Shown one piece after another: positions 1 to 64,000 of a stretch of 64,000 bases of DNA; the first letter of the stretch is position 1, and each line of letters opens with the position of its first letter. Made by a program: the position numbers and the translations under genes. The DNA is from Clostridia bacterium (GTDB lineage: Bacteria > Bacillota > Clostridia > Oscillospirales > Acutalibacteraceae), in contig JAFXBF010000007.1 in NCBI GenBank assembly GCA_017516745.1, forward strand, positions 46,079-110,078, written 5' to 3'. The notes beneath the pieces are model-generated. The model was not told where the DNA came from. It worked only from the letters and a program-made list of their open reading frames with translations, and ran no database searches.

Positions 1-2
1 AG

Positions 3-836
3 GCACTTCTCAACACCTCCTACGACTGGGAAGGTGTCAGAGAGCCCTACATCCTTGCAACAGAAAACGACGTTCTCAACGGCATTTCAATGCTGTTTAT
101 GAAGCTGCTTACAAACAGAGCACAGATGTTTGCTGACGTTCGTACCTACTGGTCAACAGACGCTGTCAAGCGTGTAACAGATTACGACCTTGAAGGCCAC
201 GCAAAGGATGCAGACGGCTTTATTCACCTTATCAACTCCGGTGCTTGCTGTCTTGACGCTTGCGGCGAGGTTAAGGACGAAAACGGCAACGCAGTAATCA
301 AGCCCTGGTACGAAATGACTCAGGCTGATGCAGACGCTTGCAACAAGGCTACAGAGTGGTGCCCTGCAGACAACGGCTACTTCCGTGGCGCAGGCTACTC
401 CTCACGCTTCCTTACAAAGAGCGAAATGCCTGCAACAATGATCCGTCTTAACCTTGTAAAGGGTCTCGGCCCCGTAGTACAGATTGCAGAAGGCTGGACT
501 GTTGCACTTCCCGATGAGGTTTCCGACACAATCTGGAAGAGAACAGACTACACCTGGCCCTGCACATGGTTTGCTCCCCGTTGCAACGGCGAAGGTCCGT
601 TCAAGTCCGCATACGACCTTATGAACAACTGGGGCGCTAACCACGGCGCTATCTCCTACGGTCACATCGGCGCAGATATCATCACACTCTGCTCAATGCT
701 CCGTATCCCCGTAACACTTCACAACGTTCCTGACGAAAAGATTTTCCGTCCCGCTTGCTGGAATGCATTCGGCACAAAGAATCTTGAAGCAGCAGACGTA
801 AAGGCTTGCGAAGTTTACGGCCCGCTTTATAAGTAA
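3..836 (+). CDS. fucI: L-fucose isomerase, C-terminal part (5' end lies upstream of the window)
   Basis: Frame is open from the window edge. The C-terminal sequence ...[17 protein letters not shown]...[10 protein letters not shown] resembles the conserved FucI C-terminus. Confidence 0.88.
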
Positions 837-849
837 GATATAATATTAA

Positions 850-886
850 AAACCGCAGTCACCTTTCGGATGACTGCGGTTTTTTA
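850..886 (+). terminator. Intrinsic terminator after fucI
   Basis: 9-bp stem CCGCAGTCA (853-861) / TGACTGCGG (871-879) followed by a T-run at 880-885. Confidence 0.8.
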
Positions 887-916
887 AATGCAAAGTGCAA
901 AATGCAAAGTGTAAAA

Positions 917-955
917 TTGTGGGAGGGCTTCGCCCTCACCCATTAATTCATTCAA
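917..955. repeat. TGTGGG-hairpin-CACCC intergenic repeat with an ATTCATT tail
   Basis: TTGTGGGAGGGCTTCGCCCTCACCCATTAATTCATT. A related copy in reverse orientation sits at about 23340-23372 (TGTGGGCGGGACACGCGCACCCG next to AATGAATAAT). Confidence 0.45.
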
Positions 956-976
956 TATTCATTAAATAGTTTTGTG

Positions 977-1052
977 GTAGGGACAATTCACGAATTGTCC
1001 GTATTAATGTGCATATCGCTTTTACGGCGGACAATTCGTGAATCGACCCTAC
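977..1052. repeat. MITE/REP-like element made of two inverted 24-nt units
   Basis: GTAGGGACAATTCACGAATTGTCC (977-1000) and the inverted GGACAATTCGTGAATCGACCCTAC (1029-1052). The same architecture recurs at 15805-15882. Confidence 0.7.
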
Positions 1053-1060
1053 AATATCAT

Positions 1061-2431
1061 TTAACCGAACGTTTCCGCTACAACCGCAACCTGCTCTGCG
1101 GTAAGTTCCCACGAGGGGATAAATTCTACTATCTTGTTGCCGTAGCAGAGTAGATATCTGTTAATTGCCTGACCGTCAATACAGAGTATGTATGCTTCGT
1201 CTGCCGACCAGACCTTTGCAGATATTACACGGTGAGAAATTCTGTCCAACGATACCCCTGTTCTATCAAGGAAATTGTCAAACACAAAATACTGCTCAAA
1301 CCACTTGTTAACACAAAGACCTCTTACAAAAGGTATCTTTATATCAAACACCGTATAGGCAAGGGTATATTTTTCATCCGAAGTAAGGCTGCTTGCGCTT
1401 TGCTCTGCCCTGAATTGAGAGGCACTTTCCGATTTGTATTCTTCAACCAACGAATTAGTTACGTCAATTTCACTCTGTATAAAATCCGATATTTCAAGCG
1501 GTGCAGCTGCACGGAATTCCTCATCCGTCATAAAATTCTCAATATGATAATTACTCTGCCAGGGGATTTTTTCTGTAATAATTTGAGAAAAAACAAAAAC
1601 GCACGCCACTATAACCGATATTGTTACCAAATAGTTTATAGCTTTGGGAATATTAAATCTTTTCAAAAAAGTGACTATGCTTTTTCTAACCCAAAACAGA
1701 ACAATAACGTACGGTATTACAAGCAGTAAAACAAAAATATCTGACGAATTTTCCGATAAAAAAGATGAAGCTGAAAGAGTAATCAACATCGTTATCAGCA
1801 CAAACATTACCTTTATATTACTGTAATTTTTTGTTGATAAAAATGTGCCGTTCAGCTTTGCAAGCCTTTTTGCTCTCATATACCACACTATGTACTCAAC
1901 CGCTTCCGATAAGCAGAACAGAATTGAAACAAGCTCTATAACAATCAGCGTAATTGAACCGGTCAGCAATGATGTTACAGGGTCTTGGGCAATTCTACCC
2001 AAATATGTATATAATCTTAACCCCTGCGAGAAAATCAGAAGAACATAAGGCAAAAGCCATCTGCGCCACATAACGGAATGAACACTTTTAACCTCTACAA
2101 CCGCATCGGTTTCAAGGGGTACTGCGTTTTCATTCTCTGAATAATACACGAGTGTCTGTGCCCTTGAAGCGGCAAATTCCCAGCCTGTATATTCGCAGTA
2201 TTCTTGAAATCTCAACTGGCTTTCGGTAAGTCGTGGGTCATATTCCGATGCATTTTTAAAATAAACAACGCTGAATTTCAGTTTCTGCGGCTCAATACGC
2301 TTGAACGTCCAGAAAACATCACCCATTTTTACAAGCATCCATCCGTCTGCTGCCTTGCTTTCGAGGTATTTGCAGATGCCTATTTTATCATACAGGGCAA
2401 AGCGTGCCAAAAAATTTCTGTATTCATGCAT
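1061..2431 (-). CDS. DUF2812-like membrane protein (long paralog)
   Basis: 456-aa ORF with a DUF2812-like N-terminus (YDKIGICKYLESKAADGWMLVKMG..FKRIEPQKLKF) and several hydrophobic helices. It lies in an operon position downstream of a PadR regulator. Confidence 0.7.
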   Translation of the reverse strand: MHEYRNFLARFALYDKIGICKYLESKAADGWMLVKMGDVFWTFKRIEPQKLKFSVVYFKNASEYDPRLTESQLRFQEYCEYTGWEFAASRAQTLVYYSENENAVPLETDAVVEVKSVHSVMWRRWLLPYVLLIFSQGLRLYTYLGRIAQDPVTSLLTGSITLIVIELVSILFCLSEAVEYIVWYMRAKRLAKLNGTFLSTKNYSNIKVMFVLITMLITLSASSFLSENSSDIFVLLLVIPYVIVLFWVRKSIVTFLKRFNIPKAINYLVTISVIVACVFVFSQIITEKIPWQSNYHIENFMTDEEFRAAAPLEISDFIQSEIDVTNSLVEEYKSESASQFRAEQSASSLTSDEKYTLAYTVFDIKIPFVRGLCVNKWFEQYFVFDNFLDRTGVSLDRISHRVISAKVWSADEAYILCIDGQAINRYLLCYGNKIVEFIPSWELTAEQVAVVAETFG

Positions 2432-2450
2432 TAATAAAATCTCCTTTTTA

Positions 2451-3314
2451 TCAGAGCATATCTTTAATAAAATTAACGGTTACTATTACGGCAATATAAA
2501 TCAAAACAGAAGCAAATTTTATAATAAAATTTTTCCAACCGCTGTTATACCGTTTTTTTAGCTTTTCAATAAAATGAAGAATCACCCAATACACCGAAAG
2601 CAATGCAATATAAACAAGCGTTGACCAAGCGTTATTTATAAACGATTTTATGATAACAATTGCAACCGCTGCAACAAATACCGCAATTACAACAGCAACA
2701 ATAAATTTATCTATCGTATTACTTTTGGTGAATTCTCCTGTTGCAGCGGCAGCAAGCGCTTTTTTACGCCAGCGAAGGTAAGACACAAACTCAGCAACTG
2801 TATCCAACGGAATTAAAAGCAAAATAGCTAAAACCAAAGCTGAAAGATTTGCTGAAATATCGGAAAATAATAAAGCATAAACCACTGCAACAGATGTAAC
2901 TAAAGCGATTATGCTTTTGGGCAGACAGAGCTTTAACATCGACTTATGTATTGCGGCAAGCTCTACCTCCGGGTCGGTTTCAAACGGCACGGGATTTTCC
3001 TCTTCGTTATAAAAAACAACCATATTTTTATATACGCAGGCAAACTGCCAGCCCTGCTCGGCGCAAAATTCGAGGTATTCTTTTTTGTTTTTGGAAAGCA
3101 GGAAGCTGTCCTCGTTTGAAAACTGCGGAAGATAAGTTATTGCGTAATGCAGCTTTTTCGGCTCAATACGCTTGAACACCCACTTTGAAAACATTTCTTT
3201 TTTGCAAAGCTGCCAGCCTTCAAGTGCTTTTTGTTCAAAGTATTCCTGCATAGCCGTACGGTCATAATAAGCAAAAGCCTCGGTAAAGGTTTCGTAATAC
3301 ATTGATTCTTTCAC
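2451..3314 (-). CDS. DUF2812-like membrane protein (short paralog)
   Basis: 287-aa ORF with the same N-terminal motif (MQEYFEQKALEGWQLCKKEM..FKRIEPKKLHY) and C-terminal TM helices. Confidence 0.7.
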   Translation of the reverse strand: MKESMYYETFTEAFAYYDRTAMQEYFEQKALEGWQLCKKEMFSKWVFKRIEPKKLHYAITYLPQFSNEDSFLLSKNKKEYLEFCAEQGWQFACVYKNMVVFYNEEENPVPFETDPEVELAAIHKSMLKLCLPKSIIALVTSVAVVYALLFSDISANLSALVLAILLLIPLDTVAEFVSYLRWRKKALAAAATGEFTKSNTIDKFIVAVVIAVFVAAVAIVIIKSFINNAWSTLVYIALLSVYWVILHFIEKLKKRYNSGWKNFIIKFASVLIYIAVIVTVNFIKDML

Positions 3315-3356
3315 AGCTTAACCCCTCCTTAAGCACAAAAGGTATTTGCACCCGTT

Positions 3357-3725
3357 TTATAATGCCGGGCAAAGAGTACCGAGAGCAGACGGCTTTTCCT
3401 CATAAACTCTCTCCTCACCTGCAAACAGCCTTCTGTAATCCTCTGCTTGGGTGCACAGGCGTTGGTATTCCGCTGCGAGCACTTCCCTGCCCTTTTCGGT
3501 TAAGACATAGCTTCGCCGTCTGCCCTCTGCCTTGGTTTCCTTTATCATATCGGCAGACAAAAACTGCTCCAGCAGATTATAAAGCGTGCCAGAGCCGACC
3601 TTAACCCTGTCGTCGGTCATTGCGGAAACCTTGTCCATAATGTCAATTCCGCAGCATTCCTCTTTCAGGCAGAGGAGAATATAAAACATCTGCTCGGTAA
3701 GAGTCTGAAATTTTAAGCGTGGCAT
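3357..3725 (-). CDS. PadR-family transcriptional regulator
   Basis: 122 aa with a winged-helix signature (FYILLCL..GIDIMDKV....GSGTLYNLLEQF...R.YVLTEKGREVL). Confidence 0.85.
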   Translation of the reverse strand: MPRLKFQTLTEQMFYILLCLKEECCGIDIMDKVSAMTDDRVKVGSGTLYNLLEQFLSADMIKETKAEGRRRSYVLTEKGREVLAAEYQRLCTQAEDYRRLFAGEERVYEEKPSALGTLCPAL

Positions 3726-3740
3726 ATGTGTTTACCTCCT

Positions 3741-3796
3741 TAATATCGAATATCGATATTACCTTCAGCCTCATTATAATATCGAATATCGACATT
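3741..3796. promoter_or_regulatory. Two direct copies of a 20-nt operator-like motif upstream of padR
   Basis: TAATATCGAATATCGATATT (3741-3760) and TAATATCGAATATCGACATT (3777-3796) match at 19 of 20 positions. Each contains the tandem heptamer ATATCGA ATATCGA. Confidence 0.4.
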
Positions 3797-3810
3797 GTCA
3801 AGAGAAACTT

Positions 3811-3856
3811 TAAAAATAAAAAACCGATGAAAACCCGTTAAGGATAATCATCGGTT
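3811..3856 (-). terminator. Intrinsic terminator of gdhA (minus strand)
   Basis: 9-bp stem AACCGATGA (3822-3830) / TCATCGGTT (3848-3856). On the minus strand it is followed by TTTTATTTTTA. Confidence 0.7.
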
Positions 3857-3865
3857 GAATTCAAA

Positions 3866-3932
3866 CCGTAGGGGAGGCGTTTCGCCTCCCGTAGTGGTTT
3901 ATTATATCGGGAGGGGTGACCCCTCCCCTACA
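3866..3932. repeat. Pair of GC-rich REP-like hairpins
   Basis: CCGTAGGGGAGGCGTTTCGCCTCCCGTAG and CGGGAGGGGTGACCCCTCCCCTACA. Confidence 0.6.
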
Positions 3933-3943
3933 CATAATTTAGT

Positions 3944-5287
3944 TTAGATAAGACCCTGTGCCATCATAGCGTCGGCTACCTTCTGGAAGCCTGCGATGTT
4001 TGCACCTGCAACGAGGTCGTAGCCGAAGCCGTTAGCTTCTGATGCTGCTGCGGAGCTGTCGTGGATGTTCTTCATAATCTGCTTGAGCTTTGCGTCAACC
4101 TCTTCTGCTGTCCAGCTGTAGCGCATTGAGTTCTGGCTCATTTCAAGTGCGGAAGTTGCAACGCCGCCTGCGTTAACAGCCTTGGAGGGAGCAACTGCCT
4201 TGCAGTTTTCCTTGAGGTATTCGAGAGCATCGTTTGTGGTGGGCATATTTGCAACCTCTACATAGTAGGGAACGCCGTTTGCAACGATTTTCTCAGCCTC
4301 TGCCATATTAATTTCGTTCTGTGTTGCGCAGGGCATTGCGATATCAACCTTAACGCCCCAGGGCTTCTCGCCTGCGTGGAACTCTACGCCGAACTTGTCT
4401 GCATAGTCCTGAACCTTATCACGGCCGGAAGCACGCATTTCGAGCAGATATTCAATCTTTTCGTCTGTGCTTACACCGTCGGGGTCGTAAACATAGCCGT
4501 CGGGGCCGGAAATTGTAACAACCTTACCGCCGAGCTCGGCAATCTTCTTTGCTGCGCCCCAGGCAACGTTACCAAAGCCGGAGAGAGCAACGGTCTTGCC
4601 CTTGATATCCTCGCCAAAGTGCTTGAGCATTTCAACTGCGTAATATGTTGCACCGTAGCCTGTAGCCTCGGGACGGATGAGAGAGCCACCGAAGGAGAGA
4701 CCCTTACCTGTGAGAACGCCGTTTTCAAATGCGCCCTTGATGCGTCTGTACTGGCCGTAGAGGTATGCAACCTCTCTGCCGCCGACACCGATATCACCTG
4801 CAGGAACGTCAACATCGGGGCCGATATGTCTGTAAAGCTCGGTCATAAACGCCTGGCAGAAACGCATAATTTCTGCGTCACTCTTGCCTCTGGGGTCGAA
4901 ATCGGAGCCGCCCTTTGCGCCGCCGATGGGAAGACCAGTAAGGCTGTTCTTGAAGGTCTGCTCAAAGCCGAGAAACTTCATAATGCCGATATATACGGAG
5001 GGGTGGAAGCGAAGGCCGCCCTTGAAGGGACCGATTGCGCCGTTGAACTGTACTCTGTAGCCTGTGTTAACGTGAACGTTGCCGTTATCGTCTGTCCAGG
5101 TTACACGGAAGATAATCTGTCTTTCAGGCTCAACAATTCTTTCAAGAAGTGCTGCCTTTTCGTACTCGGGGTGTTTATCGATAACGGGCTTGAGGGAGGA
5201 AAGAACCTCTGTTACTGTCTGAACAAACTCAGGCTCTGTTGCGTGCTTTTTAGCAACCTCTTCGATTACTCTGTCAACATAATTCAT
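3944..5287 (-). CDS. gdhA: NADP-specific glutamate dehydrogenase
   Basis: 447 aa with GDH motifs (GGLRFHPSV, GGAKGGSDFDP, GFGNVAWG). I chose the start at ATG 5287, which has GGAG 8 nt upstream. The longer ORF extending to 5371 overlaps the predicted promoter. Confidence 0.95.
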   Translation of the reverse strand: MNYVDRVIEEVAKKHATEPEFVQTVTEVLSSLKPVIDKHPEYEKAALLERIVEPERQIIFRVTWTDDNGNVHVNTGYRVQFNGAIGPFKGGLRFHPSVYIGIMKFLGFEQTFKNSLTGLPIGGAKGGSDFDPRGKSDAEIMRFCQAFMTELYRHIGPDVDVPAGDIGVGGREVAYLYGQYRRIKGAFENGVLTGKGLSFGGSLIRPEATGYGATYYAVEMLKHFGEDIKGKTVALSGFGNVAWGAAKKIAELGGKVVTISGPDGYVYDPDGVSTDEKIEYLLEMRASGRDKVQDYADKFGVEFHAGEKPWGVKVDIAMPCATQNEINMAEAEKIVANGVPYYVEVANMPTTNDALEYLKENCKAVAPSKAVNAGGVATSALEMSQNSMRYSWTAEEVDAKLKQIMKNIHDSSAAASEANGFGYDLVAGANIAGFQKVADAMMAQGLI

Positions 5288-5330
5288 AAAACAAAACTCC
5301 AATCTTATATACGCTTTAGCAATGTAAATC

Positions 5331-5359
5331 ATTATATGCCTATATGAATAAAAATGCAA
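5331..5359 (-). promoter_or_regulatory. Sigma-A type promoter of gdhA
   Basis: On the minus strand: TTGCAT (5359-5354), a 17-nt spacer, then TATAAT (5336-5331). Confidence 0.6.
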
Positions 5360-5550
5360 GATTCTTTTCATAAAATTTCATTTTTTGTCATTTTAACGGT
5401 CATTTTCACCATATAAATGCAGGAAATGTGCATTTTGTGCAAGAAGAACAACAAACCGCTGAATAATTTTGCAATTTTTCTTGCAAATATTGAGTGTAAT
5501 TCAAATGTTTATTTTCACTTTTTGCCCAGTTTATGCTATACCCCTTTACC

Positions 5551-5579
5551 TTGACACATAATATTATAAATGATATAAT
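5551..5579 (+). promoter_or_regulatory. Consensus sigma-A promoter of the mgtC-like gene
   Basis: TTGACA (5551-5556), a 17-nt spacer, then TATAAT (5574-5579), about 50 nt before ATG 5630. Confidence 0.65.
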
Positions 5580-5629
5580 AATTTATTATTACAGTATAAT
5601 ATATTTTTATAGAAAAGGAGTATTGCGCA

Positions 5630-6334
5630 ATGAATTTACAAGAGTTGTTTGAAGCAACCTTTGGCCAATGGGAACTGCTTGTGCGCCTTCTGGTCGCTTG
5701 CTTGTGCGGCTGTGTAATCGGCCTCGAACGAAGCTTCAGACAAAAGGAAGCAGGAATAAGAACACACATCATTCTCGCACTCGGTGCGGCGCTGATGATG
5801 GTTGTTTCAAAATACGGTTTCAACGACATAGGGCTGATGGATATGAACAGCCTTCGTGCCGATGCTTCGAGAATTGCCTCGAACATCGTTACGGGTATAT
5901 CCTTCCTCGGTGCAGGCGTTATCTTCGTGCGTGGCGGCTCAATCAAGGGTCTTACCACGGCGGCAGGTATCTGGGCAACGGCAGGTATCGGTATGGCAAT
6001 CGGCGCAGGTATGTACACGATAGGTGTTGCCTGCACGGTGCTGATGATACTCATTCAGCTTATTCTTCACAAGGTTATGCCCTTCTCGGAAAATATGGAA
6101 ACCAACATTATTTCCATTAAAATCAACGAGGGCTCACAGGCACTTGACGATATTACAAGCCAGCTCACTCAGGCAGGTATGGTTGTAACGGGCATACGCT
6201 TCAAGAAACAGGACAACGGAATTACCAAAGCCGAGCTTACGGTACGTTTCCCCAAGAACAAAGAATCCATGAAGGCTGTGCTTGATTTTATCAGCAACAA
6301 CGATGCCGTTCAGGAATTCACTTTAGAGACCTAA
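5630..6334 (+). CDS. MgtC/SapB-family membrane protein
   Basis: 234 aa. The N-terminal half (LLVACLCGCVIGLERSFRQKEAGIRTHIILALGAALMMVVSKYGF) is typical MgtC, followed by a soluble ACT-like C-terminal domain. Confidence 0.85.
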   Translation: MNLQELFEATFGQWELLVRLLVACLCGCVIGLERSFRQKEAGIRTHIILALGAALMMVVSKYGFNDIGLMDMNSLRADASRIASNIVTGISFLGAGVIFVRGGSIKGLTTAAGIWATAGIGMAIGAGMYTIGVACTVLMILIQLILHKVMPFSENMETNIISIKINEGSQALDDITSQLTQAGMVVTGIRFKKQDNGITKAELTVRFPKNKESMKAVLDFISNNDAVQEFTLET

Positions 6335-6341
6335 AATATAT

Positions 6342-6380
6342 GCACCTGTTAAGTTTTAAACTAACAGGTGCGTTTTTTTT
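6342..6380 (+). terminator. Terminator between convergent genes (probably bidirectional)
   Basis: 10-bp stem GCACCTGTTA / TAACAGGTGC followed by a T-run (GTTTTTTTT, 6372-6380), with A/T-rich sequence on the 5' side. Confidence 0.8.
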
Positions 6381-6389
6381 ACCTTTATT

Positions 6390-6890
6390 TTATTCTGCCG
6401 TATATACCTTGACAATTTCGCCGACATAGATGCGGTGGTAATCGCCGTTGTAATTATTTTCAATACTCTCATCGAGGAAGCCTTCGGGATTCATATCCTG
6501 AAAGGCTATTTTTTTGCAGACAAGGTTGACTTTTGCCTGCTCAATTGCGGCTGTACCGTCAAAATCGGCTACGGTAAAGCCTGTTTCGGCAAACTTATCG
6601 ACATTTCTGCCACTGTTCCTGCCGCAGAAGCCGAGCTCCTTTTTGTATTCACCGCCGAAAAAGCTCATTGAAAAGGTATCGCTCTTTTCAAGCAGCTCAT
6701 AGGTATATCTCTGCGGACGGATGAAGATAAAAACAACGTCCTTACCCCAGAGCTCACCCATACCGCCCCAGCTGACGGTCATAGTGTTTGTGACACCGTC
6801 TGCCGATGCTGTTACAAGTGCCCAGTCATCGCTTATGAGCTTGACTGCGCTTTCCTTTATATCACGGATATTTATTTCTTTGAATGACAT
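6390..6890 (-). CDS. Flavin reductase-like (FMN-binding split barrel) protein
   Basis: 166 aa with a ...WALVTA....NTMTVSWGGMG...FIRPQRYT... pattern typical of the flavin reductase domain family. Confidence 0.7.
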   Translation of the reverse strand: MSFKEINIRDIKESAVKLISDDWALVTASADGVTNTMTVSWGGMGELWGKDVVFIFIRPQRYTYELLEKSDTFSMSFFGGEYKKELGFCGRNSGRNVDKFAETGFTVADFDGTAAIEQAKVNLVCKKIAFQDMNPEGFLDESIENNYNGDYHRIYVGEIVKVYTAE

Positions 6891-6891
6891 T

Positions 6892-7452
6892 TTAAAACCC
6901 TCCTACAATACTATTATAACAGGCTACGCTGTCGGGGTGAATGGGGCTGTGCTTTTTTAGAAGCTCGTTGATACTGTAGCTTTGCGTGTATTCCATTGTT
7001 TCCTCAAGGCTTTTTTGCGCCAATTCACGCACGGTATCAACGTCATCATAAACTCTGTCCGCCGAAATAAAGTCGGCAATATAAATGATTTTTTCGAGCA
7101 GGGTCATACCTGCTCTTGCCGTTGTGTGGTAACGCACGGAAGAGAGTATTTCCTCATCATCTATATTAAGTTTCAGCTTCATATATGCCGCACCGCTCAT
7201 GGCGTGCCAAAGCTTCGGGTTGCGGCGCTCAAGCTCAGACAAAATCATTCCGCTTTCCTCAAAAAGAGCAAAATGCTCTTCTTTTTCAGCCTCTTTTGTA
7301 ATATCGTGAAGCAGACCTGCAACAAGCGCCTTTGCAGGGTCTGCACCGTATTTTTGCGCTAATTCAACTGCACTCTGCGCAACACACAGCGAATGGTTAT
7401 AGCGGTAATCCGACAGGCGGCTTTTAAGCAGTGCCTTGTATTCTTCAATCAT
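6892..7452 (-). CDS. yqeK: HD-domain bis(5'-nucleosyl)-tetraphosphatase YqeK
   Basis: 186 aa with an HD motif (GLLHDITKE). It follows nadD, matching the conserved nadD-yqeK order. Confidence 0.85.
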   Translation of the reverse strand: MIEEYKALLKSRLSDYRYNHSLCVAQSAVELAQKYGADPAKALVAGLLHDITKEAEKEEHFALFEESGMILSELERRNPKLWHAMSGAAYMKLKLNIDDEEILSSVRYHTTARAGMTLLEKIIYIADFISADRVYDDVDTVRELAQKSLEETMEYTQSYSINELLKKHSPIHPDSVACYNSIVGGF

Positions 7453-8027
7453 CTGTAAAGCCCCTTTTCGTCAATATAAAATCTTACCGCTTCATCAAGC
7501 AAGCCTTGTGTGCTTTCCCCTTTTGAAATACATTCTCTTATATGAGTTGAGCTGAGTTCAAAGGGGGGGAGCTTGGTAATAATAACACGCTTGGTCTTAA
7601 GGAATTCGGGCAACTCGAGGTCTACGCCGTCGTCCTCTCTGTCGGCAGCACAAAGCGTAATCATTTCAAGAATTTCCTCGCTTTTGTACCACCTGTTGAA
7701 GCTCAGCAGCATATCCGACCCGACGATGAAAAACAGCTCGTCACCGGGGTACTGCTCTTTGATTTCGCAAAGGGTATCGTAGGTATAGCTTTTGCCGCCT
7801 CTGTTCATTTCAATTGTGCTGATTACCGCATCGGGGAAGGCAAGCATACACATATTTATTCTGTCCTCACCGCTTGCAAGGTTATCCGCACTTTTGTGTG
7901 GCGGCTGATAAGTGGGTATAACAAGAAGCCTGTCGAGCTTCAGTTCTTTGACAAAATGCTCGGCAAGCCTTGTGTGGCCTATATGCGGCGGATTGAATGT
8001 TCCGCCGAAAATACCAATTCTGCTCAT
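7449..8027 (-). CDS. nadD: Nicotinate-nucleotide adenylyltransferase
   Basis: N-terminal GIFGGTFNPPHIGH nucleotidyltransferase motif in a 192-aa ORF. Confidence 0.92.
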   Translation of the reverse strand: MSRIGIFGGTFNPPHIGHTRLAEHFVKELKLDRLLVIPTYQPPHKSADNLASGEDRINMCMLAFPDAVISTIEMNRGGKSYTYDTLCEIKEQYPGDELFFIVGSDMLLSFNRWYKSEEILEMITLCAADREDDGVDLELPEFLKTKRVIITKLPPFELSSTHIRECISKGESTQGLLDEAVRFYIDEKGLYR

Positions 8028-8410
8028 TGTTCTTTCTTAGCGTACTTCTTACGTACAAAGTGTACCTTGTAGCCCTGCTTCTTGGCTTCCTTCTTGGTTG
8101 CGGGTCGCTTTTTCGGCTCACCCTTTGCCTTTTCGCCGTGAAGCTCGGGGCTGTAGCGGTAAAGCACAATTACACCGCCGATAACCTGAACAACATCCGC
8201 ACCCGTTGCCGCAGCCAATTCGTCAGCCGCCTGACGGGGTGTGATGGGTGTGGACTCAAGGAGCACCTTGAGCTTGATAAGCTCTCTTGCACGCAGGGCA
8301 TCATCCGTCTGCTTAATCAGCGCATCGGACATACCGCCCTTACCGAGCTGAAAAAGCGGCTCAAGTGTATTTGCCTGCGAACGAAGCGCAGCTCTTTCCT
8401 TACTTGTCAA
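8024..8410 (-). CDS. yhbY: YhbY/CRS1-type ribosome-assembly RNA-binding protein with a Lys-rich C-terminal tail
   Basis: LRSQANTLEPLFQLGKGGMSDALIKQ..AL.ARELIKLKVL is the YhbY signature. About 35 extra basic residues follow at the C-terminus. Confidence 0.85.
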   Translation of the reverse strand: MTSKERAALRSQANTLEPLFQLGKGGMSDALIKQTDDALRARELIKLKVLLESTPITPRQAADELAAATGADVVQVIGGVIVLYRYSPELHGEKAKGEPKKRPATKKEAKKQGYKVHFVRKKYAKKEQ

Positions 8411-8427
8411 AACAAATCAATCCTTAG

Positions 8428-9021
8428 TTATTTTACAGTTTCTTTAGCTAAAGCCTCAGCAAGCGCTTTGAGCGCATTGCCTCTGTGGCTTATTTTGTCT
8501 TTTTCCTGAGAGGTAAGCTCGGCAAAGCTCTTATCCCCTACCATAAAAATGGGGTCATAGCCGAAGCCACCCTCGCCTTTGGGCTCGTAGCCGATTTTGC
8601 CCTCACACTTACCTGTAACGACGATTTCCTTGCCGTCGGGATATGTGCAGCAGACGGTACAGACAAAGCGTGCCGTGCGCTCTTCATCGGGCACACAGAT
8701 GAGCTTTTCGAGCAGAAGCGCATTGTTTTTCGGGTCGTTGCCGTGCTCGCCTGCATAGCGTGCCGAATAAACACCGGGCTCACCGTTAAGGGCATCCACC
8801 ATAAGGCCCGAATCGTCTGCAATGCAGGGCATACCGCTCTCTTTGCAACCGCTCTGACTTTTGAGACGGGCATTTTCCTCAAAGGTTTCGCCCGTTTCCT
8901 CAACGTCGGTAAGCTCTACGCCTGCCTGCTCGGCAGTTAAAACGCTGACACCGAGCGGCTCTAAAATTCGGGCAAGCTCGTTGCGTTTTTTCATATTGTG
9001 GGTTGCTATGATATATTCCAT
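8428..9021 (-). CDS. rdgB: XTP/dITP diphosphatase (RdgB/HAM1 family)
   Basis: 197 aa with motifs ATHNMKKRNE, DDSGL.VDALNG.PG.YSAR and FGYDPIF. Confidence 0.92.
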   Translation of the reverse strand: MEYIIATHNMKKRNELARILEPLGVSVLTAEQAGVELTDVEETGETFEENARLKSQSGCKESGMPCIADDSGLMVDALNGEPGVYSARYAGEHGNDPKNNALLLEKLICVPDEERTARFVCTVCCTYPDGKEIVVTGKCEGKIGYEPKGEGGFGYDPIFMVGDKSFAELTSQEKDKISHRGNALKALAEALAKETVK

Positions 9022-9950
9022 TACTTATCGTCCTCTTCCTCGGATACGTCAAACAGACCCTCTGCAAAGGCTCTCGGGTCGAAGGGCTGTAAATCGTCCA
9101 TCTGCTCGCCGACACCGACAAACTTAACGGGAACATTAAGGTCGTGCTTGATTGCGAGAACAACACCGCCACGGGCAGTACCGTCCAGCTTTGTGAGGAC
9201 TATGCCCGTAATTTCGGCAACGTTCTTGAACTCTCTTGCCTGGTTGACAGCGTTCTGACCCGTTGTGGCATCAAGAACGAGAAGGCTTTCACGGTCTGAC
9301 CAGGGAAGCTCACGGTCGATAACTCTGTATATCTTGGCAAGCTCATCCATAAGGTTTTTCTTGTTGTGGAGTCTGCCTGCGGTATCGATAATGATAATAT
9401 CGGCGTTTCTTGCCTTACCTGCGCTGATTGTATCGAAAACAACTGCTGCAGGGTCTGCACCCTCTTTGTGCTTGACGATATCGACACCTGCTCTGTCAGC
9501 CCAAATCTGGAGCTGGTCAATAGCGGCGGCACGGAAGGTATCTGCCGCACCGAGTATGACCTTTTTGCCCTGAGCCTTATAGAGTGCCGCCATCTTGCCG
9601 ATGGTGGTTGTTTTGCCCACACCGTTAACGCCGATAACAAGGACGATTGACGGCATAGTAATCATTTCCATCTGCTCGCCGCCATCGATAAGCTCGGCAA
9701 CGATTTCCTTGATGGCATTTCTTACCTGCTTGCCGTTGCGCAGGTTTTCCTTTGCAACCTTTGCACGAAGACGGTCAATGATTTCCGTTGCGGTTGTAAC
9801 GCCGACATCACCCATAACGAGGATTTCCTCAAGGTCGTCAAACATTTCATCGGTAATTTCGTTGACACCGTGAAGAACGTTATCTATAGCACCTGCCATT
9901 GACAGTCTTGTCTTCTGCAGGCCTTTGTTGATTTTTGAAAAAATACCCAT
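9021..9950 (-). CDS. ftsY: Signal recognition particle receptor FtsY
   Basis: NG-domain motifs GVNGVGKTTTIGK, DTAGRLH and TKLDGTARGG. Confidence 0.95.
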   Translation of the reverse strand: MGIFSKINKGLQKTRLSMAGAIDNVLHGVNEITDEMFDDLEEILVMGDVGVTTATEIIDRLRAKVAKENLRNGKQVRNAIKEIVAELIDGGEQMEMITMPSIVLVIGVNGVGKTTTIGKMAALYKAQGKKVILGAADTFRAAAIDQLQIWADRAGVDIVKHKEGADPAAVVFDTISAGKARNADIIIIDTAGRLHNKKNLMDELAKIYRVIDRELPWSDRESLLVLDATTGQNAVNQAREFKNVAEITGIVLTKLDGTARGGVVLAIKHDLNVPVKFVGVGEQMDDLQPFDPRAFAEGLFDVSEEEDDK

Positions 9951-9967
9951 TTTTTATCTCTTTTCGA

Positions 9968-11755
9968 TTATTTTTCTTGTGCCGTAACGCTGATTCCGAG
10001 GTCTGTAAGCTGAACACCGTCAACAGGTGCAGGGCACTCTGTCATAGGCTCTGTGGCGTTCTGTACCTTCGGGAAGGCAATAACATCACGAAGACTGTCA
10101 CAGCCGAGCATCTGCATAATAAGTCTGTCAAGGCCGATGCCCATACCGCCGTGGGGAGGTGCACCGTAACGGAACGCATCAAGCAGATAGCCGAACTTTT
10201 CGTGTGCCTGCTCATCTGTAAGACCGAGGAGAGAGAAAATACGGCTCTGAAGCTCGGGGTTGGTGATACGGATTGAGCCGGAAGAAAGCTCGATACCGTT
10301 GAGAACAAGGTCATAAGCCTTTGCACGTACCTTTGCCTTGTCTGTTTCAAGGTATTCGATACACTCGTCCATGGGAGAAGTGAAGGGATGGTGCATAGCA
10401 ACAAACTGGCCAAGCTCCTCGTCCCAATCGAAGAACGGGAATTCGGTAATCCAGAGGAAGTTGTACTTATCCTTCGGAATAATATCGAGCTTGCGTGCAA
10501 CCTCACAGCGAAGCAGACCGAGAGTATTGAGAACAAGTGCGTTCTTGGGGTCTGCGATAATAAGCACTACGTCGCCCGGCTTGGCATCTGCCTTGGCAAG
10601 GATTGCTGCCATTTCGTCCTCTGTCATAAACTTTGCGAATGAGGAAGCCATTGTGCCGTCCTCATTGAGTCTTATCCATGCAAGACCCTTTGCGCCCGAG
10701 CCCTTGACAAATTCTGTGAGCTTGTCGATTTCTTTTCTTGTAAGGGTTGTAACGGCGTCCTTTGCGGTAATACCTCTTACGCTGCCGCCATTTTCTGTTG
10801 CGCCCGTGAATACGCTGAAGCCGCAGCCCTTAACAACATCGGTAAGGTCGTAAAGCTCCATTGCAAAGCGTGTGTCGGGCTTATCGGAGCCGTAGCGGTC
10901 CATAGCATCCTTATAGGTAAGGCGGGGAATATCGCCTTGAATTTCAACACCGAGAACATCCTTGAAAACTCTCTTGACATAGCCCTCACCTATTGCAAGG
11001 ACATCGTCCATTTCAACGAAGGACATTTCAAGGTCAATCTGTGTGAATTCGGGCTGTCTGTCTGCACGAAGGTCTTCATCACGGAAGCAGCGTGCAATCT
11101 GCATATATCTGTCGAAGCCAGCAACCATTGAAAGCTGCTTATAAAGCTGGGGTGACTGGGGAAGAGCATAGAAGCTGCCCTTATGAATACGGCTGGGAAC
11201 GATATAGTCACGTGCACCCTCGGGTGTGGAACGGATGAGGATGGGTGTTTCGATTTCGATAAAGCCGTTTTCATCGAAGTAGTCACGGGTGACCTTTGCA
11301 ATCTTATGGCGGAGCATAATGTTTGACTGCAGGTCGGGGCGGCGAAGGTCAAGATAGCGGTGCTTGAGTCTGGTAAGCTCCGAGGTCTGGCAGTTGGGAA
11401 CGATATCGAAGGGAGGTGTTTCACTCTTGTTGAGAACACGAAGCTCTGTTACTTCGATTTCAATTTCACCCGTGGGAATGTCGAGGTTCTTTGAGGAACG
11501 CTCACGGACAATACCCTTAGCCATAAGGACAAACTCACTTCTGCAGGCAAAAGCCTTGTCAAAAATTTCTCTGTCCGTATTATCGTCAAAGGCAAGCTGT
11601 ACTATACCCGTGCGGTCACGAAGGTCGATGAAGATAAGAGCGCCGAGGTCACGCTGACGCTGTACCCAACCGGCAACCACTACTTCCTTGCCTGCATCGC
11701 TTGCACGAAGCTCGCCGCAGTAATTTGTTCTTTTAAGTCCTGTCATAAAGTCCAT
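9968..11755 (-). CDS. aspS: Aspartate--tRNA ligase
   Basis: Class II aaRS motifs (KRTNYCGELR, FRDEDLRADRQPEFTQID, GLDRL). I chose ATG 11755, which lies 10 nt after AAAGGAG; the TTG at 11764 is too close to the SD. Confidence 0.95.
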   Translation of the reverse strand: MDFMTGLKRTNYCGELRASDAGKEVVVAGWVQRQRDLGALIFIDLRDRTGIVQLAFDDNTDREIFDKAFACRSEFVLMAKGIVRERSSKNLDIPTGEIEIEVTELRVLNKSETPPFDIVPNCQTSELTRLKHRYLDLRRPDLQSNIMLRHKIAKVTRDYFDENGFIEIETPILIRSTPEGARDYIVPSRIHKGSFYALPQSPQLYKQLSMVAGFDRYMQIARCFRDEDLRADRQPEFTQIDLEMSFVEMDDVLAIGEGYVKRVFKDVLGVEIQGDIPRLTYKDAMDRYGSDKPDTRFAMELYDLTDVVKGCGFSVFTGATENGGSVRGITAKDAVTTLTRKEIDKLTEFVKGSGAKGLAWIRLNEDGTMASSFAKFMTEDEMAAILAKADAKPGDVVLIIADPKNALVLNTLGLLRCEVARKLDIIPKDKYNFLWITEFPFFDWDEELGQFVAMHHPFTSPMDECIEYLETDKAKVRAKAYDLVLNGIELSSGSIRITNPELQSRIFSLLGLTDEQAHEKFGYLLDAFRYGAPPHGGMGIGLDRLIMQMLGCDSLRDVIAFPKVQNATEPMTECPAPVDGVQLTDLGISVTAQEK

Positions 11756-11781
11756 AATATTCAAACTCCTTTGAGTAATAA

Positions 11782-13122
11782 TCAGAATAGATTTGATATA
11801 TCAATGCCGCTCATATCTATGCCGTCCGTGCCTGCGATTTCGGCAACGGCTGACTGAATGAGGTAGCTCTGGTAGCTGTCCTCAAAGCCGTCAAGCTCCA
11901 TTTCAACGCTTTCGCCGCCGTTCATATCCTTGACGGTAACCTTACCGCTTTCAATTTCGCTGTCACCTATTACGACGGTGTTGCGCACGCCGAGCTTGTT
12001 GGCAAATTTCATCTGTGCCTTTACGGAACGGCCTGCAACATCGTACTGAACAGAGATGCCCTCCTCACGCAGAGAAGCGGCAAGCTTTGCGGCAAGCACG
12101 GTAGCCTCCTCACCCATTGAAGCGATATAGAGGTCGGGCTTTTCTTCCTCGGGCAGAGGTGTGTTCTGTGCCTGCATAAGAAGCATAAGGCGTTCGATAC
12201 CCAGCGCAAAGCCGAGTGACGGTGTGCTGTTGCCGCCGAGCTGTTCAGCAAGGCCGTCGTATCTGCCGCCACCGCAGACAGTACCCTGTGCACCGATCTG
12301 TGTGGAAACGAACTCAAAAACCGTTCTTGTATAATAATCAAGACCTCTTACGATGGTCGGATTGACAACATAAGGGATATTCATTGCATCGAGGTGCTTT
12401 TTGACCAACTCAAAGTGTGCCGAGCAATCCTCACAGATGTAATCGAGCACCTTCGGAGCATCCTTGGCGATTTCGCTGCAGACGGGACTCTTACAGTCGA
12501 GAATACGCATCGGGTTTCTGCCAAGGCGGTCAAGGCAGGTTTCGCAAAGGTCTGCCTTTTTTGACTCAAAATAGCTGTGAAGTGCCTCGTGATACTTTTT
12601 ACGGCAGGTGGGGCAGCCGATTGAGTTGATTTCAAGCTGAAGACCCTCTACGCCGAGATGCGAAAAGATTTCGTGGCCGAGGCTGATAAGCTCTGCATCC
12701 GCAGCAGGTGCGGCTGTGCCGAGACACTCAACACCGAACTGGTGGAATTCACGCAGTCTGCCTGCCTGAGGCTTTTCATATCGGTAGCAGGAGGTGAGAT
12801 AGCTGACCTTCTGCGGCAGAGGCTCATTGAAAAGGCCGTGCTCAAGGAAGGCTCTCATTGCGCCTGCCGTACCCTCGGGACGAAGGGTGATTGAACGGCC
12901 GCCCTTATCGTCGAAGGTGTACATTTCCTTCTGGACAACATCGGTCGTATCGCCTACACCACGGCTGAAAAGCTCGGTGTGTTCAAAAACGGGAGTGCGT
13001 ATTTCCTTATAGCCGAATTTGCTTGCAATGTCGAGCATTGTCTGCTCAACATAGCGGTTTTTATAGCTCTCATTGGGCAGTAAATCCTGTGTGCCCTTGA
13101 TGGCTTTTGTAACTAATGCCAT
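11782..13122 (-). CDS. hisS: Histidine--tRNA ligase
   Basis: AIKGTQDLLP, ...RYEKPQAGRLREFHQFG..., GGGRYDGL. Confidence 0.95.
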   Translation of the reverse strand: MALVTKAIKGTQDLLPNESYKNRYVEQTMLDIASKFGYKEIRTPVFEHTELFSRGVGDTTDVVQKEMYTFDDKGGRSITLRPEGTAGAMRAFLEHGLFNEPLPQKVSYLTSCYRYEKPQAGRLREFHQFGVECLGTAAPAADAELISLGHEIFSHLGVEGLQLEINSIGCPTCRKKYHEALHSYFESKKADLCETCLDRLGRNPMRILDCKSPVCSEIAKDAPKVLDYICEDCSAHFELVKKHLDAMNIPYVVNPTIVRGLDYYTRTVFEFVSTQIGAQGTVCGGGRYDGLAEQLGGNSTPSLGFALGIERLMLLMQAQNTPLPEEEKPDLYIASMGEEATVLAAKLAASLREEGISVQYDVAGRSVKAQMKFANKLGVRNTVVIGDSEIESGKVTVKDMNGGESVEMELDGFEDSYQSYLIQSAVAEIAGTDGIDMSGIDISNLF

Positions 13123-13163
13123 TGTAAAATATCCTTTCGCAAGTGGTTAAAAATATGACTACA

Positions 13164-13188
13164 GGGCGGACAATCGTTTTGTCCGCCC
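13164..13188 (-). terminator. Hairpin after mgsA (weak terminator candidate)
   Basis: 10-bp stem GGGCGGACAA / TTGTCCGCCC. The T-run on the minus strand is not immediately adjacent. Confidence 0.35.
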
Positions 13189-13199
13189 CGGTTAATGAT

Positions 13200-13604
13200 T
13201 TATCCCTTGGGGTTAACTATATCACGCCAGTCGAGGTCGCCTCTTTCAAGGCTGTGTATGATTGCCTCGGCTGTTGCGATGTTGGTTGCAACGGGGATGT
13301 TGTGTACGTCGCACAGCCTTAAAAGCGTTGCTTCGTTGGGCTCGTGCGGCTTGGGGTTAAGCGGGTCACGGAAAAGAAGCAGCAGGTCAATTTCATTGCA
13401 GGCAATTCGTGCAGCAATCTGCTGGTCGCCGCCCTGGGAACCGCTCAGGAAGCTCTGGATTTTAAGGCCGGTTGCTTCGCTTACAAGCTTGCCCGTAGTG
13501 CCCGTTGCGCAAAGTGAGTGCCTGCTGAGAATTCCGCAGTAGGCAATACAAAACTGGGTCATAAGTTCTTTCTTTGCATCGTGAGCTATTAAAGCAATGT
13601 TCAT
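13200..13604 (-). CDS. mgsA: Methylglyoxal synthase
   Basis: [12 protein letters not shown]...ATGTTG... I chose the internal ATG at 13604, which fits the usual ~135-aa MgsA length. Confidence 0.9.
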
Positions 13605-13750
13605 ACTCTTTTTCCTTTCTGTACCGCAATTTTCAGGATAACAGGTCTTAATTACACTAAAACCTATTTTACCCGTATATTTTACCAAAAATCCCCTTAT
13701 AAGTCAAATATTTTTTTAGATATATTAATAGTTTTTTATTGATATACCTG

Positions 13751-14479
13751 TCAGTCAATTTCAAGAGGCACTCTTTTGCCCTCAAGACGGGAGGCAATTC
13801 TTGAAAAAGCCGCCGCAGACGGGCTTCTTTTGGGCAGAAGCTTTCCGCAGGTCATATTAAATGAAAGCGCATTGTCCTGAGGCACAACACCGATAAGGCG
13901 AAGGCAGGTTGAGTCAATTACATCGTCAATATTCAGACGTTTGCCCTTGATTGTGGCTTTTTTGTCAAAACGGTTTATAACAAGACGGCTGTTTTTAATT
14001 CCCATAGAGCTGAGTTTATCTACCGCAGCCGCACCGCTTCGCACACATACGCTGTCGGGAGTGGCAACAACAATTGCGCTGTTTGCCGCAGCAGCAGCAA
14101 GCTTAAAGCCGTTGCCGATACCTGCAGGAGAATCGAAAAGGATAAAATCAAAACGCTCCTCGAATTCATCAGCCATGCTGCTCATAGCCTCGGGTGTGAA
14201 GCAATCCTCAAATTCTGCCGGTGCACAAAGAAGTGAGCAGCCGCAGTTTGTCCGGGTCAGCGCATCGTCACAGCTGCATCTGCCTGCAATTATATCACCC
14301 CAGGTGAAAAGCATATCTGCACCTGCGCCCAGAATGATATCAAGGCTTCTCAAACCTATATCACAGTCCACCACAAGCACATTGTGCCCCGAATTCTGAA
14401 GGGCACAGGCAAGCCCTGCGGTAACGGACGATTTGCCTACGCCGCCCTTGCCGGAAGCAATTACAATTCTTGCAGCCAT
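13751..14479 (-). CDS. MinD/ParA-family P-loop ATPase (orphan MinD-like)
   Basis: Deviant Walker A motif SGKGGVGKSS in a 242-aa ORF. No minC or minE is adjacent. Confidence 0.8.
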   Translation of the reverse strand: MAARIVIASGKGGVGKSSVTAGLACALQNSGHNVLVVDCDIGLRSLDIILGAGADMLFTWGDIIAGRCSCDDALTRTNCGCSLLCAPAEFEDCFTPEAMSSMADEFEERFDFILFDSPAGIGNGFKLAAAAANSAIVVATPDSVCVRSGAAAVDKLSSMGIKNSRLVINRFDKKATIKGKRLNIDDVIDSTCLRLIGVVPQDNALSFNMTCGKLLPKRSPSAAAFSRIASRLEGKRVPLEID

Positions 14480-14550
14480 TTCAACCTTCTCCTCAAATAA
14501 CTATTCGTATTATTTTATCAAATATTTAATAAAAAGTAAAGTATATTTTA

Positions 14551-15699
14551 TTATTCTGTAGGTGCCTTCCAATCAAAAATAAGCTCAGGCTGAACAAATG
14601 GAGTTTTTGAATAACAGCCGTTCAACTCCTCGCCGTATTTTACGTGATGGATGACATTTACAAGCATTTCAAGGTCACGGTGGTGGTGGGAATGCACACC
14701 CTTGCGGTAATACCAAAGAAGGTTATCTTCTGCACCGAGGAATTTGTAAACCTCCTTTGCCGCCATTGTTGTGTGCCACGAGCCGACGGGATTGCCCCAG
14801 ATATCGCTTGCCGCTTCGGAAACAAACAACACACGGGGAGCAATAAGTGACTTTATGAAATGAGCATCAAAGGGCAGCTCTGCTTCATTATCCGCATATT
14901 TGCCCATATCGGGTCCCATCCAGAAGCAAAAGTTACGAAGTAAATCGGAAAGCGTTTCGCTTCGTGCTTCCTCACCGTTTTCCCTTACTGCCGACATATG
15001 CACACGGTAGCAGGCACACGAGCCTGCACAGGTTTCATTGGGGTTTACAATTGCGGCACGCTTATCAAGCACGCCTGCAAGTGCGGCTGTTTTACCGCCA
15101 CGGGAATGACCCGTAAATGCAACACAGCTCATATCGACTATGCCGAGCTTTTCGAGTGCATCAACACAGCGTGAATAACCCCACGCCCAGGCACCCAAAG
15201 CACCGAAGGTATATTCGGGATAGGTTTCGTAAAGCTGACCGTGCCCCGTACCTCTGCAGTCGGTATCGTGGGCAAGCTCACAGCGGTTAAAAAGGCAGAT
15301 TGTTATGCCGTTATTATTAAAAATGGAGGTGTATTTTTTGTCAAAGGGATAGTCAAAGCACATATCACCGTCAATAACAACGGGGCGTTTGTCAGTTCTG
15401 TCTGCGCCCTTTACATACATTGTGAAAACAACGGGCTTTTCACAGGTGCCCGTATGTATTCTGTACGATTCGACATTACTGACATAAAGCGGCTCAATCT
15501 CCAGAAATTCGGGCTCGGGCGGCATGGTGCCGTACTGAAGCTCAACAGCCGTTTTGAACATTTCCTCACGGCGTTTTTCCCAGTCTGCCTTTGTTTTTAC
15601 ACGGGTGCCGTCATCAAACAAAAACGGGTCGGGCAGCTTGCCCATAACCTCATATTTTGTAAGCTTGATGGTGTTTTCATCTACACAGTACTGACACAT
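14551..15699 (-). CDS. Alpha/beta hydrolase, carbohydrate esterase family 15 (glucuronoyl esterase)-like
   Basis: N-terminal LPDPFLFDDGTRVKTKADWEKRREEM and the nucleophile elbow GHSRGGK resemble CE15 (G-C-S-R-x-G). No signal peptide is visible. Confidence 0.55.
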   Translation of the reverse strand: MCQYCVDENTIKLTKYEVMGKLPDPFLFDDGTRVKTKADWEKRREEMFKTAVELQYGTMPPEPEFLEIEPLYVSNVESYRIHTGTCEKPVVFTMYVKGADRTDKRPVVIDGDMCFDYPFDKKYTSIFNNNGITICLFNRCELAHDTDCRGTGHGQLYETYPEYTFGALGAWAWGYSRCVDALEKLGIVDMSCVAFTGHSRGGKTAALAGVLDKRAAIVNPNETCAGSCACYRVHMSAVRENGEEARSETLSDLLRNFCFWMGPDMGKYADNEAELPFDAHFIKSLIAPRVLFVSEAASDIWGNPVGSWHTTMAAKEVYKFLGAEDNLLWYYRKGVHSHHHRDLEMLVNVIHHVKYGEELNGCYSKTPFVQPELIFDWKAPTE

Positions 15700-15733
15700 A
15701 ATAAAGCCTCCTATGTTATTAAAATTGTTCGAT

Positions 15734-15770
15734 AAATTAGAGTTTGTAGGGGCGACCTTTGGTCGTCCGT
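15734..15770. repeat. AAATTAGAGTTTGTAGGGGCG..hairpin repeat
   Basis: AAATTAGAGTTTGTAGGGGCGACCTTTGGTCGTCCGTG. A near copy lies at 36509-36547, and the first 16 nt (ATAAATTAGAGTTTGT) recur at 41701-41716. Confidence 0.6.
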
Positions 15771-15804
15771 GTTGTCAATATATCAATGTAAATTTGATTA
15801 TCAT

Positions 15805-15882
15805 GTAGGGACAATTCACGAATTGTCCGCCGTTAACGGGATATACCGGTAAATTACGGTCGATTCGTGAATCGACCCTACA
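15805..15882. repeat. MITE/REP-like element, second copy of the 977-1052 type
   Basis: GTAGGGACAATTCACGAATTGTCC (15805-15828) and GGTCGATTCGTGAATCGACCCTAC (15859-15882). Confidence 0.7.
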
Positions 15883-15985
15883 AAATGCATTCATTTCGGC
15901 AAACTGTAATTTGCTATACTACACCAACATCATACATCATATTAATTAGAATATAAAGACTTATTTTGATTTTTGGTGAAAAATT

Positions 15986-17332
15986 ATGTCAGGGATAATA
16001 TTTTCAATACGGGATCTTTGCTGGAATCCACTGCTGCTTGCGGCATTTTTCGGAGTGGGGTTATATTTCAGCATAAAATCGGGCTTTCTGCAGCTACGCA
16101 GACCCGTATATATATTCCGCTCGACCTTCGGCAACATAAAGAAAGCCGACACCAAAGACGGGATATCCCCTTTCGCCGCTCTTTCTGCAGCACTTGCCGC
16201 CTGTATGGGCACGGGCAACATAATAGGCGTTGCAAGTGCGCTGACTCTCGGCGGCCCCGGTGCAGTTTTCTGGATGGTTGTTTCCGCCTTGCTCGGTGAA
16301 ATGACAAGCTGTGCGGAAAATATACTCGGTATTGAATACAGGGCAAAGAACGAGAAAAACGAGTGGATGGGCGGCTCTTTGCTGTACATAGAAAAGGCCT
16401 TCGGCAGAAAAACCGCCTGCGTTTTCAGCGTTTTCTGTGCGGGTGCGGCACTCGGAATGGGCAATATGACACAGGCAAACGCTATCAGCACCGCCGTTTG
16501 TGAGCAGACGGAAACATTACCCGTTGCGTTGGGTGTTGCGGTTGCCGCCGTTGTTGGTATGGTTATTTTCGGCGGAGTGAAGCGTGTTTCGGGCGTTACG
16601 GAAAAGATTATTCCGCCGCTGTCACTGGCAGTTATAATTGCACTTCTGGCAGTAATAATAAAGAATTATACCTTTATTGTTCCGTGCATCAAACAGATTT
16701 TTGTTTCGGCGTTTGGTTTCGGCTCGCTGTCTGCAGGTGTGGGGTCGTACACTCTTTCAAAAGCGCTTAAGGAAGGCTTTGCACGGGGTGTGTTTTCCAA
16801 CGAGGCCGGTTTAGGCTCATCACCCCTTGTACACGCTTCGGCAGATGTCAGAGAGCCATTAGAGCAAGGCTTATGGGGAATTGCCGAGGTTTTTATTGAC
16901 ACCGTGCTGATGTGCACGCTGACCGCTCTTGCACTTATGACAAGCGGTGCTTACGGAAACAGTACTCCCCTTTCGCCCGTACAGATGAGTGTTGCCGCTT
17001 TTTCGGATATCTTCGGGAATTCAAGCGGAGTTTTCGTGTGCGTTGCGCTTTGCCTTTTTGCCTTTGCAACGATAATCGGCTGGGGGTTCTACGGCGAAAA
17101 GGCGGTTGAATATGCCTTTGGCGAAAAAGCCATAACACCGTATAGGCTTGTATTTTTAATCTGCACGGTTATAGGTACCTGTGCTTCACTTGATACGGTG
17201 TGGGCTCTTTCCGATATTTTCAACGCACTTATGGCAATACCAAACCTTGCTGCAATTGTGGTTTTAAGAAAAAAGGCAGTTTATCACATAAAAAAAATCA
17301 GCCCTGAAAACTCAAGGCTGATTTGTGATTGA
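15986..17332 (+). CDS. Alanine/glycine:cation symporter (AGCS family)
   Basis: 448 aa, polytopic, with an AGCS-typical segment ISPFAALSAALAACMGTGNIIGVASALTLGGPGAVFWM. Confidence 0.9.
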   Translation: MSGIIFSIRDLCWNPLLLAAFFGVGLYFSIKSGFLQLRRPVYIFRSTFGNIKKADTKDGISPFAALSAALAACMGTGNIIGVASALTLGGPGAVFWMVVSALLGEMTSCAENILGIEYRAKNEKNEWMGGSLLYIEKAFGRKTACVFSVFCAGAALGMGNMTQANAISTAVCEQTETLPVALGVAVAAVVGMVIFGGVKRVSGVTEKIIPPLSLAVIIALLAVIIKNYTFIVPCIKQIFVSAFGFGSLSAGVGSYTLSKALKEGFARGVFSNEAGLGSSPLVHASADVREPLEQGLWGIAEVFIDTVLMCTLTALALMTSGAYGNSTPLSPVQMSVAAFSDIFGNSSGVFVCVALCLFAFATIIGWGFYGEKAVEYAFGEKAITPYRLVFLICTVIGTCASLDTVWALSDIFNALMAIPNLAAIVVLRKKAVYHIKKISPENSRLICD

Positions 17333-17341
17333 CTTTTTATT

Positions 17342-19006
17342 TTACTGGACTGCCTTCTTGGATGTTGTGAGCTTGATGATAAACATACCTGCAAGCATAA
17401 CAACAATCATGAGGGGAAGGACAATAGCCGCATTGGGCACGAAGCCGGCGATAACATAACCTACGAATGAGAACGCAGCAACCGTAACAGCGTAGGGAAT
17501 CTGAGTTGAAACGTGGTTGAGGTGGTTACACTGACCGCCTGCGGAGGACATAATTGTTGTATCGGAGATGGGTGAACAGTGGTCGCCGCATACAGCACCT
17601 GCAAGGCAAGCGGACATTGCAACAATCTGGAGCGGATCGCCTGCTTCGAAGATAACAATAACGATGGGGATAAGAATACCGAAGGTACCCCATGATGTAC
17701 CTGTTGAGAAGGAAATAAAGCAGGCAACCAGGAAGATGATGGCGGGAAGGAAGTTTGCAAAAGCGCCAGCGTTGCCCATAGCATCGTTAACAAAGGGCTG
17801 TGCACCGAGAACAGCTGTCATATTCTTAAGAGCTGTTGCGAATGTAAGGATAAGGATAGCGGGAACCATTGCAATAAAGCCCTTGGGAATGCACTCCATA
17901 GCTTCCTTAACGGTGATAACCTTACGCAGTGCAAGATAAGCAATTGTGAATACAAGAGCAATAATGCTGCCCCAGGGAAGACCGACTGTAGCATCTGTAT
18001 CACCGAAGGCTGTGATGAAATCCGCACCGTCGAAAAAGCCGCCGACATAGATAAGAGCAAATACGCAGGCGATGATAAGAACAACAATGGGAAGAACAAG
18101 GTCGAGAACCTTACCCTTGGGGTTGAAGCCCTCTTCTGCTACCTCTGCCTTTTCGCCTGAGGTATAGAGGTCACCGTGCTTCTGAGCGTTGAACTCGTGA
18201 AGCTTCATCGGGCCGAAGTCAAACTTCATAACTGCAAGAGCAATTACGAAAACGAGTGTAAGAAGTGAGTAGAAGTTGAAGGGAATAGCCTTGATGAAAA
18301 GAGAAAGACCTTCGCCCTCGGGAGCGTAAGAGGAAACTGCTGCAGCCCATGAAGAGATGGGAGCAATCATACAAATCGGAGCTGCCGTAGCATCAATAAG
18401 GTAGGACAGCTTTGCACGAGAAACCTTGTGGCTGTCGGTTACGGGGCGCATAACAGAGCCGACTGTAAGGCAGTTGAAGTAGTCGTCGATAAAGATAAGT
18501 ACGCCGAGTACAAAGGTTGCAAGCATTGCACCTGTACGGGACTTGATGTGAGTCTGTGCCCAGCGGCCGAAAGCGGCTGAACCGCCCGACTTGTTGACAA
18601 GGGCAACAATAACACCGAGAACAACAAGGAATACAAAGATACCTGCTGTACCCGAAACGGCGGAAATAAGGCCGTCGTTAGTGAGGATATCCATAGTACC
18701 GGTAAAGCTGAAGTTTGCACCGAGGAGAGCACCGGCAAGGATACCGATGAACAGAGAGCTGTAAACCTCTTTGGTTATAAGGGCAAGACCGATAGCGATT
18801 ACGGGGGGAACGAGAGCCCACCAGGAAGCCGTAACCTCACCTGCGCCTGCACAGGTTTCGCAGTCTGCACCGTCAACAAGACCTGCACCGCCGCAATCAA
18901 CGCAGGGAGCAGTTGCCATTGCGCCGCCAGAAACGCCTGCCCAGACGAGCAGACCGACAATTGCTACAGCGACAACGGCAAGAAGTATTTTTCTTGACTT
19001 TGACAT
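17342..19006 (-). CDS. NhaC-family Na+/H+ antiporter with an N-terminal TM anchor and two CXXCXGXG motifs
   Basis: The polytopic core resembles NhaC. I chose the start at ATG 19006, preceded by TAGGAG. Residues 35-56 read CVDCGGAG...CETCAGAG. Confidence 0.85.
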   Translation of the reverse strand: MSKSRKILLAVVAVAIVGLLVWAGVSGGAMATAPCVDCGGAGLVDGADCETCAGAGEVTASWWALVPPVIAIGLALITKEVYSSLFIGILAGALLGANFSFTGTMDILTNDGLISAVSGTAGIFVFLVVLGVIVALVNKSGGSAAFGRWAQTHIKSRTGAMLATFVLGVLIFIDDYFNCLTVGSVMRPVTDSHKVSRAKLSYLIDATAAPICMIAPISSWAAAVSSYAPEGEGLSLFIKAIPFNFYSLLTLVFVIALAVMKFDFGPMKLHEFNAQKHGDLYTSGEKAEVAEEGFNPKGKVLDLVLPIVVLIIACVFALIYVGGFFDGADFITAFGDTDATVGLPWGSIIALVFTIAYLALRKVITVKEAMECIPKGFIAMVPAILILTFATALKNMTAVLGAQPFVNDAMGNAGAFANFLPAIIFLVACFISFSTGTSWGTFGILIPIVIVIFEAGDPLQIVAMSACLAGAVCGDHCSPISDTTIMSSAGGQCNHLNHVSTQIPYAVTVAAFSFVGYVIAGFVPNAAIVLPLMIVVMLAGMFIIKLTTSKKAVQ

Positions 19007-19142
19007 TTTAGTCACTCCTAATAAATATTTTGGGGATATGCTTTTACGGGTAGAATATAGCACACTTAAATTGCAGTGTCAACAACAATATTCGAAAAGA
19101 AAACAATTATTATTTCTTATTTCTTCTTTATTCTTTATTATT

Positions 19143-21329
19143 TCACACAATATAGTTGTGTGTTCCTGCGCCGACTTCGTATTCGCCGTCGGGAAGAGTT
19201 ACCGTTGCGGTACAGCCTTCGGGTACGGTGAAGGTATAAGCGGTTTTACCGTTTTCACGCTTCCACTCGCTCTTTACAAGGCCGTTGCGTGTGTCAACGC
19301 TTGCCTTTACCCAGTCAATGCGGCTGTCTGTATAGGGCTTGAAGAGAATGTGCTTATAGGCAGGGTTCTTTTCGTCAACCTTGATACCTGCCATATCGCC
19401 GTACATCCAGTCGGCAACGGCACCGTAGGCGTAGTGGTTGAAGGAGTTCATATCCGTGCTCCACATTGTGCCGTCCTCACGCATACCGTCCCAATGCTCC
19501 CAGATTGTCGTTGCACCCATTCTGACCGAGAAGAGCCATGACGGATATTCCTCACGCAGAATAAGGTCGTAAGCAGTTTTTACATAGCCGTTATCGGTAA
19601 GTGCGTGGAGAAGATACGGTGTGCCGACAAAGCCTGTTTTGAGGTGTCCGCACTCGGTTACAAGGTCATTAAGCTGTTTTGCAGTTTCGGCAATGTTATC
19701 GGAAATGCCAAAGTGTACGGCAAGGGTTGCGGCAGTCTGTGTTGCGTATTCAGGCTTTACTCTGCCGTTTTCCATAAACATATTACGGAAAGCGATGATT
19801 GAATTCTCACGCTTCGTCTTGTATTCACTTGCATCCTCACCGCAAAGCTCCATAGCCTTGATAAGAATTTCGCTTGAATAGATATAGTAAGCGGTTGCAA
19901 TAAGATCCTTGTTTGTACCGATGTCGCACTTGCCGACATCGCTTGCATCGAGGTTGAGCCAATCGCCGAAATGCCAGCTCTTGCACCAGATGCCGTCAAC
20001 GCTGCTGTATTCGACGTATTCAATATAATTCTTCATTGACTCGAGTGATTCGGCAATGAGGTCTTTATTTGCATAGGACAGATACATCTGCCACGGACAA
20101 ACCGTTACGGCATCAGCCCAGGCGGCAGAGGAATTTTCGTCAACATCGAAAATATCGGGAATTACGTGGGGGATTGTGCCCCAGGGTCTTTGCTCTGCTC
20201 TCAGGTCGGCAAGCCACTTGATGAAGAAGCGTTCAACATCGAAGTTGTAGGCAGCAGCCTTTACGAAAACCTGTGCATCACCCGTCCAGCCGAGTCTTTC
20301 GTCTCGCTGCGGACAGTCTGTGGGCACGTCGAGATAGTTGCCCTTCTGACCCCATATAACGTTGTGATAGAGCTTGTTGAGCATTTCGCTTGAGCACTCA
20401 AAGTGACCCGTGCGCTTTAATTCGGAATGAACAACTATAGCCGTGAAGTTTTCAAGTTTCACTTCATCGCTCCAGTTTTCGAGCTTTATGTAACGGAAGC
20501 CGAAGAAATCGAAATCGGGCTTGCAGATATGCTCCTCACCGTCACAGACAAAGCAAGCCTGTGCCTTTGCGGCACGGAGATTATCTCTGTAGAAGTTGCC
20601 TTCGGCATCGAGCACCTCACCGTGGTGAATAACAGCGGTTTCGCCCTTGTTGCCCTTGATTTTGAATTCAACATAACCCGTGAGATTCTGACCGAAGTCA
20701 ACAACGGTTTCACCCTTGGGCGTGATAATTATTTCCTTTGCGGGAAGTCTTTCCTGCTCAATAACCTTTTCGCCCTGACGGTCAAGAAGAATCTTATTGT
20801 TATGAGGGAATGCAACAGCCTTCATCGGCTCTGCATCAACAAAATTCGGGTCGTATGTATAGCCGTTGTAAAGGTCGGTTGAAATGAATTTACCGAACTC
20901 AGCCGTCCAGCTTGAATCGGTATAAATAACCTCGCTTGTGCCGTCGGCATATTCAAGGGTGAGGGCGGCAATAAGTGCCGTTTCACGCACGCCGAGGAAA
21001 TAGCCTGCGGCACGCTCGTTACCCGTAAAATATCTGCCCTTCCAGCCGGGGCCGACACCGATTGAAACTGTATTATTCTCTTTGAGCATAGCGGTTACAT
21101 CGTAGGTTTCGACCTGCAGACGCTTCTGGTAGGCAGTCCAGCCCGGTGCAAGGACATAGTCCCCCACTCTTTCGCCGTTGATGTCAACAACATATACGCC
21201 CAGTGCAGTTGCCTCAAGGCTTGCGCTGACAAGGTCTTTTTTCACCTCAAAGCTCTTTGTGTAGCGGATTTCACACTCCTTACAGAGCTTGGGGCTTTTA
21301 ATCCATTGTGCGTTGGTAATGTTTTTCAT
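19143..21329 (-). CDS. Alpha-L-rhamnosidase (GH78)
   Basis: 728 aa. The N-terminal rhamnosidase pattern (A.LEATALGVYVVDINGERVGDYVLAPGWT.Y..RLQ...YDVT) and the six-hairpin region (DCPQRDERLGWTGD) fit GH78. Confidence 0.9.
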   Translation of the reverse strand: MKNITNAQWIKSPKLCKECEIRYTKSFEVKKDLVSASLEATALGVYVVDINGERVGDYVLAPGWTAYQKRLQVETYDVTAMLKENNTVSIGVGPGWKGRYFTGNERAAGYFLGVRETALIAALTLEYADGTSEVIYTDSSWTAEFGKFISTDLYNGYTYDPNFVDAEPMKAVAFPHNNKILLDRQGEKVIEQERLPAKEIIITPKGETVVDFGQNLTGYVEFKIKGNKGETAVIHHGEVLDAEGNFYRDNLRAAKAQACFVCDGEEHICKPDFDFFGFRYIKLENWSDEVKLENFTAIVVHSELKRTGHFECSSEMLNKLYHNVIWGQKGNYLDVPTDCPQRDERLGWTGDAQVFVKAAAYNFDVERFFIKWLADLRAEQRPWGTIPHVIPDIFDVDENSSAAWADAVTVCPWQMYLSYANKDLIAESLESMKNYIEYVEYSSVDGIWCKSWHFGDWLNLDASDVGKCDIGTNKDLIATAYYIYSSEILIKAMELCGEDASEYKTKRENSIIAFRNMFMENGRVKPEYATQTAATLAVHFGISDNIAETAKQLNDLVTECGHLKTGFVGTPYLLHALTDNGYVKTAYDLILREEYPSWLFSVRMGATTIWEHWDGMREDGTMWSTDMNSFNHYAYGAVADWMYGDMAGIKVDEKNPAYKHILFKPYTDSRIDWVKASVDTRNGLVKSEWKRENGKTAYTFTVPEGCTATVTLPDGEYEVGAGTHNYIV

Positions 21330-21347
21330 TATTTATTACCTCCTAAA

Positions 21348-23249
21348 TTATTCAAGCTTGTTCTGGGTTTCTTCCCATTCTTCAAGCAGAAGTTCAAGTT
21401 TTGTGTTGAGCTCGTCTATTCTTGCGGTGAGCTCTATAACCTTTTCAAAGTCTGCCGCAGTTTCGGGCTTTTCAAGCTCTGACTGTGCCGAGTTTATTTC
21501 TTCCTCGGTCTTTGCTATTTCAGCCTCAACCCTTCGGCAGGCAGCTGCAAGCTTGCGCTTTTCGCTATCCTTGAGCTTTCGCTGTTTATAGCCGTCCTCT
21601 TTTATTTCCTTCTCCTTGGGCTGTGCGGCCTGCTGCGCCTTTATGGCTTCAAGACGTGCAAGGTATTCATCGTAATCGTTGCCGAAATCCTCCGCACCGT
21701 TTCTGCCAAGGCGGAGAATACGGGTGGAAAGCTTATTTATAAAATAACGGTCGTGCGAAACAATCAGCATAGTGCCGTCGTAGTCAAGTAGTGCATCCTC
21801 AAGTGCTTCACGGGAGCTGATATCAAGGTGGTTTGTCGGCTCGTCAAGCAGCAGCAGATTATAGCCGCCGAGCATTAATTTAAGCATAGCAAGCCTCGCC
21901 TTTTCGCCGCCGCTCAAATCGCCTACCCTTGCAAAAACATCGTCACCCCTGAAAAGGAAGGCGGCAAGTGCACTGCGCACCTCGGTCTGACTTAATCTGC
22001 GGTACTGGTCCCACACCTCGTCAAGCACGGTTTTATCCTCGTGCAGACCTTCAAGCGACTGGTCAAAATAGCCTACCCTTACATTTTCGCCGAATTTGCG
22101 TATACCTGCCTGAGGGATATACTGACCAACCAGCACACGCAAAAAGGTTGTTTTGCCGCAGCCGTTTGCACCGAGCAGAAATGCACGCTCACCTTTTTTG
22201 ATAAGCAAATCGACATTTTCAAACAGAGGCTCTGCGCCAAAGCCCTTTGTTAACCCTTGAGTTATAAGCACATCGTTACCCGTTTCGACAAGGGTGCCGA
22301 ATTTGAATTTCAGCGTTGCCTCGTCCGACTCGGGCTTTTCAAGCCCGTCAAGCAAGCGGTCGATTGATTTCTGCTTATGCTCTGCTGTTCGGATATTTCG
22401 CTCTCTGTTCCATTGCTTTTGCTGTTCGATTATTTTTTCTATTCTGTGAACCTCCGCCATTGTGTTGTCGTAATGGCGCTGTTCGATTAGTTTGTCCTTT
22501 TCCTTCTGCTCGATAAACTTCGTGTAGCCGCCGTTATAAATGCGCATTCTGCGGTGCTCAATTTCCATTGTGCGTGTTGTGACACGGTCAAGAAAATAAC
22601 GGTCGTGCGAAATAATCAGCGCCGCACCCTTATAATCCGAAAGGAAGTTTTCGAGCCACTCCACGCTGTCGATATCAAGGTGGTTTGTCGGCTCGTCCAG
22701 CAGCAGCAAATCGGGCGAAGAAAGCAACAGCTTGCCGAGGCTCAGCTTTGAACGCTGACCTCCGCTCAATCTGTCACAGGCGAGTGTATGCATTTCAACA
22801 GGAAAGCCGAGACCCGTGAGCATTGATTTTGCACGGCTTTTATAGGTTAAGCCGCCGTCACGCTCGTACTTTTCGTGCAGGCGAAGCTGCTCGTCAATCA
22901 GAGCGTCAATATCGCCACCCTTATCTATAAGGCGGTTTAACTGCTCGAGACGGATTTCGATTTGCATAAGCGGCTCGAAAACGGTGAGAACTTCATCGTA
23001 AATGCTTCTGACCGAATTGCGGCAGGCGTGCTGCTCCATATATCCCACAACGGTGTTTTTTCCAGGGTGTATTTCGCCCGAGGTAGGCTGCTCCTGACCC
23101 AAAACGAGGCGGAAAAGAGTGGTCTTGCCTGTGCCGTTTGCACCGATTAAGCCGACACGCTCGCCTTCTTTTATATCAAAGGAAACCTTGTCAAAAAGCA
23201 CACGGTCGCCAAAGGACATATTCAAGTTTTGTGCTGATAATACTGCCAT
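21348..23249 (-). CDS. ABC-F family ATPase (two ABC domains, C-terminal coiled coil)
   Basis: Two Walker A motifs (GANGTGKTT, GANGCGKTT) and two LSGG signatures. No TM domain is present. Confidence 0.9.
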   Translation of the reverse strand: MAVLSAQNLNMSFGDRVLFDKVSFDIKEGERVGLIGANGTGKTTLFRLVLGQEQPTSGEIHPGKNTVVGYMEQHACRNSVRSIYDEVLTVFEPLMQIEIRLEQLNRLIDKGGDIDALIDEQLRLHEKYERDGGLTYKSRAKSMLTGLGFPVEMHTLACDRLSGGQRSKLSLGKLLLSSPDLLLLDEPTNHLDIDSVEWLENFLSDYKGAALIISHDRYFLDRVTTRTMEIEHRRMRIYNGGYTKFIEQKEKDKLIEQRHYDNTMAEVHRIEKIIEQQKQWNRERNIRTAEHKQKSIDRLLDGLEKPESDEATLKFKFGTLVETGNDVLITQGLTKGFGAEPLFENVDLLIKKGERAFLLGANGCGKTTFLRVLVGQYIPQAGIRKFGENVRVGYFDQSLEGLHEDKTVLDEVWDQYRRLSQTEVRSALAAFLFRGDDVFARVGDLSGGEKARLAMLKLMLGGYNLLLLDEPTNHLDISSREALEDALLDYDGTMLIVSHDRYFINKLSTRILRLGRNGAEDFGNDYDEYLARLEAIKAQQAAQPKEKEIKEDGYKQRKLKDSEKRKLAAACRRVEAEIAKTEEEINSAQSELEKPETAADFEKVIELTARIDELNTKLELLLEEWEETQNKLE

Positions 23250-23295
23250 AGTTACTCCAGATTACAGTTTGTCTGTGACAAACTGTTAATGAAAA

Positions 23296-23372
23296 ATGAA
23301 TAATGAAGCCGCTTACGCTGATGAATAATGAATAATATTTTTCGGGTGCGCGTGTCCCGCCCACAATTATTC
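23296..23372. repeat. AATGAATAATGAA-type A/T repeat plus a TGTGGG-type hairpin (reverse orientation)
   Basis: GAATAATGAA copies lie at 23298-23307 and 23323-23332, with another GAATAATGAATAA at 24386-24398 on the other side of manA. Confidence 0.4.
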
Positions 23373-23395
23373 ATTAGCAACGATTTATTGTTGCA

Positions 23396-24361
23396 TTAAA
23401 CTCTGCTCTCTAAAATTTCTACCTTGCCCTCAACAACGTACTCTCCTGCATTTGCGGGTACGAATACGCCGTCGCCTTTTGCGATATCCAGAGTAGCACC
23501 GCCGCAGGAAATTCTGCCGCAGCCGTCTAAAATCATAATATGTACAAAGGAATTTTCATCGGCAAGGCTCTTGTATGTGCCGTCGATTTCAACTCTGTTC
23601 ACGCTGAAAAGCTCAAAGCTGACAAGCTCGGTTTTTGTTGCACCGTCAAGCTTTTCTGTCTTTGTGAGTGTGGGAATTGACGGGCACGGAGGCTCACACT
23701 TGGTAACGTCAAGCGTTTCCTTGATGTGAAGCGGTCTCGGGCCGTTGCACTTTGCATCAAAGCGGTTATAGTCATACGCTCTGAAGGTGACATTTGAATT
23801 CTGCTGCACCTCGGCAAGCAGTATGCCCTTGCAGATAGCGTGGAGTGTGCCTGCCTCGATAAAGAAGAAATCGCCCTTCTTTACTTCAACGAAGTTGACA
23901 ACATCCTCAATCTTGTTTTCTTCAATTGCCTTTGCAAATTCCTCGGTTGTGATTTTCTCCTTGAAGCCGTAGATAATTCTTGCGCCCGGCTCACAGTCCA
24001 TAATATACCAGCACTCGGTTTTACCGAAGCCGCCGTTGTAGGCTTGTGCATATTCATCGTCGGGGTGCACCTGAACTGAAAGGTCGTCCGCCGCATCAAT
24101 GAATTTTATTAAAATCGGGAAATCGTCAAAATTTTCTGCATTTTTGCCGAGGATGCCCTTGCCTGCCTTTTCGATAATTTCGGGCATAGTAAGTCCGTCA
24201 TACTCGCCGCCGCAGGCCTTCGACTCAAAATCCTTGAAGCAGGAAAGCATCCACGCCTCGGCACAGTTTTCAAGGTCTGTTTTGACGTTATAGTTTTCAA
24301 TAAGCTTTCTGCCGCCCCAGATAGTGCGTACCGCAAAGGGCGTAAGTTTTGTGATATTCAT
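23396..24361 (-). CDS. manA: Mannose-6-phosphate isomerase, class I
   Basis: 321 aa with the cupin Zn-site motif LSVQVHPDD and AGTLHA. Confidence 0.88.
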   Translation of the reverse strand: MNITKLTPFAVRTIWGGRKLIENYNVKTDLENCAEAWMLSCFKDFESKACGGEYDGLTMPEIIEKAGKGILGKNAENFDDFPILIKFIDAADDLSVQVHPDDEYAQAYNGGFGKTECWYIMDCEPGARIIYGFKEKITTEEFAKAIEENKIEDVVNFVEVKKGDFFFIEAGTLHAICKGILLAEVQQNSNVTFRAYDYNRFDAKCNGPRPLHIKETLDVTKCEPPCPSIPTLTKTEKLDGATKTELVSFELFSVNRVEIDGTYKSLADENSFVHIMILDGCGRISCGGATLDIAKGDGVFVPANAGEYVVEGKVEILESRV

Positions 24362-24482
24362 AAATTCGTCTCCTTAACCATTATTGAATAATGAATAAAT
24401 GCAAGAATAATTGTCCATTATCATTACATAAAAATGTTATACAATGTGCAATTTATAAAATGTGTGATTGAAAGGACATATT

Positions 24483-24725
24483 ATGGCTGCTTTAATTGAT
24501 TTATTGAACCGCAAAAAGGCTGATGAAGAAAACATAAATCTGATTAATGAAATTCAGGACATCAGCCGTGCACTTGAAAGAGCATACGAGCGCTTTGAGC
24601 TGCAAAGCGACAGCGACCTTGTAGAGGCAACGATTTTTGAAATTGAAGCGCTCAAGGCACGCTACAGGTATATGCTGGCACTTGCAAAAGAGCAAAACCT
24701 GACAGCACAGGGAAAGAGGGAATAA
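24483..24725 (+). CDS. yaaL: YaaL-like DUF2508 protein
   Basis: 80 aa, helical, with the start at ATG 24483 six nt after AAAGGA. It lies immediately upstream of bofA, as in Bacillus. Confidence 0.65.
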   Translation: MAALIDLLNRKKADEENINLINEIQDISRALERAYERFELQSDSDLVEATIFEIEALKARYRYMLALAKEQNLTAQGKRE

Positions 24726-24726
24726 A

Positions 24727-24990
24727 ATGAAAGCTACGACAGTTGTTATAATCTTTGCCGCAGTATGCGTTCTTACAATGCTGACGGTAATGCTCAAAAG
24801 AAAGTGCCTTTTCAAGGGGCTTTTCGCCACGGTTTTCCAAGGCGTAGCCGCACTTTATGCGGTAAAGCTGATAGGGCTTGCGACGGGAATAAGCATAGCG
24901 GTAAACTGGTACACGCTCGGCACGGCGGCTGTTTTAGGCTCACCGGGTGTTGCGCTCATCCTTGCCGCAGAGGCTATATTTATGCGCTGA
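24727..24990 (+). CDS. bofA: Pro-sigma-K processing inhibitor BofA
   Basis: 87 aa with two hydrophobic helices; GLATGISIAVNWYTLGTAAVLGSPGV is BofA-like. Confidence 0.72.
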   Translation: MKATTVVIIFAAVCVLTMLTVMLKRKCLFKGLFATVFQGVAALYAVKLIGLATGISIAVNWYTLGTAAVLGSPGVALILAAEAIFMR

Positions 24991-27178
24991 TTACATATTC
25001 CTTATCTGCTTCAAGTGCACAATCTCTGATTTCGCCGTTGATTTCTACCTTGACTGTCTGTGCAGACTTTGAAACGAGTGCGCAGGAAATAACCTTACCG
25101 TCCTTGAAAGCGGCGGAAACTTCAATATCGCCTCTTGCCTTAAGGCCATTGAAAGAGCCCGAGAGGAAGGAAGCGGTTGCAGGAAGCAGGGAAATTACGC
25201 CCTCGTGGCTTTGCATAAGCATTTCACCTATGCCTGCCGCACCGCCGAAGTTGCCGTCAATCTGGAAGGGCGGATGAGTGTCGAAAAGGTTGGGCAGGGT
25301 TGAGCGTGTGAAAAGCAGCCTTATATGGTTATACGCCTCGTTGCCGTCACGCAATCTTGCAAAAAGGTTGATAAGCCATGCTCTGCTCCAGCCCGTGTGA
25401 CCGCCGCCGTTGGCAAGTCTGCGGTTGAGAGTAACTCTTATCGCCTTGTAAAGCTCGGGTGTATTTCTCGTAATCTGTGCAGAAGGATAAAGGCCGAAGG
25501 CGTGAGAAATGTGACGGTGTCCGGGGTCTTCCTCGTCGTAATCCTCAATCCATTCCATAAGCTGGCCGTGCTTGCCGACCTGCATAGGCGGAATTTTCAC
25601 AAGTGCGGCCTTTACCTTTTCAGCCGTTTCGGTTTCCATTCCGAGAAGCTTTTCGGTTTCAAGGTAGAATTCAAAGAGCCCTGTTACAATCTGTCTGTCC
25701 ATTGTGGGTGCCATGCACATTGTGACAGGCTTACCGTCCTCACCGATATATTCGTTTTCGGGTGAAGCGGAGGGACCTGTGAGAAGTCTGCCCTGAGAGT
25801 CTTCAACCATATAATCAAGGAAGAAATCAACACAGGCCTTGATGTATTCATAGGCTTCATTTTTAAGGAAGGCAAGGTCACGGGTGTAGAGGAAATGCTC
25901 CCACATATGGAAGGCAAGCCACGCACCGCCTACGGGCCAAAGACCCCATACACCGTCCGCAGGGCCGTTGAAGCCATAGATGTCACTAAGGTGGTGGGTA
26001 ACAGTACCGTTACAGCCGTAGTAATCCTGTGCCGCCTTTCTGCCGCCTTCAAGAAGATTAGTATTCATATAGTCAAACAACGGCTTTGTGCACTCGCTGA
26101 TATTCGCCTGTTCAGCCTGCCAGTAGTTCATTTGAAGATTGATATTGGTGTGGTAGTCCGCATTCCACGGGTTCTGCATTCTTTCGCCCCACACACCCTG
26201 GAGGTTTGCAGGAAGAGAACCGGGTCGGCTTGAGCCGACAAGCAAATATTTGCCGAACTGCCAGTAAAGTGACATCAGACCGAAGTCCGTTGCCTTATCG
26301 TCCTTCTTAAGTCTTTCAAGTCTTTTGTCAACGGGCAGCTTTTCAAGAGCTTCATCCGCCTCAAAGCATACATCACTGCGCTCCATAATTGAAGAGAAGC
26401 TCTTAATATGTTCAGCCTTTATTGCTTCGTAATCAAAATCTTTACTCAGCTTTTCTACGCAGGCTGTTCTGTAGTTTTTGTCAGTATTATCGGAAACAAT
26501 GTTTATGTAAATCACAGCGGTGCTTGCGTTTTCAACACGCAGGCTGTCTTTCTTTGCGGTAACCTCACCGTCGGTGTCAACCTTTGCCGCAACGCAGAAG
26601 GCGTGAGTTTTGTGTGCGGTATCACAGCAGGCAACAAGCTTGCTGCCGACTGCCGTTTTTTCGGTAACAAGGTCACGGTCGTAGGTAATACCAAAAGAAG
26701 AAGGTGCGGAGAAGCTGAATTTAATAACCATCAGCTTTTCCTCATAAGAAACAAAGCACTCCTCAACCGTTTCCACATCCTTTTTTGTGTAGCTGACGGT
26801 TGCAACGCCTTTATTGAGATTGAGGTCACGGCGGTAATTCTTCGGCTTTGATTTATCGTCAAACTCAACATTAAGTCTGCCTGCAACCTCAAAGGAAGCG
26901 ATAACATTGAAATCGTTTTCAAGGTTTTCCTCTGCCCACTTTGCCGCCTCAAAATTCTTGCCCTCGAGGAAGAGCGAACGGATATACGCAATTTTTTCTT
27001 TGAAATCACCTGCAGGCTTCATTTCGGTAGGCTCATCCCATACGGTTTCCTCGTTGAGAACAAAAAGCTCGCTGTCCGTTCTGCCGAAAACGCTCAAACC
27101 CATTGAGCCGTTGCCGAGGGGCGTACAATTTTCCCACTTATCCGCCGCATTTTCAAGATGAAGGATGTAATCTTTCAT
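24980..27178 (-). CDS. Alpha-L-fucosidase, GH95 family
   Basis: The N-terminal W.N..PLGNGSMG..VFG....E...LNEETVWD pattern is typical of GH95. 732 aa, no signal peptide. Confidence 0.85.
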   Translation of the reverse strand: MKDYILHLENAADKWENCTPLGNGSMGLSVFGRTDSELFVLNEETVWDEPTEMKPAGDFKEKIAYIRSLFLEGKNFEAAKWAEENLENDFNVIASFEVAGRLNVEFDDKSKPKNYRRDLNLNKGVATVSYTKKDVETVEECFVSYEEKLMVIKFSFSAPSSFGITYDRDLVTEKTAVGSKLVACCDTAHKTHAFCVAAKVDTDGEVTAKKDSLRVENASTAVIYINIVSDNTDKNYRTACVEKLSKDFDYEAIKAEHIKSFSSIMERSDVCFEADEALEKLPVDKRLERLKKDDKATDFGLMSLYWQFGKYLLVGSSRPGSLPANLQGVWGERMQNPWNADYHTNINLQMNYWQAEQANISECTKPLFDYMNTNLLEGGRKAAQDYYGCNGTVTHHLSDIYGFNGPADGVWGLWPVGGAWLAFHMWEHFLYTRDLAFLKNEAYEYIKACVDFFLDYMVEDSQGRLLTGPSASPENEYIGEDGKPVTMCMAPTMDRQIVTGLFEFYLETEKLLGMETETAEKVKAALVKIPPMQVGKHGQLMEWIEDYDEEDPGHRHISHAFGLYPSAQITRNTPELYKAIRVTLNRRLANGGGHTGWSRAWLINLFARLRDGNEAYNHIRLLFTRSTLPNLFDTHPPFQIDGNFGGAAGIGEMLMQSHEGVISLLPATASFLSGSFNGLKARGDIEVSAAFKDGKVISCALVSKSAQTVKVEINGEIRDCALEADKEYVISA

Positions 27179-27190
27179 ATCATAAACCTC

Positions 27191-28036
27191 TCAATAAATA
27201 ATTTCTTTTATTTGTTCAAGCACGCTGTAGGGAATTGCCATATTCCCCGTGCCCTTGCCGATTGAAATGTGGGGCTTCATTGCGGCGTGAAAATCCGTAC
27301 CGCCGCTTATTTTCAGCCCGTACCTTTTTGCCATAGCCTGAAACTTTTCCTGCATTTCTTCGTCGTAATCAGTATAATAACCTTCCAATCCGTCAAGCCC
27401 GTATGATTTGAGCTCTTCAAGATATTTTTCCAACCTCTCATCGGAAATTTTAATGAGGTGAGGGTGAGCAAGAAAAGCAACACCGCCTGCGGAATGTATG
27501 GCTTCAATTGCGGTTTTCGCCTCTAACTTCTGGTTGCCGAAATAGGCAGGCTTACCCGAAGAAAGATATTTTTCAAACGCTTCCTTAACGGAAGAAACAT
27601 AGCCCTTGTTCATCATAACACGGGCAAAATGCGCCCTGCCGACTATGCCGCCCGGTGCAAGCGAGGCGGCCTCTTCAAGTGCGACATCGAAGCCGAGGTC
27701 TTTAAGAAGCTTTGCTGTCATTACATTGCGCTCAATCCGCTTTTCGATAATCTCGCCGAGAATTTCTTTTAATCTGGGGTTATGAATATCAATAAAGTAG
27801 CCGAGAATATGTGTTTCCGTTTGGGATTTAACGGAAAATTCAATTGCGGGCACAACCTCAACGCCGTACCTTTCCCCTGCTCTGACTGCTTCTTCAACAC
27901 CGCTGACGGTGTCGTGGTCGGTCAGCGCTATTGCACAGATTCCATTTTCTGCTGCGTGCTTTACCAGTTCGGTCGGTGTCATTGACCCGTCCGAACAGGT
28001 TGAATGGGTGTGCAAATCAATTAATTTGTTTTTCAT
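27191..28036 (-). CDS. PHP-domain phosphoesterase (TrpH/YciV-like)
   Basis: IDLHTHSTCSDGSMTP....AIALTDHDT at the N-terminus. Confidence 0.85.
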   Translation of the reverse strand: MKNKLIDLHTHSTCSDGSMTPTELVKHAAENGICAIALTDHDTVSGVEEAVRAGERYGVEVVPAIEFSVKSQTETHILGYFIDIHNPRLKEILGEIIEKRIERNVMTAKLLKDLGFDVALEEAASLAPGGIVGRAHFARVMMNKGYVSSVKEAFEKYLSSGKPAYFGNQKLEAKTAIEAIHSAGGVAFLAHPHLIKISDERLEKYLEELKSYGLDGLEGYYTDYDEEMQEKFQAMAKRYGLKISGGTDFHAAMKPHISIGKGTGNMAIPYSVLEQIKEIIY

Positions 28037-28159
28037 AAAAACCCACCTTTTTCAAATAAATATACTATCAAAAATATATAGAATTTGCAATACCAATTTG
28101 AATATTCCCGACAAAAACTTTAGCGCTTGAAAGCGATAAAGTTATTTTTGCAAAAAGTA

Positions 28160-28188
28160 TTGACATTCAAAAATCACGGGTGTATAAT
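28160..28188 (+). promoter_or_regulatory. Consensus extended -10 promoter of the aro operon
   Basis: TTGACA (28160-28165), a 17-nt spacer ending in TG, then TATAAT (28183-28188). Confidence 0.7.
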
Positions 28189-28221
28189 GCAGACAATCTT
28201 TGATAAGGGAGACGCAGTATT

Positions 28222-28290
28222 ATGCTTTGCAAAACAAATGCAACTGCATACAGCTTTTTTTACTTTTACTTTTATTTTAATGAGAAATAA
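28222..28290 (+). CDS. Candidate leader peptide MLCKTNATAYSFFYFYFYFNEK
   Basis: SD AAGGGAG (28205-28211) lies 10 nt before the ATG. In this 22-codon ORF, 9 of 10 consecutive codons (28249-28278) are Phe or Tyr. Confidence 0.6.
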   Translation: MLCKTNATAYSFFYFYFYFNEK

Positions 28291-28351
28291 ATAGTAGAAG
28301 TGATTTTTGCTGCGCCTTAATTCAAAGGCATATCATAAAAGCGATTTTTAA

Positions 28352-28393
28352 AGAGCTTTGCAGTAAATTCACTGCAAGGCTCTTGAATTTTTT
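28352..28393 (+). terminator. Leader terminator (attenuator) upstream of aroF
   Basis: 13-bp stem AGAGCTTTGCAGT / ACTGCAAGGCTCT with one G-U pair and loop AAATTC, followed by TGAATTTTTTATT. It ends 20 nt before ATG 28413. Confidence 0.75.
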
Positions 28394-28412
28394 ATTGAAA
28401 GGTGTTTTAAAA

Positions 28413-29423
28413 ATGGTAGTAGTACTTAAAAGCAACGCAACACAAAATCAGCTCGACAACCTTATAAGCTGGCTTGAAGAACAAAAGGTTCTTGTTCATA
28501 TTTCAAAGGGTGAATACCAGACCATTCTCGGCCTTGTAGGCAACACAACAGCCATTGATACTGACCTTATAGAGGGTCTTGATATAGTTGAAAGCGTAAA
28601 AAGAATTTCCGACCCGTTCAAGAGCGCAAACAGAAAGTTCCACCCTGATGACACGGTAGTTGACTGCTCGGGCGTAAAAATCGGCGGCGGTGAATTTGCA
28701 ATTATCGCAGGCCCTTGCTCTGTTGAAAGCGAAGCACAGATACTCGAGGTTGCAACAAAAGTTAAGGCAGGCGGTGCAACGCTCCTTCGAGGCGGCGCTT
28801 TCAAGCCGAGAACCTCCCCCTACGATTTCCAGGGTCTTCACGCTCAGGGTATTGAGCTGCTGCTTGAAGCAAAGGAAAAGACGGGTATGCCGATAGTAAC
28901 TGAAATTATGAGCGCACATCACCTTCCCTTATTTGAAAAGGTTGACGTTATTCAGGTCGGTGCACGCAATATGCAGAATTTTGAGCTTCTCAAGGAGCTG
29001 GGCAGAACAAACAAGCCCATACTTCTTAAAAGAGGACTTGCAAACACGCTTAAAGAGCTGCTTATGAGTGCCGAATACATTATGGCAGGCGGTAACGAGA
29101 ACATCATTCTCTGTGAAAGAGGTATCCGTACCTTTGAAACCTACACGAGAAACACGCTTGACCTTTCCGCCGTACCGATGCTCAAGGAGCTCACGCATCT
29201 GCCCGTAGTAATTGACCCCAGCCACGCAAGCGGTATTGCAAGGCTGGTAAAGCCAATGGCAATGGCTGCCGCAGCAGCAGGTGCAGACGGACTTATGATA
29301 GAGGTACACAACGACCCGCAGCACGCTTTGTGTGACGGACCCCAGTCACTCACACCCGAACAGTTTGAGGACGTTGCAAGGCGTGTATTCGCAATACGCA
29401 AAGCAGTTGCAGAGCTTGACTGA
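28413..29423 (+). CDS. aroF: 3-deoxy-7-phosphoheptulonate (DAHP) synthase, type I-beta with an N-terminal regulatory domain
   Basis: 336 aa. An N-terminal ~70-aa ferredoxin-like domain (VVVLKSNATQNQLDNL) precedes the catalytic core (IAGPCSVES..., GA..LRGGAFKPRTSPY.FQG). Confidence 0.92.
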   Translation: MVVVLKSNATQNQLDNLISWLEEQKVLVHISKGEYQTILGLVGNTTAIDTDLIEGLDIVESVKRISDPFKSANRKFHPDDTVVDCSGVKIGGGEFAIIAGPCSVESEAQILEVATKVKAGGATLLRGGAFKPRTSPYDFQGLHAQGIELLLEAKEKTGMPIVTEIMSAHHLPLFEKVDVIQVGARNMQNFELLKELGRTNKPILLKRGLANTLKELLMSAEYIMAGGNENIILCERGIRTFETYTRNTLDLSAVPMLKELTHLPVVIDPSHASGIARLVKPMAMAAAAAGADGLMIEVHNDPQHALCDGPQSLTPEQFEDVARRVFAIRKAVAELD

Positions 29424-29459
29424 TAAATTAACCGATAAACAGCAAAGGAGAAAAAAGCA

Positions 29460-30302
29460 ATGAAAATAGGTATATGCGGCCTCGGTCTTATAGGAGGCTC
29501 ACTTGCAAAGGCATTTAAAAGAGCAAACGAAACCGTATTCGGCTACGACATAGACACCCCCGTTACCGACTATGCGGTAATGGCAGGAATTACCGACGGC
29601 GTGCTTGACGGCAAAACAATAGCTGAATGTGATTATATTTTCGTTGCACTTTACCCCAACGCTGTGGTAGAATATATTGATAAGATTTCCGAAAGGGTAA
29701 AAAAGGGAGCAACGGTGGTTGACCTTTGCGGTACAAAGGCAACTGTCTGTCCACCCTGTTTCAGAATAGCCGAAGAAAACGGATTCAACTTTGTGGGCGG
29801 CCACCCGATGGCAGGCACACAGTTTTCGGGGCTGAAAAATTCCAAGGAAACACTTTTCGACGGCGCAACGATGATACTTGTACCAAAGCCCAACGAGGAT
29901 ATGCATTTACTGGCAGACCTTCGTGACGTACTTTTGAAAGCCGGCTTCGGCACGGTTACGGTATCCACACCCGAGGTGCACGACGTAAATATCGCCTACA
30001 CCTCACAGCTTGCTCACGTTGTTTCAAACGCCTACGTCAAAAGCCCCCGTTCAAAGGTGCACAAGGGCTTTTCTGCAGGAAGCTACAAGGATCTGACCCG
30101 TGTTGCGTGGCTGAACGAAAATATGTGGACACAGCTTTTCCTTGAAAATTCCGAAAACCTGATTACGGAAATTGACCTGATGATAGAAAACTTAAAGAAA
30201 TACAGCGATGCTTTAAAGGAAAAAGACGAAGAAAAAATCAGAGACCTGCTGCGTGAAGGCAGGCTTATGAAGGAAGCGGTTGACAGTGACGAAAAGAATT
30301 GA
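29460..30302 (+). CDS. tyrA: Prephenate dehydrogenase
   Basis: Rossmann motif IGICGLGLIGGSLAK and ...GGHPMAG. Confidence 0.9.
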   Translation: MKIGICGLGLIGGSLAKAFKRANETVFGYDIDTPVTDYAVMAGITDGVLDGKTIAECDYIFVALYPNAVVEYIDKISERVKKGATVVDLCGTKATVCPPCFRIAEENGFNFVGGHPMAGTQFSGLKNSKETLFDGATMILVPKPNEDMHLLADLRDVLLKAGFGTVTVSTPEVHDVNIAYTSQLAHVVSNAYVKSPRSKVHKGFSAGSYKDLTRVAWLNENMWTQLFLENSENLITEIDLMIENLKKYSDALKEKDEEKIRDLLREGRLMKEAVDSDEKN

Positions 30303-31338
30303 AGTTAACGCAGGCAAGCCCTACAGCGTAAAAATCGGCAAAGGTCTGCTTGACAAAACGGGTGAAGAGGCAAAGGCACTCGGGCTTGACGGCAAGGCAC
30401 TCATAATAAGCGACGACAATGTTGCCGCACTTTATATTGAAAAAGTGAGTGCTTCACTTAAAGAAGCTGGCTTTGAGGTATTCAGCTTCGTAATTCCTCA
30501 CGGCGAAGGCTCAAAATCCGCCGAAAACCTGATTGCAATACTCGAATTTGCCGCAGAAAATTCATTCAGCCGCACGGACACGTTTTTTGCCCTGGGCGGC
30601 GGTGTAGTCGGCGACCTTTGCGGCTTTGCAGCTTCCGTTTATATGAGAGGCGCAAATTTCGTTCAGCTTCCCACTACCCTGCTTGCGGCGGTTGATTCCT
30701 CCGTAGGCGGTAAAACGGCAATAGACCTTCAAGCCGGCAAAAACCTTGCAGGTGCCTTTTATCAGCCGAAGTTCGTGCTATGCGACACAGACACCTTTGA
30801 CACCCTACCCGATGAGGAATTTTCAAACGGTATGGCAGAGGTTATCAAGTACGGTATGTTCTGCGACGGTGAATTTCTTGATATTCTTACAGAAAACAAC
30901 ACGGATATTGAAAGCATAATTGCACGCTGTGTTCAGATTAAGGCAAAGGTTGTTGAGGCAGACGAGTTTGACAAAGGAGAAAGAATGTTCCTTAATTTCG
31001 GTCATACGGTTGCACACGCCGTTGAGAATTTAAGCAGCTATACCACTCCGCACGGAAGTGCAGTTGCAATAGGTATGGCGGTAATCACAAAAGCCGCAAT
31101 TGCTATGGGTAAATGTGAAAACGAAGCTTTGGAAATTCTGATTGAACTATTAAAAAAATACAAGCTCCCCTTTGAATGTCCCTACGGCGTTGATGAGGTT
31201 TTTGAGGTTACGCTAAAGGATAAGAAAAATGCCCACGGTAAAATAACACTCGTTATCCCCACGGGCAAAGGCGAAAGCGTACTGCAAAAATGCGATTATA
31301 ATGAACTCAAAGAAATTATTACACTCGGATTGAAGTGA
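30280..31338 (+). CDS. aroB: 3-dehydroquinate synthase
   Basis: ALGGGVVGDLCGFAAS, ...VQLPTTLLA.VDSSVGGKTAI. The start is uncertain (TTG 30280 or GTG 30286) and overlaps the tyrA 3' end. Confidence 0.9.
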   Translation: MTVTKRIEVNAGKPYSVKIGKGLLDKTGEEAKALGLDGKALIISDDNVAALYIEKVSASLKEAGFEVFSFVIPHGEGSKSAENLIAILEFAAENSFSRTDTFFALGGGVVGDLCGFAASVYMRGANFVQLPTTLLAAVDSSVGGKTAIDLQAGKNLAGAFYQPKFVLCDTDTFDTLPDEEFSNGMAEVIKYGMFCDGEFLDILTENNTDIESIIARCVQIKAKVVEADEFDKGERMFLNFGHTVAHAVENLSSYTTPHGSAVAIGMAVITKAAIAMGKCENEALEILIELLKKYKLPFECPYGVDEVFEVTLKDKKNAHGKITLVIPTGKGESVLQKCDYNELKEIITLGLK

Positions 31339-31344
31339 TAAGAT

Positions 31345-32553
31345 ATGAAAGCAATTATAACTCCCTCTGCTCTCTGCGGTGAGGTAAAAGCGCCTGCTTC
31401 AAAATCGGTTGCACACCGTGCGCTAATCTGTGCAGCGTTGAGCGACAGGGCAACAAAAATTGATTGTTCCACCACCTCTGCCGATATTGAAGCCACGGCT
31501 GACTGCTTAAGACAGCTTGGTGCAAGAATCACAAAAACAGATACGGGCTTTTTAGTTGACCCGATAACCGACTCGACTGAAAACGCCGTGCTCAACTGCG
31601 GTGAGAGCGGTTCAACACTCCGTTTTATGTTACCCGTTGCCGCTTCACTCGGTAAAGCTGTTTCACTTTACGGAAGCGGCAGATTGCCCGAAAGACCCAT
31701 AGGTGAGCTGTGCGAAGCCCTGCGCTCACACGGGTGCATTACAAGTGGCGACACCATTCCCTTGACGGTAAGCGGAAAGCTCGAAGCAGGCGACTATGTT
31801 ATTGACGGCAGTGTCAGCTCACAGTTCATAAGCGGTCTGCTGCTCAGCTTGCCACAGACCCACGCAGAATCAACGGTTACGGTAATTGGTGAAATTCAGT
31901 CAAAGCCATATATTAATATGACTTTATCCGTACTTTCCGACTTTGGAATCAAGACGGAATTCAAGGGGAACAAGATAAAAATATTCCCAAACAACGGCTT
32001 TATTTCTCCCGAAAAATACACAGTTGAGGGCGATTGGTCGAACGGAGCGTTCTTCATCTGTGCCGATGCAATTGACGGCAACGATGTAAAGTGTTCCAAC
32101 TTGACAGATAAATCAATACAAGGTGACAAGGCCGTTGCCGAAATTACAAAAAAATACGGCTCGGATATAAGAATTGATGTCGGCAATATACCCGACCTTG
32201 TGCCCGTGCTTGCGGTTACGGCGTGTTTTTTCAAGGCAACAACCGTATTTTATAACGCCGCAAGGCTGAAAATCAAAGAAAGCGACCGTTTGCTTTCAAC
32301 ACAAAAACTCATAACCGACCTTGGCGGCTGTGCCGAGGCGACAGATGACACACTGACCGTTTACGGCAACGGAAAATTAAGCGGCGGAACGGTTGATTCG
32401 TTCAACGACCACCGCATAGTTATGGCGGCGGCAATTGCGGCAGCAGCGTGCGAAAAAGAAACGGTAATCAACGGCTGTGAGGCCGTAAACAAATCCTACC
32501 CCACTTTTTTTGAAGAGTATAAAGCTTTGGGCGGTAAAGTAAAATTAGATTAA
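31345..32553 (+). CDS. aroA: 3-phosphoshikimate 1-carboxyvinyltransferase (EPSP synthase)
   Basis: PASKSVAHRALI.AAL, ...GESGSTLRF, ...DHRIVMAAAIAA. Confidence 0.92.
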   Translation: MKAIITPSALCGEVKAPASKSVAHRALICAALSDRATKIDCSTTSADIEATADCLRQLGARITKTDTGFLVDPITDSTENAVLNCGESGSTLRFMLPVAASLGKAVSLYGSGRLPERPIGELCEALRSHGCITSGDTIPLTVSGKLEAGDYVIDGSVSSQFISGLLLSLPQTHAESTVTVIGEIQSKPYINMTLSVLSDFGIKTEFKGNKIKIFPNNGFISPEKYTVEGDWSNGAFFICADAIDGNDVKCSNLTDKSIQGDKAVAEITKKYGSDIRIDVGNIPDLVPVLAVTACFFKATTVFYNAARLKIKESDRLLSTQKLITDLGGCAEATDDTLTVYGNGKLSGGTVDSFNDHRIVMAAAIAAAACEKETVINGCEAVNKSYPTFFEEYKALGGKVKLD

Positions 32554-32565
32554 TGGAGATACATT

Positions 32566-33654
32566 ATGGAATCCTCTACAGGTGAAAACATTAAAATAAC
32601 AATATTCGGTGAGTCACACTCTCCCGAAATCGGCGTTACAATTGACGGATTTCCCGTCGGTTTTGAGATTGACGAAGAAAGGCTTGCCGCATTTATGGCA
32701 AGAAGAGCCCCCGGCAGAGATAAATTTTCCACCCAGCGCAAAGAAGTGGACAAGGTTGTATTTCTGTCGGGATTAACGGATAGCAAGACTGACGGCACAA
32801 CCATTCGTGCGGTTATTTACAACAGCAACCAGCGCTCAAAGGATTATTCCGAGCTGCGTGATAAGCCCCGACCGGGTCACGCAGATTATACGGCGAGGAT
32901 GAAATACGGCGAAGAGTACGATGTTTCCGGCGGCGGACATTTTTCCGGCAGGCTGACTGCACCGCTTTGCATTGCAGGCGGTATATGTATGCAATGGCTT
33001 GAAAGCAAGGGTATCACCATAGGCGCACATATAGCAAGCATCCACGGCATTAACGACAAAAAATTTGACAGCGTAAATATAACAGCCGAAGAGTTGACCG
33101 CTCTTAAGGAAAAGCCCTTCACCTGCATTGATGACGGGGCGGCTGAAAAAATGAAGGCTGAAATTCTTGCCGCAAAGGATGACTGCGATTCGGTAGGCGG
33201 TACGGCTGAATGTGCCGTTATCGGCTTGCCGACAGGCTTGGGCGGCCCTATGTTCAGCGGAATTGAAAGCAAGATTTCGCTTAACGTTTTCGGAATTCCT
33301 GCCGTAAAGGCCATTGAGTTCGGCGCAGGCTTTGAAAGCACCCGACTTTTCGGAAGCGAAAACAACGACGAATTTTACTTTGACGAAAACGGGAACGTAA
33401 AAACACGCACAAACAACTGCGGCGGTATACTCGGCGGTATTTCCAACGCCATGCCGCTTATATTCACGGCAGCGTTCAAGCCCACACCCTCAATTTACAA
33501 AACGCAGAACACGGTTTCACTTGAAAATAAAGAAAACACAACGCTTAACATAGTCGGCAGACACGACCCGTGCATTGTTCAGCGTGCTGTACCCGTAGTC
33601 GAAGCGGCAGCGGCGCTGACAATTGCCGATATGATGATTGGAGAGAACAAATAA
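32566..33654 (+). CDS. aroC: Chorismate synthase
   Basis: FGESHSPEIGVTIDG.P, ...RPGHADYT, ...GRHDPC.V.RAVPV.EA. Confidence 0.95.
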   Translation: MESSTGENIKITIFGESHSPEIGVTIDGFPVGFEIDEERLAAFMARRAPGRDKFSTQRKEVDKVVFLSGLTDSKTDGTTIRAVIYNSNQRSKDYSELRDKPRPGHADYTARMKYGEEYDVSGGGHFSGRLTAPLCIAGGICMQWLESKGITIGAHIASIHGINDKKFDSVNITAEELTALKEKPFTCIDDGAAEKMKAEILAAKDDCDSVGGTAECAVIGLPTGLGGPMFSGIESKISLNVFGIPAVKAIEFGAGFESTRLFGSENNDEFYFDENGNVKTRTNNCGGILGGISNAMPLIFTAAFKPTPSIYKTQNTVSLENKENTTLNIVGRHDPCIVQRAVPVVEAAAALTIADMMIGENK

Positions 33655-33655
33655 T

Positions 33656-34798
33656 ATGGATCTGCAGCAGATAAGACAGGATATTGACAATATTGACACA
33701 CAGCTTGTTGAGCTTTTCAGGCAGAGAATGGAAAAAGCGGCAAGCGTTGCCGAATACAAAAAACAAAACTCAATGAGCATTTACGACCCTGCAAGAGAAC
33801 GTGCGCTGTTGCAGCGTGTGTCCGACCTTGCAGGTGAAGAACACGAGGCGAACACGAGGCTGATGTTTTCGCTACTGATGGATCTTTCAAAGTCCTATCA
33901 GGCTAAGCTCCTTCTGCCCGAATCTAAATACGAAAAAATAATTACCTCTGCATTATCAGAAACCTCTCTCCTTTTCCCCGAGAGAGCAACCGTTGCCTGC
34001 CAGGGCACGGAGGGTGCCTATGCTCAGGTTGCGTGCAACAAGCTTTTTGCTCTTCCCAATATTATGTATAACAATTCGTTCGAAGGCGTTTTCAACGCGG
34101 TTGAATCCGGGCTTTGCAAATACGGCGTACTGCCGATTGAAAACAGCACGGCAGGCTCGGTCAACAGCATTTACGACTTGATGATGAAGCACAGCTTTTA
34201 TATCGTGAGAAGCACGAGAGTGCAGATTAACCACTGCCTGCTTGTGAAGCCCGGCACGAAATTCGAGGATATAAAGGAAATTATTTCCCACGAGCAGGCA
34301 CTCAGCCAGTCGAGCGATTTTCTGGGCTCCCTTGACGGTGTTAAAACAACCGCCTACGCCAACACGGCGCTTGCCGCACAGGCTGTTGCGCAAAGCGACA
34401 GAGGCGATATTGCGGCCCTCGGCTCCTCGGAATGTGCCGCTCTTTACGGCTTGACCGTGCTCAAAAGAGCCGTGCAGAATAAGGGCAGTAATTACACGCG
34501 CTTTATCTGCATTTCAAAAAAGCCCGAAATTTATCCCGGCGCGGACAGAACGAGCCTTATGCTCATCCTTCCCCATAAGCCGGGCTCGCTTTACAAAATT
34601 ATTTCCCGTTTCTATGCACACGGTATCAATATGACAAAGCTTGAAAGCCGTCCCATACCGGGCAGCGACTTTGAGTTTATGTTCTATTTTGACGTAGGCA
34701 CCTCGGTTTACTCCCCTGCCCTCAAGCAGCTTATATGTGAGCTTGAAACGGAGCTTGACAACTTCACCTACCTTGGCAGTTACTCAGAAATCGTATAA
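33656..34798 (+). CDS. pheA: Bifunctional chorismate mutase / prephenate dehydratase (P-protein)
   Basis: An N-terminal CM type 2 helix (LQQIRQDIDNIDTQLVELFRQRM) is followed by PDT and ACT domains (...ENSTAGSV..., ESRP). The start ATG 33656 lies after GGAGAG. Confidence 0.9.
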   Translation: MDLQQIRQDIDNIDTQLVELFRQRMEKAASVAEYKKQNSMSIYDPARERALLQRVSDLAGEEHEANTRLMFSLLMDLSKSYQAKLLLPESKYEKIITSALSETSLLFPERATVACQGTEGAYAQVACNKLFALPNIMYNNSFEGVFNAVESGLCKYGVLPIENSTAGSVNSIYDLMMKHSFYIVRSTRVQINHCLLVKPGTKFEDIKEIISHEQALSQSSDFLGSLDGVKTTAYANTALAAQAVAQSDRGDIAALGSSECAALYGLTVLKRAVQNKGSNYTRFICISKKPEIYPGADRTSLMLILPHKPGSLYKIISRFYAHGINMTKLESRPIPGSDFEFMFYFDVGTSVYSPALKQLICELETELDNFTYLGSYSEIV

Positions 34799-34814
34799 GA
34801 AAAGAGACTAAACC

Positions 34815-36044
34815 ATGCGTTTCGGACTACTCGGCCGCAAGCTCGGCCACAGCTACTCGCCGCAGATACATTCACTTTTAGGCGATTACGAATATCCGCT
34901 CTACGAAAAAGAGCCCGATGAAATAGCAGAATTTCTCACAACCAGCGGCTTTGACGGAATGAATGTCACCATACCCTACAAGGAAACCGTTATGTCCTAT
35001 ATGTCGGGGCTTTCCGATTCGGCGAAGAAAATCGGCTCGGTAAACACGGTTACACGCCTGCCCGACGGCACGCTTTACGGCGACAACACGGATTATTACG
35101 GCTTTTCCTTTCTGCTTGAAAGCGCAGGCTTTGATGTCAAAGACAAAAAGGTTGTCGTGCTCGGCAACGGCGGTGCGAGCAAAACAGTTGTCTGCGTCTG
35201 CCGTGACAAGGTTGCAAGGGAAATCACCGTTATTTCACGCAGGAGTGAAACGGACAACTACGAAAATATCACAAAGCACGCCGATGCGGATTACATTATC
35301 AACACAACACCCGTTGGTATGTACCCGAACAACGGCGAAAGCCCTGTTGATTTGTCAATTTTCAAAAGCTGCAAGGGCGTTGCCGACCTCATTTACAACC
35401 CTGCCAAAACACGGTTTATTCTTGACGCCGAAGCACTCGGAATACCTGCGGTAAACGGACTTGTTATGCTCTGCGCCCAGGCAGTTAAAGCGGCAGAAAG
35501 TTTTATTAAAACAGATTTTGACAAAAACAAAACGCTTGAAATACTCTCCGCACTCGAAAAGCAGATGAAAAACATTGTGCTTGTGGGTATGCCCGGCTGC
35601 GGTAAATCCACGGCAGGCAGGCTGCTGGCACAAAAGCTGAACAGAGATTTTGTTGACACCGACAGCCTTATAGTTGAAAACGAAAAAATGCCCATACCCG
35701 AAATTTTCGAGAAATACGGCGAGGAGTATTTCCGCAACGCCGAAGCAAAAGCGGTTGCCGAAGCAGGGAAAATGAGCGGTAAAATAATCGCAACGGGCGG
35801 CGGTGCAATACTGCGTGAGGAAAACAAAACGGCGCTCAGACAAAACGCCATTGTTGTGCACTTAAACCATGATATTTCATCACTTGCCATTGACGGCAGA
35901 CCCTTGAGCAAAGCAAACAAGCTCCAGGAGATGTACAACGCCCGTCTGCCGCATTACAAAGCGGTAAGCGATATGTCGGTTGAGGTGGATTCCGACCCCG
36001 AAATAACAGTTGAACGAATACTGAAAGGACTTGAAGAAAAATGA
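34815..36044 (+). CDS. aroE-aroK: Fused shikimate dehydrogenase (AroE) and shikimate kinase (AroK)
   Basis: The N-terminal part carries GHSYSPQIH...NVTIPYK (AroE). From about residue 251 comes MKNIVLVGMPGCGKST...DTD (AroK Walker A), in the same frame with no stop between. Confidence 0.9.
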   Translation: MRFGLLGRKLGHSYSPQIHSLLGDYEYPLYEKEPDEIAEFLTTSGFDGMNVTIPYKETVMSYMSGLSDSAKKIGSVNTVTRLPDGTLYGDNTDYYGFSFLLESAGFDVKDKKVVVLGNGGASKTVVCVCRDKVAREITVISRRSETDNYENITKHADADYIINTTPVGMYPNNGESPVDLSIFKSCKGVADLIYNPAKTRFILDAEALGIPAVNGLVMLCAQAVKAAESFIKTDFDKNKTLEILSALEKQMKNIVLVGMPGCGKSTAGRLLAQKLNRDFVDTDSLIVENEKMPIPEIFEKYGEEYFRNAEAKAVAEAGKMSGKIIATGGGAILREENKTALRQNAIVVHLNHDISSLAIDGRPLSKANKLQEMYNARLPHYKAVSDMSVEVDSDPEITVERILKGLEEK

Positions 36045-36466
36045 AAATACTTGTTATAAACGGTCCTAATTTAAATATGCTTGGTATAAGAGAGCCCGAA
36101 ATATACGGCAGTAAAACCTATGCGGATTTATGCGGTATGATATCAAGTTACTGCGAAAAAAGCCAAATTGAGGCCCAGTTTTACCAGTCCAACCACGAGG
36201 GCTGTCTTGTAGATAAAATTCAGGAAGCCTACGGAAAGGTTGACGGAATAGTAATCAACCCCGGCGCATATACGCACACAAGTGTCGCCTTGCTCGATGC
36301 AGTCAAGGCTGTCGGCATTCCCACAGTTGAGGTGCACATTTCCGACCCCGACGAGAGAGAGGAATTCCGCAAGATTTCTTACATACGTGCCGCCTGTGTC
36401 GCAACGGTAAAAGGCAAGGGCTTTGACGGATACCTTGAAGCAGTGGATATATTAAACAGAATATAG
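36041..36466 (+). CDS. aroQ: Type II 3-dehydroquinate dehydratase
   Basis: ILVINGPNLNMLGIREPEIYG, ...QSNHEG..., INPGAYTHTS. Confidence 0.93.
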   Translation: MKILVINGPNLNMLGIREPEIYGSKTYADLCGMISSYCEKSQIEAQFYQSNHEGCLVDKIQEAYGKVDGIVINPGAYTHTSVALLDAVKAVGIPTVEVHISDPDEREEFRKISYIRAACVATVKGKGFDGYLEAVDILNRI

Positions 36467-36508
36467 AAAAGAATAACCCGACCTTGGAAGCTCCGAGGTC
36501 GGGTTGTT

Positions 36509-36714
36509 AAATTGGAGTATGTAGGGGCGGCCTTTGTGTCGTCCGTGGTCAAAACAAGATGCCGTTTTACTTGCCTCCCTCTGACGAGGGAGGTGGGTTT
36601 TGCGTTGGCAAAACTCGGAGGGAGAGAAATAAAATATTGAAACAGCGTTATTATTAATCTCTCCCTCAGTCAAAATCGCTTTGCGATTTCGACAGCTCCC
36701 TCGTCAGAGGGAGC
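36509..36714. repeat. Palindrome-dense spacer (several REP-like hairpins)
   Basis: A copy of AAATTGGAGTATGTAGGGGCGGCCTTTGTGTCGTCCGTG; CCTCCCTCTGACGAGGGAGG (36574-36593); GAGGGAGAGA / TCTCTCCCTC (36618-36627 / 36657-36666); AAATCGCTTTGCGATTT; GCTCCCTCGTCAGAGGGAGC (36695-36714). Confidence 0.55.
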
Positions 36715-36760
36715 CAAATATAATAGCATTTAAACATTTCGGCAAACCGCAATTTGTATT

Positions 36761-39433
36761 TTATTCTGCATGTTCCGTGCGTGATTTTACCGCTTCACCG
36801 AGGGCGTTTGTGCCATCCTCAATTATGATTTGAGGCGGTCGTGCGTAATAAGCATTGATTTTCTCGTTGTCAAAAGTGTAAATCAAATCGGCATCGTAAA
36901 CCTCATTCAATTCATCTTCATATCTGTAATTTTCAAGGTTTTTGGGATATTCATAAGGTGGATAGATAACACTATCGTCGCTAAGTCCCAACACACGAAT
37001 ATTTTCCTCGTTGGCTTTATCAAAATCTTCACGGGAAATATTGAAATGTTTTATGAACGAAACCATATGCATTTCTTCCGATTCATAGAAATCATCCCCG
37101 TAGAAACTGTCTTCCCATTCGTCGTAGGCTTCCTTTCCGACCAATATAATGAACTGATAAGGTACACTATAATAACTGCAACGGTATTTGTAAGCTCTTA
37201 CGCCGAAATAATCATCATCTTCTGTCCATTCGGGTGCACCTATCAAATGCTCTTCACCCACGATTGTACTTTCTTCCTCAAACATATCAACATAGAGGTA
37301 ATAGGAGTTTATAATCTCGTTGTCTAAGGTGTAGATTATATCTGCGTTGTACGTTTCATTACACTCTATCGCTCTGTCATACCCCGGTTTATATTGAGAA
37401 ATATCTGTTATTATATCACTTTGTGAGCCCGAAGCATTTTTATTATGAATTGCATTAGCACGATCAAAATCTTCACGAGAAATATTAAACTCTTTTATAA
37501 AGGCAACAATCGCCATTTCGTTTCGTTCTTCTATCGGTATAGGGTAATATTCATCATAAAACCAGTCGTTAAATTCATTCTCACCTACCAGTTCAATAAA
37601 CGGTGCCGAGATTGAATAATAACGGTATCGGTATTTATAATCCGAGAAAATACTATGTTCATATGTTGGTTCAGTCACACCCACATCGTTTGGGGACACA
37701 GATTCCAATTGTTCATAGTAACGTATTGCTTCCGGGCTTCTTCCTGTTTCAATAAGATAAACTTGAGCATAATACGCATTCTGTCCTCGATGGTTTTTAT
37801 AATCACTCATCGTGGGATACAAAACCCGATTCCAATATTTCTTCGGAAACAGTTCTTTTACGGATGCTTCATATTCGGAATCAGTTACACCTATAGGATA
37901 ATCTATATTGAGCAATTCATATTCGCCGGCTGTTTTCTTGAAAGTCATAATAACAGTTTCAAAAAAGTCATACTTAGGCACAAAATATTCGTTTTCGAAA
38001 CCCCAAAGATTATAGCTTATAGCTGCATATACCGTATATTTGTTACCGTCAATCTCTGTGCCGTAAATTTCGTGTCCTTCACTGACAAGCTCCGTGACTA
38101 AATCGCCGTGAGAAGGCTTATCCATATCAAATATGGCTTGTGTTATCGCTTCATCAAGGCTTTGCGTTCTTACAAAGCTAAAGGTATAGAAGTGTGTGTA
38201 TTGCTTATCGGTAAGAACTACTCCGTCAGAGCCTTCTTCAACCACTATTTTCTTCACAACAACGGGCTCAACCTCAGTTGTGCTGTACAGCGCAGTTCCG
38301 CTCAACTTAACCGTAAGTTTTCCCTGCTGGAGATTGCACTCGGTGATTTTAAACCTTGCGCCGTTGGAGAGCTTGCCCTTTGTGCCGTTCGAAACATCAA
38401 AATAATACGTATCCGTTTTTTCGGGAAGCTGCGTTGTGCCTATATATGTTTCATCAACAATCTGCAATGAATAGCCCGAATCGTAATATTCCTTATCTTT
38501 CTTCGGATTTGTCAAAAAACAAACCGCAACGGCTGCGCTTGCCACAACGGCAACAACTACCACCCAGAACGCAGGCTTTTTATAACTGAGCGCAGATTTC
38601 ACTCTGTCCTTTACGCTCACCTCGCCGAAGGCAAGAGGACAAGCGGCGACACTACGTCTGTTTACGCTGCAGGTAAGCAGAGCCTGCGAATAATCCGCAC
38701 GCTGAACGTTATCAAGCCCTTTTACAACCCTTTCGTCACACGCAAGCTCAATATCACGGCAAAGAAGTACGTATCCGAGCCACACAAGCGGATTAAACCA
38801 ATGGAGCGTGAGAATCAGAAATCCGAGCGGCTTCCAAAGGTGATCTTTCCTTTTGATGTGCGCGTTTTCGTGGGAAATGACAAGCTGAATATCCTGCTCG
38901 CTCATATTAAAGGGAAGATAAATTTTCGGCTTGATAATACCGAGAACGAAGGGCGAGGCAACGTTTTCGCTCTGATAAATATTATCCCGAAGCAGAACTG
39001 CCGTGCCGATTTTTTTCTTTAATCTTAAGAAGCTGACGAGAGTATAAATCAGCAGCACTGCAATACCGACAAGCCAGACTGCGGCCGCAATCGGAACAAG
39101 AATTTGCAACGGGTTTGCGCTTGCCCCGATTTCAGGCGCAAACGATTCGCTGATTACGGGATTTATCGTATTGTTCAGCGCAGGAATACCCGTATTTACC
39201 GACGGACTTGTGGCTGTCATAATTTCGGGGCTGACAGTCTCCGCGCTGGGAATAAGGCTGAATATGCTTTCAAGCGAAAACGGCATTACAAGGCGCAGAC
39301 CTGCAAAGCCCCAAAGCAGACAAATTATCCATTTGGGTGCTTTTTTCAAAACCAATCTTAAAAGAAGAACAGCCAAGACAAGCCAACAGGCAGAAATGCT
39401 CATATTGACTATTGACAAGAACAGCTCAGCCAT
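36761..39433 (-). CDS. BlaR1/MecR1-like M56 peptidase sensor with a long duplicated extracellular C-terminal region
   Basis: An N-terminal polytopic region carries the HExxH motif (SHENAHIKRKDHLWKP). The 890-aa ORF has two similar modules near the C-terminus (FIKEFNISREDFDRAN / FIKHFNISREDFDKAN). Confidence 0.85.
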   Translation of the reverse strand: MAELFLSIVNMSISACWLVLAVLLLRLVLKKAPKWIICLLWGFAGLRLVMPFSLESIFSLIPSAETVSPEIMTATSPSVNTGIPALNNTINPVISESFAPEIGASANPLQILVPIAAAVWLVGIAVLLIYTLVSFLRLKKKIGTAVLLRDNIYQSENVASPFVLGIIKPKIYLPFNMSEQDIQLVISHENAHIKRKDHLWKPLGFLILTLHWFNPLVWLGYVLLCRDIELACDERVVKGLDNVQRADYSQALLTCSVNRRSVAACPLAFGEVSVKDRVKSALSYKKPAFWVVVVAVVASAAVAVCFLTNPKKDKEYYDSGYSLQIVDETYIGTTQLPEKTDTYYFDVSNGTKGKLSNGARFKITECNLQQGKLTVKLSGTALYSTTEVEPVVVKKIVVEEGSDGVVLTDKQYTHFYTFSFVRTQSLDEAITQAIFDMDKPSHGDLVTELVSEGHEIYGTEIDGNKYTVYAAISYNLWGFENEYFVPKYDFFETVIMTFKKTAGEYELLNIDYPIGVTDSEYEASVKELFPKKYWNRVLYPTMSDYKNHRGQNAYYAQVYLIETGRSPEAIRYYEQLESVSPNDVGVTEPTYEHSIFSDYKYRYRYYSISAPFIELVGENEFNDWFYDEYYPIPIEERNEMAIVAFIKEFNISREDFDRANAIHNKNASGSQSDIITDISQYKPGYDRAIECNETYNADIIYTLDNEIINSYYLYVDMFEEESTIVGEEHLIGAPEWTEDDDYFGVRAYKYRCSYYSVPYQFIILVGKEAYDEWEDSFYGDDFYESEEMHMVSFIKHFNISREDFDKANEENIRVLGLSDDSVIYPPYEYPKNLENYRYEDELNEVYDADLIYTFDNEKINAYYARPPQIIIEDGTNALGEAVKSRTEHAE

Positions 39434-39801
39434 TACAATTCCCCTTTCCTGTATCGGTCAATCATTTTTTGTACTTCATCAATTTCATTTTCAGAGATTT
39501 TTCTGTGCTTTGTAAACGCCGCAATAAAAGCGGGCAGAGAGCCTTCAAAGGTTTTTTCAACCATTTCGTTGATTTCGGATGCCTGCACCTCGTCCTTTGA
39601 AACCAAAGACGAAACGATTGTGTTTTCGTTTTTGAGCACTCCCCTTTCGGACAAGCGCTTGATGACGGTGTACGTAGTGGTAGGCTTCCAGCCAAGCTGC
39701 TCTTTACAAAGGTTAACCAGCTCACTGCTTTTGATTGGCTCGTGCTCCCACAAAATCAAACAAAAGCGGTATTCGCTGTCAAAAACTTTTGGTGTGCTCA
39801 T
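39433..39801 (-). CDS. BlaI/MecI/CopY-family transcriptional repressor
   Basis: 122-aa winged helix (...W.HEPIKSSELVNL......WKPTTTYTVIKRLSERGVL). Its stop overlaps the start of the M56 gene. Confidence 0.88.
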   Translation of the reverse strand: MSTPKVFDSEYRFCLILWEHEPIKSSELVNLCKEQLGWKPTTTYTVIKRLSERGVLKNENTIVSSLVSKDEVQASEINEMVEKTFEGSLPAFIAAFTKHRKISENEIDEVQKMIDRYRKGEL

Positions 39802-39817
39802 TTCTATTTCTCCTTCT

Positions 39818-39868
39818 CTCTAATACATTAGAGTACACCTCAACTCTAACACATTAGAGTTGAGGTGT
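39818..39868. promoter_or_regulatory. Two palindromic operator candidates upstream of blaI
   Basis: CTCTAATACATTAGAG (39818-39833) and CTCTAACACATTAGAG (39844-39859). The second lies inside a 15-bp inverted repeat, ACACCTCAACTCTAA..TTAGAGTTGAGGTGT (39835-39868). Confidence 0.45.
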
Positions 39869-39906
39869 CAAGAGCTTTTTCATGGTTTACAAAAAAATCC
39901 TTTCTG

Positions 39907-39947
39907 CAAATTGCGGTTTGTCGATGAAATCGACAAACCGCAATTTG
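39907..39947 (-). terminator. 19-bp perfect hairpin after the anti-sigma-like gene
   Basis: CAAATTGCGGTTTGTCGAT gaa ATCGACAAACCGCAATTTG. On the minus strand a T7 run follows after 9 nt. Confidence 0.5.
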
Positions 39948-39949
39948 TT

Positions 39950-41080
39950 TTACTGAAACTCTCCGTCAAACAGTTCATAATTCACGAAATATTCTTCCGG
40001 CACAGCAGGTACGTAGAAAAAGCCGTAGTGCTCGTAATCTTCCGGCAGACCGGTCCGTTCAAACGGTAACAAATCCAGCCAAATATAAAACCTGTAATAC
40101 GGCATAAAAAGCTGTTGGTTATTGCCCGTATAGTAGATTATATCAACCTTTTTGATAAGCCGTTCTTCAACCCGTCCGCTTGAAATATAAGATACTTCAT
40201 CTACCGAACTCACATACCGGCCATCCAATAGTTTTTCTTTGGCTTCGTCAAAGCTGATAACGGGATAGTCGCCGAGCTTTTTGGAAAACCGTTGTTGAGT
40301 GTTAATGTTCACGGAGCGTATTTCACCGTTTTCCGAATGAGTAAATCGCATTTTTTTCAGCGTATAGTTTACAACGCTTTGCTCTACCGTTTCGCCTTTT
40401 TCATATTTTTTGTAATAAGACCCCAACGGCTCACCGTCTACTGAAAACTCCTGATATTTACCCAAAACATCATTTTCATTAAACAGGAACGGATATTTCG
40501 CTTTGACTGCGGATAAATCCGTCAAGCCTTCGGCATTTTTGAACACAATGCTCATTCCGCCGTCACCGCCAACAGATACCTGATGGTTTTGCGTTTGAGC
40601 AATGACGTTGCGCACTATTCTTTCGTTGAAATCATCCGTAAATTTTTCATAAGAAATAATTTCTTCGCCTAACAGCTCAGAATATTCCTGTGCAACCTTC
40701 AACAAATCATCTTCGGAAAAATACGATTTTTCCTGACCCTCATAGCGATATAAAAGATTTTTGTAAACGGGCAGCTTATCAATTTTAATTTGCTCATTCC
40801 ACGGGCTGATATCGTCGGAATGTTCAAGGGTAAGGCTGTCGCTGCCCTCAAAGCCCATACCGCCGAAATCAATTTCCTCAATGCTGAGCAGAGGCAGTTG
40901 AGAATTCTGAAAAGAATTATATGCATATACTCCGCCTGCAACAAGACAGATACAGGCGGCAACCGCAGCAGCCGCTTTGGCCAGAACAAGCAGCTTTCCC
41001 TTTTTCTTTTCAGGCACAGCCTCGGCAATAAAGCGGTCGTCAATGCCGTTCATTGCCTTTAAAACAGTTAATCCGTTCAT
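39950..41080 (-). CDS. Putative anti-sigma factor / membrane-anchored protein of unknown function
   Basis: 376 aa with a short cytoplasmic N-terminus, one TM helix (LLVLAKAAAAVAACICLVAGGVYAY) and a large extracytoplasmic domain. It is translationally coupled (4-nt overlap) to the upstream sigma factor. Confidence 0.5.
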   Translation of the reverse strand: MNGLTVLKAMNGIDDRFIAEAVPEKKKGKLLVLAKAAAAVAACICLVAGGVYAYNSFQNSQLPLLSIEEIDFGGMGFEGSDSLTLEHSDDISPWNEQIKIDKLPVYKNLLYRYEGQEKSYFSEDDLLKVAQEYSELLGEEIISYEKFTDDFNERIVRNVIAQTQNHQVSVGGDGGMSIVFKNAEGLTDLSAVKAKYPFLFNENDVLGKYQEFSVDGEPLGSYYKKYEKGETVEQSVVNYTLKKMRFTHSENGEIRSVNINTQQRFSKKLGDYPVISFDEAKEKLLDGRYVSSVDEVSYISSGRVEERLIKKVDIIYYTGNNQQLFMPYYRFYIWLDLLPFERTGLPEDYEHYGFFYVPAVPEEYFVNYELFDGEFQ

Positions 41081-41637
41081 AAATTTACTCCTTCCTTTTC
41101 AAGTTCTTCTTTCAGTTCCTTCCTCATTCTGAATAAAATGCTCGTAACCTTGCTTTCGCTTAACGAATACGCCTTTGCAATATCCGCTATGCTGTCAAGA
41201 TACCAGTACCGGCGCACGAAAACAGTACGCTTTTCCTTTGAGCTGTTCTGAAGCATTGTATTAATGCACCGTGTTATTGCTTCGCTTTCAAAGGTTGCCA
41301 AAGCATCCCCATTATCCGACAGCAAGTTTTCAAGCTCGCTAATAGCAAGCTCGGTTTGCGTACCGCCCCTTTTCTGTGCAGAGTAATGCTCAAAGCGGTT
41401 GATTGAAGCATTGCGTACGAGCTTGCCCATATATGTACGCAGGTTTTGGGGCTTGCTTGGAGGAATTGAATTCCAAGCATTAAGCAGACTGTCGTTGACA
41501 CATTCCTCGGCATCCTCACCGTTGCGAAGAATACCGAACGCAATACTTCTGCAATAGCTTCCGTATTTCGTGCGTGTGTGCTCAAGCGCCGCTTCATTTC
41601 TCTTCCAAAAAAGTCTTACAATTTCGCCGTCAGTCAT
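41077..41637 (-). CDS. RNA polymerase sigma-70 family factor (ECF-like)
   Basis: 186 aa with region 2 (..ECVNDSLLNAWNSIP) and a region 4 HTH (SIADIAKAYSLSESKVTSILFRMRKELK). Confidence 0.88.
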   Translation of the reverse strand: MTDGEIVRLFWKRNEAALEHTRTKYGSYCRSIAFGILRNGEDAEECVNDSLLNAWNSIPPSKPQNLRTYMGKLVRNASINRFEHYSAQKRGGTQTELAISELENLLSDNGDALATFESEAITRCINTMLQNSSKEKRTVFVRRYWYLDSIADIAKAYSLSESKVTSILFRMRKELKEELEKEGVNL

Positions 41638-41779
41638 TTTATTTTCCCCCTTTCACCTTTATACACCGAAAAAACAGCACTTCATTGCATTTATTATAGC
41701 ATAAATTAGAGTTTGTCGAACTAATTCGTAATTCGCAATCTGTCAAATTCACGTCCGGATTTTTGTCTATGATGTTATA

Positions 41780-41808
41780 TTGAAAAATATTATTATTTAT
41801 GTTATATT
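41780..41808 (+). promoter_or_regulatory. Candidate promoter of the FGGY kinase operon
   Basis: TTGAAA (41780-41785), a 17-nt spacer ending TGT, then TATATT (41803-41808). ATGTTATATT occurs twice, at 41772 and 41799. Confidence 0.4.
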
Positions 41809-41848
41809 AATATATATTATTGTGTCCGAAAGGGAGCTGTGAAAGCTT

Positions 41849-43447
41849 ATGAGCAACACACTTATAATGGCGTTTGATATTGGCACGACGGGTGTCAAAA
41901 CCTGTCTGTTTGAGGTTGACAAAACCGTAAATCTCCTCGGTGCGGCAATGGAGGGCTATTCCCTTCACACCAAGCCCGACGGCTCTGCGGAGCAGATTCC
42001 GTCCGAGTGGTGGAGTGCAATATGTAACACAAGCAAAAAGGTTATTGAAAAAACAGGCGTTGACCCCAAGGAAATCAGCGGTATTTCCTTCTGCTCACAG
42101 ATGCAGGGCCTTGTAATCGTTGACGAAAAGGGTGAGCCCATCCGCAACGCCTTCAGCTATATGGACCAGCGTGCAAAGCAGGAGCTGAAAGAAAATATGG
42201 CGTACGGCATACAGATTGCAGGCGCAAACATTTTCAAGCTCATTCCCTCGCTTCTTATTACGGGCGCCGTTTCCGCAAGCGTTAAGGACCCCGTTTACAA
42301 ATACAAGTGGGTTGAAAAGCACGAGCCTGAGAATTTCAAAAAAATTCACAAGTGGCTCGACGTTAAGGAATACATAATCTGCAAAATGACGGGCAAATGC
42401 GTTATGACGCAGGACTCCGCCTTCGGTACCCTGCTTTACGATATCCGTGACGGCAAACGCGGCTGGAGCAAGACCGTGTGTAAGCTGCTCGGCGTTGATA
42501 TGAAGCACCTGCCCGAAATCGTAAAATCAACCGACAAAGTCGGCGGACTTACCGATGAGGCTGCTGCCGAGCTTGGTCTGTGCCCCGGCACGGCTGTTTT
42601 CGGCGGCGGCGGTGACGCTTCGCTTATCGGTGTCGGCGCAGGCGCAACGGCACTCGGCGACACTCACGTTTATTCCGGCACTTCCGGCTGGGTCGGCACG
42701 GTTGTTGACAAGAGCATTGTTGACACCTCGGCTATGATTGCCGCTATTGTCGGCGCACAGGACGGCTATTACAACTACTTTGCCGAGCTTGAAACCGCAG
42801 GCAAGTGCCTTGAATGGGTAAAGGATCACCTTGCGCTTGACGAAATCGGCATTTACCTCAAAAAAGAAGACGTTGCCGAAAGCAAGGAAAGCGTTTTCAC
42901 AAGCCTTTACGACTATATGACCGATGCAATCAAGGACGTTCCGGCAGGCTGCGGTGGCGTAATCTTCACACCGTGGCTTCACGGCAACCGCTGCCCGTTT
43001 GAAGACCCCAATTCAAGAGGTATGTTCTTTAACATCAGCCTTGAAACGGGCAAGAGCGAGCTTATACGTGCCGTGCTTGAGGGTGTCTGCTACCACCTGA
43101 GATGGTTTATTGAAACGCAGGACAAGAAGATTAAGACGAGCGACACAATCCGTTTTGTCGGCGGCGGTGCACTTTCAGCACTCACCTGCCAGATTCTTGC
43201 CGACTGCACAGGCAAAACCGTTGAAACAACCAAGAGCCCGCAGAACGCAGGCTCGGTCGGTGCGGCGCTTACGGTTGCAGTCGGTCTGGGCGTTATCGAA
43301 AACCTTGAAAAGGCAAAATCGCTCATTCCTGCCGATGCTACCTACACCCCCAACCCCGCAAACAAGGCAGTTTACGACAAGAATTTTGAGGTTTACAAGC
43401 AGCTTTACAAGGCAAACAAGAAAAACTTTGCAATGCTTAACGGTTGA
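41849..43447 (+). CDS. FGGY-family carbohydrate kinase (substrate not assignable)
   Basis: N-terminal FDIGTTGVKT in a 532-aa ORF, with a C-terminal FGGY motif (FVGGGA.S....QILAD). Confidence 0.85.
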   Translation: MSNTLIMAFDIGTTGVKTCLFEVDKTVNLLGAAMEGYSLHTKPDGSAEQIPSEWWSAICNTSKKVIEKTGVDPKEISGISFCSQMQGLVIVDEKGEPIRNAFSYMDQRAKQELKENMAYGIQIAGANIFKLIPSLLITGAVSASVKDPVYKYKWVEKHEPENFKKIHKWLDVKEYIICKMTGKCVMTQDSAFGTLLYDIRDGKRGWSKTVCKLLGVDMKHLPEIVKSTDKVGGLTDEAAAELGLCPGTAVFGGGGDASLIGVGAGATALGDTHVYSGTSGWVGTVVDKSIVDTSAMIAAIVGAQDGYYNYFAELETAGKCLEWVKDHLALDEIGIYLKKEDVAESKESVFTSLYDYMTDAIKDVPAGCGGVIFTPWLHGNRCPFEDPNSRGMFFNISLETGKSELIRAVLEGVCYHLRWFIETQDKKIKTSDTIRFVGGGALSALTCQILADCTGKTVETTKSPQNAGSVGAALTVAVGLGVIENLEKAKSLIPADATYTPNPANKAVYDKNFEVYKQLYKANKKNFAMLNG

Positions 43448-44052
43448 TTATGAGAATTATTGATATTTCAAGAGATATTTTTGAAGCCGAGGTTTATCCG
43501 GGCGACCCCGAGCCCCGTATGCAAAGGGTTGAACGGATGGAGGAGGGCGACGATTGTAACCTGAGTGCCCTCTATTTCTGCCTGCACAACGGCACGCATA
43601 TTGATGCACCGCGCCATTTTATTGAGGACGGTATTACCGCCGAAGAGCTTGACCTTAACCGCTTTATAGGCGAATGTCTTGTTCTCGAAGCGCCCGAGGG
43701 TCCGATTAACGGCGATTTTATAGACGAAAACGTGCCCGAGGACTGTGAGCGGCTTATTATCAAGGGCAACGGCAAGGCGTATTTTTCGCAGAGCGGTGCT
43801 TTTGCGGCAGCTTCAACCAATTTAAAATTAGTCGGCACGGACTCAAATTCCGTCGGCACACAAGGCGCACAGTTGGCTCCACACAGAGCCTTCCTCGGCG
43901 CTAATATACCGTTGCTTGAAGGGCTTGACCTTGAAAAAGTTACACCGGGCAAATATTTCCTCGTTGCCCTGCCGATGAAATTCAGCGGCGTTGAAGCAAC
44001 ACCCACAAGAGCAATTCTCATTTCGGATTTCGTTTTCTGGGGCAAAGCGTAA
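43444..44052 (+). CDS. Cyclase-family protein (arylformamidase-like)
   Basis: HNGTHIDAPRHF motif in a 202-aa ORF. Confidence 0.78.
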   Translation: MIMRIIDISRDIFEAEVYPGDPEPRMQRVERMEEGDDCNLSALYFCLHNGTHIDAPRHFIEDGITAEELDLNRFIGECLVLEAPEGPINGDFIDENVPEDCERLIIKGNGKAYFSQSGAFAAASTNLKLVGTDSNSVGTQGAQLAPHRAFLGANIPLLEGLDLEKVTPGKYFLVALPMKFSGVEATPTRAILISDFVFWGKA

Positions 44053-44124
44053 AATTCCCCTTGACTGCACACAATAGTTTGTGGTAATATATTCGGGCGG
44101 TGAAAATCCGCCCGAAGTAAATAT

Positions 44125-44162
44125 GCCTGCATAGTTAAATGGATATAATAAACCCCTCCTAA
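44125..44162 (+). pseudogene. Decayed copy of the 5' half of tRNA-Arg(CCT)
   Basis: GCCTGCATAGTTAAATGGATATAATAAACCCCTCCTAA matches tRNA positions 44248-44285 at 33 of 38 nt. There is no complementary anticodon-stem 3' strand, T-arm or acceptor 3' strand. Confidence 0.5.
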
Positions 44163-44247
44163 TTGTTTGTTATGTCGTTCACCTTTTAGCGAAAAGTGAT
44201 TGACAACGAGTTATTTTGTTCCCATAAAATATCATATTTACGACTAT

Positions 44248-44322
44248 GCCTCCTTAGTTCAATGGATAGAATAAGCCCCTCCTAAGGGCTAGATATCGGT
44301 TCGATCCCGGTAGGGGGTGCCA
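44248..44322 (+). tRNA. tRNA-Arg (anticodon CCT)
   Basis: Manual cloverleaf: acceptor GCCTCCT/AGGGGGT (two G-U pairs), D arm GTTC-AATGGATA-GAAT, anticodon arm AGCCC-CTCCTAA-GGGCT, T arm ATCGG-TTCGATC-CCGGT, discriminator G and encoded CCA. Length 75 nt. Confidence 0.88.
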
Positions 44323-44329
44323 TTTTTGA

Positions 44330-44378
44330 AAGCCGAAACTCCTTGATTTATCAAGGGTTTGCGGCTTTTTTGTTTTTT
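44330..44378 (+). terminator. Terminator after tRNA-Arg
   Basis: Long imperfect stem AAGCCGAAACTCCTTGA / TCAAGGGTTTGCGGCTT followed by TTTTTTGTTTTTT. Confidence 0.7.
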
Positions 44379-44417
44379 GCACATTTTCAAAAAAATTTAT
44401 CAAAATACGATTTTTTC

Positions 44418-44563
44418 GTTAGCAGAATCGCCTCCCCAAGTTGGACTAACTACCACCTTCAAGGTGATAATCCTTGCTAATCAAAATTAGCAGGATTTAT
44501 CAATTTCTGCTAACGATTTTTGATTTCTGCTAATTTTCATCTTGGGTATCCCTTTTCTGCTAA
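44418..44563. repeat. Cluster of TTTCTGCTAA motifs
   Basis: Direct copies at 44504-44513, 44524-44533 and 44554-44563, an inverted copy at 44418-44427, and the imperfect palindrome CCTTGCTAATCAAAATTAGCAGG at 44472-44494. Confidence 0.5.
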
Positions 44564-44614
44564 TCAAAAAGGTGAGCGTTATGCTGTAACACAGTTCTTT
44601 TGCGTTCCTAATAC

Positions 44615-44646
44615 TATAGAGTTTTATAGAGTATTAAAAAACATCA
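44615..44646 (+). repeat. Left copy of a ~30-nt direct repeat bracketing the GH43-like/EamA module
   Basis: TATAGAGTTTTATAGAGTATTAAAAAACATCA here, versus TATAGATTTATATAGTATTAAAAACATCA at 46600-46628. Confidence 0.5.
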
Positions 44647-44726
44647 GTATGTACGTTAGTTGAAACTTTAGATAGTGTTGTGATATAATGTGTTCGACAA
44701 CTTTGAATTTGCAGGGTGGTTTTAAA

Positions 44727-45554
44727 ATGCTTATTTTTGAACAAACAAATGAATATTCATACCGAGACCCTGCAGTTTATATAGAAAACGGTACGGTATA
44801 TTTGTTTTTCACTTTGGTTGAAAATACTGATGAAAGACAGTATTTTTATGTTGCAATGAGCCAAAGCACGGATTTTGTTAATTGGAGTAAGCCAAAAAAA
44901 CTGACTGAAAAAGATAATATGAAAAACTATTCCTCTCCGGGTAATGTTATCAAGCACAATGATGAGTATTATCTTTGCCTGCAAACCTATCCTCGAAAAG
45001 ACGGGCAGATTTATGGAAATGAGAATTCAAGAATTTTCACAATGAAAAGTAAGGATTTAATCAAATGGGAAGAACCTGTTTTGCTCAAAGTTAAGGGTGA
45101 TATACCCGAAAAAGAAATGGGCAGAATGATTGATCCATATATTCTTTGTGAGGAAGATAAATTTATATGCTTTTTCAAGCAAAACGGTGTTTCTTTCAGC
45201 TCATCAGAAGATTTAGTTAATTGGCAGTTTCAAGGTTTTACCGATTGCGGTGAGAATGTATGTGTAATCAAAGAAAATGATGAATATCTTATTTTCAATT
45301 CACCGAAAAACGGGATAAGCATTATGTCAACAAAGGATTTTAAGAGTTTTAAGAATATCCGCACCTTATATCTTAATCAAGAGAACAAACCCTGGGCGAA
45401 AGACAGAATAACTGCAGGATTTGTTATTGATGTAAGCGGTGTTTCGCCACATAAATATGCTATGTTCTATCACGGTGATAATGAGGATAATTATCTTTTC
45501 GGTGCATCTCTCGCAGTAGCATTTAGCGATGATTTGACGAGTTGGTATGAATAA
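44727..45554 (+). CDS. Five-bladed beta-propeller glycoside hydrolase-like protein (GH43/GH32 clan-like)
   Basis: 275 aa with YRDPAVY near the N-terminus, repeated hydrophobic-strand patterns and a DPY motif. I chose the start at ATG 44727. The family call is tentative. Confidence 0.5.
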   Translation: MLIFEQTNEYSYRDPAVYIENGTVYLFFTLVENTDERQYFYVAMSQSTDFVNWSKPKKLTEKDNMKNYSSPGNVIKHNDEYYLCLQTYPRKDGQIYGNENSRIFTMKSKDLIKWEEPVLLKVKGDIPEKEMGRMIDPYILCEEDKFICFFKQNGVSFSSSEDLVNWQFQGFTDCGENVCVIKENDEYLIFNSPKNGISIMSTKDFKSFKNIRTLYLNQENKPWAKDRITAGFVIDVSGVSPHKYAMFYHGDNEDNYLFGASLAVAFSDDLTSWYE

Positions 45555-45594
45555 ATGCGTGGTAATAAATTTAAATTTGTAAAGGTGAATACTG

Positions 45595-46458
45595 ATGGAT
45601 AAAAAGGCATTTGTAAAATATTTGTCAGCATTATTGTTATTCGGTCTAAATGGAATTGTGGCAAGTAATATATCGTTAAGTAGTTATGAAATTGTGTTTT
45701 TAAGAACACTAATCGGTAGTGTTCTTTTGGTCGTATTGTTTTTAATTGGTAAAGGAAAGTTTCATATAAAGGAACACAAAAAAGATACGGTTTTCATTGC
45801 TTTGTCAGGTATTGCAATGGGTACAAGTTGGATGTTTTTGTACGAAGCATATCAACAAATCGGTGTAAGTTTAGCATCGTTGATATATTATTGTGGTCCT
45901 GTTATTGTGATGATTTTATCGCCGTTGATTTTCAAGGAAAAGTTAACCTTTCCCAAAATAATAGGGTTTGCAACGGTTCTTGTTGGCGTTGTGCTTGTGA
46001 ATGGTAATGTTTCTAACGGCAACGGAAATAATTGGGGGTTGCTCTGCGGTGGCATGTCGGCTGTTATGTATTGCTTTATGGTTACACTCAACAAGCAATC
46101 GAAAAGCATTACAGGAATGGAAAATTCGGTAATTCAACTTTTTGTCAGTTTCTTAACTGTTGCCATATTTGTCGGTATAAAACAAGGTTTTGTTATAGAT
46201 GTGCCGACAAATGATTGGGCATGGATTACTATTCTTGGCATTTTAAACACGGGTATCGGTTGTTATCTGTATTTTTCGCCACTTTCTAAATTGCCCGTAC
46301 AAACAGTAGCGGTATGCGGTTATCTTGAACCGCTTTCGGCAGTTGTTTTCGCTACCGTCTTGCTTGATGAAAAAATGACTGTAATTCAAATTGTTGGTGC
46401 AGTATGCATTATCGGTGGTGCAATGATTGGTGAATTAGTAAAAACAAAAAATAGATAA
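45595..46458 (+). CDS. EamA/DMT-family transporter
   Basis: 287 aa with ten hydrophobic segments arranged as two EamA-like halves. Confidence 0.82.
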   Translation: MDKKAFVKYLSALLLFGLNGIVASNISLSSYEIVFLRTLIGSVLLVVLFLIGKGKFHIKEHKKDTVFIALSGIAMGTSWMFLYEAYQQIGVSLASLIYYCGPVIVMILSPLIFKEKLTFPKIIGFATVLVGVVLVNGNVSNGNGNNWGLLCGGMSAVMYCFMVTLNKQSKSITGMENSVIQLFVSFLTVAIFVGIKQGFVIDVPTNDWAWITILGILNTGIGCYLYFSPLSKLPVQTVAVCGYLEPLSAVVFATVLLDEKMTVIQIVGAVCIIGGAMIGELVKTKNR

Positions 46459-46534
46459 ATTCCAATCTGTCGAACTGTAGAAACCGAGTTATTAAGAACA
46501 CCCCGACTCATTAAATGTCCTCAAAATCATTTTT

Positions 46535-46574
46535 AAGTCCCTTTTCTTCTAATAGAAAAGGGACTTGTTTTTTT
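46535..46574 (+). terminator. Strong intrinsic terminator after the EamA gene
   Basis: 11-bp stem AAGTCCCTTTT / AAAAGGGACTT followed by GTTTTTTT. Confidence 0.85.
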
Positions 46575-46599
46575 ATATAGCTTATTGGTATTCTATTAT

Positions 46600-46628
46600 T
46601 ATAGATTTATATAGTATTAAAAACATCA
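46600..46628 (+). repeat. Right copy of the ~30-nt direct repeat
   Basis: See 44615-44646. Confidence 0.5.
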
Positions 46629-46713
46629 TATATCACTATTATTCGCTGCTTGTTCTACTTGTTGGAACAGGCAGCTTTTTTTATTTCTAAAAATTTTTTT
46701 AAAAAAGTTTCGG

Positions 46714-46780
46714 AAAAATCACCCCAATTTACCCTCTCCCAGTGCAAACATAATGAAGGGTATTTTTCAAAAGCCTTTCA
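46714..46780 (+). repeat. 67-nt direct repeat, copy 1 (promoter/5'-UTR-like)
   Basis: AAAAATCACCCCAATTTACCCTCTCCCAGTGCAAACATAATGAAGGGTATTTTTCAAAAGCCTTTCA. Copy 2 at 47083-47150 differs by 3 substitutions and 1 extra T. Both copies are preceded by A/T homopolymer runs. Confidence 0.7.
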
Positions 46781-46804
46781 AATCAAAATGAAAGGAGTAA
46801 TACA

Positions 46805-47047
46805 ATGCGTAGCTCAAAAGAAGCTGGATGTTTCCCGTACAGGAGTAAACAGTACATATGTTTTATGGAACTTACTCCCAACGGTGAATTAACTCAGTTA
46901 TTTACTCGTCAGCAAAGACTTGATGCGTGTATGAACGCCAAAGCGGGCAAAAGCAAAATCGTTGCTGTTTGGCCCGGTCAGTACAGAAGTGACCTGTTCA
47001 TAATTGATGACCTCGATACCTTTTATACCGAGCAATATGTACGCTGA
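46805..47047 (+). CDS. Hypothetical 80-aa protein
   Basis: SD AAAGGAG lies 8 nt before ATG 46805. I recognise no family. Confidence 0.5.
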   Translation: MRSSKEAGCFPYRSKQYICFMELTPNGELTQLFTRQQRLDACMNAKAGKSKIVAVWPGQYRSDLFIIDDLDTFYTEQYVR

Positions 47048-47082
47048 AAAAAATTTTTTAAAAAAATAAAAAATTTTTTCAA

Positions 47083-47150
47083 AAAAATCACCCCAATTTG
47101 CCCCTTCCCAGTGCAAACATAATGAAGGGTATTTTTTCAAAAGCCTTTCA
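47083..47150 (+). repeat. 67-nt direct repeat, copy 2
   Basis: See 46714-46780. Confidence 0.7.
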
Positions 47151-47169
47151 CGAACATTGAAAAGTGAAT

Positions 47170-47560
47170 AAGTCACTCACATAGGACTTTATTTCTGATG
47201 AGTAGCTACGGTAGCAGGTACGCCTTGATTTCCGAAAGCGGAAAGAGCGATAACCCCTGCACGATTATCGGATTGCAACCGATATGGCGATGACAGTCAG
47301 AATGATAATGATACTTCTCTACGGAGCTGGCGGAGAACCCGGCAGAGGTGAGATTCCTATGATACGGTTTAGCAAACTGTAACCTATGTGTTTCCCATAA
47401 AGCAAAAGCTATGCAGGGGTGTCGAGGACAAATACTGCATTTAACATAAGACCGATTCGCCAAGAACGGGTTTCGGTCTATTACATAGCCGTTCAATTAA
47501 CATTGTCGGCTATCTTCAAAATGAAAGGAGAGATGGGAATGTATATTCTCGATGGACTTT
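47170..47560 (+). other. ~390-nt non-coding region with candidate secondary structure (RNA, ssDNA promoter, sso or oriT)
   Basis: No convincing ORF on either strand. Complementary segments include TTCCG/CGGAA (47230-47243), ATCGG/CCGAT (47267-47283), AGACCGA/TCGGTCT (47449-47479) and a long-range ACCCCTGCA/TGCAGGGGT pair (47253-47261 / 47412-47420). Confidence 0.35.
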
Positions 47561-47612
47561 AGTAAAGAATAAAGTCACCCAAAACAAAGTTTTGTAAGAA
47601 GGAGGAAAAGTA

Positions 47613-47702
47613 ATGATTCACGCTTTGCTTGTACTGCCCGGTCTTTACGGTGCAGTAATTCTTCAGACAATCAGCGAAATCGTTTCTCGCTTTGGCTTCT
47701 AA
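47613..47702 (+). CDS. Candidate 29-aa hydrophobic peptide MIHALLVLPGLYGAVILQTISEIVSRFGF
   Basis: A strong SD (AAGGAGG, 47598-47604) precedes ATG 47613. The stop lies 6 nt before the parB-like start. It falls below the ORF-track length cutoff. Confidence 0.35.
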   Translation: MIHALLVLPGLYGAVILQTISEIVSRFGF

Positions 47703-47708
47703 TTTAAG

Positions 47709-48590
47709 ATGAACATACAGAGCGAGGAAAAAGTAGTCCAAATCCCAATCAGCCAAATTCGAGATTTCCCCGAACATCCGTACAAGGTCAAAGACGATGA
47801 GAGCATGAATGAACTTGTTGACAGCATTATGCAGAGAGGCCTAATACAGCCGGTCATCATAAGACCAACGGAGGACGGGAACTACGAAATGGTATCGGGA
47901 CACAGACGAAAACGAGCCTTTGAAATTGCGGGGATAAAAAACATCCCCGCAAGAGTAAAAGAAATGACGAAGGACGAAGCAATATTAGCAATGGTTGATT
48001 CAAACCTTCAAAGAGAGGTTATCCTACCCAGCGAAAAGGCATTCGCATACAAGATGAGGTTGGAGGCTATGAAGCGACAAGCAGGCAGACCTGCAAAAGA
48101 TAATTCGGACCCGACGGGACCGAATTTAATCGGAACACGCTCTAACACTGAATTGGCACAAGAGGTTAATGAAAGTGAAACACAAATAAAGAGGTATATC
48201 CGATTAACCAACCTTATCCCCGAACTGCTTGAACTTGTTGATGAGGGCAGAATTGCAATGCGACCTGCGGTAGAAATATCCTACTTACCCGAAGAAGCAC
48301 AAATGCAGTTGTATGAAACCATTGACTACAATGACGCAACACCTTCGCACTATCAGGCTATCCGATTGAGAAACTTTCATCGTGATGGCAAATTAACACC
48401 AGAGGTTATTGAAGCGATAATGTCAGAGGAAAAACCGAACCAAAAAGAAAAATCCCCGTTTCGGGACAAACGTATAGTCGGAGTAATTCCCAAGCACATA
48501 CCGCAAGAAAGACATTGCGAATATGTTATTAAAGCAATAGACTACTATAACCGCCATTTAGAAAAAGTAAGGAATAACCGTTCACGGTAA
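47709..48590 (+). CDS. ParB/Srx N-terminal domain protein (ParB-like)
   Basis: IPISQIRDFPEHPYKV, ...LVDSIMQRGLIQPVIIRP....YEMVSGHRRKRA (GxxRxxA box). Confidence 0.88.
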   Translation: MNIQSEEKVVQIPISQIRDFPEHPYKVKDDESMNELVDSIMQRGLIQPVIIRPTEDGNYEMVSGHRRKRAFEIAGIKNIPARVKEMTKDEAILAMVDSNLQREVILPSEKAFAYKMRLEAMKRQAGRPAKDNSDPTGPNLIGTRSNTELAQEVNESETQIKRYIRLTNLIPELLELVDEGRIAMRPAVEISYLPEEAQMQLYETIDYNDATPSHYQAIRLRNFHRDGKLTPEVIEAIMSEEKPNQKEKSPFRDKRIVGVIPKHIPQERHCEYVIKAIDYYNRHLEKVRNNRSR

Positions 48591-48608
48591 TTCCTTACTT
48601 TATTTTTT
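48565..48608 (+). terminator. Intrinsic terminator overlapping the parB-like stop codon
   Basis: 11-bp stem AAGTAAGGAAT / ATTCCTTACTT followed by TATTTTTTAT. Confidence 0.72.
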
Positions 48609-48635
48609 ATCCAAAAAAGAAAGGAAATAAAAATT

Positions 48636-48908
48636 ATGGTAATCAAAACAACCATTAAAAAGATGTTCAACAACGACAAGTCGCTTAAGGCTTTTGCCGA
48701 TGTTGAGATTGACGGCTCCATTGTAATCCACAGTGTTGCCGTTATGGAAACCGAAAAGGGCAGACACATTTCTATGCCCTACACCAAGTGGAAGAACAAG
48801 GACGGCGAAGAAAAACAGCACGACGTTGTTCATCCCATCACTTCATATGCAAGAAGACAGATTGAAGAATCCGTACTCGCTGCGTATGACAGCCACATCA
48901 AAGAATAA
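48636..48908 (+). CDS. SpoVG-family nucleic-acid-binding protein
   Basis: 90 aa. LKAFADVEIDGSIVIHSVAVMETEKGRHISMPYTKWKNKDGEEKQHDVVHPITSYARRQIEESVL parallels the SpoVG core (..A.A.I.....F.VH.I.V.....G.FV.MP........D...P.....R..I...). Confidence 0.78.
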   Translation: MVIKTTIKKMFNNDKSLKAFADVEIDGSIVIHSVAVMETEKGRHISMPYTKWKNKDGEEKQHDVVHPITSYARRQIEESVLAAYDSHIKE

Positions 48909-48934
48909 TTAAAAGAAAGTTGAGGTAAAAATTT

Positions 48935-49201
48935 ATGTTTAACAAAATTAAGTCAGGTATCAGCAAGGTATGCTCAAAGGTTAAGTCAGCGTTCACATCC
49001 GCAGAAGCTGCGGTAACAGCAAAGGCTCACGAAGTTCTCGACGGCACGGTTGCCGAAGCTTACGTCGATACAGGTGTCAAAATCCTTATCGCCGTTGTAA
49101 TCGGTGCCCTTCTTCTCGGCGGTCTTTACACGCTCTTCAACACAACCATTATGCCCACAGTCACAAGCAAAATCACAGAACTCTTTAACTACAAGGGTTA
49201 A
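48935..49201 (+). CDS. flp: Flp/Fap-type (type IVc) prepilin, copy 1
   Basis: 88 aa: a leader of about 37 aa, then G/TVAEAY and the hydrophobic helix VKILIAVVIGALLLGGLY, matching the Flp G/XXXXEY processing motif. Confidence 0.72.
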   Translation: MFNKIKSGISKVCSKVKSAFTSAEAAVTAKAHEVLDGTVAEAYVDTGVKILIAVVIGALLLGGLYTLFNTTIMPTVTSKITELFNYKG

Positions 49202-49220
49202 GAAACAGGAGGTGAAAAAT

Positions 49221-49487
49221 ATGTTTAACAGAATCAAGTCAGGTGTCAGCAAGGTATGCTCAAAGGTTAAGTCGGCGTTCACATCCGCAGAAGCGGCAGT
49301 AACAGCAAAGGCTCACGAAGTTCTCGACGGCACAGTTGCCGAAGCTTATGTCGATACAGGTGTCAAAATCCTTATCGCCGTTGTAATCGGTGCCCTTCTT
49401 CTCGCAGGTCTTTACACGCTCTTCAACTCAACCATTATGCCCACAGTCACAACCAAGATTGAGGGACTCTTTAACTACAAGGGTTAA
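49221..49487 (+). CDS. flp: Flp/Fap-type prepilin, copy 2 (tandem paralog)
   Basis: My manual alignment finds 18 nucleotide and 8 amino-acid differences from copy 1. SD AGGAGG lies 8 nt upstream. Confidence 0.72.
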   Translation: MFNRIKSGVSKVCSKVKSAFTSAEAAVTAKAHEVLDGTVAEAYVDTGVKILIAVVIGALLLAGLYTLFNSTIMPTVTTKIEGLFNYKG

Positions 49488-49497
49488 AAAGCAAACG

Positions 49498-49535
49498 GCA
49501 GGGCAGTTTTTATGCTGCCCTGCTTAACTCTTTTA
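49498..49535 (+). terminator. Hairpin/terminator after the pilin genes
   Basis: 9-bp stem GCAGGGCAG / CTGCCCTGC followed by TTAACTCTTTT. Confidence 0.6.
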
Positions 49536-49548
49536 AGGACTGATTAAA

Positions 49549-50217
49549 ATGCTTAATACTTTAATAATCAAACCCGTAAATCCTATAGGACACGGACTCA
49601 CTCACGTCTTTGATTTTAAAATATTCACTAATATTCTGTTGTCAAGTATGCTATGTGTCCTTGTGTTTCTTCTTGTGAAACTCATAATCAAGAAAACACC
49701 GCAACAGGAAATGGAAGAAAAGGATACTTCTCTTTGCTATCTTGTATCAGCAGTTGTATTTGTATTGTTATTTATCGTTTTCGGTTGGTCAGTACAACTC
49801 GTTAAGGGTGCAGTGTTCTTCTTTATACTGCTCTATGCCTCCCTATGCGATATTCAGACACGCAGAGTTAAAGATGTTGTTTCGGTGATGATATTCATTT
49901 CCGGTTTTATCTCATTATCTCTGTTGGAAATACTCACTCACACTATCGGTGCATTTCTTGTGGGCGGTATTATGTTTGTCTGTGCTTTGTTTTCTAAAAA
50001 CAGGCTCGGCGGTGCAGATGTCAAGATAACTGCAGCCAGCGTTTTTGTTCTCGGTATGTGGAACGGTATAGCAGGTCTTGTTATCGGTCTTATTCTATCC
50101 GTTATCGTTACACCCATTATCAACCGAAAGAAGAAACTCAAAGAAATGAGCCTCCCTCTTGTCCCCTATCTTTCAATAGGATTTATGGCAATGTATTTAA
50201 TCCAAGGAGGAATTTAA
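49549..50217 (+). CDS. tadV: A24-family prepilin peptidase (TadV/CpaA-like, no methyltransferase domain)
   Basis: 222 aa, polytopic, with two Asp motifs (LCDIQTRRV and GGADVK). Confidence 0.85.
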   Translation: MLNTLIIKPVNPIGHGLTHVFDFKIFTNILLSSMLCVLVFLLVKLIIKKTPQQEMEEKDTSLCYLVSAVVFVLLFIVFGWSVQLVKGAVFFFILLYASLCDIQTRRVKDVVSVMIFISGFISLSLLEILTHTIGAFLVGGIMFVCALFSKNRLGGADVKITAASVFVLGMWNGIAGLVIGLILSVIVTPIINRKKKLKEMSLPLVPYLSIGFMAMYLIQGGI

Positions 50218-50221
50218 CCCA

Positions 50222-50962
50222 ATGAAGAACAGAACAGCCATCGGTATTGTCTGTATCATTCTTGCGGTTGCGGTAACATTCGTTGTTTCACCGTTTGTCA
50301 ATAAGATTTCGGAACAGAAGGTTGAAGTTTTCCGATTCACAAAAGACATCTCGCAGGGTACACAGATAACCGATGCAGATTTTGAAATTGCAGAAATTCT
50401 CAAAGCGAATGTTCCTGCAAATGCCATTACCGAAAAAGACAAGGTAATAGGCAAATACGCAAGTACCGATATTCTCATCGGTGACTATGCAACATCGGCA
50501 AGGCTCACGGCTGATGCAAATTCAGCCTCACATATCCTCGGCTCACTTAACGGAGATAAGGTCGCAATGAGTATAACTATCAACTCTTTTGCAGGCGGTC
50601 TTTCGGGTAAGCTTGAAAACGGAGATATTGTCAGCATTTATGTTACCGATAAAAACGGCGAAACAACCGTTCCCGGTGAACTGAAATATGTAAAGGTTAT
50701 CACTACCACCACAGCAGGCGGTATTGATGAAGCAGAGGTTGTCCCCAATGAGGACGGCAGTTTTGAGCTTCCCACAACAATTACTGTTCTCGTTTCGGTA
50801 AAGCAGGCTTCAATCCTTGCCAACTACGAAGAAAACGCTTCAATGCACGTTGCCCTTGTTTACAGAGGTGACGATGCAAAGGCACAGCAGTTCCTTGATG
50901 CGGAAGATAAGTTCCTTGCAACGGCAAAACCCGCTAACGGAGGTGACTCCACAAATGGCTAA
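50222..50962 (+). CDS. cpaB: CpaB/RcpC-like Flp pilus assembly protein (SAF domain)
   Basis: An N-terminal TM anchor is followed by a SAF-like segment (VEVFRFTKDISQGTQITDADF). Confidence 0.78.
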   Translation: MKNRTAIGIVCIILAVAVTFVVSPFVNKISEQKVEVFRFTKDISQGTQITDADFEIAEILKANVPANAITEKDKVIGKYASTDILIGDYATSARLTADANSASHILGSLNGDKVAMSITINSFAGGLSGKLENGDIVSIYVTDKNGETTVPGELKYVKVITTTTAGGIDEAEVVPNEDGSFELPTTITVLVSVKQASILANYEENASMHVALVYRGDDAKAQQFLDAEDKFLATAKPANGGDSTNG

Positions 50963-51680
50963 AATCATAGCGGTTTGCGGCTCACCCAACGGCGGAAAAA
51001 CAACTGTTGCTTTTAAACTCGCACAGGAAATGTATTGCAATACGGACACAGGTGGTGTCATCTTTCTTTCACCCTCTATGACAGTTCCCGCACTCGGACT
51101 CCTTTTTCCCAACTATACTCCCGACAGTCTTTTCTCTCTCGGCGGGGTATTGGATAACACGGACATATCACAGGAGAGTATTCTTGCTCACCTTGTCACG
51201 GTAAAGGATATGCCGAATTTCGGCTGTCTTGGATATAAGTCGGATGAAAACAAACACAGCTACGCAAAATTAACGGACGATAAAGTAAATGCTTTTTTCA
51301 ATGTTCTGTCAGAAATGGCAGGATATGTGTTCGTTGAATGTACGGAAAATGACGATGATCTCATATCGAGAAAAGCCATCAACTGTGCAGATTCGGTTGT
51401 ACTTGTTCTTTCACCCGATTTGAAAGGTATGACCTATTACACCGCAAACAAAGGACTTTTCGGCAGTGATGATGACAGAAGTTTTAAGGTTATAAACTCA
51501 ACCGACAATGACCTCTTTCTGCCGATTGAAGATGTGAAAGCACATCTTAAAAATGTGTCCTGCACCTTACCTTATTCCAGACAGGTAAGACAGCAGCTTC
51601 TTGACGGTCAGTTATATATGAGAGTTAACGACAAGAAGTACCGCAAAGAACTCTCAAATCTCATCTATAAAATAATGTAA
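50955..51680 (+). CDS. tadZ: TadZ/CpaE-like ParA/MinD-family ATPase
   Basis: MAKIIAVCGSPNGGKTTVAFKLA shows a deviant Walker A. The start overlaps the cpaB stop by 8 nt. Confidence 0.68.
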   Translation: MAKIIAVCGSPNGGKTTVAFKLAQEMYCNTDTGGVIFLSPSMTVPALGLLFPNYTPDSLFSLGGVLDNTDISQESILAHLVTVKDMPNFGCLGYKSDENKHSYAKLTDDKVNAFFNVLSEMAGYVFVECTENDDDLISRKAINCADSVVLVLSPDLKGMTYYTANKGLFGSDDDRSFKVINSTDNDLFLPIEDVKAHLKNVSCTLPYSRQVRQQLLDGQLYMRVNDKKYRKELSNLIYKIM

Positions 51681-51702
51681 TAAAGAAAGGAATTAAAATC
51701 TT

Positions 51703-52584
51703 ATGAAAAAATTTATTTGTATTCTCACAGCACTCTCAATCCTTGTATGCTTCGGTGCAGTAACCGCCTATGCCGCAGAAACAACCGAAACACCTGCAAC
51801 CGACAGCACGGACACAACACTTCCCGAAAGCACAACCACAGACAATGCAGACGGCGAAGATACAACCGATGTCAGCAACCCCTCAACAGAAGATACCACA
51901 ACCGACAGTTCTGACGATGTAACAACTGACGGCTCTGACGATACAACAAACGAGGATAACTCTGACACAACAGAAACTCCCGAAAACGGTGATACAACCG
52001 ATACACCCGCTGACGGTGATGAAACAACTGACAACACCGAAACACCCGATGACAGTACAACAGATGACGGTAACACCGATGAGGAAGCAACTCCCGGTGA
52101 TGCAACAACCGATGACGGTGCAAACGGCGAAGGTACTACAGATGAAAACACCGAAAACAATGACAATCCCGATGAAGATAATGCCGATAACAATGAAACA
52201 CCTACTGATACTCCCGATGAAGATACCACAGACGGTGACGGCGTCGGCGATGCAGGTACAATCATTGAAGGTGATGACACTGATAATGATAACAGCAATA
52301 ACGGCACACCTAACCCCGGTGATGAGGTTATCACAATTCCCGATGACCTTAACAACCTTATAGGCGGTATTCTCGGCGGTCTTGTAAACGGTGAACTTGA
52401 CGGCGATAACAACGGCAATAACAATACTGCTCCCGATGGCTACAACAACCCTGAAATTCCCGACACAGGTGCCGAGTCAGCAGTTCCCGCTATTGCTACA
52501 CTTATCACTTCTGCGGCAACCGCAGTAGGAAGTATCCTTTTCAAGAAAAAGAAAGACGGCACACTTTTTTCAAAGGGAGAATAA
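51703..52584 (+). CDS. Extremely acidic Thr/Asp/Glu/Asn-rich secreted protein with a sortase-type sorting signal
   Basis: It has a signal peptide (MKKFICILTALSILVCFGAVTAYA), about 220 aa of low-complexity acidic sequence, and a C-terminal IPDTG motif with a hydrophobic stretch and a KKKKD tail. Confidence 0.7.
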   Translation: MKKFICILTALSILVCFGAVTAYAAETTETPATDSTDTTLPESTTTDNADGEDTTDVSNPSTEDTTTDSSDDVTTDGSDDTTNEDNSDTTETPENGDTTDTPADGDETTDNTETPDDSTTDDGNTDEEATPGDATTDDGANGEGTTDENTENNDNPDEDNADNNETPTDTPDEDTTDGDGVGDAGTIIEGDDTDNDNSNNGTPNPGDEVITIPDDLNNLIGGILGGLVNGELDGDNNGNNNTAPDGYNNPEIPDTGAESAVPAIATLITSAATAVGSILFKKKKDGTLFSKGE

Positions 52585-52587
52585 GAG

Positions 52588-53904
52588 ATGATACAGCAAA
52601 ACATTGATTTTGTGCCGCTGCTGTCAATGACGCAGGAACACATCTCCTCCCGATATGCAGCGGCTTTGACCGACACAAACAAGCTCTCACAGTTAAGGTC
52701 ATATATCGAAAAGTTTGTCCGTGATTCCAATTATACTGTTGAAGGACTTACCTTTTCAGAACTTTGCGATAAGCTGTATTCCGAAATGGCGGAATACTCA
52801 ATCCTCACAAAGTATCTCGGCAAGGACAGAATTGAAGAAATCAACATAAACGCTTGGAACGATATTGCGATTACCTACACAAACGGTAAAACAGAAAAGG
52901 CAAAGGAACATTTCTATTCACCGAGCCACGCAGTAGATATTGTAAAGCGTTTGCTTCACCACTCGGGAATGATTATCGACAATTCCACACCTATGTCACA
53001 GGGACACTTACCCAACAACACCCGAATTACTGCTCTCAAAGAGCCTATTGTTGATGATGAAATCGGCGTAAGCGTTTCAATCAGACTTTTGCATCCTTCA
53101 AGAGTCAACAAGAAAGAGATTATCAAATCGGGCAATGCCACCGAGAAGATGATGGACTTCCTTTGTATGTGTTTGAGATACGGTGTATCCACCGTTGTAG
53201 CGGGTGCAACAAGTTCGGGCAAAACAACACTTCTTAATGCTCTTTTATCCACTATCCCCAACGGTAAGCGTGTGTTTACCATTGAAAGCGGTTCAAGAGA
53301 ATTAAGTCTTGTAAAAACAAGGGGCGGAAAGGTAGTGAACAACGTTGTTCACACCTTGTCCCGCCCTTCCGAAAATGAAACTTATGACATAACGCAGGAA
53401 GACCTTGTTGTTGCTTCACTCCGTTTTAACCCCGATATAGTATGTGTCGGCGAAATGCGAGATGTTGAATGTTATTCAGCAGTTGAAGCAAGTCTTACGG
53501 GACACACGGTTGTATCAACAGTTCACGCATTTGCGGCAGATTCCGCACATATGAGAATTGCCCTGCTTTGTCAGAAGCGTTTTCCCATTGATTTCAAGAC
53601 CTCTCTTATGCAGGCAGGTCAGGCATTCCCCATTGTCGTATATACTCATAAACTTGAAAACAATCAAAGAAAGATAATGGATATTTCCGAATGTGAGATA
53701 CTTCCCAACGGTGAAAGACTCTATCACACCTTGTTCAGATTTAATATCACAAAGAACGAGATAGTGAACGGCAGATATGTAACCGAGGGATATTTTGAAC
53801 AGCCGGAAATAATGTCAGACAACCTCAAAAGGAAACTTCTTCAGTTTGGCGTTCCGCAGGAGGAACTCAACAAATTCTTGAAGAAAGGGGTTGAATATGA
53901 ATGA
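52588..53904 (+). CDS. tadA: TadA/CpaF-type secretion ATPase
   Basis: Walker A GATSSGKTT, Walker B DIVCVGEMRD and His box GHTVVSTVHA. Confidence 0.92.
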   Translation: MIQQNIDFVPLLSMTQEHISSRYAAALTDTNKLSQLRSYIEKFVRDSNYTVEGLTFSELCDKLYSEMAEYSILTKYLGKDRIEEININAWNDIAITYTNGKTEKAKEHFYSPSHAVDIVKRLLHHSGMIIDNSTPMSQGHLPNNTRITALKEPIVDDEIGVSVSIRLLHPSRVNKKEIIKSGNATEKMMDFLCMCLRYGVSTVVAGATSSGKTTLLNALLSTIPNGKRVFTIESGSRELSLVKTRGGKVVNNVVHTLSRPSENETYDITQEDLVVASLRFNPDIVCVGEMRDVECYSAVEASLTGHTVVSTVHAFAADSAHMRIALLCQKRFPIDFKTSLMQAGQAFPIVVYTHKLENNQRKIMDISECEILPNGERLYHTLFRFNITKNEIVNGRYVTEGYFEQPEIMSDNLKRKLLQFGVPQEELNKFLKKGVEYE

Positions 53905-54824
53905 TTTTTCCGATGATAGCCTCTGTTTTTCTTATTATTGCTATTGTCTGTTTTCTTGGTTTAACTCCTACACAGATTTCAGATGACTTAATGAAAATAA
54001 CAACCCCAAAGAGTTCTCTGCGAGAAAAAGCGAGAGCTTTGAGGGCGGGCAAAAAGAAAAAGAGCCTGGGCAGTAGGCTCATTTATGTTCAGTCGGCACT
54101 TGAAGCAACGGGCAAATCGGGTAAGTTTGCCCTTGTCTGCTCTGCCTCACTTGTCCTTTTGGCGGCAGGTGCGGTTGTTGCTATCCTTATTGATAACGTA
54201 TTCCTTGTTCCCGTGTTAGCTGTTGCGTTTGCGATGATACCTTTTATATATGTAAGAAACACTCTGTCATATTACAACAAACATATACAGGACGAGTTGG
54301 AAACAACTCTTTCAATTATCACAACCTCATACAACAGAAACTCGGATATTGTTTCGGCGGTAAATGAAAATCTTGCATATATCAGACCTCCGCTGAAAGA
54401 ATGCTTTACCGCATTTGTGGGTGACGCTATGGCTGTTTCATCGAACACAAAACAGGCTTTGAGAAATCTTAAATCAAAGGTTGATAATGAGATATTCCAC
54501 GAATGGTGCGATACACTCATTCAGTGTCAAGATGACAGAGCACTCAAAGATACTCTGTTGCCCATAGTCACAAAACTCACCGATGTCAGAATAGTAAACA
54601 GCGAACTTAACACGATGATGTCAGCGGTAAGAACGGAATACTACACAATGGTAGGTCTTGTTGTGGGTAACATACCCCTGCTCTATGTTCTCAACAAAGA
54701 TTGGTTTCACACTCTTATGTACGAAACTGCGGGTAAAGTTGTACTCGGCGTATGCGGTGCGGTTATTCTCATAACCTATATCTTTATGCTCAAATACACA
54801 AAACCCGTAGAGTACAAACGGTAA
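53901..54824 (+). CDS. tadB: TadB-like platform protein (T2SS-F family)
   Basis: 307 aa with an N-terminal TM, a central cytoplasmic helical domain and C-terminal TMs. It is coupled to tadA by a 4-nt overlap. Confidence 0.78.
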   Translation: MIFPMIASVFLIIAIVCFLGLTPTQISDDLMKITTPKSSLREKARALRAGKKKKSLGSRLIYVQSALEATGKSGKFALVCSASLVLLAAGAVVAILIDNVFLVPVLAVAFAMIPFIYVRNTLSYYNKHIQDELETTLSIITTSYNRNSDIVSAVNENLAYIRPPLKECFTAFVGDAMAVSSNTKQALRNLKSKVDNEIFHEWCDTLIQCQDDRALKDTLLPIVTKLTDVRIVNSELNTMMSAVRTEYYTMVGLVVGNIPLLYVLNKDWFHTLMYETAGKVVLGVCGAVILITYIFMLKYTKPVEYKR

Positions 54825-54837
54825 AGGAGGCGGTTAA

Positions 54838-55707
54838 ATGGTTGGAGTTATAACAGGAGTGTTCTGCGGTATTGCCGCATATTTCATCTTGGCAGATATT
54901 TACCGCATACCGTATATGCGAACTTCAAAGGCTGTCAACAACCTTGCAAAACAGCAGAAAGAAAAGACAAGCAGCCTTGATGTATGGCTTTCAAACATAG
55001 CCTCATTTATCGCAAAGAAAATACACCTTAACGAGTTCAAGCGTATGCAGCTTGAATCGGATTTGAGAACAGCACAGATGAACATTTCCCCCGAAATGTT
55101 TATGGCTAATGCTATTGTTAAATCCCTTATTGTCGGTATCTTCGCAATACCGATGCTTTTCATATTCCCCATTCTCTCTCCCGTAATTCTTTTTCTTGCG
55201 TTCATTCTTTACCGAATGAATATGAAAGGAATTGCAAACCGAATTAAAGCAAAAAGAGCCAAAATCGAATATGAGTTTCCCCGCCTTGTATTCAAGATTG
55301 AAAAGAGTATATCTCACAACAAGGATGTACTTGGTATGCTTAAATCATTTGCACCTCACGCTTGTCCCGAACTCAAACACGAGCTTGATATTACAGTAGC
55401 GGATATGCGTTCCGGTAATCTTGAAGTAGCCATAACAAGACTTGAATCAAGAGTAGGCTCACCGCTTATGAGTGATGTATGCCGAGGACTTATTGCCCTT
55501 GTCAGAGGTGACGACAACACGGTTTATTGGTCATCTCTCTCAATGAAGTTTGCGGATATTCAAAGACAGCAGTTAAGGCTTGAAGCACAGAAGATACCCA
55601 AAAAGACAAAGAAACTCTCAATGAGTTTGCTTGTCTGCTTTATGCTTATGTATGTTGTTGTCATCATCTCACAGATTATCAGTTCTGTCGGCGTTCTTTT
55701 CGGATAA
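54838..55707 (+). CDS. tadC: TadC-like platform protein (T2SS-F family)
   Basis: 289 aa with the same topology as TadB. Confidence 0.78.
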   Translation: MVGVITGVFCGIAAYFILADIYRIPYMRTSKAVNNLAKQQKEKTSSLDVWLSNIASFIAKKIHLNEFKRMQLESDLRTAQMNISPEMFMANAIVKSLIVGIFAIPMLFIFPILSPVILFLAFILYRMNMKGIANRIKAKRAKIEYEFPRLVFKIEKSISHNKDVLGMLKSFAPHACPELKHELDITVADMRSGNLEVAITRLESRVGSPLMSDVCRGLIALVRGDDNTVYWSSLSMKFADIQRQQLRLEAQKIPKKTKKLSMSLLVCFMLMYVVVIISQIISSVGVLFG

Positions 55708-55722
55708 CGGAGGTGAAAGGAT

Positions 55723-56133
55723 ATGAAGAAACTTATTACTTCCCGAAAGGGCGAAGGCTATATTGATGTGGCTATCGGCTTGGTTGCACTTATGATGGTG
55801 CTTGTAGTAACCCTTAACATCTATTCCTTTTTAACACTCAAGCAGGATATGGACGAGATCAGCGGACAGCTTATTGAAACTGCCGCATTTACAGGCTCAT
55901 TCGGTGATGAGTTTGAGGAACGGTGTGAGGAACTTAAAGACACTTTCTTTGATTTTGATGTAACCACTTCTGCAACAGAATACTATAACGAAACATACCA
56001 GCGTGTGCAGCTTGGAGATACGATGACTCTGACAATCTCTGTTCATACCTATGTGCAGGGCGTCGGTGCCTTTAAAATACCCATTACAGTACAAAGTACA
56101 AGGTCGGGTATTTCGGAAAAGTATTGGAAGTAG
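55723..56133 (+). CDS. Pseudopilin-like protein (DUF4320/TadE-like)
   Basis: The N-terminus MKKLITSRKGEGYIDVAIGLVALMMVLVV has a Gly followed by a (E)GY motif and a hydrophobic helix, like the pilins. Confidence 0.5.
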   Translation: MKKLITSRKGEGYIDVAIGLVALMMVLVVTLNIYSFLTLKQDMDEISGQLIETAAFTGSFGDEFEERCEELKDTFFDFDVTTSATEYYNETYQRVQLGDTMTLTISVHTYVQGVGAFKIPITVQSTRSGISEKYWK

Positions 56134-56143
56134 GTGACGGAAA

Positions 56144-56623
56144 ATGAAGATATTGAAAGACACCAAAGGCGAAGGCTATGTATCAATATGTGTACTAATC
56201 ATCGTAATTGTCGCTATCTTCTCAAGCATTTTCACTTATGCATCCGCAATCTCGGTTATCAATGTCACACGGGAAAACAGCAAGGTTGTTTTAGATAATT
56301 TCGTCACCACAAACTCCACTCTTATATTCAACAGCATAAAGCAAGGTAACGACTACACCGAAACACTTGATTTCCCCGAATACACAGAAAAGCTCTGTGA
56401 ATTTTGCACATTGGATTTATCTGCCGATACGCTGTATAGTTATGACACAGACGGCAATCTGCAATATTCAATGACACTTCCTCAAATGAGTTTTCAAAAG
56501 GATAATCAGCTTGAAATATGTGTCAGATATACCGTTTCTGTGCCGATACAGTTTGCAGGGAAAACGGTTACGACTGCAAATGTACCGATAGAAATTGTAT
56601 CAATATTAACCGAAAAATTTTAA
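56144..56623 (+). CDS. Pseudopilin-like protein, second
   Basis: N-terminus MKILKDTKGEGYVSICVLIIVIVAIF. Confidence 0.5.
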   Translation: MKILKDTKGEGYVSICVLIIVIVAIFSSIFTYASAISVINVTRENSKVVLDNFVTTNSTLIFNSIKQGNDYTETLDFPEYTEKLCEFCTLDLSADTLYSYDTDGNLQYSMTLPQMSFQKDNQLEICVRYTVSVPIQFAGKTVTTANVPIEIVSILTEKF

Positions 56624-56644
56624 TTGTTTAGGAGGCAAAAGAAA

Positions 56645-57349
56645 ATGAAAGACAATTCAAACTCAAAACAGAACAACAAAACTATCTTTATCCTTGTTGC
56701 GGTGCTGCTGATAATTCTTGCACTTATCTTTGCACTTTTCGGCAAGTCCTGCGGAAAGGATACAGACACCGAAACGACTACCTCAACCACACAGCACGTC
56801 ACCGATAACGATAATCTCAATCTTGAGGACATCACCATCGGAACAAATCTGTATGTTGAGGAATCGAAGAAGGTTGACGAGAATATGATAACTCTCGCTG
56901 CACCTGAAAAAATGACAAAGCCTGATAATCACGGCTCAGTCGAAAAAACAACGAATAAGCAGGCGGAAGCAGTAAAACCGAATGACGGTCCCGGTATTGT
57001 AATCGTCGGCGATGACGATGCAAATGCCTATAACTGCGGTGTCAAGAAACATAACTGTGACAGCAAGGAAACTCACGATTTCATCGTAAGCCTTGAAAAG
57101 AAAGGCTGTTCAATCTGCGGCTCTCACACCTGTAAGAGCTTCTATGCGGTTGATGAATGGGGTAACTCCTGCTACGATATTACCAAGTGTCCCAAATACA
57201 CAATAAAGAATGACCCCACCGTTTATTGCAGTACCTGCGGTAAGAAAATCGGTGACGGCTCAAACGGAACTTGCGTAAGATATGTTGAAGATACTGTTTG
57301 CGAGATTTGTCACGGTGCGGTTAAGGGTAAAACCTGCCACTCGCACTAA
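56645..57349 (+). CDS. Membrane-anchored Cys-rich protein (multiple CxxC motifs)
   Basis: I chose the start at ATG 56645, 8 nt after AGGAGG. It has one TM helix and a C-terminal ~110 aa containing 13 Cys, including CSICGSHTC, CSTCGKK and CEICHG. Confidence 0.6.
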   Translation: MKDNSNSKQNNKTIFILVAVLLIILALIFALFGKSCGKDTDTETTTSTTQHVTDNDNLNLEDITIGTNLYVEESKKVDENMITLAAPEKMTKPDNHGSVEKTTNKQAEAVKPNDGPGIVIVGDDDANAYNCGVKKHNCDSKETHDFIVSLEKKGCSICGSHTCKSFYAVDEWGNSCYDITKCPKYTIKNDPTVYCSTCGKKIGDGSNGTCVRYVEDTVCEICHGAVKGKTCHSH

Positions 57350-57362
57350 ACCAAAAGAGATG

Positions 57363-57400
57363 ATGACCTGATGTAATGTCAGGTCATTTTTTTGTTTTTT
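57363..57400 (+). terminator. Intrinsic terminator between the Cys-rich gene and the adhesin gene
   Basis: 9-bp stem ATGACCTGA / TCAGGTCAT followed by TTTTTTTGTTTTTT. Confidence 0.7.
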
Positions 57401-57409
57401 AAGAAGGAG

Positions 57410-60400
57410 ATGATTAGTATTAAACGAGTAATATCTATTATCTTGGTTGTGTGTTCTCTGATTTGTATGATACCCACAAATGCCTTTGCTTTGTCTTGGG
57501 ACGGCAGTTCTGCAGGCGGCACGGGCGGTACTTCATCGGCATCACCTAACGGATACGCAATCAGAACAACAAGCGATAACTGTATAGGTTATCGTTTCAG
57601 TGCTGTAACATCATCGGGTTCGATGAAGGTCAGCAAGGTTATTGACGTGTTCCGAAACACAAGTTACGGTAATCTCGGATACACGGACGGATATAAGTTC
57701 AGCACAAAGAACAACAAAAAGCAGCTCATATCCAAACAGAATAATGGCTTTACAACAGCAAGAAGCACCACGAATTGCTACAAGGAAAGCTCACAAGGCT
57801 TTTCAACAACCCTGCCTGCACCTTCGGGAATGGAAACTTGGCAGAACAACGAAAACAACATCAATAAAGTTCTTTCTCTGCTCGGTGTCGGCAGTGTAGC
57901 AAATATGTCAAAGGGCGATATGGTTATTGTTGAGCCGATTTACGATATAAGGCTTGAGAGTGTTTATCACTCCATCACCGTAACTGAAACAGCTTTATAC
58001 GGCAAATATATCCTCGGTGCATCAAGTAACGGTGGTACAAGTAACACCTCTGCTACTTGGGGATTTATCGCTTCATACACAAACAGAGTTTATCCCAATG
58101 CACTTTATACACCTGACGGACAAGGTCTTTGGACTTCCGCTTCTTCCATAGGCAGCAGCAATAAAGAAACCTTCTATAACATCATAAATAAAGGTTACGG
58201 TGTCGGTATCGCATACCAAGAAACAAGCGGCAGTTCTTCATCATCAGGCTCATCAAGTTCAACGAGTTCGACCTATACCATTAAATTTAACGGTAACGGT
58301 AATACAAGCGGCTCTATGTCAAATCAGACTGTTACTGTCGGCAGTTCGACCCGATTAAATTCAAACAACTTTAAAAAGACGGGTTATGAGTTTGTCGGAT
58401 GGAACACGAAGTCCGGCGGTACGGGAACGAGCTATGATAACCGTGAGTATGTAAAGAATCTGACCTCGGCAGGTGGTACAATAACGCTTTATGCACAATG
58501 GCGTCCTGCCGTACTTGAAGTTTATTACGATGCTAATGACGGCTCTTTGAGTAACTCAAGCTACAGGTTGCTTTTGGATACGATTTACACCGCTTCACCT
58601 TATTCAAAGTTCACGGATAAATGGACTTATAATAACACCAAGTCGGGCGGTCTTTGTAATGCTTCAACCTTCGGTCTTTATCGCACAGGATATACCTTTA
58701 CCAAATGGGGTAAATATTCTTGGGGCGGAACTCTGTTCGACCAAGACGATTCCTCGCTGAAGCCTACGGATTTGAAATCGGGTATTACAAGCGGTGACAC
58801 ATCACTCACACTATATGCTCAATGGGAGCCAAATACCTATACTATCAAATTCAACGGCAACGGCAGTACAAGCGGCTCTACCGCTTCAATGTCAATGACA
58901 TACGATGTTGCTAAAAACCTCACGGCCAACGGATTTACAAAATCCGGTTATGCCTTTGCAGGTTGGAATACTAAAGCCAACGGCACGGGTACAAGTTATG
59001 TTAACAGAGAATCGGTTAAAAATCTGACCTCTACAAACGGCGGTACTGTTACTCTCTATGCTCAATGGACGGTCAGCAACTATTCTATTGCCTTTAACGG
59101 CAACGGACACACAGGCGGCTCTACCGCTTCAATGTCGGTGAATTTCAACGCCTCGGTAACTCTCCGTGCAAACGGATTTGTCAAGACGGGACACACGTTT
59201 AAGAATTGGAACACCAATTCAAACGGCACGGGAACATCTTACTCAGATAAACAGACGGTAACAAATCTTTCCTCTACTGCAGGCGGTACGGTTTATCTCT
59301 ATGCACAGTGGAATCCGAACTCATATACCATACAGTTTAACGGTAACGGAAACACGGGCGGCTCTACCGCTTCAATGTCTATGAGATACGGAACACCGAA
59401 AAACCTCACTGCAAACGGCTTTACAAAAACGGGATATGTGTTCAACGGTTGGAGTACCAATGCAGACGGCACAGGTACAATCTATTCCGACAAACAGCAG
59501 GTAAACAATCTGACCTCTACCAACGGCGGAACTGTTACCCTTTATGCAAAGTGGAAACCCGCAACTTACACGGTGCAGTTCAACGGCAACGGTAATACAG
59601 GCGGCTCAACTGCTTCAATGACTATGACCTATAATGTTGAAAAAGCACTTACCGCAAACGGATTTACCAAGAGTGAGTATAAGTTTACGGGTTGGAACAC
59701 CAAAGCTGACGGTACGGGAACTGCATACACAGACAAACAGAAGGTCAAAAATCTTTCATCTGTCAACGGCTCAATCGTTACTCTCTATGCTCAATGGATT
59801 TATGACCCCGTTCTTGATGTTAAGGAATGTGATGCTTACAGCGGAACAAAGAGCGATAAGACAAAACTGTTCGGCATAAGCACAGGTGCAACCTTTGATG
59901 AATACGAATATAAAAACGGTTATGCCACCATCGGTGACACTGTATGGTTTAATGTGTATTTCCCCTATGAAACACAGAACATAAGGGTAAGGCAGTATGT
60001 CAAGAACGGCGGAGATTGGATTACAAGAGAAGTAAACCTCAATCCAGATTATCCCGAAACACTTTGGTTCCCTGTTCAGTTCACGGATAAATACAAAACC
60101 GTAACCGCAGATATTGAGGCTTACGAAGTACAAGCCAAAATGGATTGGATTGATGCTGAAGGTAATGTTCTTAAAAGCGGTACAGTTGAAACCTTCTATA
60201 TCCCCATAAAGCCTGTTCTTCACAGAAACGAGGTAAAAATCCGAGGATATGAGGGCGGATATATTGCGTATAACGGCAAGAACGGTCTTTACGGTAAAGT
60301 ATATCACGGTCAGCATATCAAAATCGAATATAAATACCGAACAGACAGCACTTGGAAACCCCGTACTTGTATGAGAGGTTCTTTATATTACTATAACGGC

Positions 60401-61903
60401 TCTGAATGGGTTAATGCCTATACCGAAAACAGCGGCTATGATGCAAGTAAAAATAACTATGGCATACTCAGCACTTCTGACACAGGTATAAGCAGTATTC
60501 TCAATCCATATACCGTACCTAAAGTTACAAACAGCACCCTAAGATTCAAACTTGAAACTTGGTGGGCAAAAGATGAGGAACATACTCACGAAACCACTTG
60601 GATTGAAATTCCCGTTGTTCCCTGCGACCTTGAATTGGAAGAAATAGAGTTCAAAAGACAGAACTCTGCTACAACTCTTGACCCCTATGACCTTGTTGCA
60701 GGTGAAAAAGTATCGGTTTATTACTTCTACAGGAATCATACCGACACAAAGATATATTTCAACGGTTTCCGTAATGACAAATCACAGATTGATACTGTGT
60801 ACGGAATTCCTGCAAATTCAAGAGCATATCTGCGAGGTTACGATTTTGTAGTACCGAATATTCGAACATTCGATTTTTGGGGCGGTATCTATCTTGAAGG
60901 TATGGGTATATACAACACGCAGTATGAAACTGACGGTACAAACAATGAGTTGACGTTGAAATGTAAGGTGCGTCATCCGCTGACACTTACACCCATAGCT
61001 CAAAATGCGGACTACCGTGAGAACACCGAGGTAATTACGAGCTTTTGGCTCAACAACACTTACACAGATGATTACACACCGAGCAACAACATATCTATTC
61101 TGTTTAAGGTATATAACGGCTCAAAACAGATAGCCACATATACCAAAACACAGGCTGTTGTTCCCGGTCTTGAAAACAATCTTGTGTATTTCAAGTGGAA
61201 AGTTCCTACAGGTCTGAACGGTGCAAAGGTAAAGATTACGGGTGAAATAATCGAGGACGGTGTATCATACAATCTTTCATCCGCAAACTACACTACAACA
61301 CCCACAACCGTATCTGAAACAAACGATACACAGTTTGAAAAGACCAAACCTGCAGGTTTCTCAATCCCTCTAACAAAGGAAGGCAAGATCCAAGCTGCTT
61401 CTTGGTGGGAATGGACTTATTCATCGGGGGCATTTAAAAAGGTAAGTTATGCCGTTGGTATTGCGGACAGTTCCGCAACACTCACACCCGCAACAGGCTC
61501 AACCGCTGTTAAAAACGGCATTTCTAGGACTATGAAATCGGGCTACGGTTTATCCTTGGCACTTATGAATAATAATAAACCTGTTTCGGGTTACACTATG
61601 CCGTCATCGGCGGCATACACTAAACCGCAGTTTGCCTATGCTCTTATGCCTGAGTTTGATTACTCAACCAAGAATGGTGAATACAGAACGCTTGACTTGG
61701 TATCTAACCAATGGAGATTCAGACCTAACGGAACATATGGCAGAATTCATTTCACACCAATTTGGTATCCCAACGGAAAATATATAATGAGTATTACTCA
61801 GAGCGACTGTTGGACACCTGCGGGTATGATTACAAAAACGATAAACACAAACACAATAAACATTTCCGAATCAGCCTACGATGATTGGTATGTCGGAAGA
61901 TAA
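57410..61903 (+). CDS. Large secreted repeat protein / putative adhesin with Listeria-Bacteroides (Flg_new) repeats
   Basis: It has a signal peptide (..VISIILVVCSLICMIPTNAFA), a poly-Ser linker, six repeats of about 80 aa (YTI.FNGNG.TGGSTASM......L.ANGF.K.GY.F.GWNT...GTGT.Y.....V.NL....G..V.LYAQW) and a ~700-aa C-terminal region. There is no LPXTG motif. The start is uncertain (ATG 57410 abuts the SD; TTG 57392 is an alternative). Confidence 0.85.
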   Translation: MISIKRVISIILVVCSLICMIPTNAFALSWDGSSAGGTGGTSSASPNGYAIRTTSDNCIGYRFSAVTSSGSMKVSKVIDVFRNTSYGNLGYTDGYKFSTKNNKKQLISKQNNGFTTARSTTNCYKESSQGFSTTLPAPSGMETWQNNENNINKVLSLLGVGSVANMSKGDMVIVEPIYDIRLESVYHSITVTETALYGKYILGASSNGGTSNTSATWGFIASYTNRVYPNALYTPDGQGLWTSASSIGSSNKETFYNIINKGYGVGIAYQETSGSSSSSGSSSSTSSTYTIKFNGNGNTSGSMSNQTVTVGSSTRLNSNNFKKTGYEFVGWNTKSGGTGTSYDNREYVKNLTSAGGTITLYAQWRPAVLEVYYDANDGSLSNSSYRLLLDTIYTASPYSKFTDKWTYNNTKSGGLCNASTFGLYRTGYTFTKWGKYSWGGTLFDQDDSSLKPTDLKSGITSGDTSLTLYAQWEPNTYTIKFNGNGSTSGSTASMSMTYDVAKNLTANGFTKSGYAFAGWNTKANGTGTSYVNRESVKNLTSTNGGTVTLYAQWTVSNYSIAFNGNGHTGGSTASMSVNFNASVTLRANGFVKTGHTFKNWNTNSNGTGTSYSDKQTVTNLSSTAGGTVYLYAQWNPNSYTIQFNGNGNTGGSTASMSMRYGTPKNLTANGFTKTGYVFNGWSTNADGTGTIYSDKQQVNNLTSTNGGTVTLYAKWKPATYTVQFNGNGNTGGSTASMTMTYNVEKALTANGFTKSEYKFTGWNTKADGTGTAYTDKQKVKNLSSVNGSIVTLYAQWIYDPVLDVKECDAYSGTKSDKTKLFGISTGATFDEYEYKNGYATIGDTVWFNVYFPYETQNIRVRQYVKNGGDWITREVNLNPDYPETLWFPVQFTDKYKTVTADIEAYEVQAKMDWIDAEGNVLKSGTVETFYIPIKPVLHRNEVKIRGYEGGYIAYNGKNGLYGKVYHGQHIKIEYKYRTDSTWKPRTCMRGSLYYYNGSEWVNAYTENSGYDASKNNYGILSTSDTGISSILNPYTVPKVTNSTLRFKLETWWAKDEEHTHETTWIEIPVVPCDLELEEIEFKRQNSATTLDPYDLVAGEKVSVYYFYRNHTDTKIYFNGFRNDKSQIDTVYGIPANSRAYLRGYDFVVPNIRTFDFWGGIYLEGMGIYNTQYETDGTNNELTLKCKVRHPLTLTPIAQNADYRENTEVITSFWLNNTYTDDYTPSNNISILFKVYNGSKQIATYTKTQAVVPGLENNLVYFKWKVPTGLNGAKVKITGEIIEDGVSYNLSSANYTTTPTTVSETNDTQFEKTKPAGFSIPLTKEGKIQAASWWEWTYSSGAFKKVSYAVGIADSSATLTPATGSTAVKNGISRTMKSGYGLSLALMNNNKPVSGYTMPSSAAYTKPQFAYALMPEFDYSTKNGEYRTLDLVSNQWRFRPNGTYGRIHFTPIWYPNGKYIMSITQSDCWTPAGMITKTINTNTINISESAYDDWYVGR
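58271..59795 (+). repeat. Tandem coding repeats (six Flg_new-type units; the second is degenerate and longer)
   Basis: LYAQW/LYAKW recurs at unit ends and FNGNG at unit starts. Confidence 0.8.
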
Positions 61904-61909
61904 ACACTA

Positions 61910-61940
61910 AAGGGCAGTCAAAAGGCTGCCCTTAACTTTT
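61910..61940 (+). terminator. Terminator after the adhesin gene
   Basis: Stem AGGGCAG / CTGCCCT followed by TAACTTTTT. Confidence 0.65.
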
Positions 61941-61957
61941 TGGAGGTAAATATATAA

Positions 61958-62278
61958 ATGGTATGTAATTACAGTAACACTATTGCAATAAAGCACGGTA
62001 TCAATTCCGCACTTATTGCAGGCTTTATCAACTACCGTTTAACGCATACAGACACCAAGTTTGAGGGCAGACCTTTTGTACGCATAACACAAAAATCTTT
62101 GACAGCCACATTCCCCTTTATGGGTGAAAAGGCTGTGCGAAATGCGATTAAACGGCTCGTGAAAGCAAATGTTATTTCGGTCAAGCAGTTCAGAAAATCA
62201 AAGTTTGACCATGCAAATTTCTATGCTCTCACGCAGTACGGCAAAACACTCATGGAAGGAGTTGAAGATATTGAGTGA
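61958..62278 (+). CDS. Small winged-helix-like DNA-binding protein (hypothetical)
   Basis: 106 aa. The ...ITQKSLTATFPFMGEKAVRNAIKRLVKANVISV... pattern resembles an HTH/wHTH. SD GGAGG lies upstream. Confidence 0.45.
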   Translation: MVCNYSNTIAIKHGINSALIAGFINYRLTHTDTKFEGRPFVRITQKSLTATFPFMGEKAVRNAIKRLVKANVISVKQFRKSKFDHANFYALTQYGKTLMEGVEDIE

Positions 62279-62285
62279 AAAACGA

Positions 62286-62870
62286 ATGGTTGAGGGTTAT
62301 GAAATAACCCAAGCCTTTGAAATCGGTAAAACCGAAATTATACTCGGCGAAAATCCCAATGCACCTGACAATATGATTTATCTGGTTGCCAGTTGCGAAA
62401 ACAACGGCATTTTCACAAGATATAACGATGTTCTTATAGGTGATGACTTTGCCGAACTTGCGAAGATCTTTGCAGAAAGAATTGCATCCGAAGCAGACAG
62501 AGTTATGGAGGAAAATTCAAAAATATCTATTGATAAAACTCCGCTTACTGCCGAGAATTGCGATTCTGTAAGCTACAATGATTCAATCAAAGACAATGTT
62601 GTAGTTATAAAAGCAGAAATCTTCAAACCCGAATACAGAATGTCCGTAAATCAGATTTGTCTTTGCACGGGCGGTTTTGGCTCGTCTGCAAACTCAAGAG
62701 GTACAGCGTGTTTCTGTACTAATCTTTACACGGGAGAATCCGTGCAGTTCAAACGTCAGGATGTTCTCGGTACTATTGAAAAAGACAAACTCCCCGATTG
62801 GGCAAAGGAAGGTCTTGAAAAGGTACTGAAAGAACGTGCCGACAGAAGAAAGGAAAGGGATGCAAGATGA
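62286..62870 (+). CDS. Hypothetical protein (MGE-associated, family not recognised)
   Basis: Coding-like ORF. The start is ambiguous (ATG 62286 or TTG 62271). Confidence 0.5.
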   Translation: MVEGYEITQAFEIGKTEIILGENPNAPDNMIYLVASCENNGIFTRYNDVLIGDDFAELAKIFAERIASEADRVMEENSKISIDKTPLTAENCDSVSYNDSIKDNVVVIKAEIFKPEYRMSVNQICLCTGGFGSSANSRGTACFCTNLYTGESVQFKRQDVLGTIEKDKLPDWAKEGLEKVLKERADRRKERDAR

Positions 62871-63820
62871 CAGATTTGTATGTAACTCCTACAACTACCA
62901 ACCTTGAAAAATACACATTCAAACAGAGTCAGCAGTTATATCAGCAGACAGGCTGTATAGGTTATCTTCGTGCGGATATGGGATATAACGGACAAGAGTT
63001 CAATTCCACTTGGAATGACGTCTGTACTTTTTTCAAGACAGATGAGTTCAAAAAGGAATTTGACGATGTTATCAATGCACTCCGCCTTGATGATACCTAT
63101 GGCAGACTGCTCAATGACAGAACAAGGCTCAGCCGTTATTGTCACGAACACGCAAAGCAGTACAGCGGTGCGGATAATCAGTATTACGGCGTAAGAGTTG
63201 ATACGGATAATCACACTTATCTTTTAAGGCTCAATCCGAGGCAGGGCGAATACAACCTTTACTGCTACTGCTTTGTAAAGCAGTATTTTGAAACACATCT
63301 TGTTCAGGCAAGTAAGGGAATCCGCTTTATTACTCCCTCATACAGACCTGTTTTCACCATTCCCGATGGCGATAAAATCAGAATTCTTCGCCTTGACGGT
63401 GAAAAGGTCGATAAGTCTTGCAGATATATTGATGATTACCACACCGAGGTCGGTGACAGGCTTTATCACATCTGCGAATTTGCCGAGATAATAGAAAGAA
63501 ACGGCAGTAAGGTCATTCCTTTGCGTTCATCACTTCCCGAAAGATGTTATTCTGTTTCACCCTCAAACGGTCATCTCATTATTATCACAAAGGGTGAAAA
63601 CGAACATTCAGATGTAAATGACAGCAACAACTCACCCGAAAGGAACAGAGAACTTGCTGACGGTCATAACAGCGAAATGGGAGTAACAAAAGCACAGGAA
63701 GCGGCAATGCTCGCAGGCTCTTTAAAAGGTTGGAACACACCCGAAGCAGACCCACAAAACTATGATGACAACGGCACACCCGTCAAGACAAAACATAAAG
63801 ACCGAGGTGATGCACGATGA
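62867..63820 (+). CDS. Hypothetical protein (MGE-associated, family not recognised)
   Basis: 317 aa, translationally coupled to the previous gene by a 4-nt overlap. Confidence 0.55.
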   Translation: MTDLYVTPTTTNLEKYTFKQSQQLYQQTGCIGYLRADMGYNGQEFNSTWNDVCTFFKTDEFKKEFDDVINALRLDDTYGRLLNDRTRLSRYCHEHAKQYSGADNQYYGVRVDTDNHTYLLRLNPRQGEYNLYCYCFVKQYFETHLVQASKGIRFITPSYRPVFTIPDGDKIRILRLDGEKVDKSCRYIDDYHTEVGDRLYHICEFAEIIERNGSKVIPLRSSLPERCYSVSPSNGHLIIITKGENEHSDVNDSNNSPERNRELADGHNSEMGVTKAQEAAMLAGSLKGWNTPEADPQNYDDNGTPVKTKHKDRGDAR

Positions 63821-63841
63821 CAAGAAAAGTTATCGGACACC

Positions 63842-64000
63842 ATGAAGGTTAATATGAATAAACTCGGTTGCAGAAAATGCAGATACCACAACGAAAATGT
63901 TTGCAATATCTGTTGGAAACGGGTTTATAAAGATTTTGAAGAAAGGAAGGTAAAGAAGAATGGCGAAAATACCAAACGAAGTAACCAAAAGGTTGAAACT
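63842..64000 (+). CDS. Partial ORF, small CxxC...CxxC zinc-ribbon-like protein (runs off the window)
   Basis: MKVNMNKLGCRKCRYHNENVCNICWKRVYKDF... is open to the window end. Confidence 0.3.
   Translation, partial: MKVNMNKLGCRKCRYHNENVCNICWKRVYKDFEERKVKKNGENTKRSNQKVET

Follow-up and report, generated by a model that had tools for sequence, protein, structure and literature searches.

Ribosome-mediated transcription attenuators of the type known from Escherichia coli pheL-pheA (and also from trpL and hisL) have a short promoter-proximal ORF with a run of codons for the end product, and RNA regions that pair as an anti-antiterminator (1:2), an antiterminator (2:3) or a terminator followed by a U-run (3:4). 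Their ORF stops at a point where region 2 is blocked by any ribosome that has not stalled. The aromatic genes of Bacillus are controlled by protein-mediated attenuation, e.g., TRAP and the trp operon. Leader-peptide attenuators occur in the Bacillota as well, one example being the Lactococcus leu/phe-leader motif. His leaders have been reported for the B. cereus group, Peptostreptococcaceae, and Erysipelotrichales (PMC2965389, PMC9413887), and the ilv-leu operon of Staphylococcus aureus has a Leu-rich attenuator peptide (PMC5794164). These reports, which include computational predictions for relatives of C. difficile, place classical ribosome-mediated attenuation within the phylum; they concern other amino acids, operons, and sequences than the element described below, and none of them is on aroF or has a mixed Phe/Tyr run. 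The Bacillota have also been classed phylum-wide as organisms with “runaway” transcription (PMC13323073, PMC7858274), i.e., with an RNA polymerase that runs ahead of the ribosome. Unless the polymerase pauses, attenuation timed by the ribosome would be more difficult under such conditions.

Here we describe a putative attenuator of this type located 5′ of aroF in a 64-kb stretch of Clostridia DNA (the whole stretch analyzed, hereafter the window) and in related genomes. According to the summary of Neshat 2014 given in PMC11802643, aroR of Corynebacterium glutamicum is a Phe-Tyr-Phe leader 5′ of aroF at which Phe limitation stalls the ribosome and relieves attenuation, Tyr supply reportedly being without effect. 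Judged from that summary aroR is the closest functional analogue of the Clostridia element and the experimentally supported one, the two being likened by function and not by sequence: both are leaders with Phe and Tyr codons directly 5′ of a DAHP synthase gene, but aroR belongs to the Actinobacteria and is summarized with three regulatory residues versus six to nine in the Clostridia element. The two are likely to be of independent origin. In Acholeplasma, the candidate uORFC-13-1 of aroF combines a promoter, RBS, start, and Phe-coding U-run that adjoins an intrinsic terminator (Brewer et al. 2021, PMC8632094). The mechanism proposed for this candidate is based on ribosome speed, and its 24 representatives (with “at least one” Phe codon) were described from Acholeplasma and unassigned environmental sequences only (PMC8632094); it shares with the Clostridia element a host of Gram-positive lineage and a purely computational discovery, and the two are compared by description alone. 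In C. difficile, RNA-seq revealed premature termination in the 5′ UTR of aroF, an unclassified event without homologues among known riboregulators (Fuchs et al. 2021, PMC8237595). This is likewise a terminated short transcript 5′ of aroF in Clostridia, and the likeness is one of description only.

The three features of pheL-pheA outlined above, i.e., the ORF with its codon run, the pairing scheme, and the placement of the stop codon, are shared by the element in the window. The two systems differ in host, which is here a member of the Clostridia (an Acutalibacteraceae MAG, 97% AroF identity), and no sequence or covariance-model similarity to pheL was detected (no Rfam leader at E ≤ 10). Whereas pheL acts on pheA alone, the Clostridia element would govern an operon for the common pathway plus Phe and Tyr and would sense the two amino acids equally (223 Phe and 220 Tyr codons in the whole family). 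Its regulatory codons are themselves one strand of a long A-U-rich hairpin, and its antiterminator takes not the whole 5′ arm, as in pheL, but the upper end of the terminator with the loop and the initial bases of the 3′ arm.

Organization of the locus

All features of the element and of the operon lie on the plus strand. The sigma-70-type promoter (28160..28188) is composed of the -35 box TTGACA (28160-28165), a 17-nt spacer, and the -10 box TATAAT (28183-28188), and its 12/12 consensus match was the sole one in a promoter scan of positions 27000-37500. Transcription would start at about 28195. The leader SD AAGGGAG (28205..28211) precedes by 10 nt the ATG at 28222, which is 34 nt past the -10 box. 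The leader ORF (28222..28290, 22 codons plus UAA) encodes MLCKTNATAYSFFYFYFYFNEK and has equivalents 5′ of aroF in relatives. The regulatory run within it (28249..28278) spells Y S F F Y F Y F Y F, where nine of ten codons are Phe or Tyr and where a ribosome is proposed to stall when Phe-tRNA or Tyr-tRNA is scarce. No other run with at least eight F/Y codons in ten was present in the six frames of the window, and when the window was randomised 100 times with a first-order Markov model, 9/10 was never reached; the run exceeds chance expectation. A second F/Y-enriched site at 19115 (+), with 7/10 codons, was dismissed as antisense and intergenic between two minus-strand genes.

The intrinsic terminator (28351..28393) has a 14-bp stem (28351-28364 paired with 28371-28384), a 6-nt loop (28365-28370), the bases GAA, and a U6 run (28388-28393), and its folding energy is -20.8 to -21.9 kcal/mol. 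The U-run ends 20 nt 5′ of the aroF ATG at 28413 and is set 3 nt off the stem by the GAA, which counts against the model.

These parts had been noted in an earlier reading of the sequence alone (the sequence-only reading). Its promoter with the 17-nt spacer and its SD 10 nt before the ATG are read directly in the sequence, and the 22-codon ORF with nine Tyr or Phe codons in ten is as it described. The TG that it saw in the spacer is present, but directly abuts TATAAT (GTGTATAAT), whereas a canonical extended -10 would read TGnTATAAT, and it was scored “no” by the scan. The hairpin and T-run are also present at 20 nt from the aroF start, but the stem is one of 14 and not of 13 bp and is separated from the U-run by GAA. 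With these corrections, the observation of a promoter, an SD, an F/Y-rich ORF, and a terminator directly 5′ of an aromatic operon is confirmed.

The first gene of this operon, aroF (28398..29423, comprising the SD AAAGGTG at 28398-28404 and the CDS at 28413-29423), encodes DAHP synthase with an N-terminal ferredoxin-like regulatory domain (PF00793, 3e-78; PF18152, 9e-21). It is followed by genes assigned by Pfam to tyrA (prephenate dehydrogenase, 29460-30302), aroB (DHQ synthase, 30280-31338), aroA (EPSP synthase, 31345-32553), aroC (chorismate synthase, 32566-33654), pheA (CM-PDT-ACT, i.e., chorismate mutase/prephenate dehydratase-ACT, 33638-34798), aroEK (aroE-aroK fusion, shikimate dehydrogenase-kinase, 34815-36044), and aroQ (DHQase II, 36041-36466). 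The eight ORFs, in the order aroF-tyrA-aroB-aroA-aroC-pheA-aroEK-aroQ, are separated by at most 36 nt or overlap. Their Pfam content is that of the 8-gene aromatic operon claimed by the sequence-only reading, with pheA, tyrA, and the common pathway and without trp genes. A terminator-like hairpin (36569..36598, 13 bp with 7 GC pairs) about 100 nt past aroQ is the probable end of the operon.

Alternative RNA structures

Three mutually exclusive pairings were predicted for the window: an anti-antiterminator hairpin termed P1 (28251-28278/28284-28312), an antiterminator (28299-28313/28360-28373), and the terminator (28351-28384). Region 1 (28251..28278) is the 5′ strand of P1 and consists of CAGC (28251-28254) and the F/Y codons 28260-28278. 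Region 2 (28284..28313) is the switch strand, which serves either as the partner in P1 or as the antiterminator strand and carries the conserved box GUGAUUUGUGCUGC (alignments A1-A3). In P1 (-20.9 kcal/mol) it would pair through 28284-28303 with the F/Y codons and through GCUG 28309-28312 with CAGC, and in the antiterminator through 28299-28303 and 28306-28313 with the terminator top at 28360-28373. The antiterminator helices are formed by GCAGUAAA (28360-28367) with UUUGCUGC (28306-28313) and by UCACU (28369-28373) with AGUGA (28299-28303). Region 3 (28355..28373), the antiterminator partner of region 2, spans the upper 5′ arm of the terminator, its loop, and the first bases of its 3′ arm, and an extra helix of GCUUU 28355-28359 with AAGGC 28325-28329 is possible. 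Region 2 and the terminator are separated in the window by the spacer 28314-28350; across the family, the antiterminator strand starts a median of 54 nt before the terminator.

The minimum free energy structure of 28292-28375 is the antiterminator (-24.1 kcal/mol). When the F/Y codons are free, 28249-28375 folds to P1 without the antiterminator (-35.5 versus -31.3 kcal/mol with the antiterminator forced), i.e., P1 is preferred by 4.2 kcal/mol in this local model of the window. If the whole 5′ leader is included, the expected number of antiterminator pairs in the window is 14.3 in the free state, 18.8 with a stalled ribosome, and 16.3 with a ribosome at the stop codon, and the predicted switch margin of the window itself is modest. 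The footprint of a ribosome at UAA 28288 would reach about 28301, where the antiterminator strand starts. At equilibrium the full-length leader always retains the terminator, with or without a ribosome mask. This is an effect of the method, for which truncated co-transcriptional folds are needed, and no argument against a switch; it means that the switch model rests on co-transcriptional kinetics.

The sequence-only reading had left the antiterminator to be searched for by folding. The search returned 28299-28313 as a real strand that is exclusive with the terminator, so that an alternative structure does compete. The two competitors for the terminator arms that it had named as candidates were not borne out: the pairing of GCCTT (28314-28318) is confined to a local hairpin with AAGGC 28325-28329, and the sequence is GCCAA in a 97%-identical relative (L001), while GCTTTGCA (28224-28231) belongs to the first codons of the ORF, outside every conserved helix. 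Two further pairings were also dropped. The pairing of ACUGCA..AGCUUUU (28243-28259) with the 5′ arm of the terminator, which appeared in some masked folds, was discarded because this segment would be under or behind the stalled ribosome and has no family support, and that of CGCAGUA (28213-28219) with UGCUGCG (28308-28314) is broken in L001 (CACAGUA).

Taxonomic distribution and conservation

The 80 loci used for comparison were from the species-level genomes with the most similar aroF. An F/Y-rich small ORF and a terminator were present 5′ of aroF in 67 of them, the carriers being mostly Oscillospirales and Lachnospiraceae. A peptide-leader attenuator had been called unusual for Firmicutes, which is appropriate against the textbook picture from Bacillus, but it is the rule in this clade. 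The small ORF is not absent from relatives that retain the terminator; its SD and frame are conserved across dozens of species.

A covariance model (R1) was built from 23 other species, with the window and L001 excluded. It matched the window at 28216..28389 (+) over its full length (83.1 bits, E = 3.1e-15, model positions 1-163 of 163), and this was the only sense-strand match in the 64 kb; one other match at E < 0.1 (30.5 bits) was to the near-palindromic terminator on the opposite strand. Matches to R1 were obtained for 56 of the 80 aroF loci, each immediately 5′ of aroF. The Peptostreptococcales relatives L039 and L053 (both Emergencia) and L076 (Anaerovoracaceae) bear the element as well. 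Cultured carriers are Hominicoprocola fusiformis CLA-AA-H269 (L014), Angelakisella massiliensis Marseille-P3217 (L058), and Pseudoflavonifractor sp. AF19-9AC (L065).

In the state with P1 and terminator, 85.6% of the alignment cells were paired versus 37-47% with the partners slid, and compensatory changes were present in 29/32 pairs. The covariation score of 0.466 (0.205 in shuffles) was attained by none of 500 shuffles. Compensatory changes were found at all 13 modelled pairs of the terminator (57 family members), and in the core of P1 the F<->Y codon changes (UUU<->UAU) are compensated by AAA<->AUA. The window is a peripheral member in this respect, with three of its eight outer P1 pairs non-canonical in the R1 register and only the shifted CAGC:GCUG pairing left.

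For the antiterminator in a fixed register, 69-75% of cells were paired versus 28-58% when slid, covariation was weaker than for the other helices, and pairs altered on both sides were no more numerous than in shuffles. This support is moderate because register and loop length vary among loci, and an alignment-free duplex permutation is the better measure. The mean duplex energy of region 2 with the terminator top of its own locus was -17.6 kcal/mol, compared with -10.3 kcal/mol for shuffled region 2 and -12.2 ± 0.37 kcal/mol for region 2 re-paired with the terminators of other loci; none of 5000 permutations matched the observed value (p < 2e-4).

Ribosome-mask modelling was performed for 63 loci including the window, using transcripts cut off just behind the terminator loop, with 4 nt of the 3′ arm retained. 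Region 2 was expected to form 6.6 pairs with the terminator without a ribosome, 13.3 with a ribosome stalled in the middle of the run, and 4.7 with a ribosome at the stop codon. A ribosome that has arrived at the leader stop covers part of the antiterminator strand, or has passed over that strand during translation, at 60 of the 63 loci, and an open in-frame ATG with an SD is present at 59. Across the family, SD and ATG are in frame with the F/Y run in 65 cases versus 5 out of frame. The leader ORF varies in length from 14 to 47 aa and at both termini, its conservation being confined to the F/Y run. The box GAUUUUUGCUGC is not translated in the window, whereas other loci read it as D-L/F-C-C; its conservation is one of RNA. 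The family has hardly any Trp codons, and the preponderance of Phe and Tyr codons matches an operon that has pheA and tyrA and no trp genes.

Proposed mechanism and rival explanations

The computed evidence comprises the parts themselves, their conservation, the covariation of P1 and terminator, the co-variation of region 2 with its own terminator, and the conservation of ORF frame and SD. With it, the element is very probably a transcription attenuator of the classical four-region type, in which the ribosome acts as the sensor of charged tRNA-Phe and tRNA-Tyr. The central claim of the sequence-only reading, a leader-peptide, ribosome-mediated attenuator matched to the end products Phe and Tyr, is supported by the ORF, its SD and frame, the covarying terminator, and the exclusive antiterminator.

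What we infer beyond these data are the transcription start, the stalling of the ribosome, the kinetic order of folding, and the response to Phe and Tyr. A transcript initiated at about 28195 would be loaded with a ribosome on the leader ORF (28222-28290). If Phe and Tyr are ample, the ribosome would reach UAA 28288 with its footprint overlapping the start of region 2, and upon its release region 2 (28284-28313) would fold onto the F/Y codons and CAGC of region 1 (28251-28278). The terminator (28351-28384) with its U-run would then fold, and RNA polymerase would halt 20 nt 5′ of aroF. If either amino acid is scarce, the ribosome would stall within 28249-28278, holding region 1 and leaving region 2 single-stranded. 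Region 2 would pair with 28360-28373 once these are transcribed, capturing the upper 5′ arm of the terminator, its loop, and the first bases of the 3′ arm, so that the terminator hairpin could not nucleate and the polymerase would read into aroF-tyrA-aroB-aroA-aroC-pheA-aroEK-aroQ.

Control at the RNA level by a bound factor is one alternative to a sensing ribosome. A TRAP- or PyrR-like RNA-binding protein might read the UAC/UUU triplets or P1 and thereby set terminator or antiterminator, the ORF being incidental. Protein attenuation is the textbook solution for the aromatic genes of Bacillus. As RNA, moreover, the F/Y run is a short repeat of triplets that makes up one side of a conserved hairpin, so that constraint on the RNA alone could retain part of the run. 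A protein-binding site needs neither a conserved start and frame, nor a particular stop placement, nor variation that keeps the frame; yet SD and ATG are in frame at the ratio given above with the frame open at most loci, the stop is almost always placed where a terminating ribosome touches region 2, and the codons beyond the F/Y run vary freely provided the frame is kept. We therefore regard a protein attenuator as very unlikely. A T-box or another tRNA- or ligand-binding riboswitch would equally place a terminator in the 5′ leader, as is found here, and T-boxes are the commonest control of amino acid genes in Bacillota (PMC2494555). This explanation retains next to no probability: no Rfam 15 family, T-box included, matched 28000-28500 at E ≤ 10, the sequence-only reading having asked for a T-box to be excluded, and neither the window nor 20 other family members had a match to any family, whether leader or T-box, at its gathering score. 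The leader, moreover, consists of simple hairpins over about 200 nt and lacks a conserved multi-helix aptamer.

The conserved ORF could also matter for its product or for events after transcription. It is translatable and conserved as an ORF, and aromatic-rich peptides could conceivably enter membranes, in which case it might encode a functional hydrophobic micro-protein and the hairpin would merely be an insulating or stabilising terminator between transcription units. The conservation of the F/Y run alone, with length and termini free, is at odds with such a product, as is the conservation of the residues after the run as RNA whether translated or not (GAUUUUUGCUGC); a second promoter, furthermore, does not fit in the 20-nt gap before aroF, and we judge a micro-protein extremely improbable. 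Translation of the leader might instead act post-transcriptionally, on mRNA stability or on aroF initiation through re-initiation or SD masking. Precedents are attenuators in which an SD-sequestering helix replaces the terminator (PMC9413887) and leader genes near structural genes that were proposed to raise translation by re-initiation (PMC4833913). In the present family, however, it is a GC-rich stem with a U-run that is conserved and covaries, the aroF SD (28398-28404) is outside all conserved helices, and the leader stop is 123 nt 5′ of the aroF start, too distant for re-initiation; only a slim chance is left for a post-transcriptional role. Ribosome-mediated attenuation at the level of transcription remains the preferred explanation.

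Novelty and implications

The kind of mechanism is known from pheL, C. glutamicum aroR, and the Acholeplasma candidate uORFC-13-1, and what is absent from Rfam is the sequence family, which is widespread in Clostridia. None of the Rfam leader families (Phe, Trp, His, Leu, Thr, and the Lactococcus leu/phe leader) was among the matches for 28000-28500 at E ≤ 10. A literature search retrieved analogues and no description of a Clostridia aroF F/Y-leader family, which is weak evidence given its thin coverage of subscription journals. The family is ready for use as a covariance model, by which leaders could be annotated that are now unannotated or called hypothetical small proteins. It offers a concrete, testable regulatory mechanism for the aromatic operon of numerous gut and rumen Clostridia that are uncultured or have been little studied; in this clade leader-peptide attenuation would be the prevailing solution at aroF and not a curiosity, the Phe and Tyr signals being merged in one peptide.

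Tentatively, and with somewhat more doubt than belief, we suggest that the element may be one instance of a Phe/Tyr attenuator module not described before, which would be portable, occur throughout this clade of gut and rumen Clostridia, define a small aromatic-supply regulon, and imply synchrony of transcription and translation. Were this true, the regulon would comprise the aroF operons, an arylpyruvate route of the PaaK/indolepyruvate-oxidoreductase type, and a PF04392 ABC uptake system. Within a class of Bacillota, the position of the ribosome would reliably control an RNA polymerase located about 100 nt further downstream, which would amount to local transcription-translation synchrony in a phylum classed wholesale as “runaway”. 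Since ribosome-timed attenuation needs such synchrony, the family might serve as a natural reporter of coupling or pausing in Clostridia.

The genomic context of metagenomic matches to the pattern bears on the extent of such a regulon. In 79 of 96 matches the gene that follows is aroF, and of the other 17, nine are on contigs too short to judge. One of the eight that remain (L154) has a more divergent aroF downstream, and two are full-length elements located before a PaaK/IorA-like pair and an ABC substrate-binding protein. These are plausibly aromatic-supply genes, and elements in such positions could help to assign functions of this kind.

Leader and operon in the window

The promoter hexamers, SD, small ORF, Phe/Tyr codon run (F/Y run) and terminator upstream of aroF were all found where the sequence-only reading had placed them, on the + strand. 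The promoter (-35 TTGACA at 28160-28165, 17-nt spacer, -10 TATAAT at 28183-28188) was the single 12/12 consensus match within 27000-37500 in a promoter scan; the TG noted in its spacer is present but adjoins the -10 hexamer directly and is therefore not in the extended -10 register. The SD (AAGGGAG, 28205-28211) lies 10 nt upstream of the ATG at 28222, which opens the leader ORF MLCKTNATAYSFFYFYFYFNEK (28222-28290) with the codon run Y S F F Y F Y F Y F (28249-28278). According to folding, the terminator (28351-28384) has a stem of 14 bp (28351-28364 with 28371-28384, about -21 kcal/mol) rather than the 13 bp first counted, and three nucleotides (GAA) separate it from the U-run, a U6 (28388-28393) located 20 nt upstream of the aroF ATG at 28413. 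In all six frames of the 64-kb window the F/Y run was the sole site with at least 8 Phe/Tyr codons per 10, and 9 of 10 was reached in none of 100 Markov-1 randomisations of the window; the run is not a composition artefact. The next most enriched stretch (7 of 10 codons at 19115, within a 51-codon ORF at 19076-19231, + strand) lies between two minus-strand genes, antisense to both, and was judged a by-product of A/T-rich intergenic DNA.

Eight ORFs identified by Pfam bore out the proposed aromatic operon: aroF (DAHP synthase with ferredoxin-like regulatory domain, 28413-29423), tyrA (prephenate dehydrogenase, 29460-30302), aroB (DHQ synthase, 30280-31338), aroA (EPSP synthase, 31345-32553), aroC (chorismate synthase, 32566-33654), pheA (chorismate mutase-prephenate dehydratase-ACT, 33638-34798), the aroE-aroK shikimate dehydrogenase-kinase fusion (34815-36044) and aroQ (type II dehydroquinase, 36041-36466), all on the + strand. 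Genes for Phe and Tyr synthesis are thus present and trp genes absent. A terminator scan placed a terminator-like hairpin downstream of aroQ (36569-36598, +). The fusion is one 409-aa ORF with a shikimate dehydrogenase N-terminal domain and a complete shikimate kinase domain, the NAD(P)-binding part of the dehydrogenase scoring only weakly. Upstream lie two genes in divergent orientation, one for a GH95 glycoside hydrolase (24980-27178, -) and one for a PHP-domain protein (27191-28036, -); the start codon of the latter is 123 nt from the attenuator promoter, and the DNA in between is very rich in A/T.

Conservation of the leader among relatives

An AroF protein scan using one genome per species provided the 80 loci with the best-matching aroF. 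The closest relative was an Acutalibacteraceae MAG (97% identity). Oscillospirales and Lachnospiraceae made up most of the others, which came from gut and rumen and included some Peptostreptococcales and Christensenellales. An F/Y-rich small ORF preceded aroF in about 65 of the 80 loci, followed in nearly all of these by a strong hairpin and U-run. The relatives were lined up by the F/Y run to derive a common plan: SD and ATG, 3-14 codons, the box UUUGCAGCnGAA (read F-A-A-E), the run UAYUUUUACUUUUACUUU, a short loop, AAAGUAAAAGU-GAUUUGUGCUGCAA, a variable spacer, and a terminator with conserved upper 5' arm and loop (YGCAGUGAAAUC...). The box GAUUUUUGCUGC lies outside the ORF in the window (28302-28313) and is translated as D-L/F-C-C in longer ORFs elsewhere, so its conservation is at the RNA level.

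A covariance model of the family (R1) was built from 23 species, deliberately excluding the window and its near-twin L001. R1 matched the window at 28216-28389 (+) over its full length (83.1 bits, E = 3.1e-15), with no second sense-strand match in the 64 kb; the other match with E < 0.1 (30.5 bits) was antisense, at the near-palindromic terminator. Such antisense matches of about 30 bits (window 28346-28505, -; a related locus, L043, 1977-2082, -) arise because the terminator is nearly palindromic, with an A-tract upstream and a U-tract downstream; the terminator could in principle act bidirectionally. R1 matched 56 of the 80 loci, in every case just upstream of aroF, and together with loci found only by the ORF-plus-terminator script the design is carried by 67 of 80. 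The sequence-only reading had called a peptide-leader attenuator unusual here; the mechanism is of a known kind, and in its clade the element is the norm, not an oddity. The loci found only by the script have diverged, often Tyr-dominated leaders. Three loci missed by R1, from a Faecalibacterium MAG (L016), a Lachnospiraceae-labelled MAG (L044) and an Aristaeellaceae MAG (L072), are of higher GC, with leaders RYAYYYVLYG, GYYYYYVL and GFYYYVLF, GC-rich terminators and elements about 60-150 nt before locus position 3001, upstream of aroF; they may represent a Tyr-biased version of the design.

Covariation was computed on the 59-row R1 alignment for the terminator and for P1, the hairpin of the F/Y codon strand (region 1) with the switch strand (region 2, 28284-28313). 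Here 85.6% of cells were paired, against 37-47% with partners slid by 1-3 columns, compensatory changes occurred in 29 of 32 pairs, and the covariation score was 0.466 against 0.205 when shuffled (0/500 shuffles as high); an independent MAFFT alignment gave the same result. Where a codon changes from F to Y (UUU to UAU), region 2 compensates by changing AAA to AUA (UA:13, AU:6 at one column pair). The run is thus under constraint as coding sequence and also as one strand of a helix.

The run might instead be a protein-binding repeat, or the small ORF might encode a functional micro-protein. An SD-like motif with ATG was found 65 times in the F/Y frame as against 5 in both other frames, and an open in-frame ATG with SD in 59 of 63 loci; this frame bias argues against the repeat. 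Leaders are between 14 and 47 aa long and have the run as their sole conserved part, which argues against the micro-protein. Codon use across the family speaks against both: Phe (223) and Tyr (220) are equal and Trp almost absent, matching an operon that makes Phe and Tyr and has no trp genes. Conservation, covariation, the antiterminator and the in-frame SD and ATG thus support leader-peptide attenuation, as earlier proposed, as a computational prediction.

Predicted antiterminator and switch

The sequence-only reading had sought a mutually exclusive antiterminator without resolving it by eye. Inspection by eye, followed by RNAduplex, showed region 2 to be complementary in its 3' half to the terminator top (upper 5' arm, loop and first 3'-arm bases), and this is kept across very different sequences: GAUUUGUGCUGC with GCUGCACAAAUC in L013 (11 of 12 pairs), AAGGUGUAUUUUGCU with GGCAAAAUACACCUG in L076, and AAUACGGUUAUUUU with AAGAUGACCGUAUU in L057, all related loci. 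Over 63 loci (62 relatives and the window), region 2 paired with its own terminator top at a mean of -17.6 kcal/mol, against -10.3 for shuffled region 2 and -12.2 +/- 0.37 when re-paired with terminators of other loci (0/5000 permutations came near). Support in a fixed register was weaker but still clear: sliding the partners lowered the share of paired cells from 75% and 69.5% to 28-58%, and none of 500 shuffles reached the observed covariation score, pairs with double changes being no more numerous than in shuffles. With these family-level statistics behind the predicted pairing, the missing antiterminator is identified.

Transcripts were modelled as ending just past the terminator loop, 4 nt into the 3' arm, which is the RNA present before that arm has been fully made. 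Mean expected region 2:terminator pairs over the 63 loci were 6.6 without a ribosome, 13.3 with one stalled mid-run and 4.7 with one at the leader stop codon, where it covers the antiterminator strand or has already translated past it in 60 of 63 loci. The switch as modelled would follow the classical trp/phe/his logic exactly.

In the window, P1 pairs 28260-28278 with 28284-28303, plus CAGC (28251-28254) with GCUG (28309-28312), at -20.9 kcal/mol. The predicted antiterminator comprises AGUGA (28299-28303) with UCACU (28369-28373) and UUUGCUGC (28306-28313) with GCAGUAAA (28360-28367), possibly extended by AAGGC (28325-28329) with GCUUU (28355-28359). When the F/Y codons are made unavailable by folding 28292-28375 alone, the antiterminator forms (-24.1 kcal/mol); when they are included by folding 28249-28375, P1 forms and the terminator top is free (-35.5 against -31.3 kcal/mol with the antiterminator forced). 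The window is a peripheral family member: in the register of the model, 3 of the 8 pairs in the outer part of P1 are not canonical, and its states differ little in the ensemble when the whole 5' leader is folded (expected pairs: 14.3 free, 18.8 stalled and 16.3 at stop). At equilibrium the folded full-length leader RNA always retains the terminator, so the switch model is kinetic, as attenuator switches are in general.

Relation to known systems

Leader-peptide attenuation is a textbook mechanism class (pheL, trpL, hisL). Rfam 15 gave no family at gathering score near the attenuator, only noise at E <= 10 in 28000-28500 (no T-box, the alternative the sequence-only reading had wished to exclude, and no Phe/Trp/His/Leu leader), and no family on 20 of the best relatives. 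The closest functional analogue is aroR of C. glutamicum, which according to PMC11802643 (citing Neshat 2014) precedes aroF, encodes a leader with Phe-Tyr-Phe and has its attenuation relieved by Phe limitation; the closest computational analogue is the uORFC-13-1 motif, found ahead of the Acholeplasma aroF (PMC8632094). Leader-peptide attenuators known earlier in Bacillota concern His (PMC2965389, PMC9413887) and, in S. aureus, Leu (PMC5794164). In C. difficile the 5' UTR of aroF shows a premature-termination event of no assigned class (PMC8237595), which may belong to the present family. A full-text literature search found no description of the family, which is weak evidence of novelty because most subscription journals lay outside its scope; the kind is known, and the sequence family is absent from Rfam and undescribed in the literature searched. 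It offers a ready-to-curate RNA family common in gut Clostridia, merges Phe and Tyr sensing in one predicted element, and would lend itself to probing how transcription and translation are kept in step in a phylum to which runaway transcription is ascribed (PMC13323073, PMC7858274).

Occurrences ahead of other genes

Metagenomes were scanned for an exact pattern of the F/Y run and region 2 core, without conditioning on aroF, and 96 stretches matched: 79 had aroF within 450 nt downstream, 9 were on contigs too short to judge, and 8 were classed as other, one of which (L154) precedes a more divergent aroF. Two others of these 8 carry full-length R1 matches ahead of non-aroF genes. The element in L101 (3313-3460, -; 115.8 bits, full length) precedes a PaaK-like AMP-binding ligase and an IorA-like TPP/4Fe-4S (ferredoxin) oxidoreductase (ORFs 1790-3109 and 48-1790, -), a pair that could provide a phenylacetate-to-phenylpyruvate route to Phe. 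That in L129 (1624-1780, -; 61.8 bits; leader MKRLDSVLSSFYYYFYFYADAKK) immediately precedes the ORF (658-1656, -) of a PF04392 ABC substrate-binding lipoprotein, whose ABC system may take up aromatic amino acids under the same signal. Both are plausibly aromatic-supply genes, and the placements fit a Phe/Tyr signal and suggest a portable module. In L101 a second promoter-like site (TTGACA-17-TACAAT) lies between terminator and gene.

Two further RNA features were observed in the window: a full-length Rfam pemK RNA motif (47305-47362, +; 72.1 bits, the gathering score being 34.8), a cis-regulatory motif tied to PemK-type toxin genes and unrelated to the attenuator, and a tRNA gene (44248-44319, +; Rfam tRNA, 55.9 bits).

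Follow-up and report, generated by a model that had tools for sequence, protein, structure and literature searches.

The window analysed here is a 64,000-nucleotide stretch of one contig from an uncultured gut member of the Clostridia (Oscillospirales/Acutalibacteraceae type). Thirteen plus-strand open reading frames, all co-directional and tightly packed with intergenic gaps of -8 to +61 bp, were confirmed at positions 48935-61903. All 13 are intact and tightly coupled, ribosome-binding sites are present, and the preliminary description of this DNA had already recognised thirteen co-directional, mostly coupled genes over this span. The features of the locus are as follows (gene starts are the likely ones; arrows mark predicted cleavage sites).

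48935..49201, + strand: pilin 1, DUF6133 family (Pfam E 1e-24)
49221..49487, + strand: pilin 2, a DUF6133 paralogue (Pfam E 2e-25)
49497..49524, + strand: G+C-rich hairpin 3' of the pilin genes (11-bp stem, 7 GC pairs)
49549..50217, + strand: A24 prepilin peptidase, TadV-like, without a methyltransferase domain (Peptidase_A24 5e-12)
50222..50962, + strand: CpaB/RcpC-like protein with an N-terminal membrane anchor (Pfam RcpC 6e-10 and SAF 1e-8, both above gathering)
50955..51680, + strand: P-loop NTPase of 241 aa in the TadZ/CpaE position (Walker A GSPNGGKTT)
51703..52584, + strand: acidic Thr/Asp-rich secreted protein, a variable accessory (signal peptide, IPDTG, transmembrane segment, KKKK tail)
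52588..53904, + strand: TadA/CpaF-family secretion ATPase (Pfam T2SSE 6e-31)
53901..54824, + strand: TadB-like polytopic platform protein, without a Pfam match (named from fold and synteny)
54838..55707, + strand: TadC-like platform protein (T2SSF E 0.72, aligned across nearly the whole domain)
55723..56133, + strand: DUF4320 pseudopilin, signal RKG↓EGYID (Pfam DUF4320 4e-26)
56144..56623, + strand: second pseudopilin-like protein, signal TKG↓EGYVS (no family match; syntenic in the family and on plasmids)
56645..57349, + strand: bitopic membrane protein with a Cys/His-rich C-terminal domain (conserved in the family, no Pfam/NCBIfam match)
57410..61903, + strand: 1497-aa secreted adhesin without LPXTG (Pfam Flg_new x5, 2e-46)

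Above-gathering Pfam matches (DUF6133 for both pilins, Peptidase_A24, RcpC with SAF, T2SSE, DUF4320 and five copies of Flg_new) back seven of the 13 genes, namely the two pilins, the A24 peptidase, CpaB, the CpaF/TadA ATPase, the DUF4320 pseudopilin and the adhesin. They bear out the peptidase, CpaB and TadA of the preliminary description, which had called the locus a complete Tad/Flp system. The gene set is indeed of the Tad type, but the HMMs fall short of that designation, the pilins being DUF6133 proteins and TadB, TadC and TadZ only deduced. Neither Pfam nor NCBIfam gives a significant match for the TadZ-, TadB- and TadC-like proteins, the second pseudopilin, the acidic protein or the Cys-rich protein, and the first three names derive from synteny, topology and weak fold evidence.

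The pilins had at first been taken to be Flp-like. Pfam places both in DUF6133 only, not in Flp_Fap, and their predicted processing site is [A/G]↓E[A/G][Y/F][V/I] instead of G↓XXXXEY. The motif [AG]↓E[AG][YF][VI] is present in 96 of 96 family pilins, and in the pilins here the Glu stands four residues past the sole Gly of this copy. Behind a long leader of 37 residues, the predicted mature part of pilin 1 would be ~48 aa and start with EAYVDTGVK. The hairpin that follows the pilin genes is possibly an attenuator or a terminator. In the 222-aa A24 peptidase, neither D101 nor GGAD157 varies among 15 homologues. Both putative pseudopilins, which the earlier reading had described as pseudopilin-like, carry the signal motif common to the pilins (in 36 of 46 homologues of the second); the first matches DUF4320, and the second protein has no family match. 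Full Pfam scans gave no TadE or other pilin-type model for either one.

The proposed motor and assembly proteins are identified with varying firmness. By phmmer, the best PDB match of TadA is CpaF (1e-25, residues 35-395); it scores ~126-130 bits against the NCBIfam TadA-family and VirB11 models, below their trusted cut-offs, and FlaI likewise falls below cut-off. The CpaB-like protein reaches 5e-18 and 65 bits against TIGR03177, below the cut-off of 71. Similarity of the P-loop protein to ParA/MinD is weak (E 0.01-0.1; profile 0.05-0.1, ParA 0.01), it has no receiver domain, and its counterpart on plasmid pCd5_2 is annotated 'AAA family ATPase'; a single-sequence AF2 model (pLDDT 32) was unusable. 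The TadB-like protein belongs to a large family (689 representatives at E <= 1e-10; ~700-1000 clusters at 50% identity). It has no T2SSF match itself, and 1 of 71 relatives matches at E 0.002. Its AF2 model (pLDDT 78) places the cytoplasmic domains of PilC, EpsF, OutF and TcpE at the top of a Foldseek search, with TM(target) of 0.63-0.76 and probability up to 1.0, at E >= 0.8, which is non-significant. For the TadC-like family the best member reaches E 0.034 against T2SSF, a plasmid homologue is annotated 'secretion protein F', and the TadB and TadC families align with each other at a hhalign E of 0.0025; profile searches of the platform proteins against PDB were negative. The TadZ, TadB and TadC assigned at the outset are thus consistent with position, topology and weak fold matches, but correspond to no significant Pfam or NCBIfam model.

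Pfam and NCBIfam found no secretin RcpA, RcpB or TadD among the 13 genes or their flanks, as had been noted for the secretin and RcpB. This is expected because the host is a monoderm and these parts are found only in diderms. Taken together, these data support the assignment of the 13 genes as a divergent Tad-type (type IV) pilus machine without outer-membrane parts. In common with the Tad/Flp systems of Aggregatibacter, Caulobacter (Cpa) and Bifidobacterium breve, the locus forms a single operon, has no secretin (for a monoderm) and encodes a CpaF/TadA ATPase, CpaB/RcpC and an A24 peptidase that lacks the methylase domain. Its pilin, at ~48 aa, is likewise very short, and a pair of putative pseudopilins, a pair of platform-like paralogues (~300 aa) and a P-loop protein at the TadZ position are further points of resemblance. 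It differs from these systems in that the pilin is a DUF6133 rather than an Flp protein and has a long leader, and in that the predicted cleavage site, [A/G]↓E[A/G]Y, is archaeal class-III-like. TadB and TadC lie outside the Pfam T2SSF model, and the TadZ-like protein has neither a receiver domain nor the deviant Walker A. Moreover, the locus adds a giant adhesin and a Cys-rich membrane protein that is conserved, and the module lies within conjugative elements.

Three proteins had been singled out as non-canonical partners, and none of them matches a described accessory family; the Cys-rich protein and the adhesin are kept family-wide (each in 45 of 48 loci), but detection of the acidic protein was confined to close relatives and, as shortened forms, a few further loci (L020/L062; related loci are numbered with the prefix L). 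The acidic protein (26% D+E, 19% T, pI 4.05) has no match to the Gram_pos_anchor HMM, and its IPDTG, hydrophobic stretch and KKKK tail plausibly form a putative sortase signal. Among 15 sequences of the Cys-rich protein, 11 Cys are invariant and a twelfth is present in 14, within a pattern that includes CxxCGSHxC, CxxC and TCHSH; tblastn at E <= 1e-3 gave no match on the three plasmids pTPHSE1, pCd5_2 and CP141730. The adhesin consists of a signal peptide, an N-terminal domain, a Ser linker, ~6 Flg_new repeats, a beta-rich region and a conserved C-terminal domain (1201-1497), the last of which recurs on plasmids as separate proteins. It has no relative in PDB.

The surroundings of the pilus genes place them, as a pilus module, within an integrative conjugative element (ICE); they are not an isolated island. 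The relevant features outside the 13 genes are these.

44248..44322, + strand: tRNA-Arg(CCT), at which the ICE is integrated and has its left boundary (ARAGORN, Rfam)
44323..44645, + strand: non-coding left end of the ICE with five TTAGCAG/CTGCTAA motifs (adjoins the tRNA, collinear in L002/L003)
44646..46602, + strand: 1.96-kb insertion with GH43-like and EamA transporter genes, variable cargo (GC 0.35; absent from L003)
46805..47047, + strand: 80-aa ORF cassette (p80) between ~70-bp repeat copies at 46715-46780 and 47076-47150
47305..47362, + strand: pemK RNA motif RF02913, upstream of parB (72.1 bits vs gathering 34.8)
47709..48590, + strand: ParB-like protein, ICE backbone (Pfam ParB_N 1e-21, HTH_ParB)
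48636..48908, + strand: SpoVG-like protein, ICE backbone (Pfam SpoVG 5e-21; syntenic family-wide)
61958..63820, + strand: three conserved ICE backbone genes of 106, 194 and 317 aa (synteny in the family and in Tad-less ICEs)

The ICE begins at the tRNA (44322) and continues on this contig for more than 19 kb beyond the window, at least as far as a relaxase and a coupling protein. The 13 genes belong to an array of more than 35 kb in which all genes point the same way. It runs from the pemK RNA through ParB, SpoVG, the Tad-like genes and the adhesin to the three small genes, which precede a giant gene beyond the window end (L067, L160) for a 2900-aa methylase/SNF2-helicase, then cargo, DUF3991-Toprim, a NikA-like protein, a PF03432 relaxase, DUF3801 and a VirD4-type coupling protein. 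On the own contig (L160) both the relaxase (PF03432, 405 aa) and the coupling protein (T4CP; T4SS-DNA_transf/TrwB_AAD_bind, 610 aa) are intact. This contig was read to just past the T4CP, and VirB4 and VirB6-like genes were seen in relatives instead: L153, the closest relative of the giant gene, adds TrbL_2, PrgI and VirB4 (DUF87/AAA_10). No integrase lies between the tRNA and parB. Near the left end, the 1.96-kb insertion is flanked by ~28-bp direct repeats (44617-44645 and 46597-46625), and the p80 cassette is shared with L003, L020 and L021 only. The pemK RNA precedes parA/parB in five of five tested ICE relatives.

Comparison across genomes shows that this ICE, with its pilus module, is now spreading between species of gut Clostridia. 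Copies ~95% identical occur in at least 10 other species with differing flanks. In L001-L011, which come from different GTDB species with unrelated flanks, TadA is 100% identical and the DNA is ~95% identical from window position 47068 to the ends of the loci. The junction is marked by tRNA-Arg half-sites with host-specific T-stems. In L002 and L003 the tRNA-Arg(CCT) is followed directly by the element, as in the window, and in L001, L004, L006, L008 and L009 the element abuts the 3' half of a host-specific tRNA-Arg(CCT) broken at the anticodon loop. An empty site of the same species was not found. ParB stands upstream of the Tad genes in 40 of 40 loci with enough flank, which does not amount to 40 independent events because all these loci belong to one ICE family; an ICE backbone gene follows downstream in 41 of 42, and all core pilus genes are present in 44 of 46. 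In L048 the Tad genes run straight into Toprim and the relaxase, and in L057 into the T4CP. The machinery proteins, 99-100% identical across species, are the most conserved part of the element, which points to recent transfer and purifying selection. Cargo differs between copies (GH43/EamA, ROK/p161, p80), with the pilus genes fixed.

The suspicion in the preliminary description that the locus is mobile and horizontally carried is thereby confirmed, as are the tRNA-Arg beside it and the ParB-like and SpoVG-like genes that flank it. Syntenic core genome in all relatives, named there as evidence against mobility, was not what we found, since near-identical copies lie between different flanks in at least 10 species; the proposed extension of the contig did reveal a relaxase, with a T4CP. 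What had been called an island with unknown mobile-type genes is mobile, but it is in fact an ICE whose conserved backbone includes ParB, SpoVG and the downstream genes. The AT-richness ascribed to it is real but modest, the GC content being 0.41-0.44 in the locus and 0.45-0.51 in most upstream host DNA.

The same module stands beside T4SS genes on plasmids of Terrisporobacter, C. difficile and Oscillospiraceae. On pTPHSE1, pCd5_2 and CP141730, the backbones of which are independent of the ICE, it directly abuts VirD4/T4SS genes and is near MobP2, and CP141730 carries VirB4 and VirB6-like channel genes; MOB-suite (via PLSDB) types the three plasmids as non-mobilizable despite their annotated VirD4, VirB4 and MobP2. 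Because the module also lies within T4SS regions of clostridial plasmids, it is a recurrent component of conjugative elements and not a one-off cargo. Many related ICEs with the same backbone have no Tad genes at all. In Tad-less sister ICEs the adhesin slot, upstream of the giant gene, is filled by SpaA/LPXTG or BspA-LRR adhesins.

Judging from this gene context, we think on balance that the pilus probably serves as an organelle for forming or stabilising mating pairs, the ICE/T4SS setting favouring the guess of mating-pair attachment in the preliminary description. We propose that the A24 peptidase would cleave the DUF6133 pilins and both pseudopilins at the shared [A/G]↓E[A/G]Y site. The CpaF-like ATPase, with the TadB/TadC-like platform, CpaB and the P-loop partner, would polymerise the ~48-aa pilin through the cell wall, and the ATPase might perhaps also retract the pilus. 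The pseudopilins could prime or tip the fibre, and binding specificity could come from the Cys-rich protein, the large Flg_new adhesin or both. A pilus of this kind would capture and hold recipients in the fluid, mixed gut, and the element's own T4SS would then transfer the DNA.

Such a mating pilus may be analogous to the IncI thin pilus or to the type IV pilus of PAPI-1. The thin pilus of the IncI plasmids R64 and TP114 is proposed or shown to join donor and recipient in liquid or gut (PMC9045228; PMC12857230), and this type IVb system, like the clostridial module, is a type IV pilus set on a conjugative element beside an unrelated T4SS, with dedicated adhesin(s) (PilV in IncI). Unlike the clostridial module, it belongs to the T4b branch (PilQ/PilN), its Proteobacteria hosts have an outer membrane and its adhesin is varied by a shufflon; the putative mating role of the clostridial pilus is read from gene context. 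Elements of the PAPI-1/ICEclc type are likewise tRNA-integrated ICEs that encode their own type IV pilus, there linked to transfer, but their host is diderm, the pilus is essential and the T4SS is reduced, whereas the clostridial relatives pair the pilus with a full Gram-positive T4SS. Wall-anchored mating adhesins, such as PrgB of pCF10 and the SpaA/LPXTG proteins that occupy the equivalent slot in the sister ICEs, presumably perform the same task of donor-recipient contact; they are single sortase-anchored proteins, whereas the structure here would be an ATP-driven, polymerised filament.

The main rival, which we consider possible but rather unlikely, is that pilus and adhesin are adhesion cargo that helps the host attach to mucus, plant fibre, host cells or biofilm partners and has no role in DNA transfer. 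Tad pili are classically organelles of adhesion and colonisation (PMC5696575, PMC6668835), and serve attachment in Bifidobacterium (B. breve) and Aggregatibacter. The adhesin bears Listeria-Bacteroides repeats, and the locus holds an additional acidic wall-type protein. Flg_new repeat proteins are common surface proteins. With Tad pili adhesive elsewhere and such proteins so common on surfaces, the genes themselves fit a colonisation benefit to the host cell equally well. Against adhesion cargo stand the fixed position and near-identity of the module while recognisable cargo turns over, its presence on at least three different conjugation backbones, abutting VirD4/T4SS, and the mating-type LPXTG adhesins that fill the same slot in Tad-less sister ICEs. 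The C. acnes linear plasmids p15.1.R1 and pIMPLE combine a tad locus with conjugation genes (VirB4, TcpC, FtsK-like) and place their pilin on the cell surface (PMC5696575), and these too are read as encoding a colonisation factor. They resemble the present element as Gram-positive mobile elements with tad and conjugation genes, but they are actinobacterial, of high GC and with a canonical Flp-type tad; we found no relation to the clostridial module and no plasmid DNA match. A reported similarity of these C. acnes plasmids to C. leptum was rejected as contamination.

It is very unlikely that the apparatus for DNA transfer includes the Tad-like machine as an indispensable part, as in PAPI-1, or that the machine serves DNA uptake, as in Micrococcus luteus. 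PAPI-1 depends on its type IV pilus whatever the mating conditions (PMC12857230), M. luteus transformation needs tad genes (cited in PMC5696575), and TadA scores near the VirB11 and 'TadA family conjugal transfer-associated ATPase' models. However, complete relatives hold a full Gram-positive T4SS set (T4CP, TrbL_2/VirB6-like, PrgI, VirB4), and since many related ICEs with the same backbone lack the Tad genes, the module is dispensable for the T4SS as such. Least probable of all is that this copy is an inactive relic, its pilus genes carried along without function: the integrase, VirB4 and right end fall outside the stretch seen of its own contig, and its left end bears insertions (GH43/EamA, p80), yet the 13 coupled reading frames with their ribosome-binding sites, the relaxase and the T4CP are all intact, and the near-identical machinery across species speaks both for purifying selection and for transfer in the recent past.

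Gram-positive conjugation is still described, in recent reviews and in a preprint of December 2025, as relying on wall-anchored adhesins. Here, a divergent Tad-like machine is a constant component of a gut-Clostridia ICE on the move and likewise of plasmids from C. difficile and related bacteria, which suggests that certain Gram-positive conjugative elements catch their partners with a type IV pilus and not with such adhesins alone. More tentatively, and at somewhat below even confidence, we propose that a large and previously overlooked class of Gram-positive conjugative elements, comprising gut Clostridia ICEs and plasmids and including those of C. difficile, bears a retractile Tad-like mating-pair pilus, the DUF6133 pilins, platform proteins, Cys-rich protein and adhesin domain of which would form a distinct archaeal-like, conjugation-specialised sub-branch of type IV filaments. 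If true, Gram-positive conjugating elements with a type IV pilus would revise the textbook statement that there are adhesins only and no type IV pili in T4SS operons. Capture of recipients by the pilus would help to explain efficient gene flow among strict anaerobes in the fluid gut, would make the pilin, the adhesin and the Cys-rich protein determinants of host range, and would offer targets for blocking transfer. The locus also provides functional hypotheses for four orphan families: DUF6133, DUF4320, the TadB-like proteins and the Cys-rich protein.

We are highly confident that the 13 pilus-related genes at window 48935-61903 make up the Tad-like pilus module of an ICE. All 13 ORFs lie on the + strand with intergenic gaps of -8 to +61 bp, and most have a clear Shine-Dalgarno sequence. 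ORF calls, Pfam and a tRNA scan bear out the gene-level account of the locus in the preliminary description. Seven of the 13 ORFs score above the Pfam gathering score.

Genes of the pilus locus with Pfam matches
Two pilins, 88 aa each: DUF6133, E 1e-24 and 2e-25
A24 peptidase: Peptidase_A24, E 5e-12
CpaB-type protein: RcpC, 6e-10; SAF, 1e-8
ATPase: T2SSE, E 6e-31
DUF4320 protein: DUF4320, E 4e-26
Adhesin, 1497 aa: Flg_new, five scored repeats, E 2e-46

The other six (the P-loop protein, the acidic protein, both ~300-aa polytopic proteins, the second pseudopilin and the Cys-rich protein) gave no significant Pfam or NCBIfam match. The HMM searches thus uphold the A24, CpaB, TadA-type ATPase and Flg_new assignments made at first reading, whereas the labels "Flp", "TadZ", "TadB" and "TadC" went further than the HMM evidence. 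Because the locus shares its ATPase, A24 peptidase and CpaB with Tad/Flp systems but its pilins are not Flp, we place it in the type IV filament superfamily as a divergent Tad-like subtype, not as canonical Tad/Flp. Homologues of ParB and SpoVG (Pfam) lie 5' of the pilin genes, and GC is 0.41-0.44 at the locus versus about 0.45-0.51 in most of the host DNA upstream, a modest drop. Strong hairpins at 49497-49524 (directly 3' of the pilin pair), 57362-57388 (after the Cys-rich gene) and 61910-61933 (after the adhesin gene) suggest sub-operonic attenuation points inside the array; the first is consistent with an attenuator that would raise the pilin-to-machinery ratio.

The closest solved relative of the ATPase is Caulobacter CpaF (phmmer against PDB, 1e-25, residues 35-395), with archaeal GspE/FlaI and VirB11 ranking behind it. 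The A24 peptidase retains both catalytic Asp residues (D101 and GGAD157), which are invariant in 15 homologues. A signal motif, [K/T/R][K/V/I][A/G]|E[A/G][Y/F][V/I], is present in 96/96 distinct family pilins, in 33 of 47 DUF4320 proteins and in 36 of 46 second pseudopilins, and this common motif points to one A24 peptidase processing three substrate families. The predicted mature pilin would be ~48 aa long with the N-terminus EAYVDTGVK. Whereas Flp pilins carry a G|XXXXEY processing motif, the motif of these DUF6133 pilins looks nearer to the archaeal class III signal, a resemblance that would fit the archaeal ancestry proposed for Tad (PMC6668835).

The TadB-like and TadC-like proteins have the topology expected for platform proteins, with one TM at either terminus and a TM pair in the middle. 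The TadC-like protein spans nearly the whole T2SSF model, but at E 0.72 (best relative 0.034; Pfam), and across 11+11+71 members of the two families scanned with Pfam, T2SSF reached E 0.002-0.7 at best. For the TadB-like family, which has 689 representatives at E <= 1e-10 among 1.84 billion proteins, sequence searches (Pfam, PDB profile) gave no support for a platform fold. An AF2 model of the TadB-like protein, built on a 16-row alignment (the TadC-like protein had too few rows), reached pLDDT 78. Its top Foldseek matches were the cytoplasmic domains of PilC, EpsF, OutF and TcpE, and also SpoIIIAB, with target-normalised TM of ~0.57-0.76 and rmsd of 2.5-3.4 Å for most, at non-significant E >= 0.8. 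Profile-profile comparison of the two families (hhalign, E 0.0025) suggests that they are paralogues. A platform role for both is supported but not proven. In one 603-aa metagenomic protein, P0123, a TadB-like and a TadC-like sequence are joined head to tail (47% identical over both full lengths); the arrangement recalls two-domain PilC/GspF and could be either a genuine fusion or an artefact of read-through. The P-loop protein at the TadZ/CpaE position shows weak ParA/MinD similarity. PDB-sequence profile searches with the TadB-, TadC- and TadZ-like families returned P-loop noise and weak ParA/MinD matches, nothing significant, and a single-sequence AF2 model of the TadZ-like protein was unusable (pLDDT 32).

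The locus had been described as part of an AT-richer mobile island beside tRNA-Arg. Its mobility stands, with copies in different genomes and differing flanks, and the "island" proves to be an ICE, given the relaxase, T4CP and other genes downstream and the continuation seen in the related locus L153. Extending the window's own contig to just past the coupling protein yielded a relaxase and the coupling protein itself.

Genes on the window's contig past the window end, in order (all co-directional with the pilus genes except p161)
73-aa gene
2900-aa giant protein
p161
ROK
DUF3848
DUF3991-Toprim
DUF3846
NikA-like protein
Relaxase, PF03432
DUF3801
VirD4-type coupling protein, 610 aa

The giant protein (L067 11326-20028, downstream DNA of the same contig) joins a MutS_I-like domain to an N6-adenine methylase segment and an SNF2/ResIII helicase; every family member has it after the pilus region, and it belongs to a family with >8000 close database relatives that is typical of Firmicutes ICEs. 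Its closest relative, 82% identical, is in L153, where a group II intron (RVT_1) interrupts the gene (3023-14110). Upstream of it in L153 lie the same Flg_new adhesin and 106-aa gene, and downstream lie a relaxase, T4CP, TrbL_2, PrgI and VirB4. The ROK-family gene (472 aa) and the divergent 161-aa membrane protein between the giant gene and DUF3848 (L160 8332-10486, about 9 kb past the window end) are ICE-specific cargo; the 161-aa protein forms two clusters only among 5.8 billion proteins, both inside related ICEs. An element ending after the giant gene, where ROK follows, was rejected, as the relaxase and T4CP lie further along the same contig.

At its left end the element meets tRNA-Arg(CCT), at window 44248-44322. 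The window covers about 46.1-110.1 kb of a 186-kb contig (ena:ERZ27256852:k141_1771875), which puts the start of the ICE near 90.4 kb. Close TadA relatives are encoded by 66 loci in a species-dereplicated genome collection, with TadA 100% identical in seven and 99% in four more. In L001-L011, related loci from other genomes, DNA is ~95% identical from window ~47068 to the locus ends (~63900); their left flanks bear no relation to the window or, for the most part, to one another (L001 and L005 share one). Five copies (L001, L004, L006, L008 and L009) have the element directly against the 3' half of tRNA-Arg(CCT), broken at the anticodon loop, and the T-stem sequences at these junctions vary between hosts with compensatory changes. 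As read from sequence, such junctions are what site-specific integration into different genomes leaves behind. The window, L002 and L003 have an intact tRNA-Arg, then ~300 bp with TTAGCAG motifs and then the element, and the tRNA has the opposite orientation relative to the element from that in L001-type copies. A 41-nt copy (88% identical) of the tRNA-Arg(CCT) 5' half, ending at the anticodon loop, lies at window 44122-44162, 86 bp upstream of the intact tRNA, and similar remnants are found in L002, L003, L020 and L021. These remnants and the 3'-half junctions, taken together, suggest recurrent recombination at the anticodon loop. A search for an empty site via the flanking cyclase protein returned occupied sites or contig ends only. 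Ordinary chromosomal genes to the left of the tRNA (Pfam labels) confirm the ICE boundary there.

Host genes left of the tRNA
36761-39801 (-), BlaR1-like M56 peptidase and Penicillinase_R repressor
28383-36466 (+), shikimate/chorismate operon

The ICE is thus integrated at tRNA-Arg and is currently spreading among gut Clostridia. The earlier interpretation, in part supported, is sharpened to a pilus module of this tRNA-Arg-integrated ICE.

We favour, on contextual grounds, a module that serves the element's own transfer through donor-recipient contact, and we lean towards mating-pair formation or stabilisation as its primary role. Across the ICE family, taken as TadA 65-100% identical, the order is (ParA)-ParB-SpoVG-pilins-A24-CpaB-P-loop-TadA-TadB-TadC-DUF4320-pseudopilin-Cys-rich-adhesin-p106-p194-p317-p73-giant. 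ParB lies upstream of the pilus genes in 40/40 loci, a backbone gene lies downstream of the module in 41 of 42, and the core pilus genes are all present in 44 of 46. The pilus genes lead directly into Toprim and relaxase in L048 and are followed by T4CP in L057. Between-species identity is 99-100% for the machinery, 87-97% for ParB, 93-97% for the adhesin and 90-99% for the Cys-rich protein, and recognisable cargo turns over between ICE copies. Sister ICEs found via the giant gene have no Tad genes; immediately before the same small genes they have SpaA-domain LPXTG adhesins or BspA-type LRR proteins.

Three circular clostridial plasmids with different conjugation backbones also have this module in their T4SS regions. 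There tblastn detects the pilin, A24, CpaB, P-loop, TadA, TadB, TadC and DUF4320 parts at 26-56% identity; in pCd5_2 (C. difficile) it gave no match for the pilin or A24 peptidase, though a prepilin peptidase is annotated. In pTPHSE1 (Terrisporobacter) the module is followed by a CD1115-type VirD4, a pLS20_p028-family protein, a C40 peptidase and a MobP2 relaxase, and CP141730 (Oscillospiraceae) carries ParA/ParB, a 1610-aa surface protein, DUF3991-Toprim, TrbL and VirB4/DUF87. Megablast of window 47700-64000 against PLSDB returned no match. The less favoured reading, that the pilus is interchangeable adhesion cargo of the ICE, has against it the conserved order, the linkage to relaxase, T4CP and T4SS, and the plasmid recurrence. 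These features, with the adhesin-slot swap and cargo turnover, argue for a transfer role, the 66 loci counting as one ICE family and independent support coming mainly from the three plasmid backbones.

The preliminary description also set three accessory proteins outside the canonical tad set. Two are family-wide, the Cys-rich protein and the adhesin each being kept in 45 of 48 loci, while the acidic protein is not conserved; detectable in close relatives only, with short versions in L020 and L062, it is a variable accessory. The Cys/His-rich ectodomain protein has 11 invariant Cys, a 12th nearly so, and a terminal TCHSH. The Flg_new adhesin is secreted, has neither LPXTG nor TM anchor, and may be associated with the pilus; its last ~300 aa recur inside separate ~580-aa proteins on the three plasmids.

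We propose that the A24 peptidase processes the DUF6133 pilins and pseudopilins and that the CpaF-like ATPase powers filament assembly through the wall. Retraction, as reported in Caulobacter (PMC6920026), would be possible. The two pseudopilins could prime or tip the filament, binding specificity could come from the Cys/His-rich ectodomain protein and/or the secreted adhesin, and the pilus would capture and stabilise recipients for the T4SS. In the way it is proposed to work, the module would come closest to the thin pilus of IncI R64/TP114 and the pilus of PAPI-1, both of them type IV pili that the element itself encodes and that help or enable conjugation (PMC9045228; PMC12857230). The nearest Gram-positive precedent for a tad locus on a mobile element is a C. 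acnes linear plasmid with a canonical tad locus and VirB4/TcpC/FtsK genes, read as a colonisation factor (PMC5696575); an apparent similarity of that plasmid to Clostridium leptum was rejected as contamination. In the literature searched, whose coverage was incomplete, no paper mentioned DUF6133 or DUF4320, linked Tad to clostridial ICEs or plasmids, or described this module, and a Faecalibacterium ICE survey makes no mention of pili. Type IV pilus-assisted conjugation and Tad-like pili are already known, and the locus is not a new category. A mating role, if true, would matter most to specialists in conjugation and type IV filaments; adhesion cargo would matter less.

Several smaller features mark the left end. 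A 1.96-kb insertion at 44646-46602 (GC 0.35) has genes for a GH43/GH32-like protein and an EamA transporter and is bounded by ~28-bp direct repeats (44617-44645 / 46597-46625). L003, collinear in other respects, lacks this insertion, which resembles a small piece of cargo. A ~70-bp sequence (aaaaatcaccccaattt.ccc..cccagtgcaaacataatgaagggtattttt) is duplicated (46715-46780 and 47076-47150) around an 80-aa ORF (46805-47047). Most relatives have a single copy and no such ORF, homologues of which occur in L003, L020 and L021. A pemK RNA motif (Rfam RF02913, 72 bits) at window 47305-47362 (+), in a ~660-bp non-coding stretch before parB, could serve the parB-spoVG-pilus transcript as a leader or regulator. 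A motif search did not find it in plasmid pTPHSE1, and a literature search on it gave nothing useful. It lies upstream of parA/parB in 5/5 ICE relatives tested.

pemK motif in ICE relatives
L015, 5568-5663
L020, 2850-2949
L032, 4719-4815
L047, 4973-5036
L048, 4748-4811

Two family members come from unexpected bins. L013, on a contig labelled Bacteroidaceae, is degraded from TadB to the adhesin and may be mis-binned; L040, from an Agathobacter (Lachnospiraceae) bin, may reflect a genuinely wider host range.
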